23,170 nucleotides of DNA, taken from an uncultured Erysipelotrichaceae bacterium. GTDB taxonomy: Bacteria > Bacillota_I > Bacilli_A > Erysipelotrichales > Erysipelotrichaceae. Below the pieces are notes generated by a model that saw only the letters and a list, made by a program, of their open reading frames with translations, searched no databases and had not been told where the DNA came from. Positions 1-23,170 of this stretch are shown piece by piece. The stretch covers positions 1 through 23,170 of the forward strand of contig CAYWGS010000015.1 of the NCBI GenBank assembly GCA_964457525.1. Reading direction: 5' to 3'. Each line of letters opens with the position of its first letter. The stretch's first letter is position 1. The translations under genes and the position numbers were made by a program.

Positions 1-95
1 GAATTGAAAGAAGAATAAAGAATATAAATTGTTTCTGCATATATTTCCCTCTAAACTCAGTATAGTGTAAAAAATGAATAAATTCAAAGTAAGAT

Positions 96-121
96 AAAAA
101 AACTGTTAACTAAGTTAACAG
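96..121 (-). terminator. Rho-independent terminator downstream of fba
   Basis: There is a perfect 8-bp inverted repeat CTGTTAAC-TAA-GTTAACAG at 103-121, about 10 nt past the fba stop codon (131-133 on the minus strand). On the minus strand it is followed by a 7-T run (A-run 96-102 on the plus strand). Confidence 0.8.
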
Positions 122-130
122 TTTAATTCA

Positions 131-1063
131 TTATTCAGCTTTTCCTTCAGAACCTAATACATTCTTAATCTTGTGTGCAACTAAACTCTTAATGTTAGCA
201 CGAGCAGGTTTTAAGTAAGTACGTGGATCGAATACATCTGGTTTTTCAGTGAATACTTTACGAATACCAGCTGTGAATGCTAAACGTAAGTCAGAGTCGA
301 TATTGATCTTACATACTGCAGAACGAGCTGCTTGACGTAACATATCTTCTGGAATACCGATTGCATCTTGTAAGTTACCACCGTTTTCTTGGATGATCTT
401 AACGTATTCTTGTGAAACGCTTGATGCTCCGTGTAAAACGATTGGGAAGTTAGGTAAACGACGTGTGATTTCATCTAAGATATCAAAACGTAATTGTGGT
501 TCTTGACCAGGTTTGAATTTGAATGCACCGTGGCTTGTTCCAATTGCGATAGCAAGTGAGTCAACACCAGTACGTGATACGAATTCAATAACATCATCAG
601 GGTTAGTGTAGCTGTGGTGTTCAACATTAACTTCATCTTCAACTCCAGCTAATTGGCCTAATTCACCTTCAACAGTGACGCCATGAGCATGAGCGTATTC
701 AACAACTTTCTTTGTTAATGCGATATTGTCTTCAAATGATAAATGGGAACCATCGATCATGACAGAAGTAAATCCACTGTCGATACAAGATTTACATAAT
801 TCAAATGTATCTCCATGATCTAAGTGTAAAGCGATAGGAACATTACTTGTTTCAACAGCTGCTTCCACTAATTTTTTTAGATATACTGGGTTAGCGTAAT
901 CACGAGCTCCTTTTGAAGCTTGTAAAATAACAGGTGACTTCAATTCATTTGCCGCTTCGACGATCGCTTGAACGATTTCCATGTTGTTAACATTGAAAGC
1001 ACCAATAGCGTATCCGCCTTCGTAGGCTTTTTTAAACATTTCTTTGGTTGATACTAAAGGCAT
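131..1063 (-). CDS. fba: Fructose-1,6-bisphosphate aldolase, class II
   Basis: I trimmed ORF 131..1117 to the ATG at 1061-1063 (MPLVSTKEMF...). That start has AGGAGG on the minus strand (CCTCCT at 1073-1078) 9 nt upstream. Class II aldolase blocks are present: AFNVNN, LHLDHG, VEGELG, GTSHGAFKF and IVLHGASS. Confidence 0.93.
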   Translation of the reverse strand: MPLVSTKEMFKKAYEGGYAIGAFNVNNMEIVQAIVEAANELKSPVILQASKGARDYANPVYLKKLVEAAVETSNVPIALHLDHGDTFELCKSCIDSGFTSVMIDGSHLSFEDNIALTKKVVEYAHAHGVTVEGELGQLAGVEDEVNVEHHSYTNPDDVIEFVSRTGVDSLAIAIGTSHGAFKFKPGQEPQLRFDILDEITRRLPNFPIVLHGASSVSQEYVKIIQENGGNLQDAIGIPEDMLRQAARSAVCKINIDSDLRLAFTAGIRKVFTEKPDVFDPRTYLKPARANIKSLVAHKIKNVLGSEGKAE

Positions 1064-1140
1064 ATTTCTTTTCCTCCTGGTCTTATTGTAACGCAATTCG
1101 ATTTTCTTTGATAGCAAAAAACTCTAAATATGCGCACTCA

Positions 1141-1169
1141 TTGTATTATAAATAAAAATTGACTATAAT
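1141..1169 (+). promoter_or_regulatory. Candidate sigma-A promoter for pduL
   Basis: TTGTAT (1141-1146), a 17-nt spacer and TATAAT (1164-1169). An AAGGAG RBS lies at 1181-1186, 7 nt before the ATG at 1194. Confidence 0.5.
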
Positions 1170-1193
1170 TAAAGGGTTAAAAGGAGTTCTCAT

Positions 1194-1775
1194 ATGAATA
1201 AAGAAAAAGTATTAGTAGAAGTATCTGCACGTCATGTGCATGTAACAAAAGAACATTTAGAAATTTTATTTGGTCCAGGTCATGAATTAACCCCTAAAAA
1301 GGATTTATCTCAACCTGGTCAATATGCTGCAGCTGAAAGAGTTGACTTAGTTGGACCACGTTCCACAATTAAGGGTGTAAGTATTTTAGGACCATGTCGT
1401 AATGCATCTCAAGTTGAAGTATCTTTATCCGATGCACGTACATTAGGCTTAAGCGCAATGATTCGTGAATCCGGAAATATTCAAGGTACAACAGGGATTG
1501 AATTGGTTGGTCCTGCAGGTAGTGTAACATTAACTGAAGGTTTAATCGTAGCGAAACGCCATGTACACTTAACACCAGAGGCAGCTGCTGCTCAAGGTGT
1601 TACAAATGGTCAAGTTGTAAGTGTAAAGATTGAAACAGACGATCGTTCAATGACATTTGGTGACGTTGTGATTCGTGTCAGTGAAAAGTTCTCACCTGCA
1701 ATGCACATTGATACCGATGAAGCAAATGCGGCTGCTATTAGCTCCACAGCTTGGGGCGAGATTATAACAAACTAA
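1194..1775 (+). CDS. pduL: PduL-type phosphate acyltransferase (phosphate propanoyl/acetyltransferase)
   Basis: The 193-aa protein has the duplicated PduL signature: VSARHVHV at aa 10-17 and VAKRHVHLT at aa 119-127. It also has a strong RBS. Confidence 0.85.
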   Translation: MNKEKVLVEVSARHVHVTKEHLEILFGPGHELTPKKDLSQPGQYAAAERVDLVGPRSTIKGVSILGPCRNASQVEVSLSDARTLGLSAMIRESGNIQGTTGIELVGPAGSVTLTEGLIVAKRHVHLTPEAAAAQGVTNGQVVSVKIETDDRSMTFGDVVIRVSEKFSPAMHIDTDEANAAAISSTAWGEIITN

Positions 1776-1793
1776 CCGATTATTCGGTTTTTT
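1774..1793 (+). terminator. Short hairpin plus T-run (weak terminator or attenuator) between pduL and the ygiQ-like gene
   Basis: AACCGA-TTAT-TCGGTT at 1774-1789 overlaps the pduL stop codon and runs into TTTTTT (1788-1793). The stem is only 6 bp, so read-through is plausible. Confidence 0.45.
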
Positions 1794-1794
1794 A

Positions 1795-3636
1795 ATGATG
1801 ACGATGCATCCAATAAATAAAAAAGAAATGATGGAAAGAGGCTGGGATTCAGTCGATTTCGTCTTGGTAAGTGGGGATGCTTATGTCGATCATCCTTCCT
1901 TTGGTGCTGCCATCATAGCACGAGTATTAGAAGCGTATGGTTTTACGGTTGCGATATGTCCTCAACCGGATTGGAAAAAAGAGGATGATTTACTTCAATA
2001 TGGTAAACCAAATTTAGGGTATATGGTTACAGCAGGGAATATTGATTCAATGGTGAATCACTATTCTGTTAATAAAAAAAGAAGAATAAAAGATAACTAT
2101 ACGGATAATGGTGTTATGGGTAAGCGCCCAGATCGAGCAACCATTGTATATAGTCAATGGATTCGTAAAGTTATGCCAGGTGTTCCAATTATTATCGGTG
2201 GAATTGAAGCGTCACTACGTCGTTTAGCACATTATGATTATTGGGATGATACCATTCGTAATTCGATACTAATGGATTCTACAGCGGATTTACTTATTTA
2301 TGGCATGGCTGAGAATAGTGTGATCGAAGTTGCGGAAGCGATGCGATCTGGAATTGCGATTGAAGATATTACATATATCCGTGGTACAGTTTGGAAAACA
2401 AAAACCAAAGAACTACCAAGTGATGCGATTATATTACCTACTTTCGCGGAGATTAAGAAAGATAAAGATAAATTTATCGATAGTTTCGTGATTCAGTATC
2501 GTAATACCGATGCATTTACTGCTAAACCACTTGTTGAGATGGTTGGGAATGTGGCGGTCGTACAAAATAAACCAAGTTTTGCATTAAAACAAGAAGAAAT
2601 GGATTGGGTCTATGGATTACCATTTACTCGATTAATACATCCATCCTATACTGAAATTCCAGCGATAGAAGAAGTACAATTCTCACTCATCAGTAATCGT
2701 GGATGTTTCGGTTCGTGTAACTTCTGTGCACTTACTGCACATCAAGGTAGAATGATTAGTAGTCGTAGTGCTGATTCTTTGGTAGAAGAAGCGACGAAAA
2801 TCACACAGATGAATAACTTTAAAGGCTATATTCATGATGTTGGTGGACCTACGGCTAACTTTAATCAAGTTTCATGTCAGAAACAGTTAAAATATGGAAC
2901 ATGTCAAACCAAAGAATGTTTGCACCCTGAACCATGTAGACAACTTGAAGTAAGTCATTCTGCTTATCTTCAAACGTTAAGACGATTGCGTGCACTACCA
3001 AATGTTAAGAAAGTATTCGTTCGATCTGGGATTCGTTATGATTATCTCATGTATGATAAGGATGAGACATTCTTCGATGAGCTTGTTCAATATCATATCT
3101 CAGGTCAATTAAAAGTTGCGCCTGAACATATATCGGATCGAGTTCTTGATTTAATGGGAAAACCTAAACGTCAATTATATGAAGCGTTTGTAAGTAAGTA
3201 TGAAAAGAAGAATAAAGAGTTTAATAAGAATCAGTTCTTAGTTCCATATATGATTTCTTCTCATCCAGGAAGTGAGTTAAAAGATGCGATTGAATTAGCC
3301 TTGTATCTTAAGAAAATTAAGCATACTCCTCAACAAGTTCAAGATTTTTATCCAACACCATTCACAGTAAGTACATGCATGTACTATACGGAAAAGAATC
3401 CATTTACAAAAGAAAAGGTGTATGTTGCGAAGAATCCCAAAGAAAAAGCATTGCAACGTGTGTTATTACAATACACGTATCCACAGAATCAAACACTTGT
3501 ATTTGAAGCGCTTAAACAAGCCAATCGTTTGGATTTAGTTGGATTTGGTTCACACTGTTTGATTAAACCATTAAGACAAGAATCGGTGAATCGTTCTAGA
3601 GAAGTTTCAGGTAGACAACGAAAAGGAAATCATTAA
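1795..3636 (+). CDS. YgiQ-family (UPF0313) radical SAM protein
   Basis: The 613-aa protein has the N-terminal block WDSVDFVLVSGDAYVDHPSFG typical of YgiQ proteins and a radical-SAM cluster motif CFGSCNFC (C-x3-C-x2-C). The start is ambiguous among the ATGs at 1795, 1798 and 1804, and none has a Shine-Dalgarno sequence. Confidence 0.85.
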   Translation: MMTMHPINKKEMMERGWDSVDFVLVSGDAYVDHPSFGAAIIARVLEAYGFTVAICPQPDWKKEDDLLQYGKPNLGYMVTAGNIDSMVNHYSVNKKRRIKDNYTDNGVMGKRPDRATIVYSQWIRKVMPGVPIIIGGIEASLRRLAHYDYWDDTIRNSILMDSTADLLIYGMAENSVIEVAEAMRSGIAIEDITYIRGTVWKTKTKELPSDAIILPTFAEIKKDKDKFIDSFVIQYRNTDAFTAKPLVEMVGNVAVVQNKPSFALKQEEMDWVYGLPFTRLIHPSYTEIPAIEEVQFSLISNRGCFGSCNFCALTAHQGRMISSRSADSLVEEATKITQMNNFKGYIHDVGGPTANFNQVSCQKQLKYGTCQTKECLHPEPCRQLEVSHSAYLQTLRRLRALPNVKKVFVRSGIRYDYLMYDKDETFFDELVQYHISGQLKVAPEHISDRVLDLMGKPKRQLYEAFVSKYEKKNKEFNKNQFLVPYMISSHPGSELKDAIELALYLKKIKHTPQQVQDFYPTPFTVSTCMYYTEKNPFTKEKVYVAKNPKEKALQRVLLQYTYPQNQTLVFEALKQANRLDLVGFGSHCLIKPLRQESVNRSREVSGRQRKGNH

Positions 3637-3706
3637 TTGTGATGATTTAAGGATAATCTTGAATAAGCCTTTATTTTGAGCAATTAAACTATTAGAATAA
3701 ACATAT

Positions 3707-4612
3707 ATGCGACACATCTTTATTATCAATCCAAAGTCTGGAAACAAACAGGCAGTAACGTATATTCCACTCATCGAGGACTATTTTAAATCGAATCCAA
3801 ATGATTTTGAAGTACTGTTAACTGAATATCCAGGACACGCAACAGAACTCGCAAGGAAGTATACAAAAGAAGATGGAGTTTGTGTCTATTCTCTTAGTGG
3901 AGATGGTACAGCAAACGAAGTATTAAATGGATTGAATGAAGGTGTTACACTAGCAATTTTACCGCTTGGGACAGGTAATGATTTTACTCGTATGTTTCAA
4001 GTTCCTGAAATGTCAATGGAACGATTGATTATAGAAACAATTGAAGGCAAAGAATGTTTAGTGGACTATGGGATGTCCAATTACCGTAAGTTCTTGAACT
4101 GTTCAACTATGGGATTAGATGCGGATATTGGAATCTTGGCACATGAATGGAAAATGAAATACCCATTCTTAGGAAGTTTCTCTTATATTATCGCTATCTT
4201 TCCTTTGTTAATTCATCGTAAACCACTTGAATTCACTGTGAGAATGGATGATAAAACCTTTAAGGTAAAATCTCTCTTAACAGCGGTTATGAATGGACAA
4301 TTCTATGGAGGTGGTTTTATTCCGACTCCCATGGCATCCATTCAAGATGGTTATTTAGATTTATGTATTATTCAAGATACCAATTTACTCAGAATATTGA
4401 CCTTATTACCACGTTATAAAAAGGGATTGCATATCAATGAAGATATTGTAAGTTTCTATAAGGTTAAGAAGTTCAATCTTGTTAGTGAAAGAGAAATAAG
4501 TACGCAGTGTGATGGAGAAGTATATCCTGAGATTGAGATTGATTTTAGGATTGTAGAGAAAGGGCTTAGACTAAGAGTTCCAAAAGAAAGCTTGTTGGAG
4601 GAAGCACCATGA
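3707..4612 (+). CDS. Diacylglycerol-kinase-family lipid kinase (YegS/BmrU/DagK-like)
   Basis: The 301-aa protein has the DAGK catalytic-domain motifs SGDGTANEVLNG and PLGTGNDF. Its stop overlaps the next start (ATGA at 4609-4612). Confidence 0.85.
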   Translation: MRHIFIINPKSGNKQAVTYIPLIEDYFKSNPNDFEVLLTEYPGHATELARKYTKEDGVCVYSLSGDGTANEVLNGLNEGVTLAILPLGTGNDFTRMFQVPEMSMERLIIETIEGKECLVDYGMSNYRKFLNCSTMGLDADIGILAHEWKMKYPFLGSFSYIIAIFPLLIHRKPLEFTVRMDDKTFKVKSLLTAVMNGQFYGGGFIPTPMASIQDGYLDLCIIQDTNLLRILTLLPRYKKGLHINEDIVSFYKVKKFNLVSEREISTQCDGEVYPEIEIDFRIVEKGLRLRVPKESLLEEAP

Positions 4613-5457
4613 TCTTAGAAAATGAAAATATTTATTTAAGAGTCGATTTGCATGCGGCTGAGATGCATTCATTGGTCGATAAGCATAGTGGTAAAGAATG
4701 GATCTGGAATGCTAATCCTGCATTCTGGGGACAACGTAATCCAATCTTATTTCCAATGGTAGGTTCTACCTATGATCAGAACTTACACATCGATGGAAAT
4801 CAGTATCAAATGGGTAACCATGGATTTACTCGTCATGCGAACTTTGATTGTGTAGAGGCTACAGATTCAAAGATCGTATTACGATTTGAATCGTCTGATC
4901 ATACGATGTCTCAATTTCCGTATGAATTTAAGTTAGAAGTTGAATATCGTTTACATCCAAAGCATCTTGATATTGTTTATCGCATTACGAATGAATCTGA
5001 TCGTACAATGCCATTTAATTTTGGGTTACATCCTGCTTTCTTGCATTCAAATAATGGTGAGGATGGATCAATTCCAGTCGAATTCTTTGGGGTTGAATCT
5101 CAATTACCTCAATCCATTCTTAAGCAAGGTACAAATCAAATACTTGAGTTTACCGATGCATTCTTTAAAGAAGTTCCAACTTTAATATTAGATCATGTAA
5201 AATCGAATTTTGTTCGATTACATGACAAGAATGATTATCTTGATGTAAGTGTATTTGGCTATCGTTGGTTAGCGTTCTGGAAGAAACCTAAGGCGAATTT
5301 CCTTTGTATTGAGCCTTGGTATGGTCATGATGACTTTGAACCGTTTTATGGAGAGTTCAAGGATCGTGAAGGAACCTTATTCTTAGACTCAAAGAAAATA
5401 TTTACAACATCGTATCAAATTATCCCGAAGGGCAATAAAGGAGAGAAACATGTTTAA
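4609..5457 (+). CDS. Aldose 1-epimerase (galactose mutarotase-like, LacX/YihR-type) family protein
   Basis: The 282-aa protein has conserved blocks that I recognise from the mutarotase-like fold family (NPILFPMVG, HGFTRH, FGLHPAF, CIEPW). It overlaps both neighbouring genes by 4 and 8 nt. Confidence 0.7.
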   Translation: MILENENIYLRVDLHAAEMHSLVDKHSGKEWIWNANPAFWGQRNPILFPMVGSTYDQNLHIDGNQYQMGNHGFTRHANFDCVEATDSKIVLRFESSDHTMSQFPYEFKLEVEYRLHPKHLDIVYRITNESDRTMPFNFGLHPAFLHSNNGEDGSIPVEFFGVESQLPQSILKQGTNQILEFTDAFFKEVPTLILDHVKSNFVRLHDKNDYLDVSVFGYRWLAFWKKPKANFLCIEPWYGHDDFEPFYGEFKDREGTLFLDSKKIFTTSYQIIPKGNKGEKHV

Positions 5458-6175
5458 AGTGTATGTTTATGATGATTATGAAGGTGTAAGCCAAAAAGCA
5501 TTTGAAGTGATGGAAGAAATCATTAAGCAAGGCAAGGTTACATTAGGGTTAGCGACTGGATCAAGTCCTGTAGGTTTATACAAACGTTTAGTTGAAGCGA
5601 ACAAAAAAGGATTATCTTTTAAAGATGTTCAAACGTTTAACTTAGATGAGTATGTTGGTTTAAGCAAAAATCATGATCAAAGTTATTATCATTTTATGTT
5701 TGAACAACTATTCAAACATGTTGATATTGATGTAAATAATGTTCATCTTCCAAAAGGTGAAGGATCACTTGAAGAAGTTGCGGCAGAATATGAAGCAATG
5801 CTTGTTCAAAATCCTCTAGATATTCAATTATTAGGTGTTGGATCGAATGGACATATTGGATTCAATGAACCAGGCACAAGCTTTGATTCTACCGTTCATG
5901 TGGTTCGTTTAAAAGAAGAAACACGCCAAGATAATGCTCGTTTCTTTAAATCGATTGACGAAGTTCCTAACTTTGCGATTACAATGGGTATTCAAGATAT
6001 TATGCGTGCTAAACAAGTATTATTAATTGCTTCTGGTAAGAATAAAGCAGTTGCGATTAAAGAAATGTTAGAAGGAAAGATTCGTGAAGATGTTCCATGT
6101 ACGATTCTTCAAAAACACCATGATGTCATAGTTGTACTTGATAAGGAAGCAGCTTCTTTAATTAAACATGATTAA
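5450..6175 (+). CDS. nagB: Glucosamine-6-phosphate deaminase
   Basis: The 241-aa protein has the motifs LGLATGSSP, FNLDEYVGL and GVGSNGHIGFNEPG, which are characteristic of NagB. Confidence 0.92.
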   Translation: MFKVYVYDDYEGVSQKAFEVMEEIIKQGKVTLGLATGSSPVGLYKRLVEANKKGLSFKDVQTFNLDEYVGLSKNHDQSYYHFMFEQLFKHVDIDVNNVHLPKGEGSLEEVAAEYEAMLVQNPLDIQLLGVGSNGHIGFNEPGTSFDSTVHVVRLKEETRQDNARFFKSIDEVPNFAITMGIQDIMRAKQVLLIASGKNKAVAIKEMLEGKIREDVPCTILQKHHDVIVVLDKEAASLIKHD

Positions 6176-7049
6176 ACTAATTGTTAGTGATTTAGATGGA
6201 ACACTATTAACAAAATTTAAATCCATTACGAAAGAAAATCAAGAAGCACTAATTGAAGCCCAAAAACAAGGTTGTATATTAACTTTAGCTACAGGTCGTG
6301 GGTATGATAGTACTCAGCAATTTGTACCCATGTTAAAGATGGATCAATACAATGGTTATATGATCATGAATAATGGCCAACAACTAATTGATCTAAAAAA
6401 CAATAAAACAACTGTAAATGGATATATCACAAAAGAAGATGCTAGAAAAATCCTAGCATTTGCACAAGAACATCAAATTCAATTAGTTATGGATGGCCCA
6501 AATGGTTTTGCCTTCTATTCTCCTGAGAATTTAAAAATCTATCGTGATATCTATCGTTTCTTGATTAAAGTTTTACCTCATTTTAAACCAATTCTTCGTC
6601 GTATCCATATCTTTAGTTTGTTTGGTTTCTTGAAATCTCAAGATGTTAAGATTATTAATAAACCAGAAGATATTGTCGATAACTATGATAAGGTAGGTTT
6701 ATCCCATTACAAGATAAGTCTTGATAAAAGCATGGATGAGTTAAAAGCTGCCTTTAAAGATCATTATGAAGTGATGCGTGTCTCAGATAATTGGGTTGAT
6801 ATCAGTCCAAAGGGTATTACCAAGATTGTTGGTATTCGACAAATCATGGAAATCCATGGAATAAAAGAAGATGAAGTATTAACCATGGGTGACTCAGATA
6901 ACGATGTGACAATGATTGAAGCCTTTCCTCACAGTGTTGCGATGGAAAATGCAAATGAGAAGATTAAATCACTTGCGAAGTATATGACCAAAACCAATTC
7001 TGAAAATGGTGTAGCACATGCGGTCAATCGTTTCGTTTTAAAAAAATGA
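6168..7049 (+). CDS. Cof-type HAD-IIB family hydrolase (sugar-phosphate phosphatase-like)
   Basis: The 293-aa protein has HAD motif I (SDLDGTLL), motif II (LATGR), motif III (SPKGITK) and motif IV (GDSDNDVTM). It overlaps nagB by 8 nt. Confidence 0.85.
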   Translation: MIKLIVSDLDGTLLTKFKSITKENQEALIEAQKQGCILTLATGRGYDSTQQFVPMLKMDQYNGYMIMNNGQQLIDLKNNKTTVNGYITKEDARKILAFAQEHQIQLVMDGPNGFAFYSPENLKIYRDIYRFLIKVLPHFKPILRRIHIFSLFGFLKSQDVKIINKPEDIVDNYDKVGLSHYKISLDKSMDELKAAFKDHYEVMRVSDNWVDISPKGITKIVGIRQIMEIHGIKEDEVLTMGDSDNDVTMIEAFPHSVAMENANEKIKSLAKYMTKTNSENGVAHAVNRFVLKK

Positions 7050-7112
7050 GCATAAGTAGCGTATTTCGTATAGAATATTGATATACTCAAATCGATAAAC
7101 AAGGAGGGTATT

Positions 7113-7427
7113 ATGAAAGTTGTAAATACCGTAGAATTTGAATCAACAACAAAGAAGGGCATTACTTTAGTTGATTTCTCAGCTGAGTGGTGCGGACCAT
7201 GTAAAATGATTGCGCCTGTGCTTGAACAATTATCAACAGAACTTGAAGGTAAAGTGAATATTATCAAGGTTGACGTGGATGTTGAGCAACAACTTGCACA
7301 GAAGTATAATGTTATGTCAATTCCAACTTTATTATTATTTAAAGAAGGAAATGTCATTGGTCAAGTCGTTGGATTCCAATCCAAAGCGATGTTAGAAAAG
7401 TTCATTCAAAGAGCGTATGTAGATTAA
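7113..7427 (+). CDS. trxA: Thioredoxin
   Basis: The 104-aa protein has the WCGPC active site. An AAGGAGGG RBS lies 5-6 nt upstream. Confidence 0.95.
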   Translation: MKVVNTVEFESTTKKGITLVDFSAEWCGPCKMIAPVLEQLSTELEGKVNIIKVDVDVEQQLAQKYNVMSIPTLLLFKEGNVIGQVVGFQSKAMLEKFIQRAYVD

Positions 7428-7449
7428 GAAGCTAAGGCTTCTTTTTTTT
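7427..7449 (+). terminator. Rho-independent terminator of trxA
   Basis: AGAAGC-TAAG-GCTTCT at 7427-7442 is followed by a T-run extending to 7449. Confidence 0.8.
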
Positions 7450-7532
7450 ATGTTTTTAGATCAAATTACCATTGATAATTCTGTCACAATTTAATCTATA
7501 AATAATTCATTCAAATATTTAAATTATTAGTA

Positions 7533-7560
7533 TTGCAATTGTGTGAAAAAGTCTTATAAT
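7533..7560 (+). promoter_or_regulatory. Candidate sigma-A promoter of the regulator-potABCDD operon
   Basis: TTGCAA (7533-7538), a 16-nt spacer and a consensus TATAAT (7555-7560), about 60 nt upstream of the regulator ATG. Confidence 0.6.
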
Positions 7561-7570
7561 GTTCTTTGTG

Positions 7571-7608
7571 TTTAGTATAAAACGCTAAATAGTTTAGTAA
7601 AACTAAAC
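7571..7608. promoter_or_regulatory. Repeated TTTAGT/ACTAAA operator-like motifs in the 5' leader
   Basis: TTTAGTATAAAACGCTAAA (7571-7589) is followed by the perfect palindrome GTTTAGT-AAA-ACTAAAC (7592-7608). Both lie between the -10 box and the GAGGA RBS (7610-7614). Confidence 0.5.
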
Positions 7609-7619
7609 AGAGGACACAG

Positions 7620-8153
7620 ATGGAAATTGGACAAAGAATTAAACAATTACGTACTCAGAACAAATTGACACTTGAAGAGTTAGCAAGCCGATGTGAGTTG
7701 AGCAAAGGTTTTATTTCACAGGTTGAAAGAGATCTTACTTCACCATCCATTGCGACACTAAGTGATATTGTGGAGGCGTTAGGTATCAATCTTGCTCAGT
7801 TCTTTAAGGAAGAGCGAGAAGAAAAGCTCGTCTTTACTCAAGAGGATTTCTTTATTGACGAGAAAGAGGAATGTACGATTCATTGGATTGTTCCAAATGC
7901 GCAGAAAAATGATATGGAGCCGATTTTACTGGATTTAAAACCTGGTCAGAAATCGGATATCATTTCACCACATAATGGAGAAGAGTTTGGTTATGTGTTG
8001 AATGGAAAAGTAAGTTTAGTTATCAATAATAAGAAGTATGTTGTAAAGAAGGGTCAGACCTTCTATATCAAAGGCTTACATGATCATTACATCTTAAATG
8101 ATACGAAGTCTGATGCAAAAGTTTTATGGGTTTGTAACCCACCCATTTTCTAG
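7620..8153 (+). CDS. XRE-family HTH transcriptional regulator with C-terminal cupin domain (PuuR-like)
   Basis: The 177-aa protein has an N-terminal HTH ([35 protein letters not shown]) and a C-terminal cupin-like block ([12 protein letters not shown]...GQTFYI). Its stop codon is embedded in the potA RBS (TAGGAGG). Confidence 0.8.
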
Positions 8154-8164
8154 GAGGCACTAAT

Positions 8165-9208
8165 ATGCGTAAATTAATTGAATTCCAAAATATCGTAAAA
8201 AGCTTTAATGATAGTTTAGTTTTAAAAGGAATTAACTTATCCATCCATGAAAACGAGTTTGTTACCTTACTTGGTCCAAGTGGTTGTGGTAAAACAACTT
8301 TACTAAGAATCTTGGGTGGTTTCATCCAACAAAATGAAGGGCATGTCTATTTTGATGATATCGAAATTAGTAATGTTCCTCCATACAAACGTGAGATTAA
8401 TACGGTTTTCCAACGTTATGCATTATTCCCTCATATGAATGTGTTTGATAATGTAGCATTTGGATTACGTATTAAGAAACAAGATAAGAATACAATCGAA
8501 CAAAAGGTTAAGAAGATGTTAAAGTTGGTTAACCTTGAAGGGTATGAAGATCGTCCAGTTACATTACTTTCTGGTGGTCAGCAACAACGTGTTGCGATTG
8601 CGAGAGCTCTAGTTAATGAACCAATGGTTTTATTACTCGATGAACCTTTAGGAGCACTTGATTTAAAACTTCGTAAAGAAATGCAGATTGAATTAAAGAA
8701 GATCCAACAAGAAGTTGGGATTACGTTTATCTATGTAACACATGACCAAGAAGAAGCATTAACGATGTCGGATACGATTGTAGTTATGAATGCGGGTGAA
8801 ATCCAACAAATTGGTACACCGACTGATATCTACAATGAACCTGAGAATCGTTTTGTTGCGGATTTCATTGGTGAATCCAATATTCTTGAAGGGGTTATGT
8901 TAGAAGATTATAAAGTTAAGTTTGATGATCAAGTCTTTGAATGTATTGATTATGGTTTTGAAGATAACTTGGATGTAGATATTGTTTTACGTCCTGAAGA
9001 TATTGATATCGTACCTATTGATATGGGTCGAATCAAAGGTGTGATTAAGTCAAGTTTATTTAAAGGTGTGCATTTTGAAGTAGTGGTTGAAACACCGTAC
9101 CGTGAATGGATTATTCATACGACCGATAAAGTCGAGGTGGATAAGGAGGTAGGCTTACACTTCTTCCCTGAAGACATTCACATTATGTATAAGATGGGAA
9201 CGTACTAA
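8165..9208 (+). CDS. potA: Spermidine/putrescine ABC transporter, ATP-binding protein
   Basis: Walker A (GPSGCGKTT), the ABC signature ([15 protein letters not shown]) and Walker B (LLLDEP) are present, together with a C-terminal regulatory domain typical of PotA. Confidence 0.9.
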
Positions 9209-9209
9209 T

Positions 9210-10061
9210 ATGAAGGGATATGCAAGTTTAGTTAAACCGTATATCTTATGGATGTCGTTGTTTATCGTAGTGCCAATGTTATTAATTGTTCTCTATGCAT
9301 TTACTGAACATGGTAACTCTTTGATGGCATTTCGATTCACTCTCGATAACTTCATGCGTTTCTTTGATCCTGTATTTATTAAAGTATTATTCAAGTCATT
9401 AGAAGTTGCGATTATTACAACCGTTCTCTGTATTATTATTGGTTATCCTATTGCTTACATCATTTCTAATACAAGTGAAAGAGCACAAACGTTACTTATC
9501 TTGTTAATTACATTGCCAATGTGGATTAATATGCTTGTTCGTACTTATGCTTGGATTAGTATCTTATCCGATGGTGGTATCTTAAATTCTATCTTACAGT
9601 TCTTTGGTTTTGAACCAATTAAGATGATGTATACCGATTTTGCAGTTATGTTAGGGATGGTCTACAACTTCCTACCGTTTATGATTATCTCAATTTATAC
9701 CGTATTAGCAAAATTGGATCGTGCATTAATTCATGCTAGTCATGACTTAGGGGCGAATCCTATACAAACATTCTTAAGAATAGTACTTCCATTATCGATG
9801 CCTGGTGTTATTTCAGGGATTACCCTTGTATTCTTACCAGCGGTTAGTACCTTCGTCATTCCTAAGTTCTTAGGTGGTGGTCAGTACATGTTAATTGGTA
9901 ACTTGATTGAAAACCAATTTATTACAGTCGGTGAATGGAACTTCGGTAGTGCAATTTCACTTATTATGGTGATTATTATTATGGGTTCTATGATTTTAAC
10001 TCGTAAGATTGATCGTGATGCGTCTGACACTGCTAGTGTAGAAGGAGGTAAGCTATGGTAG
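9210..10061 (+). CDS. potB: Spermidine/putrescine ABC transporter permease
   Basis: The 283-aa polytopic protein has the EAA-type loop (HASHDLGANPIQTFLRIVLP). It starts 1 nt after the potA stop. Confidence 0.88.
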   Translation: MKGYASLVKPYILWMSLFIVVPMLLIVLYAFTEHGNSLMAFRFTLDNFMRFFDPVFIKVLFKSLEVAIITTVLCIIIGYPIAYIISNTSERAQTLLILLITLPMWINMLVRTYAWISILSDGGILNSILQFFGFEPIKMMYTDFAVMLGMVYNFLPFMIISIYTVLAKLDRALIHASHDLGANPIQTFLRIVLPLSMPGVISGITLVFLPAVSTFVIPKFLGGGQYMLIGNLIENQFITVGEWNFGSAISLIMVIIIMGSMILTRKIDRDASDTASVEGGKLW

Positions 10062-10855
10062 GGATTAAAAAACATAACTATATTAAGTTCTTTACCTTAT
10101 TCTTAGTCTTAAGCTTCTTCTATTTGCCAATTCTAAGTTTGATGATCTTCTCATTTAATGATTCGAGATCATTAACATCCTGGTCTGGTTTCTCTCTTCA
10201 ATGGTATCAAGCTTTATTTGAAAACAGAGAAATGATGACAGCGATTACCACGACGATTACGATTGCGTTAGTATCTACAGCAGTTGCGACGGTTATGGGA
10301 ACACTTGCGGCGATTGGTATTTCTAAATCACGTCGTTTGATTAAGGAACTTGTATTAAGTGTAAACAACTTTCCAATCCTTAATCCTGAAATTGTTACGG
10401 CGATTGGACTCATGTTGTTGTATTCTTCACTGAATGTTGAGAAGGGTTTTGTGACAATGTTGCTCGCTCATATCATCTTCAGTACACCCTATGTTATTCT
10501 AAGCGTATTACCTCGTTTAAGACGTTTAGACCCAGATATTGCGGAAGCAGCACTTGATTTAGGGGCAACTCCTTTACAAGCGTTGTGGAAGGTTATTGTG
10601 CCTATGATTATGCCTGGGATTGTATCCGGTGCACTCATTGCGTTTACAATGTCATTTGATGACTTCGTTATCTCTTACTTTGTAAGTGGTAATGGGGTTA
10701 AGAATATCTCTATCTTAGTGTATACGATGTCGAAACGTATTAATCCTACGATTAATGCATTATCTACAATCCTCGTCGTAATTATTACGATTGTATTATT
10801 GGTGGTAAATCTTTACCCTTATGTAGCCAAGAAAGAAATTAAGGAGGCAGAATGA
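10055..10855 (+). CDS. potC: Spermidine/putrescine ABC transporter permease
   Basis: The 266-aa polytopic protein has the EAA loop (EAALDLGATPLQALWKVIVP). It overlaps potB by 7 nt. Confidence 0.88.
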   Translation: MVGIKKHNYIKFFTLFLVLSFFYLPILSLMIFSFNDSRSLTSWSGFSLQWYQALFENREMMTAITTTITIALVSTAVATVMGTLAAIGISKSRRLIKELVLSVNNFPILNPEIVTAIGLMLLYSSLNVEKGFVTMLLAHIIFSTPYVILSVLPRLRRLDPDIAEAALDLGATPLQALWKVIVPMIMPGIVSGALIAFTMSFDDFVISYFVSGNGVKNISILVYTMSKRINPTINALSTILVVIITIVLLVVNLYPYVAKKEIKEAE

Positions 10856-11886
10856 AAAAATTAAGTATGCTAATCCTTGTCTTAGCATTTATGCTAGCAG
10901 GATGCAACAGTGAAACAAAAACATTAAAGGTATTTAACTGGGGTGTGTATATGGACTCAACCCTCATCGATGAATTTGAAGAAGAATACAACGTTAGAGT
11001 TGTTTATGATGAGTTTGATAGTAATGAATCCATGTATACAAAACTCATGAGTGGGGAGAAGTATGATGTGATTGTGCCATCGGATTATATGGTGCAACGT
11101 TTAATTGAAGAAAATCAATTACAAAAATTGGATAAGAGTGTTGTTAGTTTAGACAATGTTTTGCCAAATGTATTGAATCAAAGTTTTGATCCAAACAATG
11201 AATACAGTGCGCCTTACTTCTGGGGCAATGTTGGATTAATCTACGATACAACGCAAGTTGATGTAAATGATTTAAATGAAGGATGGAATGTTTTACTCAA
11301 TCCTAAATATAAAGGGAAGATTTACTTCTATGATTCAGAGCGTGATGCATTCTTGGTTGCGCTAAAAGCGTTAGGCTATTCCGCTAATACAAAAGTCGAT
11401 AGTCAACTCAATGAAGCATTTGATTGGCTTTCACAACTCAATACTACAATGGAACCAATTTATGTGACAGATGATGTTATTGATAATATGATTGCTGGAA
11501 ATAAAGCGATTGCAGTGGTTTACTCCGGTGATGCGGCTTATATTTTAGATGAAAATGAAGATATGGCATTCTATGTCCCTGAAGAAGGAACAAATATGTG
11601 GGTTGATAGTATGGTTATTCCTGCCAATGCTGATAATCCTGAACTTGCAAATGCTTGGATTCAATTTATGTTAAGTGAAGATGCTCAAACACGTAATACA
11701 CTTGAAGTAGGTTATTCTACTGTACATAAAGACGTTTGGGAAGCAATGATTTCAGATGAAGGGGATTATGCGGGTAATGAAGCGTATTCTGTTCGTCAAG
11801 GAAATTCAAAAGATGAAATATTTAAATATGACGAAGAGCTTAAAGTCAAAATGTCTGATTTATGGTTAAAAATTAAAGCTCAGTAA
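10852..11886 (+). CDS. potD: Polyamine-binding lipoprotein PotD, paralog 1
   Basis: The 344-aa protein has a lipobox (LAGC at aa 15-18) and PotD blocks (NWGVY, VPSDYM, PYFWG, PEEGTNMWVDSMVIPANA). It overlaps potC by ATGA. Confidence 0.88.
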   Translation: MKKLSMLILVLAFMLAGCNSETKTLKVFNWGVYMDSTLIDEFEEEYNVRVVYDEFDSNESMYTKLMSGEKYDVIVPSDYMVQRLIEENQLQKLDKSVVSLDNVLPNVLNQSFDPNNEYSAPYFWGNVGLIYDTTQVDVNDLNEGWNVLLNPKYKGKIYFYDSERDAFLVALKALGYSANTKVDSQLNEAFDWLSQLNTTMEPIYVTDDVIDNMIAGNKAIAVVYSGDAAYILDENEDMAFYVPEEGTNMWVDSMVIPANADNPELANAWIQFMLSEDAQTRNTLEVGYSTVHKDVWEAMISDEGDYAGNEAYSVRQGNSKDEIFKYDEELKVKMSDLWLKIKAQ

Positions 11887-11894
11887 GGAAATAA

Positions 11895-12938
11895 ATGAAA
11901 AAATTACTTTTATTAAGTTTAATTGCAGTATTTGCTCTTGTAGGTTGTTCTACAGCTGAAAAGAAGGTTTTAAAAGTCTATAACTGGGGTGCTTATATCG
12001 ACGAAACAGTTATTTCTGAATTTGAAGATAAGTATGATGTACGAGTTATTTATGACAACTACGATTCTAATGAATTAATGTATACCAAAATTCAAAGTGG
12101 AGAATACTACGATATCTTAGTTCCAACCGATCACATGGTTGAACGTTTAATTGCGGAAGATTTCTTACAACCACTTGATTTATCACTTATCCCTAATCTA
12201 TCAAATGTATATCCTGATTTACTCAATCGTCCATTTGATCCAAATAATGCTTACAGTGTCCCTTATTTCTGGGGTAACATTGGTATTATCTACAACACTC
12301 AAAACGTTGATGTGGCTGATTTAGAAGCAGAAGGATGGGATGTTTTAAAGAATCCTAAGTATGCAGATCGAATTTATATCTATGACTCAGCACGTGATGC
12401 ATTCATGGTTGCTCAAAAAGCGTTAGGTTATTCAGTTAATACAACAGATGAAGCAGAGATCGAAGCAGCATTTGAATGGTTAAAAGACATGAATAGTACA
12501 ACTCGTCCTATTTACATCGATGAAACCATCATTGACAACATGATTACTGAACAAAAAGACTTAGCAGTAGATTTCTCTGGTGATGCAGCTTATGTTATTT
12601 CTCAAAATCCAAATATGTCATTTTATGTTCCTGAAGAAGGTACTAATGTTTGGATGGATAGTATGATTATTCCTGCGAATGCTAAAGAAGTTGATTTAGC
12701 ACACAAATGGATCAACTTTATGTTAGAAAATGAAGTTGCGCTTAAGAATACCATTTATGTTGGTTATACTTCTCCTGTGAAATCTGCATTTGAAACAGTT
12801 ACAGGTGCAGGTGGCGATTATGAAGGTAATGTAGCGTATGCGCCTCGTATGGATAATCCATTGGATGAAGTGTATCAATACAATGATGCGTTGAAAGAAG
12901 TCTTAACAGACAAATGGACACGCGTTAAAGCACAATAG
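11895..12938 (+). CDS. potD: Polyamine-binding lipoprotein PotD, paralog 2
   Basis: The 347-aa protein has a lipobox (LVGC). It is collinear with paralog 1 along its whole length (roughly half to 60% identity by eye) and shares the C-terminal KAQ. Confidence 0.88.
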   Translation: MKKLLLLSLIAVFALVGCSTAEKKVLKVYNWGAYIDETVISEFEDKYDVRVIYDNYDSNELMYTKIQSGEYYDILVPTDHMVERLIAEDFLQPLDLSLIPNLSNVYPDLLNRPFDPNNAYSVPYFWGNIGIIYNTQNVDVADLEAEGWDVLKNPKYADRIYIYDSARDAFMVAQKALGYSVNTTDEAEIEAAFEWLKDMNSTTRPIYIDETIIDNMITEQKDLAVDFSGDAAYVISQNPNMSFYVPEEGTNVWMDSMIIPANAKEVDLAHKWINFMLENEVALKNTIYVGYTSPVKSAFETVTGAGGDYEGNVAYAPRMDNPLDEVYQYNDALKEVLTDKWTRVKAQ

Positions 12939-12944
12939 TTTATT

Positions 12945-12967
12945 AGAGGACAATGTCCTCTTTTTTT
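12945..12967 (+). terminator. Rho-independent terminator of the pot operon
   Basis: AGAGGAC-AAT-GTCCTCT at 12945-12961 is followed by a T-run extending to 12967. Confidence 0.85.
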
Positions 12968-13071
12968 ATCCCTAAAATAGAGTATAATGAATGTCGTAGT
13001 GAATGAAAAATGCAGTAATTTCTTTGAAATCGAACTTATTAAATTAAATTAAAAAAAACTTAAGTTTCATC

Positions 13072-13099
13072 TTGCAATTTAATCATAGTTTGCTATAAT
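13072..13099 (+). promoter_or_regulatory. Candidate sigma-A promoter of the tRNA operon (extended -10)
   Basis: TTGCAA (13072-13077), a 16-nt spacer and TGcTATAAT (13091-13099), 20 nt upstream of the first tRNA. Confidence 0.65.
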
Positions 13100-13118
13100 A
13101 AAAAGGCACCGTTTAAAC

Positions 13119-13192
13119 GGTTCCTTAGCCAAGTGGTAAGGCAATAGACTGCAACTCTGTGACCGTCGGTTCAAATCCGACAGGAACCTCCA
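13119..13192 (+). tRNA. tRNA-Cys (GCA)
   Basis: The 74-nt cloverleaf was folded by hand. It has acceptor GGTTCCT/AGGAACC, anticodon loop CTGCAAC, T-arm GTCGG-TTCAAAT-CCGAC and an encoded CCA. Confidence 0.9.
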
Positions 13193-13194
13193 AT

Positions 13195-13281
13195 GGGGAT
13201 GTGGCGGAATAGGCAGACGCAACGGACTTAAAATCCGTTGATGGCAACATCGTGTGGGTTCAAGTCCCACCATCCCCACCA
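13195..13281 (+). tRNA. tRNA-Leu (TAA)
   Basis: The 87-nt class II tRNA has acceptor GGGGATG/CATCCCC, anticodon loop CTTAAAA and a long variable arm (GATG-GCAA-CATC). Its T-arm is GTGGG-TTCAAGT-CCCAC and CCA is encoded. Confidence 0.9.
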
Positions 13282-13325
13282 TTGCATGTTTCAGAGAAGA
13301 TTTTGGTGCCTTATACTTAGACTTT

Positions 13326-13402
13326 GCGCCTATAGCTCAATTGGATAGAGCGTTTGACTACGGATCAAAAGGTTGTGGGTTCGACTCCTGCTAGGCGCGC
13401 CA
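13326..13402 (+). tRNA. tRNA-Arg (ACG)
   Basis: The 77-nt tRNA has acceptor GCGCCTA/TAGGCGC, anticodon stem TTTGA/TCAAA with loop CTACGGA, and an encoded CCA. Confidence 0.9.
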
Positions 13403-13411
13403 TAAAAAACT

Positions 13412-13488
13412 CGGGATGTAGCACAGCTTGGTAGTGCACTTGATTTGGGATCAAGGGGTCGCAGGTTCGAATCCTGTCATCCCGACCA
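13412..13488 (+). tRNA. tRNA-Pro (TGG)
   Basis: The 77-nt tRNA has acceptor CGGGATG/CATCCCG, anticodon loop TTTGGGA, T-arm GCAGG-TTCGAAT-CCTGT and an encoded CCA. Confidence 0.9.
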
Positions 13489-13506
13489 TGCAATTTTTTA
13501 TTTTAC

Positions 13507-13583
13507 GGCGGGATAGCTCAGTTGGCTAGAGCAATCGGTTCATACCCGGTCGGTCGTGAGTTCGAGTCTCACTCCCGCTACCA
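13507..13583 (+). tRNA. tRNA-Met (CAT), elongator type
   Basis: The 77-nt tRNA has acceptor GGCGGGA/TCCCGCT (G1-U72), anticodon loop TTCATAC and an encoded CCA. It lacks both the initiator hallmarks and the C4-G69/C5-G68 pairs, so I assign it as elongator Met. Confidence 0.7.
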
Positions 13584-13587
13584 ATTT

Positions 13588-13664
13588 GGACCCTTAGCTC
13601 AGTTGGTTAGAGCTGCCGGCTCATAACCGGTAGGTCGTAGGTTCGAGTCCTACAGGGTCCACCA
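13588..13664 (+). tRNA. tRNA-Ile2 (CAT, lysidine-modified type)
   Basis: The 77-nt tRNA has acceptor GGACCCT/AGGGTCC with C4-G69 and C5-G68, the TilS determinants described for E. coli tRNA-Ile2. The anticodon loop is CTCATAA. It strongly resembles the Bacillus tRNA-Ile(CAU) as I recall it. Confidence 0.65.
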
Positions 13665-13672
13665 CTTTATAT

Positions 13673-13761
13673 GGAGGAATACCCAAGCGGTTTAAGGGAC
13701 TAGTCTTGAAAACTAGCAGATGTGAGAGCATGCGTGGGTTCGAATCCCACTTCCTCCGCCA
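13673..13761 (+). tRNA. tRNA-Ser (TGA)
   Basis: The 89-nt class II tRNA has acceptor GGAGGAA/TTCCTCC, anticodon loop CTTGAAA, a long variable arm and an encoded CCA. Confidence 0.9.
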
Positions 13762-13794
13762 TATCGCTTATTTCTAAATTTATATATTATACAT

Positions 13795-13871
<77 letters not shown>

Positions 13872-13874
13872 AAT

Positions 13875-13950
<76 letters not shown>

Positions 13951-13962
13951 TTTATAAATGAT

Positions 13963-13984
13963 CCTGTTGATGACAGGTTTTTTT
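13963..13984 (+). terminator. Rho-independent terminator of the tRNA operon
   Basis: CCTGT-TGATG-ACAGG at 13963-13977 is followed by a 7-T run (13978-13984). Confidence 0.75.
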
Positions 13985-14044
13985 ATGCCTTGTTTAAAAT
14001 ACGGTATAATAGAGTCATGATATTTAATTAAGGAGGTTTTAAAA

Positions 14045-14767
14045 GTGGATTATTTCTTTGCGGCTGCGTCTGATATACCTGAGCATTTAAGATTAAGTTT
14101 ATATGGACGAACACATTTATTGTGGTTGGGTGCTATAGCAATTTTCATTGTATTACTAAGTATTTTCTACACACGTTTAAAACCTTATCAAAGGAAACAG
14201 TTTAAAAAGACGTATGCCTTATTCATTTTGTTCTTTGAGTTATTAAGACAAATCATTTATTTAGTCTTAGGTCGATATGAATTAGGATTATTACCACTTC
14301 ATTTATGTGGTTTAACAGAGTTCCTTATTTTCTTCCATGCGTTTACTAAGAATAAGATTATTAAAGAAAGTTTATATGCAATGGGAATCATTGGGGCACT
14401 TATGGCTCTATTATTTGCGGATTGGCTCATATATCCTCTATGGCATTTCCAATCAATCCATAGCTTTGTGATGCATGGCTTGTTGCTTGGTTATATTATC
14501 ATGTTACTGTGGAGCCAAGAGTTAAGACCAAATTATAAATTACTACCACAAGTATTCATTCTGTTTTTCTTAATTTGTTTTGGATTATTCTACTTTAACA
14601 AACAATATGGAACAAACTTCTTCTTCCTTAACTATCCATCACCAGGGTCTCCACTTGTCATGTTTGAAGAGTGGGTAGGGAACCCAGGTTATATTGGTTT
14701 AACTGTTGTATTGTTACTGATTGTTTGGTTTATCATGTACTTACCATGGCGTATTGGCCGTAAATAA
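14045..14767 (+). CDS. Integral membrane protein of unknown function (YwaF/TIGR02206-like)
   Basis: The 240-aa protein has about 7 hydrophobic segments. It has a GTG start with an AAGGAGG RBS 7 nt upstream. The family assignment is from memory of the general N-terminal pattern only. Confidence 0.6.
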   Translation: MDYFFAAASDIPEHLRLSLYGRTHLLWLGAIAIFIVLLSIFYTRLKPYQRKQFKKTYALFILFFELLRQIIYLVLGRYELGLLPLHLCGLTEFLIFFHAFTKNKIIKESLYAMGIIGALMALLFADWLIYPLWHFQSIHSFVMHGLLLGYIIMLLWSQELRPNYKLLPQVFILFFLICFGLFYFNKQYGTNFFFLNYPSPGSPLVMFEEWVGNPGYIGLTVVLLLIVWFIMYLPWRIGRK

Positions 14768-14778
14768 AGGAGTCTGTT

Positions 14779-15669
14779 ATGGGCAAGGTTGATTTACATA
14801 TCCATTCAAATTATTCGATGGATGGAGAGTATACCGTTCTGGAGTTATTTAAGATTGCGGAGGAAGCAGGAATTAGTTTAGCTGCGATTGCGGATCACGA
14901 CAATATTGAAGCAGCACGTCAAGTTGAAACATATCGAACATATTCAAACATTAAATGGATTCCAGCGATTGAATGTACTTGTTTATACAATGATCTTGAA
15001 TTACATATTTTAGGTTATGGAATTGATCCACATTTTTCTTGGTTTGATGATTTACATGCAAGAACTAAGAAAGCACACCGTGATATATTGAAACAGAGAT
15101 TGGATGCATTGAATAAGATGTTTGAATTGAATTTAACCGTTGCGGATTTTGAGATATTCTTTGAAAAGAATGTCATGAATCCAAAGTTTATTTCGAAATA
15201 TATTCTATCCAATCCTAATGCGGTTAATAATAAACGTTTAGCACCTTATGTTACAGGTTCCTATGTATCGCCAGCAAACACCCTATTCGTTCAACACACG
15301 ATGGAATTTGGTAAAGAAGCATATGTTAAATGTGATTTACCAAGTTTAAATACGGTTATTGAACAGATACACAATGCGGGTGGTTTAGCTGTCTTATCGC
15401 ATCCAGGAAATACGGTTAAAGAAGATTCATATTTATTGAATGAACTTGTACATTTAGGTTTAGATGGTATTGAAGCGTATAGTTCTTATCACAGTGAGTT
15501 TCAAAATGTCTATTATGTCGAATATGCATTACGTAGAAAGTTATTAATTACTTGTGGTTCAGATTATTATGGAAACAGTAAGAAATATATTAAGTTGGGG
15601 AATACACATTGCCCAATGAGTGAAGAAGAGATTCTAGAAGGGTTTAAGAGAAAAGGATTAGTACTATGA
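14779..15669 (+). CDS. PHP-domain metal-dependent phosphoesterase (TrpH/YciV-like)
   Basis: The 296-aa protein has the N-terminal PHP motif VDLHIHSNYSMDG, followed by IADHD, VLSHPG and GIEAY blocks. An AAGGAG RBS is present. Confidence 0.8.
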   Translation: MGKVDLHIHSNYSMDGEYTVLELFKIAEEAGISLAAIADHDNIEAARQVETYRTYSNIKWIPAIECTCLYNDLELHILGYGIDPHFSWFDDLHARTKKAHRDILKQRLDALNKMFELNLTVADFEIFFEKNVMNPKFISKYILSNPNAVNNKRLAPYVTGSYVSPANTLFVQHTMEFGKEAYVKCDLPSLNTVIEQIHNAGGLAVLSHPGNTVKEDSYLLNELVHLGLDGIEAYSSYHSEFQNVYYVEYALRRKLLITCGSDYYGNSKKYIKLGNTHCPMSEEEILEGFKRKGLVL

Positions 15670-16964
15670 AAGTTGGTTTAGTGTCATTAGGATGTAGTAA
15701 AAATTTGGTGGATTCAGAGAATCTACTGGGATGGTTTAGGGCGAATGATTATACCGTTGTGTCCAATTTAAAAGAAGCGGATACAATCGTCATTAATACC
15801 TGTGGTTTTATTGAACCTGCAAAACAAGAAGGAATTGAAACCATACTTGAGTTAGCAGATTACAAGAAACACAATTGTAAGAATTTGATTGTGACAGGTT
15901 GTTTAGTACAACGCTATCATCAAGATCTTGTAGAGGCTTTACCAGAGGTGGATGCTTGGGTAAGAATCCAGGACTATCCACGAATCAATGAAATTCTTGG
16001 GGAACAGCTTCATCAAGAGTTTAAAGTTGTCTATGGTAAACAAGAAAGACTACAAAGTACCGCAAAACATACAGCATATCTTAAAATTGCAGAGGGCTGT
16101 AGTAATCGTTGTACCTACTGTGCTATTCCATTAATTCGTGGGGGTATGAATTCCTATCCAATTGATGATTTGCTCATAGAAGCAATTAAATTAGCGGATA
16201 ATGGGGTTAAAGAGTGTGTGATCATCGCTCAAGATACTTCTCGGTATGGTTTAGATCAAGGTAAGAGTTTATTACCTAAATTACTAGATGAATTAAATAA
16301 AATAGAAGGGTTCCACTGGATTCGATTACTATATCAATATCCAGATGCGATTAGTGATGAAATACTCGATGCGATGAAGCGTAATGAAAAAGTATTACCT
16401 TACTTTGATATTCCAATTCAACACGCTAATAATCGATTATTAAAACTGATGAATCGTAAGGGAACAAAAGAGGATATTCTTAGAGTCGTTAATAAGATTC
16501 GTGATGTCTTTCCTAAAGCAATCCTTCGTACAACGATCATTGTTGGATTCCCAAGTGAAACAGAAGAAGAGTTCCAAGAATTATTGGACTTTGTGGATGA
16601 AATTAAGTTTGATCGATTAGGTGCATTTACCTATTCTCCTGAAGAAGATACCGTTGCTTATTCAATGCCTGATACAATTGAAAAAGAAGTTAAAGAGGAT
16701 CGTTATCATCGCTTAATGCGTCTACAATCGCATATCTCATATGAAAGAATGCAGACATGGTTAGGTGAAGTGATTGAAGTTTGTGTTGAATCTCGAGATC
16801 CTAAATCACTTATCTATCATGGACGTTCATTACACAGTGCACCGGATGATGTGGATGGAGAAGTCTTGTTTACATCGAATAAACTTCTTAAAAAGGGAAG
16901 TTTTGTCCAAGTTAAAGTGAATCGTGTAGAAGAATATGATCTATTTGGAGAAACCGTTGAATAA
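15666..16964 (+). CDS. rimO: Ribosomal protein S12 methylthiotransferase
   Basis: The 432-aa protein has the MTTase N-domain (VSLGCSKNLVDSE), the radical SAM motif CSNRCTYC and a C-terminal TRAM-like domain. It overlaps the PHP gene by ATGA. Confidence 0.88.
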   Translation: MKVGLVSLGCSKNLVDSENLLGWFRANDYTVVSNLKEADTIVINTCGFIEPAKQEGIETILELADYKKHNCKNLIVTGCLVQRYHQDLVEALPEVDAWVRIQDYPRINEILGEQLHQEFKVVYGKQERLQSTAKHTAYLKIAEGCSNRCTYCAIPLIRGGMNSYPIDDLLIEAIKLADNGVKECVIIAQDTSRYGLDQGKSLLPKLLDELNKIEGFHWIRLLYQYPDAISDEILDAMKRNEKVLPYFDIPIQHANNRLLKLMNRKGTKEDILRVVNKIRDVFPKAILRTTIIVGFPSETEEEFQELLDFVDEIKFDRLGAFTYSPEEDTVAYSMPDTIEKEVKEDRYHRLMRLQSHISYERMQTWLGEVIEVCVESRDPKSLIYHGRSLHSAPDDVDGEVLFTSNKLLKKGSFVQVKVNRVEEYDLFGETVE

Positions 16965-16974
16965 CGGTTTTTTT
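16952..16974 (+). terminator. Rho-independent terminator of rimO
   Basis: AACCGTT-GAAT-AACGGTT at 16952-16969 spans the stop codon and is followed by a T-run extending to 16974. Confidence 0.8.
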
Positions 16975-16976
16975 AT

Positions 16977-16997
16977 TTAAAAAGAGCTTTCGCTCTT
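16977..16997 (-). terminator. Rho-independent terminator of the TetR gene
   Basis: AAGAGC-TTTC-GCTCTT at 16982-16997 overlaps the minus-strand stop codon. On the minus strand it is followed by a T-run. Confidence 0.7.
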
Positions 16998-17601
16998 ATT
17001 TTGCATGGTTTCTGATATAGGTAGGAATACTTTGGGCAAAGAAATTAACAAATGTATTTTTAAAGCCTTCATCATTAATATCTAAAACACCTAAGGAGTA
17101 TTGTAAGGCAATACCATCGAGGGCAGCTACTAGGATTGTCGCAATCTGTTTCTGACAGGTTTCATTCTCTACCCCAAAGGCATAAAAATAAAGTTTAGCG
17201 ACTTTATCAATAATCTCCTTATAATCGAGTCGATATTTCTCTTTAATGCGTCCACCCTTACTAATGGCATAGGCTGTTAATAGAATTAAGAGTCGTTGTT
17301 CGATTTCTTTTGACATACGACTACGAACATTATTGCTTATTTCATCAAACATCGCTTGGTTTGATTTTATGTTACTATCTTTATCTTTCTCTGAGAGTTT
17401 ATGTACGAAATAAGCAGATTCTTTTACTGCGTCATAGTATAGATCATCTTTGTTTTTGTAGTGATAGTAAATCGCTCCGGTCGTAAGACCTGCATTTGCG
17501 GCTATTTCTCGCATACTTGCTTTTTCAAATCCTTGGGTCGCAAAGACATGGAGTGCTGCATCTAGGAGTTGTTTCTTAATATCGTTTGTTACTTCTGGCA
17601 T
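16996..17601 (-). CDS. TetR/AcrR-family transcriptional regulator
   Basis: The N-terminal HTH is FEKASMREIAANAGLTTGAIYYHYKNKDDL. I trimmed ORF 16996..17628 to the ATG at 17599-17601 (MPEVTND...), which has a GAGGT sequence 7 nt upstream. Confidence 0.88.
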   Translation of the reverse strand: MPEVTNDIKKQLLDAALHVFATQGFEKASMREIAANAGLTTGAIYYHYKNKDDLYYDAVKESAYFVHKLSEKDKDSNIKSNQAMFDEISNNVRSRMSKEIEQRLLILLTAYAISKGGRIKEKYRLDYKEIIDKVAKLYFYAFGVENETCQKQIATILVAALDGIALQYSLGVLDINDEGFKNTFVNFFAQSIPTYIRNHAK

Positions 17602-17674
17602 AGTTTGACCTCGATTAAAGTGTATCATAATTCACACTTTACATAAAATACTAACTTGTTTATTCATTCACATA

Positions 17675-17703
17675 TTGTAACATAACAATCGTTATGTTAA
17701 TAT
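17675..17703 (+). promoter_or_regulatory. Candidate sigma-A promoter of the hypB operon (extended -10)
   Basis: TTGTAA (17675-17680), a 17-nt spacer and TGtTAATAT (17695-17703). On the opposite strand, TGtTACAAT (17682-17674) is a candidate -10 for the divergent TetR gene. Confidence 0.55.
17678..17699. promoter_or_regulatory. Perfect palindromic operator candidate (TetR-type)
   Basis: TAACATAAC-AATC-GTTATGTTA has 9-bp perfect arms and a 4-bp spacer. It fills the space between the -35 and -10 of the hypB-operon promoter. Confidence 0.6.
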
Positions 17704-17741
17704 TATCACAACTATAGTGAATGTTCACAGAAAGAGTGTTT

Positions 17742-18410
17742 ATGACGGAGTTTAAAATTCTAACCATTAAAGAAAGTGTATTTAAAAACAACAATGAACG
17801 TGCCGATTTACTCAGAACAAGCTTAAAGAAAGATAAACGATTTCTATTAAACTTGATGTCATCTCCTGGATCAGGTAAGACGACGACTTTAACTCAAACG
17901 ATCAATCGATTGAAAGATGAAATGAAGATTGGGGTTATGGAAGCAGATATTGATTCGGATGTCGATGCACATACAATCTCAAAGACTGGAGTAAAGGTTA
18001 TCCAACTTCATACAGGTGGCATGTGTCACTTGGATGCGGATATGACGAAACAAGGTTTAGATGGATTAGGTGTGGATGAATGTGATTTGGTTATTCTAGA
18101 GAATGTGGGTAATCTTGTGTGTCCAGCAGAGTTTGATACTGGCGCAAGTAAGAATGCGATGATTTTGAGTGTTCCTGAAGGGGATGATAAACCACTTAAG
18201 TATCCATTGATGTTCTCAATTTGTGAAGTATTACTTATTAATAAGATTGATGTGATGGATGTGTTTGATTTTAATTTGGAACTTTGTATCGAGAGAGTAA
18301 AAAAGATTAATCCGAATATAAAAATTATCCCTATCTCCGCAAGAACAGGTGAGGGAATTGATGAATTTGCGAATTGGCTCAGAACAGAAGTAAGAAACTG
18401 GAAAATGTAA
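17742..18410 (+). CDS. hypB: Hydrogenase/urease-type nickel incorporation GTPase HypB
   Basis: Walker A (SSPGSGKTT), the CH metal motif (GGMCHLD), ENVGNLVCPAEFD and the G4 motif NKID are present. The start is taken at MTEFKILT (17742), and the upstream in-frame ATG at 17721 is the alternative. Confidence 0.88.
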   Translation: MTEFKILTIKESVFKNNNERADLLRTSLKKDKRFLLNLMSSPGSGKTTTLTQTINRLKDEMKIGVMEADIDSDVDAHTISKTGVKVIQLHTGGMCHLDADMTKQGLDGLGVDECDLVILENVGNLVCPAEFDTGASKNAMILSVPEGDDKPLKYPLMFSICEVLLINKIDVMDVFDFNLELCIERVKKINPNIKIIPISARTGEGIDEFANWLRTEVRNWKM

Positions 18411-18411
18411 T

Positions 18412-21102
18412 ATGGAAAATCAACAAGTTAAATTAAAAGTACTTGAATTTGCGAATAAAGTTAGTAATAAAAAAATGGGTTCTAAAGGAGCGATTACTGC
18501 AAGTGATCCACGTTATTACATCATGGAACCGGTTGTGAGTGATGAGATGGCTGAAGTCGCATTAGTGATGGAATTTAGAAAACCATTGAGTGCAGAAGAG
18601 TTATCAAAAAGATGTGGGAAATCACTTGAGTTAACTGAGAAACTTTGTTGGGAATTATCCCTCGCTGGTGTTTGTTTTGTGAATAAAAAAGATGGTGTTG
18701 ATAAGTATTGGTATGACACATGGGTTCCAGGCATTATGGAAATGATGTGTAACAATCTTGAGAATGTTCGTAAGTATCCTCAAATTGCGAAAGCATTTGA
18801 AGAATATGGACGAGTTGTTGGACCCATGTCAGTCGGTAAATTCCCAATTGGGGTAGGTGTTATGCGTGTTATTCCAATCGAAACTGCGATTCAAGGTGAA
18901 ACACGTAAAGCGTCGTATGAAGAAGTTTCTAAATATTTGAATGAAGCGAAGATATTCACAGTATCGGATTGTTCATGTCGTACATCACGTGAGGCAATCG
19001 GTGAGGGTTGTGGTCACTTAAAAGAAGATATGTGTATTCAATTGGATCATGCGGCAGAATATTACATACGTACGGGTCGTGGCAAACAAATAACCCGTGA
19101 AGAAGCGTTTGAAATCATTCGAAGAGCGGAAGAAAATGGCTTGATGCATCAAATACCGAACTTAGATGGTTCTGGTAAAACACATGCGATTTGTAATTGT
19201 TGTGGATGTTCATGTTATGCATTGCGTATCGCGTCCATGTTCAAGAATTCGGATATGGTTCGATCGAATTATGTTGCGCATGTCGATTCAGAGAAATGTG
19301 TAGCATGTGGTCAATGTGTTGAAAATTGTCCGACTAATGCGGTTAAGTTAGGTCAAAAATTAGGCACAATCAATCCAATCAAACAAGCTAAAATTGAAAC
19401 TCCACGTGATATGAAATGGGGTCCTGAGAAGTTTAATCCTGATTATCGCACCAATCGTAAGGATGTTGTGGATAGTGGAACAAGTCCATGTAAAACAGAA
19501 TGTCCGGCACATATTGCGGTACAAGGTTATATTCAATTAGCGGCTCAAGGTAAATATAAAGAAGCGTTACAACTCATTAAACATGAAAATCCTTTCCCAG
19601 CAGTTTGTGGACGTATCTGTCCACGTAAATGTGAATCCGCATGTACACGTTGTGAGATTGATAAAGCGGTCGCAATTGATGAGATTAAGAAGTTCATTGC
19701 GGACCAAGAATTGAATAGTGATACACGTTATGTTCCTAAATTAAGACATCAATATGGCAAGAAGATTGCGATTATTGGGGCAGGTCCTGCTGGATTATCT
19801 TGTGCTTATTATCTTGCGATTGATGGTTATAAAGTAACTGTATTTGAGAAACAAGAAAAACTCGGTGGTATGTTAACCCTTGGTATTCCAAACTACCGTT
19901 TAGAGAAAGATGTCGTGAATGCGGAAATTGATATCTTAAAAGAATTGGGTGTTGAATTTAAGACAGGTGTTGAAGTTGGTAAAGATATTACTCTTGATGA
20001 ATTGCGTAATCAAGATTATAAAGCATTCTATGTTGCGATTGGGGCTCAAAAGGGTCGTAAGTTAAACATCGAAGGTGAAGATCATGAAGATGTTGTATCT
20101 GGAGTCGATTTCTTACGTCAAGTTAATCTAGGGAATGCTAAGAGCCTTGACGGTAATGTGGTTGTCATCGGTGGTGGTAATGTCGCAATTGATGTAGCAC
20201 GTACAGCAGTTCGTTTAGGCGCAGCTAAAGTAGATATGGTTTGTTTAGAAAGTCGTGAAACCATGCCTGCACTCGATGAAGAAATTCATGAAGCACTCGA
20301 TGAAAATGTATCTATTAATAACTCATGGGGCCCAAAACGTATTGTGATTGAAAACAATAAAGTAGTGGGTGTTGAGTTTAAAAAATGTATTTCAGTACTC
20401 GATGAAAACAATCGTTTTAATCCAAAATACGATGAGAATAATACGATTATTATCCCTGCATCTCATGTATTAATCTCAGTTGGTCAAGCCATTGATTGGG
20501 GAAATCTCTTAGATAATACTGAAGCTGAGTTTAATCCTAATAAGACATTATGTGCTGATGGATTTACCTATCAAACCAATCATAAAGATATCTTTACAGG
20601 GGGAGATTGTTATACTGGACCACGTTTTGCGATTGATGCGATTGCGGCAGGTAAACAAGCTGCGATATCCATTCATCGCTATGTACAACCTGGACAAAGC
20701 TTGGTCTTAGGACGTGATCGTCGTGAGTATATTGCGATTGATAAAGAGAATCTTGATTTACAAGGCTATGATCGTATACCTAGAGAAAGTGTTAAACATA
20801 ACTATAAAACATCGGGTTCTGAAGCGTTTAAAGATGGTCGTTTAACCTTTACCGAAGCACAACTTAAGAAGGAAACTGAAAGATGTTTAGGTTGTGGGGC
20901 AGCGGTTGTGGATGAGTACATGTGTGTTGGTTGTGGACAATGTACAACTAAATGTAAGTTCGATGCGATTAGTTTAGTTCGTACCTATGATTCTAAAGGC
21001 GCTGGATATGAAGAGTTGAAACCACTTGTATTAAAACAGATCGTTTCGCGTGAAGTTAAAATCATTTCAAAGAATATTAAGAATGTCTTTGTGAAAGAAT
21101 AA
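18412..21102 (+). CDS. Multidomain Fe-S flavoprotein of unknown function
   Basis: The 896-aa protein has these parts:
- aa 187-268 carry 9 Cys (DCSCR, GCGH, CNCCGCSC).
- aa 296-306 are CVACGQCVENCP.
- aa 360-414 form the Cys-rich GltD N-domain (CKTECP...CGRICPRKCESACTRC).
- aa 451-459 are the FAD site KIAIIGAGPAG.
- aa 583-590 are the NAD(P)H site VVVIGGGN.
- aa 825-848 are CLGCG...CVGCGQCTTKC.
The gene starts 1 nt after the hypB stop. Confidence 0.8.
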   Translation: MENQQVKLKVLEFANKVSNKKMGSKGAITASDPRYYIMEPVVSDEMAEVALVMEFRKPLSAEELSKRCGKSLELTEKLCWELSLAGVCFVNKKDGVDKYWYDTWVPGIMEMMCNNLENVRKYPQIAKAFEEYGRVVGPMSVGKFPIGVGVMRVIPIETAIQGETRKASYEEVSKYLNEAKIFTVSDCSCRTSREAIGEGCGHLKEDMCIQLDHAAEYYIRTGRGKQITREEAFEIIRRAEENGLMHQIPNLDGSGKTHAICNCCGCSCYALRIASMFKNSDMVRSNYVAHVDSEKCVACGQCVENCPTNAVKLGQKLGTINPIKQAKIETPRDMKWGPEKFNPDYRTNRKDVVDSGTSPCKTECPAHIAVQGYIQLAAQGKYKEALQLIKHENPFPAVCGRICPRKCESACTRCEIDKAVAIDEIKKFIADQELNSDTRYVPKLRHQYGKKIAIIGAGPAGLSCAYYLAIDGYKVTVFEKQEKLGGMLTLGIPNYRLEKDVVNAEIDILKELGVEFKTGVEVGKDITLDELRNQDYKAFYVAIGAQKGRKLNIEGEDHEDVVSGVDFLRQVNLGNAKSLDGNVVVIGGGNVAIDVARTAVRLGAAKVDMVCLESRETMPALDEEIHEALDENVSINNSWGPKRIVIENNKVVGVEFKKCISVLDENNRFNPKYDENNTIIIPASHVLISVGQAIDWGNLLDNTEAEFNPNKTLCADGFTYQTNHKDIFTGGDCYTGPRFAIDAIAAGKQAAISIHRYVQPGQSLVLGRDRREYIAIDKENLDLQGYDRIPRESVKHNYKTSGSEAFKDGRLTFTEAQLKKETERCLGCGAAVVDEYMCVGCGQCTTKCKFDAISLVRTYDSKGAGYEELKPLVLKQIVSREVKIISKNIKNVFVKE

Positions 21103-21105
21103 CGT

Positions 21106-21447
21106 ATGCATGAATTAGGTGTTGTCATAGAGGTTGTTAAGACATTGGATAAAATTGTGCTAGAAAACAATCTTACAGAAGTCGAATCGATTGTATTACA
21201 AATTGGGGAAATATCATCCATGATTCCAAAGTACATTGAAGATTGTTTCGATGTGGCAATTGATGGAACACAGTTTGAGAAGACGAAGTTAAGAATTGAA
21301 ATACTTACGGCAACCGCATTGTGTCGACCATGTCATAAAGTGTTTAAACTGGTTGAGAATGAAGGCAAGTGTGATTGTTGTGGAGGAAATGATTGGGAAC
21401 TCTTAAGTGGGAAAGAGTTCCTAATCAAAGAGATTGTCGCAAGGTAG
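21106..21447 (+). CDS. hypA: Nickel metallochaperone HypA
   Basis: The 113-aa protein has the N-terminal MHE nickel-binding motif (MHELGV) and a zinc site (CRPC ... CDCC). It starts 3 nt after the preceding stop. Confidence 0.88.
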   Translation: MHELGVVIEVVKTLDKIVLENNLTEVESIVLQIGEISSMIPKYIEDCFDVAIDGTQFEKTKLRIEILTATALCRPCHKVFKLVENEGKCDCCGGNDWELLSGKEFLIKEIVAR

Positions 21448-21453
21448 GAAATT

Positions 21454-22146
21454 ATGACTGAATTAAATACATTATTATATACTGCATTTTTTATTGGAAC
21501 TGTTCACACTTTAATTGGTGTCGATCATTATTTACCATTCGTTGTTTTATCCAAATCAAATAAATGGTCAATTAAAAAGACAATGATGATTGTCTTTGTG
21601 TGTGGAATAGGCCATGTATTAAGTTCCATAATATTAGGTTTTGTAGGATTAGGTATTAGTTCAAGTTTAAGTACACTTGTAGGAATTGAAGATATAAGAG
21701 GTACTTTTGCGACGTATTTCATCATTGTTTTTGGTTTAGTTTATACCATTTATGCTTTACGTAAGCTCTATCTCAATAAACCACATACTCATATCGTAAA
21801 TGGTCAAGAAATAATCCATGATCATCATGAACCTAAGAGTATTGAGGATCATGTTCATAAGAATAATAATCTGGTATGGGGATTATTTATCTTATTTGTA
21901 TTAGGTCCTTGTGAACCTCTTATTCCAATCTTAATGTATCCTGCCGCAACATTAAATTTAGGTGCACTTATCAGTGTAACCCTTGTCTTTAGCGTTAGTA
22001 CCATTAGTATGATGATTGGGTTAACCTATTTAGGAGTTAAAGGTTTAGATTTTATTAAGATTAAGCATTTAGAAAAGTATGGTGAAACATTAGCGGGTTT
22101 GGCGATTACATTGTGTGGTGTCTTAATGATTACCATGGGAATATAG
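21454..22146 (+). CDS. HupE/UreJ-like (or NicO-like) secondary Ni/Co transporter with a His-rich loop
   Basis: The 230-aa protein has about 6 TM segments. TM1 carries the motif HTLIGVDH, which fits the HupE/UreJ H-x3-G-x-DH pattern. The central loop (aa 109-136) has 7 His (KPHTHIVNGQEIIHDHHEPKSIEDHVHK), and the second half has GPCEP. Confidence 0.6.
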   Translation: MTELNTLLYTAFFIGTVHTLIGVDHYLPFVVLSKSNKWSIKKTMMIVFVCGIGHVLSSIILGFVGLGISSSLSTLVGIEDIRGTFATYFIIVFGLVYTIYALRKLYLNKPHTHIVNGQEIIHDHHEPKSIEDHVHKNNNLVWGLFILFVLGPCEPLIPILMYPAATLNLGALISVTLVFSVSTISMMIGLTYLGVKGLDFIKIKHLEKYGETLAGLAITLCGVLMITMGI

Positions 22147-22168
22147 ACTTAGTCTATGGGAGGAATCT

Positions 22169-23155
22169 ATGTTTGTTTTTAACACTTTAGAGGGTGGAAA
22201 CTTTCTAGCCGCATTTAGTATGTGGATTGTTGTGTTTGTTTGTCTATTCGTCTTTAATGAAGTTGCACGACGTTTTAAATGGATGGGTTTCTTTAGTTTT
22301 GTGGTTTTACCTGTCATTCTTACGATCATTTGGTTTACAGTGATGAAAGAGACGACCTATACGGATTGGTTTCATCTTGCGAAGGTTTATTCCGCAACGG
22401 CAGGATCCATTGGTTTCTGGCTTATTCGTCATTATGAGAAAAAAGATAAATCTGGAAATGTTGTTTGGAGACTTGCGACCAATAAAATCGCATTGTGCTT
22501 TCCTCCTCTTATCTTAGCCATCAATATTTTAGAAGCAGTAGCACGTGATATCGAAGTTGGTTCAACTTTCTGGATGATCAACTCTGGTGCGATTGAAGGT
22601 GAAATTATGGGTGTCTTAGGTGGCCCATGGAATTACATGAATGCGATTGCGGGTATCTTAAATATCATTACGATTACAGGTTGGTTTGGAATTGTGATTC
22701 GTAAGATGTCAGATAAAGATAAAAGTCGTGATATGTTGTGGCCAGATATGTTGTGGTTTTGGATCTTAGCTTATGATATCTGGAACTTTGTCTATACTTA
22801 TAACTGTATTCCAACACATTCATGGTATGCAGGATTAGCTTTATTAATCGCTCCAACACTTTGTGCATTTACTGTTGGTAAAGGGGCTTGGCTCCAACAT
22901 CGTGCCGCAACACTCGCAATATGGTGTATGTTCGCTCAAACTTTCCCATTATTTCAAGATACAGGGAAGTTTATGGTTAGCTCATCCTATAATCCAACTA
23001 TTTATACCATCTTAGGTGCGTTATCCTTATTGGTAAATCTTGCGGTATTTGTTTACATGATTATGAAATTTAAACAAACTAAACGTAATCCATATAAAGC
23101 AGAACTCTATGTGGATCATTCAGAATACAAAGCAATTAAAGCTCTAGCAGAATAA
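22169..23155 (+). CDS. Polytopic membrane protein of unknown function (about 9 TM segments, Trp-rich)
   Basis: The 328-aa protein has a GGGAGGA RBS 6-7 nt upstream. It has nine hydrophobic segments and 16 Trp. I recognise no catalytic or transport motif. It is the last visible gene of the hypB operon, 22 nt after the permease. Confidence 0.8.
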   Translation: MFVFNTLEGGNFLAAFSMWIVVFVCLFVFNEVARRFKWMGFFSFVVLPVILTIIWFTVMKETTYTDWFHLAKVYSATAGSIGFWLIRHYEKKDKSGNVVWRLATNKIALCFPPLILAINILEAVARDIEVGSTFWMINSGAIEGEIMGVLGGPWNYMNAIAGILNIITITGWFGIVIRKMSDKDKSRDMLWPDMLWFWILAYDIWNFVYTYNCIPTHSWYAGLALLIAPTLCAFTVGKGAWLQHRAATLAIWCMFAQTFPLFQDTGKFMVSSSYNPTIYTILGALSLLVNLAVFVYMIMKFKQTKRNPYKAELYVDHSEYKAIKALAE

Positions 23156-23170
23156 AAAAACGGAAATTTC

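Follow-up and report, generated by a model that had tools for sequence, protein, structure and literature searches.

A TetR-linked cassette of an IsrA-family flavoprotein bracketed by hypB and hypA, with a putative role in nickel-dependent saturation of conjugated double bonds

The window analysed here, a 23-kb stretch of DNA from an uncultured Erysipelotrichaceae bacterium, contains an operon of five genes on the plus strand, encoding HypB, an Fe-S flavoprotein, HypA, a His-loop permease and a DUF5692 membrane protein (Table 1). The ORF coordinates bear out the layout given in an earlier sequence-only reading, namely five co-directional genes with intergenic gaps of 1, 3, 6 and 22 nt, facing a TetR gene. 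In other annotations, hypB starts at 17742 (222 aa) and the TetR gene at 17601 (201 aa); the former is likely the true start of hypB, rather than 17721. The same reading had listed known Ni enzymes and hypCDEF as absent from the window. In agreement, Pfam scans of the remaining ORFs in the 23 kb (80 aa or longer) detected no hydrogenase, hypCDEF, urease, CODH/ACS or LarA, nor did a further 8 kb downstream on a longer contig (L001).

Table 1. Genes, protein regions and regulatory sites of the cassette (coordinates in the window)
Feature	Coordinates	Strand	Basis
TetR-family repressor gene, divergent from the operon	16996..17628	-	TetR_N, 59.3 bits
Putative promoter of the five-gene operon, GTAACA-18 nt-TATTAT	17677..17706	+	consensus scan, 9/12 matches
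Candidate TetR operator, perfect palindrome TAACATAAC-N4-GTTATGTTA, overlapping the promoter	17678..17699	.	palindrome search
hypB, G3E GTPase nickel chaperone	17721..18410	+	TIGR00073, 253.6 bits (cut-off 121.2)
IsrA-family Fe-S flavoprotein, 896 aa, putative reductase and HypAB client	18412..21102	+	Pfam domains
N-terminal domain, aa 1-290: winged-helix-like start, then Cys-rich region	18412..19281	+	Pfam-less; AF2
Putative catalytic or nickel site, Cys-rich	18970..19215	+	residues conserved across the family
NfnB/GltD-like core, aa 357-760: two [4Fe-4S], FAD, NAD(P)H site	19480..20691	+	Fer4_20, Pyr_redox_2
C-terminal Cys motifs C825, C828, C838, C841, C844, C848	20884..20955	+	invariant alignment columns; Fer4_21
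hypA, nickel metallochaperone	21106..21447	+	PF01155, 97.6 bits (cut-off 28.9)
His-loop permease, DsbD_2/NicO-like superfamily	21454..22146	+	DsbD_2, 28.8 bits
DUF5692 membrane protein, conserved accessory of the cassette	22169..23155	+	PF18948, 384.9 bits

Both chaperones retain the motifs that had been called intact, as read directly from the translations. HypB contains SSPGSGKTT, GGMCHLD and NLVCPAEF, of which the latter two align with the Ni ligands (CH and C(P)) of H. pylori HypB (PDB 4LPS, E 1e-44), its best solved relative. HypA has the MHE N-terminus and the two Cys pairs of a Cys4 zinc site (C73-x2-C76 and C89-x-C91-C92). Thus, the HypB GTPase fold with its Ni ligands, as well as the N-terminus and zinc site of HypA, are shared with the maturation systems of hydrogenase and Helicobacter urease. 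However, the window locus lacks hypCDEF, hydrogenase and urease, and its chaperone genes bracket the flavoprotein gene instead. Moreover, HypA misses the stricter TIGR00100 equivalog cut-off (70.2 versus 88.1 bits) and solved HypA structures match it weakly; its metal specificity could therefore differ. The permease has a His-rich loop (HTHIVNGQEIIHDHHEPKSIEDHVH) and is a probable Ni(/Co) transporter, with uptake as the putative direction. For the last gene product, the AF2 model gives about 9 long helices, in line with the roughly nine transmembrane segments counted previously. A structure search with this protein gave no structural match; its invariant polar residues include TYTDWFH, DMLWPDMLWFW and GKGAWLQHRA.

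The flavoprotein has more than 8000 homologs, the best 120 of which are all at least 71% identical, and it scores under every NCBIfam whole-protein cut-off. Pfam assigns Fer4 (aa 290-311), Fer4_20 (aa 357-436), Pyr_redox_2 (aa 451-747) and a C-terminal Fer4 (Fer4_21, aa 831-855); the Pfam scan matched no family to residues 1-290. The core matches PDB entries 9BOV, 8OH5, 9N5U, 4YLF and 5JCA with E values of 1e-103 to 1e-60. Its residues 357-760 cover the whole of the NfnB, GltD and dihydropyrimidine dehydrogenase N-terminal module (4YLF, 5JCA, 9N5U, 1GT8; E 1e-52 to 1e-95), which likewise holds two [4Fe-4S] clusters, FAD and NAD(P)H, whereas those enzymes lack the N-terminal Cys-rich domain, the split ferredoxin module and the nickel chaperones. 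This split 2x[4Fe-4S] module would be completed by the C-terminal Cys residues together with C296, C299, C302 and C306, given the presumed pairing of the two halves. The N-terminal domain belongs to a family of 1822 clusters at 50% identity, some fused to a flavoprotein and some stand-alone. Its putative site comprises the invariant C187, C189, C208, C261, C263 and C268, together with H246, and C200, C264 and C266 co-vary; the six Cys are kept in 28-29 of 29 aligned divergent family members, both fused and stand-alone. The AF2 model of this domain is poor (mean pLDDT 62) and resembles a winged-helix fold only at aa 1-100, and thus structural support was not obtained.

The window operon is almost certainly an IsrA-family cassette. 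Kronen et al. (2023) described IsrA as the putative isoprene reductase of Acetobacterium wieringae (PMC10134865). By this description, IsrA resembles the window protein in its length of about 900 aa, its Pfam-less N-terminal domain, the two CxC motifs in a Cys6 site, the NfnB-like FAD/NAD(P)H core and the four canonical [4Fe-4S] sites; the six Cys of the window protein correspond to its Cys6 'cluster V' (PMC10134865). In the isr operon hypA and hypB also adjoin the enzyme gene, with no hydrogenase. However, its order is isrA-hypA-hypB-ferredoxin-hypA, with a second hypA; the N-terminal domain is also encoded there as a stand-alone paralog, and TetR, DUF5692 and the permease are missing. The window instead matches the clade 9 homologs of about 900 aa, specifically the published description of the Acetobacterium cluster II type (TetR plus a hypothetical protein). 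The HypA/HypB/TetR/DUF5692 neighbourhood of clade 9 has already been reported, with co-occurrence values among 988 homologs of 0.73 for HypA, 0.56 for HypB, 0.40 for DUF5692 and 0.21 for TetR, and nickel at the N-terminal Cys6 site has been proposed for IsrA and the clade 9 homologs (PMC10134865). Isoprene induces the isr operon in an organism devoid of [NiFe]-hydrogenase and hypCDEF, and in Pelotomaculum it raises hypA 373-fold and hypB 585-fold (PMC10134865).

Conserved synteny was analysed in 80 species-representative genomes from four phyla (flavoprotein 68-95% identical, neighbourhood within 3 kb); at least 517 species genomes encode relatives of the flavoprotein. The gene order hypB-enzyme-hypA is the rule among these relatives: hypB lies nearby in 72/80 species (adjacent and co-directional in 69), hypA in 76/80 and DUF5692 in 57/80. 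The hypB-flavoprotein-hypA bracket noted in the window was indeed recovered in 71/80 independent species genomes, and it is maintained in Bacillota, Chloroflexi, Deltaproteobacteria and Spirochaetales. HypA stays adjacent even in clades with an N-terminal domain identity of only 33-45%; hypB is not nearby in 8/80 loci, and one divergent member has neither chaperone. Such recurrence exceeds what chance would give. Because of these neighbour counts, the flavoprotein, rather than a distant enzyme, is with good confidence the predicted HypAB client. The proposal of a new client in the operon thus stands with respect to the flavoprotein, on comparative genomics, but not as 'previously undescribed': the HypAB-flavoprotein idea is already published (PMC10134865), and the arrangement is no oddity, the cassette recurring in hundreds of anaerobes.

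The sequence-only reading had also considered a satellite nickel supply for an enzyme encoded elsewhere; this client would be a hydrogenase, urease or CODH outside the locus, and the flavoprotein a mere passenger. HypA and HypB are the canonical chaperones of hydrogenase and urease, and Pelotomaculum has [NiFe]-hydrogenases as well (PMC10134865). Nevertheless, the bracket persists in four phyla and in the divergent clades, which makes this reading very improbable. Moreover, A. wieringae ISORED-2 has the arrangement without [NiFe]-hydrogenase or hypCDEF, its other Ni enzymes having their own chaperones (PMC10134865), and HypB, 64-97% identical across phyla, varies in identity in step with the flavoprotein (Spearman 0.37, p 0.001). 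The terminal membrane protein had been named as another candidate client, and it might be the catalytic component, for example a membrane-bound isomerase. Its helices carry many invariant His, Asp and Cys, it accompanies 57/80 cassettes, and a membrane-bound linoleate isomerase has been purified from C. sporogenes. We consider this role highly unlikely, because 23/80 cassettes (about 29%) lack DUF5692 yet keep hypA and hypB. Divergent clades likewise retain HypA without DUF5692. Furthermore, DUF5692 is found together with a soluble isomerase homolog in 7/9 loci, and is therefore no alternative to it.

For the flavoprotein as client, nickel is marginally favoured as the metal that HypAB would deliver. 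HypB scores at twice its equivalog cut-off and keeps the Ni-binding CH...C motif, and HypA keeps the Ni-binding MHE N-terminus. These features argue against the rather unlikely alternative that the HypA/HypB-like pair equips the flavoprotein with another metal (Zn, Co or Fe) or helps to assemble its unusual Cys-rich cluster. G3E GTPases serve several metals, and such an alternative would accommodate the sub-threshold HypA, the transport of Co as well as Ni by CbiM/CbiQ systems, and the permease relatives being named NicO, RcnA or TauE depending on the source. The His-loop permease is limited to an Erysipelotrichaceae-like lineage (6/80 species); in other lineages the cassette lies beside CbiM-PDGLE/CbiQ/ATPase or an FmdE plus FecCD ABC system. 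Three unrelated transition-metal importers, interchangeable between lineages, thus adjoin the cassette, which is a new lead.

A second new lead is the conserved candidate TetR operator. In the 92-nt intergenic region the consensus scan found a single promoter-like site, which the palindrome overlaps. TetR orthologs (61-88% identical) occupy the same position at L011-L015, L021, L028 (C. sporogenes) and L066, and in seven TetR-linked loci (including L011, L012, L014, L021, L028 and L066) the palindrome arms are kept while the 4-nt spacer varies. Chloroflexi loci have a related operator variant.

Taken together, we favour, though not strongly, a self-contained, TetR-repressed IsrA-type reductase cassette, in which the flavoprotein is probably a nickel-dependent enzyme saturating conjugated double bonds. 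In this putative model, TetR would sit on the AACATAAC-N4-GTTATGTT operator over the promoter and let go when a hydrophobic substrate appears. The permease would supply the metal, which HypB, as GTPase, and HypA are inferred to load into the Cys-rich site of the enzyme encoded between them. The 896-aa enzyme, presumably cytoplasmic, would accept electrons at the NfnB-like FAD domain from NAD(P)H, with a possible role for ferredoxin, and pass them through the four [4Fe-4S] clusters to the Cys-rich N-terminal site, where a hydrophobic conjugated diene would have one of its double bonds saturated. DUF5692 may serve as a membrane accessory handling the lipophilic substrate.

The neighbours of relatives about 70% identical to the window flavoprotein provide a fatty-acid link. 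A full-length homolog of the P. acnes linoleate isomerase PAI (PDB 2B9W, E 3e-55) lies just upstream and co-directional at 12/80 loci; GntR/FCD regulators also matching FadR_C occur at 30/81 loci (80 species plus the window), and a CYP152 fatty-acid peroxygenase gene lies 3' of hypA in C. argentinense and Clostridium sp. UBA6640. An oleate hydratase gene adjoins the A. woodii homolog (PMC10134865). The cassette is present in Clostridium sporogenes (L028) and Paraclostridium bifermentans (L049), which hydrogenate linoleic acid via conjugated linoleic acid (CLA) to vaccenic acid (PMC12254105). Because of the isomerase homologs and the linoleate-hydrogenating hosts, we tentatively suggest a conjugated dienoic fatty acid, such as CLA, as a possible preferred substrate of the very conserved subclade.

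Substrates other than fatty acids are about as plausible for the enzyme as described: isoprene, 1,3-butadiene, terpenes (for example myrcene), sorbate or some further compound with conjugated unsaturation encountered in anoxic habitats. Physiological data for the family are confined to isoprene and butadiene (PMC10134865, PMC9765523), the IsrA host strain reducing conjugated dienes only (PMC9765523). Chloroflexi and Deltaproteobacteria from groundwater and sediment also have the cassette, regulators of the TetR and FadR-like types respond to many hydrophobic ligands, and Pfam scans of the 23-kb window found no isomerase, hydratase or other lipid gene. However, IsrA shares only 47-49% identity with the Acetobacterium clade 9 homologs; A. 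woodii and A. wieringae DSM 1911 have these homologs without the isr operon, and DSM 1911, the tested strain of this kind, does not reduce isoprene (PMC10134865). The recurrent isomerase, CYP152 and hydratase neighbours also speak against a non-fatty-acid substrate.

If conjugated dienoic fatty acids, possibly of dietary origin, are what the enzyme reduces, it would catalyse one step in the anaerobic biohydrogenation of polyunsaturated fatty acids. From Butyrivibrio fibrisolvens, Fukuda reportedly purified and sequenced in 2007 a CLA reductase of about 53 kDa, which may be an unrelated enzyme already filling this role. The biohydrogenation enzymes PAI and Butyrivibrio CLA reductase represent the same chemistry as proposed here, saturating one conjugated-diene bond. 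A PAI homolog accompanies the cassette in relatives but not in the window, and the Butyrivibrio enzyme is, as reported, much smaller than the window flavoprotein.

ORF calling recovered the five co-directional genes, with gaps of 1, 3, 6 and 22 nt, that had been described from the sequence alone; they lie on a 23,170-bp chromosomal contig of low GC (about 35%) from an Erysipelotrichaceae-like bacterium, with a TetR gene facing them. The starts of two genes are ambiguous: hypB begins at 17742 (222 aa) in other assemblies against 17721 for the longest ORF (229 aa), and TetR at 17601 (201 aa) against 17628 (210 aa). The motifs of both chaperones are intact, as had been claimed. The alignment of HypB to Helicobacter pylori HypB (4LPS, E 1e-44) pairs the CH and C(P) ligands of the two proteins, and HypA carries MHE, C73xxC76 and C89xC91C92, corresponding to the MHE nickel site and the Cys4 zinc site. 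HypA passed PF01155 and scored 70.2 bits against the TIGR00100 equivalog, under its cut-off of 88.1; PDB HypAs match it at E 3e-3 only. The permease matched only DsbD_2, with no match to the NicO family even at E 1, and the source names of its relatives are mixed. The remaining genes of the window encode an aldolase, a PduL-type phosphotransacylase (PTAC), a radical SAM protein, a RimO/MiaB-type methylthiotransferase (UPF0004-radical SAM-TRAM), sugar-phosphate enzymes, thioredoxin, a polyamine-type ABC transporter and nine tRNAs, beyond which an Rfam scan of the window returned nothing.

Genes of the cassette, with their positions in the window and the matches that assign them
Feature	Position	Strand	Assignment
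TetR gene	16996-17628	divergent from operon	
hypB	17721-18410	+	TIGR00073, 253.6 bits vs cut-off 121.2; Walker A motif
Fe-S flavoprotein, 896 aa	18412-21102	+	Fer4, Fer4_20, Pyr_redox_2
hypA	21106-21447	+	PF01155, 97.6 bits
Permease	21454-22146	+	DsbD_2-type, 28.8 bits; His-rich loop
DUF5692 gene	22169-23155	+	PF18948, 384.9 bits vs gathering cut-off 27

Of more than 8000 homologs of the flavoprotein, the best 120 share at least 71% identity with it and have lengths of about 892 aa. Relatives turned up in at least 517 species when a single genome per species was scanned. The neighbourhood sample was the best 80 of these, 68-95% identical to the window flavoprotein and ranging over Bacillota, Chloroflexi, Deltaproteobacteria and Spirochaetales. 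By tblastn, 76 of the 80 have hypA within 3 kb of the flavoprotein gene, 72 have hypB there and 71 have both. DUF5692 was found in 57/80 relatives, TetR in 13/80 and the His-loop permease in 6/80, every one of the six in the window's own lineage. Independent ORF clustering agrees with these counts and gives hypB-enzyme-hypA as the standard order. Even in clades whose N-terminal domain is just 33-45% identical, hypA still adjoins the flavoprotein gene, and one such clade additionally has two cobW-family genes. The neighbours 3' of the cassette, compared in ten species, are mostly unrelated housekeeping or mobile genes, and the source names of the proteins and of the divergent representatives were uninformative. 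The hypB-flavoprotein-hypA arrangement recurs far beyond chance, which argues that the flavoprotein is what HypA and HypB serve.

Two interpretations had been offered for the operon: a satellite module supplying nickel to an enzyme encoded elsewhere, or a previously undescribed system in which the flavoprotein or the terminal membrane protein is a new client of HypAB. As already noticed, no known nickel enzyme is encoded in the window (ORF profile scans), nor in the next 8 kb on L001, a longer contig with the same locus; likewise, neither stretch holds hypCDEF, [NiFe]-hydrogenase or urease genes as partners of HypB. Given the conserved arrangement, a dedicated client is favoured and the satellite module disfavoured. 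The idea of a new client is sound, but the word undescribed does not hold, because Kronen et al. 2023 (PMC10134865) had already proposed nickel in IsrA, a putative isoprene reductase of 901 aa (VUZ27132.1) from Acetobacterium wieringae ISORED-2, placing it at an N-terminal Cys6 site, 'cluster V'. In that strain, isoprene induces not only IsrA but also two HypA, a single HypB and a ferredoxin; the genome is without [NiFe]-hydrogenase and hypCDEF, and its LarA and CODH/ACS come with dedicated maturases (PMC10134865). Across a network of 988 IsrA homologs, termed 'clade 9', the reported co-occurrence is 0.73 for HypA, 0.56 for HypB, 0.40 for DUF5692 and 0.21 for TetR (PMC10134865). Elsewhere, Pelotomaculum hypA and hypB rose 373-fold and 585-fold with isoprene (two 2026 preprints), and strain Y reduced only conjugated dienes (PMC9765523). 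Like IsrA and 'clade 9', the window protein is a full-length protein of ~900 aa in which an unannotated N-terminal domain of ~270-290 aa precedes an NfnB-like core, with a ferredoxin motif at the C-terminus, and its locus has all four of HypA, HypB, DUF5692 and TetR, for which 'clade 9' neighbourhoods are enriched. The window cassette is a new member of an uncharacterised TetR/DUF5692 subtype.

Residues 357-760 of the flavoprotein align with modules of NfnB, GltD and dihydropyrimidine dehydrogenase (E 1e-52 to 1e-103); the region carries FAD and NAD(P)H as well as two [4Fe-4S] clusters. On either side, C296/299/302/306 and C838/841/844/848 together resemble a 2x[4Fe-4S] ferredoxin split in two. 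Profile searches placed residues 1-290 in no family. The family of this N-terminal domain comprises 1822 clusters at 50% identity, in which the domain is fused or stand-alone (~350 aa). In an alignment of the window protein with 28 divergent members (29 sequences), 28-29 sequences have C187-x-C189, C208, C261-x-C263 and C268, and 27 have H246. Judged by alignment, these six near-invariant cysteines with their two CxC motifs match the Cys6 site of IsrA as it is described in print. An AlphaFold2 model of the domain (mean pLDDT 62, Cys loops disordered) did not inform the site, and a Foldseek search against the PDB returned only winged-helix folds, only for residues 1-100, at E about 5e-3.

C200, C264 and C266 form a co-varying triad that 21-24 of the 29 sequences possess, and across the wider N-terminal-domain family the triad (gene region 18412-19281) is either all present or all absent. 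We considered it as a nickel site predicting HypAB linkage and rejected the idea, because its presence does not track HypA/HypB: among divergent members of the family, the triad-less P0297 and P0285 still adjoin HypA, the latter also with two cobW genes, and the triad-bearing P0304 has no HypA/HypB nearby.

In the intergenic region, a perfect palindrome, TAACATAAC-N4-GTTATGTTA, at 17678-17699 is the candidate TetR operator, with arms AACATAAC and GTTATGTT and N4 between them; it overlaps the sole promoter-like site of the region (17677-17706). Its arms are kept and its spacer varies at the TetR-linked loci L011, L012, L014, L021, L028 (C. sporogenes) and L066 (C. amylolyticum), and the Chloroflexi loci have a related palindrome variant. 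Conserved arms around a variable spacer are the signature expected of a TetR operator. Thirty other loci instead have a divergent GntR/FCD regulator, also matching FadR_C. The importer beside the cassette differs as well: where the window's lineage has the His-loop permease, four Clostridium species have CbiM-PDGLE/CbiQ/ATPase and four other species FmdE with a FecCD ABC system. This replacement of one importer by a non-orthologous one supports a transition-metal requirement; it fits Ni or Co alike and does not separate the two.

A lead on the substrate comes from genes near the relatives' cassettes. The P. acnes polyunsaturated fatty-acid isomerase converts linoleic acid to a conjugated diene. 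In 12 of the 80 loci (Tissierella, Vallitalea, Alkaliphilus and others), an upstream, co-directional gene encodes a 420-aa product that aligns end to end with this isomerase (2B9W, E 3e-55). In C. argentinense and Clostridium sp. UBA6640, the gene after hypA encodes a CYP152 fatty-acid peroxygenase (E 1e-189 to 1IZO), an acyl-CoA dehydrogenase fusion neighbours the C. sporogenes cassette, and oleate hydratase adjoins the A. woodii homolog. The cassette is present in both C. sporogenes and P. bifermentans, species reported to turn linoleic acid into vaccenic acid by way of c9,t11-CLA (Verhulst 1985, as related in PMC12254105). Our literature searches found no published link of the cassette to CLA reduction or biohydrogenation. 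ORF profile scans of the window returned neither a linoleate isomerase nor any other gene acting on lipids, and the fatty-acid link to the window protein is a tentative one, through orthology at about 70% identity. The Butyrivibrio CLA reductase is reportedly smaller than the window flavoprotein. It was sequenced in 2007 (Fukuda 2007, according to a citing paper).

In the mechanism we favour, a TetR-controlled, HypAB-matured, NAD(P)H-driven Fe-S flavoprotein would saturate one bond of a hydrophobic conjugated diene. That this diene is a conjugated fatty acid is possible, and on balance doubtful. We hold it unlikely that hypB-flavoprotein-hypA(-DUF5692) both encodes the conjugated-diene reductase still missing from anaerobic polyunsaturated fatty-acid biohydrogenation, as carried out by clostridia and numerous further anaerobes, and represents a new nickel enzyme class, namely a Ni-Fe-S flavoprotein that hydrogenates an unactivated C=C and is matured by HypA/HypB without HypCDEF. 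To our knowledge, few nickel enzymes are known, and hydrogenase and Helicobacter urease are the only proven clients of HypA/HypB. If true, a third would be a real addition to metallobiochemistry, above all one that reduces unactivated conjugated double bonds and occurs in at least 517 species; the fatty-acid lead, if true, would give the gene for a reaction that shapes ruminant-product fat and gut lipid metabolism. The enzymes of the biohydrogenation pathway are still called poorly resolved (2026 review). Both the metal and the substrate questions are directly testable in C. sporogenes, since this isolated and cultured species has an orthologous cassette with the same TetR and the same operator.

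The DUF5692 protein is mentioned, in the literature we searched, only by Kronen et al. 2023 (PMC10134865). Its AlphaFold2 model (pLDDT 63.5) gave nothing below E 0.09 in Foldseek. The idea that it is a membrane isomerase replacing the soluble PAI homolog was rejected as stated, because both occur together in 7/9 loci. Two DUF5692 paralogs per cassette occur at L034, L049, L065 and L069 (Terrisporobacter, Paraclostridium and Faecalimicrobium), one divergent, upstream and adjoining a second TetR type, the other between the flavoprotein gene and hypA. At six loci (L043, L053, L059, L061, L083 and L088), hypA is followed by an ECF-transporter S component (~180 aa) and/or a small SAM methyltransferase (~197 aa); all six have the linoleate-isomerase homolog upstream, which at L059 lies ~4.3 kb away, beyond an ABC importer. 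On L097 (8712-11231), the flavoprotein gene of a divergent member that has no hyp genes is preceded by MMPL, DUF1302 and DUF1329 genes and followed by two ~415-aa ferredoxin-like genes with weak Fer4_6 matches only.

Polyamine genes flank the cassette on both sides, with arginine/ornithine decarboxylase, spermidine synthase and agmatinase genes downstream on L001 and the ABC transporter operon in the window. The latter follows a cupin-HTH regulator (7620-12938 together) and includes tandem paralogous solute-binding proteins at 10852-11886 and 11895-12938. The tRNA genes (Cys, Leu, Arg, Pro, Met x3, Ser, Phe) cluster at 13119-13950 and account for a local GC rise to 0.46. Directly 3' of the window end, the cassette is followed by a type III toxin-antitoxin-like unit (L001:9751-10467). 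Its strong promoter (TTGACA-16-TATATT), a ToxI-like 37-nt tandem repeat in 2.2 copies (9798-9880) and a terminator-like hairpin (9883-9905) precede a ToxN-family toxin gene (9928-10467).

Follow-up and report, generated by a model that had tools for sequence, protein, structure and literature searches.

Organization of the locus

This study analyzed a 23,170-nucleotide stretch of DNA (the window), in which an open reading frame on the plus strand encodes a protein of 896 amino acids. The reading frame and its motifs were confirmed to be real. The genes and features identified at the locus were as follows.

16996..17628, minus strand: TetR-family regulator, divergent from the operon (Pfam TetR_N, E = 3e-16)
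17678..17699, no strand: perfect 9-bp inverted repeat TAACATAAC-n4-GTTATGTTA, candidate TetR operator (sequence and conservation)
17721..18410, plus strand: hypB, GTPase for nickel insertion, containing the P-loop GSGKTT and a CH...C motif (TIGR00073)
18412..21102, plus strand: enzyme gene, IsrA-family (clade 9) Fe-S flavoenzyme, class A (Pfam, NCBIfam, homology)
18412..18831, plus strand: aa 1-140, winged-helix-like N-terminal domain (AlphaFold, weak Foldseek and profile matches)
18832..19281, plus strand: aa 141-290, Cys-rich sub-domain, presumed catalytic metal site (conservation)
19297..19332, plus strand: aa 296-307, CxxCxxCxxxCP, putative first half of a split 2x[4Fe-4S] ferredoxin (Pfam Fer4)
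19480..19719, plus strand: aa 357-436, Fer4_20, two predicted [4Fe-4S] clusters of the DPD/GltD/NfnB type (PF14691, E = 3e-24)
19762..20652, plus strand: aa 451-747, Pyr_redox_2 (PF07992), FAD/NAD(P)H domains (Pfam E = 1e-30, GAGPAG and GGGN motifs)
20884..20955, plus strand: aa 825-848, CxxC and CxxCxxCxxxC, putative C-terminal half of the split ferredoxin with two extra Cys (invariant Cys)
21106..21447, plus strand: hypA, nickel metallochaperone beginning with MHE and containing a CxxC...CxCC zinc site (Pfam HypA)
21454..22146, plus strand: DsbD_2-like membrane protein with a His-rich loop (HTHIVNGQEIIHDHHEPKSIEDHVH) (Pfam DsbD_2, E = 1e-6)
22169..23155, plus strand: DUF5692 integral membrane protein (Pfam DUF5692, E = 3e-115)

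The operon genes are separated by 1 to 22 nt; the hypB stop codon lies 1 nt before the ATG of the enzyme gene, and 3 nt separate the enzyme gene from hypA. HypB scored 253.6 bits with TIGR00073 (cut-off 121.2), and HypA reached 97.6 bits in Pfam, well over the Pfam cut-off, and 70.2 bits with TIGR00100, under the cut-off of 88.1. Both proteins carry the features of [NiFe]-hydrogenase maturation factors, namely the MHE start and zinc site of HypA and the G3E GTPase and CH...C motif of HypB. No gene for a hydrogenase large subunit or HypCDEF was found in the window, and none recurred in 80 related genome loci.

The inverted repeat overlaps a promoter-like site at positions 17677-17706. Its core, AACATAAC-n4-GTTATGTT, was present in the intergenic region between the TetR gene and hypB in 9 of 10 TetR-bearing loci, including those of C. 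sporogenes and C. botulinum. The TetR gene adjoins the cluster in approximately 20 of the 80 genome loci and accompanies both of the enzyme classes described below in metagenome loci; related loci carry a TetR or GntR regulator of their own. The candidate operator could help to identify the inducer, and thereby the substrate, with the aid of hosts that can be cultivated, for example Clostridium sporogenes.

The DsbD_2-like gene is limited to the nearest relatives (L001-L005), and its product may be a metal transporter. DUF5692 was found in 50 of the 80 genome loci, and it accompanies both enzyme classes; its published co-occurrence frequency is 0.4, and the report on clade 9 oxidoreductases (PMC10134865) was the only paper mentioning DUF5692 in our literature search. 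No PDB relative of DUF5692 was detected, and searches at relaxed thresholds returned no informative family or PDB match for either membrane protein.

Architecture and conservation of the 896-aa protein

The original prediction had divided the protein into four parts: a possibly winged-helix-like N-terminus, a Cys-rich segment, a ferredoxin motif, and a GltD-like flavoprotein module followed by a further cluster motif. This architecture was upheld, and one detail was corrected: the spacer between DCSCR (aa 186-190) and GCGH (aa 199-202) comprises eight residues rather than nine. The other motifs were as described. C208 is followed by H258-x2-CNCCGCSC, the latter at aa 261-268, giving nine Cys within aa 187-268; the CxxCxxCxxxCP motif (CVACGQCVENCP) occupies aa 296-307; the dinucleotide-site motifs GAGPAG and GGGN are at aa 456-461 and 587-590; and CLGCG-x9-CVGCGQCTTKC spans aa 825-848. 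The protein contains 35 Cys in total.

Pfam assigned Fer4 to aa 290-311, Fer4_20 to aa 357-436, Pyr_redox_2 to aa 451-747, and, weakly, Fer4_21 to aa 831-855, and no Pfam family covered aa 1-285. The best NCBIfam match, PRK12771 over aa 334-867, scored 480.5 bits, short of the curated cut-off of 516; all NCBIfam equivalog models were far under their cut-offs. The Fer4_20 cysteines (C360, C364, C399, C403, C407, and C411) and all six Cys of aa 825-848 were invariant in 73 sequences. In stand-alone relatives of the N-terminal module, the second ferredoxin motif directly follows the first, and the region of aa 296-307 had low pLDDT when modelled without the C-terminus. These two observations suggest that the fusion enzyme has a split ferredoxin domain.

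The N-terminal module was then compared with known families and folds. When aa 1-340 were searched against Pfam, NCBIfam, and PDB sequences, the generic Fer4 motif alone was matched. The profile search of this module that the original prediction had proposed as a check returned only Fer4 and weak winged-helix matches; against PDB sequences, the module profile found nothing except the winged-helix matches. Foldseek likewise returned only winged helix-turn-helix matches for the model of the whole module and no fold relative for aa 141-295 (best E 0.98, TM ≤0.26). Because neither the PDB profile search nor Foldseek found a solved relative of the Cys-rich domain, acetyl-CoA synthase (ACS), CODH, HdrB, and ferredoxin:thioredoxin reductase were rejected as relatives. 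The winged-helix-like character proposed for the N-terminus is supported by the AlphaFold model, with pLDDT >90 for aa 11-130, although the resemblance to known winged helices is weak (Foldseek and PDB profile matches with E between 4e-3 and 5e-2, including a profile match to 2d1h). This domain probably has a structural role.

The results further revealed that conservation peaks in aa 141-290, the Cys-rich sub-domain (median identity 82%), and that it is higher in the N-terminal module than in the flavin domain. Among 73 full-length sequences from related genome loci, 72 kept all nine Cys and H202, far beyond what chance would give, and CNCCGCSC including Gly265 was likewise retained in 72 of 73 close orthologues. 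Six cysteines (C187, C189, C208, C261, C263, and C268; hereafter Cys6) never varied among the fusion and stand-alone sequences examined, and R190, H246, and N262 were invariant polar residues that are not ligands. The full-length sequences were taken from the genome loci and a representative search; among the 120 matches listed by the homologue search, none was longer than 570 aa. Truncation of the 500-570-aa matches at an in-frame Sec codon was considered and set aside, given the uninterrupted open reading frames of approximately 896 aa in all genome loci.

Relationship to IsrA and two classes of fusion enzyme

Judged by its sequence, the 896-aa protein is a real member of clade 9, the published family of homologues of IsrA, the putative isoprene reductase of Acetobacterium wieringae ISORED-2, described by Kronen et al. 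(2023; PMC10134865). The same report proposed nickel binding by a Cys6 "cluster V", which contains two CxC motifs and lies within the first ~270 residues, a region lacking annotation, and gave HypA (73%), HypB (56%), DUF5692 (40%), and TetR (21%) as neighbours of clade 9 genes (PMC10134865). Both the family and the nickel hypothesis were thus published in 2023 and were not revealed by this window. No purified member, biochemistry, or structure of the IsrA family was found in the literature up to 2026.

The 896-aa protein shares with IsrA the architecture, Cys6 (C187/C189, C261/C263, C208, and C268), the split ferredoxin motifs, Fer4_20, the FAD/NAD(P) domain, and the hypA/hypB neighbourhood, and TetR and DUF5692 genes like those beside it have been reported next to other clade 9 members. 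In an alignment of nearly its full length (885 aa), it was 51% identical to the 901-aa protein encoded at locus L095, which was called IsrA-type because of its length, its numbering, its insertion, and the hypA gene downstream of it and not from a comparison with VUZ27132.1. The numbering of the L095 protein (C180/C182, C254/C256, and a motif at 289) coincides with that published for IsrA. A 26-residue insertion of the IsrA/Pelotomaculum subclade was found only in the L095 and L082 proteins and is absent from the 896-aa protein. The gene layouts also differ: the isr operon comprises five genes (isrA, hypA, hypB, an N-module ferredoxin gene, and a second hypA; PMC10134865), whereas the window operon has one hypA, lacks the N-module ferredoxin gene, and is arranged as hypB-enzyme-hypA-DsbD_2-like-DUF5692 with a divergent TetR gene. 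The IsrA subclade proper (cluster I) consists of A. wieringae ISORED-2 and strain Y and Pelotomaculum, and Acetobacterium strains carrying homologues but not isrA did not reduce isoprene (PMC10134865). The substrate of the 896-aa protein is therefore probably other than isoprene.

At the sequence level, the fusion enzymes split into two classes, a division that is new here. Class A, which includes the 896-aa protein, has C200, H202, C264, and C266, whereas class B (65 homologues, including the IsrA-type 901-aa protein) has Asp or Glu at 202 and lacks Cys at both 264 and 266. At positions 200, 202, 264, and 266, the 896-aa protein has C, H, C, and C, and the IsrA-type protein has G, D, H, and S. 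Residues H202, C264, and C266 covaried perfectly, with no mixed case among 88 metagenome loci. The intervening Gly265 was present in just 32 of 50 members of the wider class A set.

The nickel-chaperone neighbourhood, on which the original prediction had built its nickel speculation, was strongly conserved. Relatives of the enzyme are encoded in more than 500 species genomes. The order hypB-enzyme-hypA was kept in approximately 70 of the 80 genome loci, with hypB directly upstream in approximately 72 and hypA directly downstream in approximately 73, and hypA also followed the enzyme gene in 75 of 86 informative metagenome loci. The genome loci span Bacillota, Chloroflexota, Spirochaetota, a Deltaproteobacteria MAG, and Izemoplasmatales. 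No second enzyme or partner gene recurred nearby in the 80 genome loci or the 88 metagenome loci, and no urease or CODH gene recurred in the 80 genome loci. By class, hypA adjoined the enzyme gene in 19 of 22 class A loci; of 64 informative class B loci, 56 had hypA close to the enzyme gene and 35 had hypB. Class B thus retains hypA without H202, C264, and C266, and these residues are dispensable for the linkage.

The caveat that similar motifs occur in stand-alone Fe-S proteins was borne out. Such proteins, of approximately 320-390 aa and including the isr-operon ferredoxin, contain a homologous winged-helix and Cys-rich module (24-32% identity) with the motif CNCCxCCC, and C187, C189, C200, C208, C261, C263, C264, and C268 are invariant in them. 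Unlike the fusion enzymes, they lack the flavoprotein part, and an entire 2x[4Fe-4S] domain lies adjacent to the module; position 202 varies among them, and most have Cys at 267. In three loci, their genes lay in an acyl-CoA metabolism context, with hypA in none and a cobW-type gene in one, and the corresponding ferredoxin group was reported to have no HypA/HypB association (PMC10134865). Because these proteins keep Cys6 with hypA absent nearby, the Cys6 site can probably exist without nickel chaperones. P0135, a distant class A member, also has no hyp genes nearby; this, the hyp-less stand-alone proteins, and the HypA score under the NCBIfam cut-off are points weighing against nickel.

The candidate metal centre and competing explanations

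On the basis of these findings, we consider it somewhat probable (roughly 0.55) that the 896-aa protein is a class A, IsrA-like, NAD(P)H-dependent Fe-S flavoenzyme in a TetR-controlled operon and that nickel is most likely inserted at Cys6 by HypB/HypA. Delivery of electrons from NAD(P)H through FAD and Fe-S clusters to the N-terminal module, as had been predicted, is the natural reading of the domain layout. With cluster assignments based on motif logic and covariation, we infer the following path. NAD(P)H would reduce the FAD of aa 451-747, and the two Fer4_20 clusters (aa 357-436) would carry the electrons onward to a 2x[4Fe-4S] ferredoxin domain built from the distant segments aa 296-306 and aa 838-848. 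In class A, the electrons would then cross an accessory 3Cys+His site (C200, H202, C264, and C266), and they would finally reach a metal centre held by the universal Cys6 in a fold without a solved relative. There, a small-molecule substrate may be reduced, possibly at a C=C bond, as proposed for IsrA and isoprene.

The adjoining nickel chaperone genes suggest a new kind of nickel enzyme, although probably not through the Cys-Gly-Cys. A more specific form of this proposal, in which a previously unseen Ni-Fe-S cofactor sits on Cys6 and the acidic residue or His at 202 and is matured by HypA/HypB alone, with class A adding the 3Cys+His relay and using a non-isoprene substrate, can be put forward only tentatively. 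To our knowledge, very few types of nickel enzyme have been described, and a HypA/HypB-tied family in more than 500 species genomes without a nearby hydrogenase would add one. If the reading is true, it would define a new class of NAD(P)H-driven nickel enzymes widespread in gut and sediment anaerobes, and the family might also explain the hydrogenation of unactivated C=C bonds by anaerobes.

The protein may instead contain Fe-S clusters and FAD only, with HypA/HypB serving another nickel enzyme in the genome or handling another metal. Fe-S clusters could in principle use all ten conserved Cys/His ligands, no metal analysis of family members was found in the literature, and hyp genes are mostly missing beside the stand-alone proteins, which share Cys6. 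However, hypB, the enzyme gene, and hypA follow one another in this order, a few nucleotides apart, across phyla and in both classes, and the 80 loci contain no recurring hydrogenase, urease, or CODH gene that the chaperones could serve. Moreover, ISORED-2 lacks a [NiFe]-hydrogenase and hypCDEF, its other nickel enzymes have their own maturases, and isoprene co-induces hypA, hypB, and isrA (PMC10134865). We consequently regard an enzyme free of nickel as possible but rather unlikely.

The original prediction placed nickel elsewhere, in an N2S2 site at C264-G-C266 like that of the ACS A-cluster. The gene is flanked by HypA and HypB genes, the near-invariance of CNCCGCSC including Gly265 in close orthologues fits such a site, and the four Cys at 187-208 with a later CxC bear a loose resemblance to the ACS ligand pattern. 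A likeness is conceivable in a Cys-rich site beside a possible cubane, a Cys-x-Cys, and a dependence on nickel chaperones, and a resemblance to ACS was also remarked in the earlier report (PMC10134865). The comparisons nevertheless did not support this assignment. Both Cys and H202 are missing from the 65 class B enzymes, IsrA-type included; the Cys-x-Cys is absent from half of the IsrA-like family, and class B still keeps its hyp neighbours at the frequencies given above. The strict Cys-Gly-Cys also breaks down in the wider class A set, in which the Gly is variable. In the stand-alone relatives, Cys occupies positions 264, 266, and 267, and hypA was absent nearby in three loci, a pattern better matched by an ordinary Fe-S ligand set. 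The protein has no similarity to ACS in sequence or fold, and the chaperones are HypA/HypB rather than the AcsF/CooC of ACS. An ACS-like site is accordingly improbable. The Cys-Gly-Cys probably belongs to the accessory 3Cys+His site, and, if nickel is inserted, the universal Cys6 would be the better candidate. Since linkage to the nickel chaperones does not depend on the Cys-Gly-Cys or His202, mutagenesis and spectroscopy would be redirected to Cys6.

Very improbable is a role as an electron-input subunit for a separate catalytic partner, with the N-terminal module as an extra ferredoxin-like relay. The C-terminal two thirds are of the GltD/NfnB/PRK12771 type, with the same Fer4_20 and nested FAD/NAD(P)H domains, and such flavoproteins are usually partnered; the stand-alone N-module proteins also resemble electron carriers. 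The 896-aa protein differs from GltD, NfnB, and DPD domain II in its extra 290-residue N-module, which is conserved more strongly than the flavin domain and contains the invariant R190, H246, and N262, unusual in a simple relay. Its gene is flanked by nickel chaperone genes; no GltB, NfnA, or PreA-like partner gene was found in the window, no such family recurred in the 80 genome loci, and the 88 metagenome loci offered no conserved partner enzyme gene either. A redox-sensing transcription factor binding DNA through the N-terminal winged helix, a role to which the winged-helix matches might point, was rejected as hardly credible: these matches are weak (E ≥4e-3), the operon already has a TetR or GntR regulator and a conserved candidate operator, an 896-aa NAD(P)H/FAD multi-cluster chain exceeds the needs of a sensor, and IsrA ranks among the most abundant induced proteins (PMC10134865).

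Organization of the enzyme and its operon

The open reading frame at 18412-21102 (forward strand) is genuine and encodes an 896-residue protein, in which every motif named in the original prediction was located; only the spacer between DCSCR and GCGH differed, comprising eight residues instead of nine. Nine cysteines occur across residues 187-268.

Features of the protein (residues) and of the operon (window positions)
186-190 and 199-202: DCSCR and GCGH
208: C208
261-268: CNCCGCSC
290-311: Fer4 (Pfam)
296-307: CxxCxxCxxxCP ferredoxin motif
357-436: Fer4_20 (Pfam)
451-747: Pyr_redox_2 (Pfam)
456-461: GAGPAG
587-590: GGGN
825-848: CLGCG...CVGCGQCTTKC
Upstream of hypB, divergently transcribed: TetR gene
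17721-18410: hypB, flanking the enzyme gene upstream
18412-21102, forward strand: enzyme gene
21106-21447: hypA, flanking the enzyme gene downstream
21454-22146: DsbD_2-like membrane protein gene, with a His-rich loop HTHIVNGQEIIHDHHEPKSIEDHVH and an N-terminal H-x5-DH
22169-23155: DUF5692 membrane protein gene

Because the intergenic gaps are 1-22 nt, the genes from hypB onward form one operon. HypA carries an MHE start and a Cys-based zinc site, and HypB a P-loop and a CH...C motif. The DsbD_2-like gene, whose product matched no NCBIfam model, is confined to the five closest loci (L001-L005); the protein resembles a metal transporter and might carry nickel. The DUF5692 protein, for which a search for a PDB relative found none, has many invariant polar residues (N30, E31, R34, K72, R87, E122, R126, D188, D193, K238, Q243, H244, and R245) and may be a substrate transporter or an enzyme. 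Elsewhere in the window, an array of nine tRNA genes (13119-13947) fills the region free of ORFs that separates the ABC-transporter genes from a TMEM164-family gene.

The best NCBIfam model for the enzyme was PRK12771 (residues 334-867), with a score slightly under the cut-off. Pfam and PDB sequence searches revealed no Pfam family and no PDB match for residues 1-285, and a profile of the N-module (residues ~1-290) compared with PDB sequences yielded no match for the Cys-rich part and at most a weak winged-helix match. The AlphaFold model of residues 1-340 (mean pLDDT 78.6; >90 over most of residues 11-130 and 170-250) places a winged-helix-like domain ahead of a Cys-rich domain of alpha/beta type; residues 286-319, around the ferredoxin motif, are disordered in this model, which lacks the C-terminus. 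Foldseek comparison of the N-module with the PDB returned weak matches, to winged-helix proteins only, and the modeled residues 141-295 (core pLDDT >90) matched no solved fold (best E 0.98, TM ≤0.26). Across 73 full-length genome-locus sequences, the Cys-rich domain was the most conserved segment, with a median identity to the window protein of 82% versus 71% for the flavin domain.

Position 318 (codon at 19363-19365) is Gly in the window protein and Cys in 67 of the 73 orthologues and most distant fusions; G, Y, H, or D occurs only within the Erysipelotrichales-like lineage (L001, L002, L003, L005, and L016). A Cys at this position may contribute, together with the invariant C825 and C828, to an additional metal site, which would have been lost in that lineage.

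Relationship to IsrA and conservation of gene context

A literature search for DUF5692 identified a single paper mentioning it, Kronen et al. 2023 (PMC10134865). That study described IsrA, a 901-residue FAD-dependent oxidoreductase of Acetobacterium wieringae ISORED-2 whose induction by isoprene is shared by two HypA proteins, one HypB, and one ferredoxin. Homologues aligning over the full length were termed "clade 9", and the neighbors of 988 homologues included HypA (0.73), HypB (0.56), DUF5692 (0.4), and TetR (0.21). Four canonical [4Fe-4S] sites were described, and a fifth, a Cys6 environment with two CxC motifs (C180/C182 and C254/C256), was suggested as a possible nickel binder and likened to the acetyl-CoA synthase (ACS) A-cluster, the P-cluster, or double cubanes. 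Acetobacterium strains with only non-IsrA homologues did not reduce isoprene (PMC10134865). In two preprints from 2026, IsrA still counts as uncharacterized. The architecture and nickel speculation of the original prediction therefore restate a published hypothesis, and the window protein adds a member, representing a distinct signature class, to a known, uncharacterized family. The family is of interest as a possibly new type of nickel enzyme, an idea already published as a hypothesis.

When one genome per species was scanned, relatives turned up in at least 510 genomes. The best 80 loci, with N-module identities of 71-95%, were retained; they include Clostridium sporogenes, C. botulinum, Metaclostridioides mangenotii, Romboutsia, Tissierella, and MAGs of Anaerolineae, Treponema/Sphaerochaeta, and Izemoplasmatales. 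Analysis by tblastn and ORF clustering confirmed the gene context: hypB lies immediately upstream of the enzyme gene in approximately 72 of the 80 loci and hypA immediately downstream in approximately 73, and no further recurring enzyme family was found among them. A DUF5692 gene was present in 50/80, and most loci carried a regulator, either of a ~237-residue family (32 loci), with an N-terminus GntR-like as judged by eye, or TetR (~20). One Oscillospiraceae MAG (L009) carries two paralogues: a class A enzyme (1293-4052) with hypA downstream, and a 919-residue, class-B-like protein (10001-12679; A, D, M, P, and G at 200, 202, 264, 265, and 266) with no adjoining hyp gene.

Two signature classes and the proposed nickel site

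When 1.84 billion representatives were searched with a profile, 2,983 clusters proved to carry the N-module, in two architectures, namely fusions of ~880-945 residues, as in the window protein, and stand-alone proteins of ~320-390 residues, in which a complete 2x[4Fe-4S] ferredoxin domain follows. The second ferredoxin motif immediately follows the first in the stand-alone proteins and is C-terminal (838-848) in the fusions, a placement that supports assembly of the fusion ferredoxin domain from two segments far apart in the chain, in agreement with the model published for IsrA. C187, C189, C208, C261, C263, and C268 were universal in all sequences examined. This family structure, with its clean division of the fusions into two classes, is new in this analysis.

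Signature classes among 88 loci (80 metagenome loci and 8 retrieved individually); hyp counts refer to informative loci
Loci: class A, 23; class B, 65
Residue 200: class A, Cys; class B, Cys in most, T, S, G, or Y in others
Residue 202: class A, His; class B, Asp or Glu
Residues 264 and 266: class A, both Cys; class B, neither Cys
hypA nearby: class A, 19/22; class B, 56/64
hypB nearby: class A, 16/22; class B, 35/64

None of the 88 loci had mixed signatures, and both classes were accompanied by DUF5692 and by TetR and GntR-like regulators. The window protein and 72 of 73 genome-locus sequences belong to class A. The protein of locus L095, a class B enzyme of 901 residues with CxC at 180-182 and 254-256, a ferredoxin motif from 289, and hypA directly downstream, exactly fits the published description of IsrA, by which it was matched; this suggests that IsrA-type enzymes are class B, and their N-module cysteines would be the universal six, explaining the "Cys6" of the paper. 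The window protein is 51% identical to it over 885 residues but lacks its 26-residue insertion.

Several class B loci (L085 at 8820-10469, L106, L107, L119, L122, and L123) have two tandem cobW/HypB-type GTPase genes adjoining hypA. Crude ORF calling in human-gut metagenomes gave class B ORFs of 1035-1151 residues (L139, L142, L148, L162, and L174), which could reflect an N-terminal extension or an artefactual upstream in-frame start. In a word-indexed protein search, all 120 matches listed (P0005 and others) were ≤570 residues, some on very long contigs (e.g., a 549-residue Aminipila terrae protein on a 3.5-Mb record); these may be gene calls cut short, pseudogenes, or an effect of the database.

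We propose that FAD would be reduced by NAD(P)H and that electrons would then travel through the pair of Fer4_20 clusters, the split ferredoxin domain (296-306 and 838-848), and, in class A, an accessory 3Cys+His site, finally reaching the Cys6 centre, which HypB and HypA would load with nickel and where the substrate would be reduced. IsrA is linked to isoprene, but given that Acetobacterium strains with only non-IsrA homologues do not reduce it, the window enzyme probably acts on another substrate. An enzyme containing only Fe-S clusters, with unrelated chaperones, appears doubtful given the tight synteny kept across phyla. The original prediction correctly recognized the architecture and the nickel-chaperone link; its placement of an ACS-like nickel site at C264-G-C266 is quite unlikely, because class B enzymes lack this motif and retain hypA nearby in most loci; a family-wide nickel site cannot be the Cys-Gly-Cys. 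Gly265 itself occurs in just 32 of 50 sequences of a wider class A set. The hyp linkage is independent of C264, C266, and H202. That the protein is the electron-input subunit of an unseen partner is very unlikely, since no partner gene is conserved and the N-module is the most conserved part; a redox-sensing regulator is scarcely credible with weak wHTH matches and an operon that already has its own regulator.

H202, C264, and C266 change as a set between the classes, and the stand-alone proteins have C200, C264, C266, and C267 at the equivalent positions. This pattern is most simply read as an accessory cluster site that is built from four Cys in the stand-alone forms, takes a 3Cys+His form in class A, and has been lost from class B; it likely relays electrons to the proposed Cys6 centre. 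All fusions have H, D, or E at position 202, which is variable in stand-alone proteins; as a potential ligand or acid/base residue in fusions only, it is a candidate for a residue particular to the enzymes that are catalytic and linked to the chaperones. Three stand-alone loci examined had no hypA nearby, and one had a cobW-type gene. At L091 (4676-6428), a stand-alone N-module ferredoxin has as neighbors a second paralogue of the module and a convergent gene for a 229-residue cobW/HypB-like protein, so that metallation by a G3E GTPase may extend to some stand-alone forms.

A candidate TetR operator

A perfect inverted repeat, TAACATAAC-n4-GTTATGTTA, lies at 17678-17699 between the TetR gene and hypB, overlapping the sole promoter-like site of this intergenic region. 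The repeat core is kept in 9 of the 10 loci that carry TetR, ranging from MAGs of Erysipelotrichales to C. sporogenes and C. botulinum. The palindrome is likely the TetR operator; expression of the operon probably responds to a small molecule acting through TetR, and the candidate operator is a possible handle for finding this inducer.
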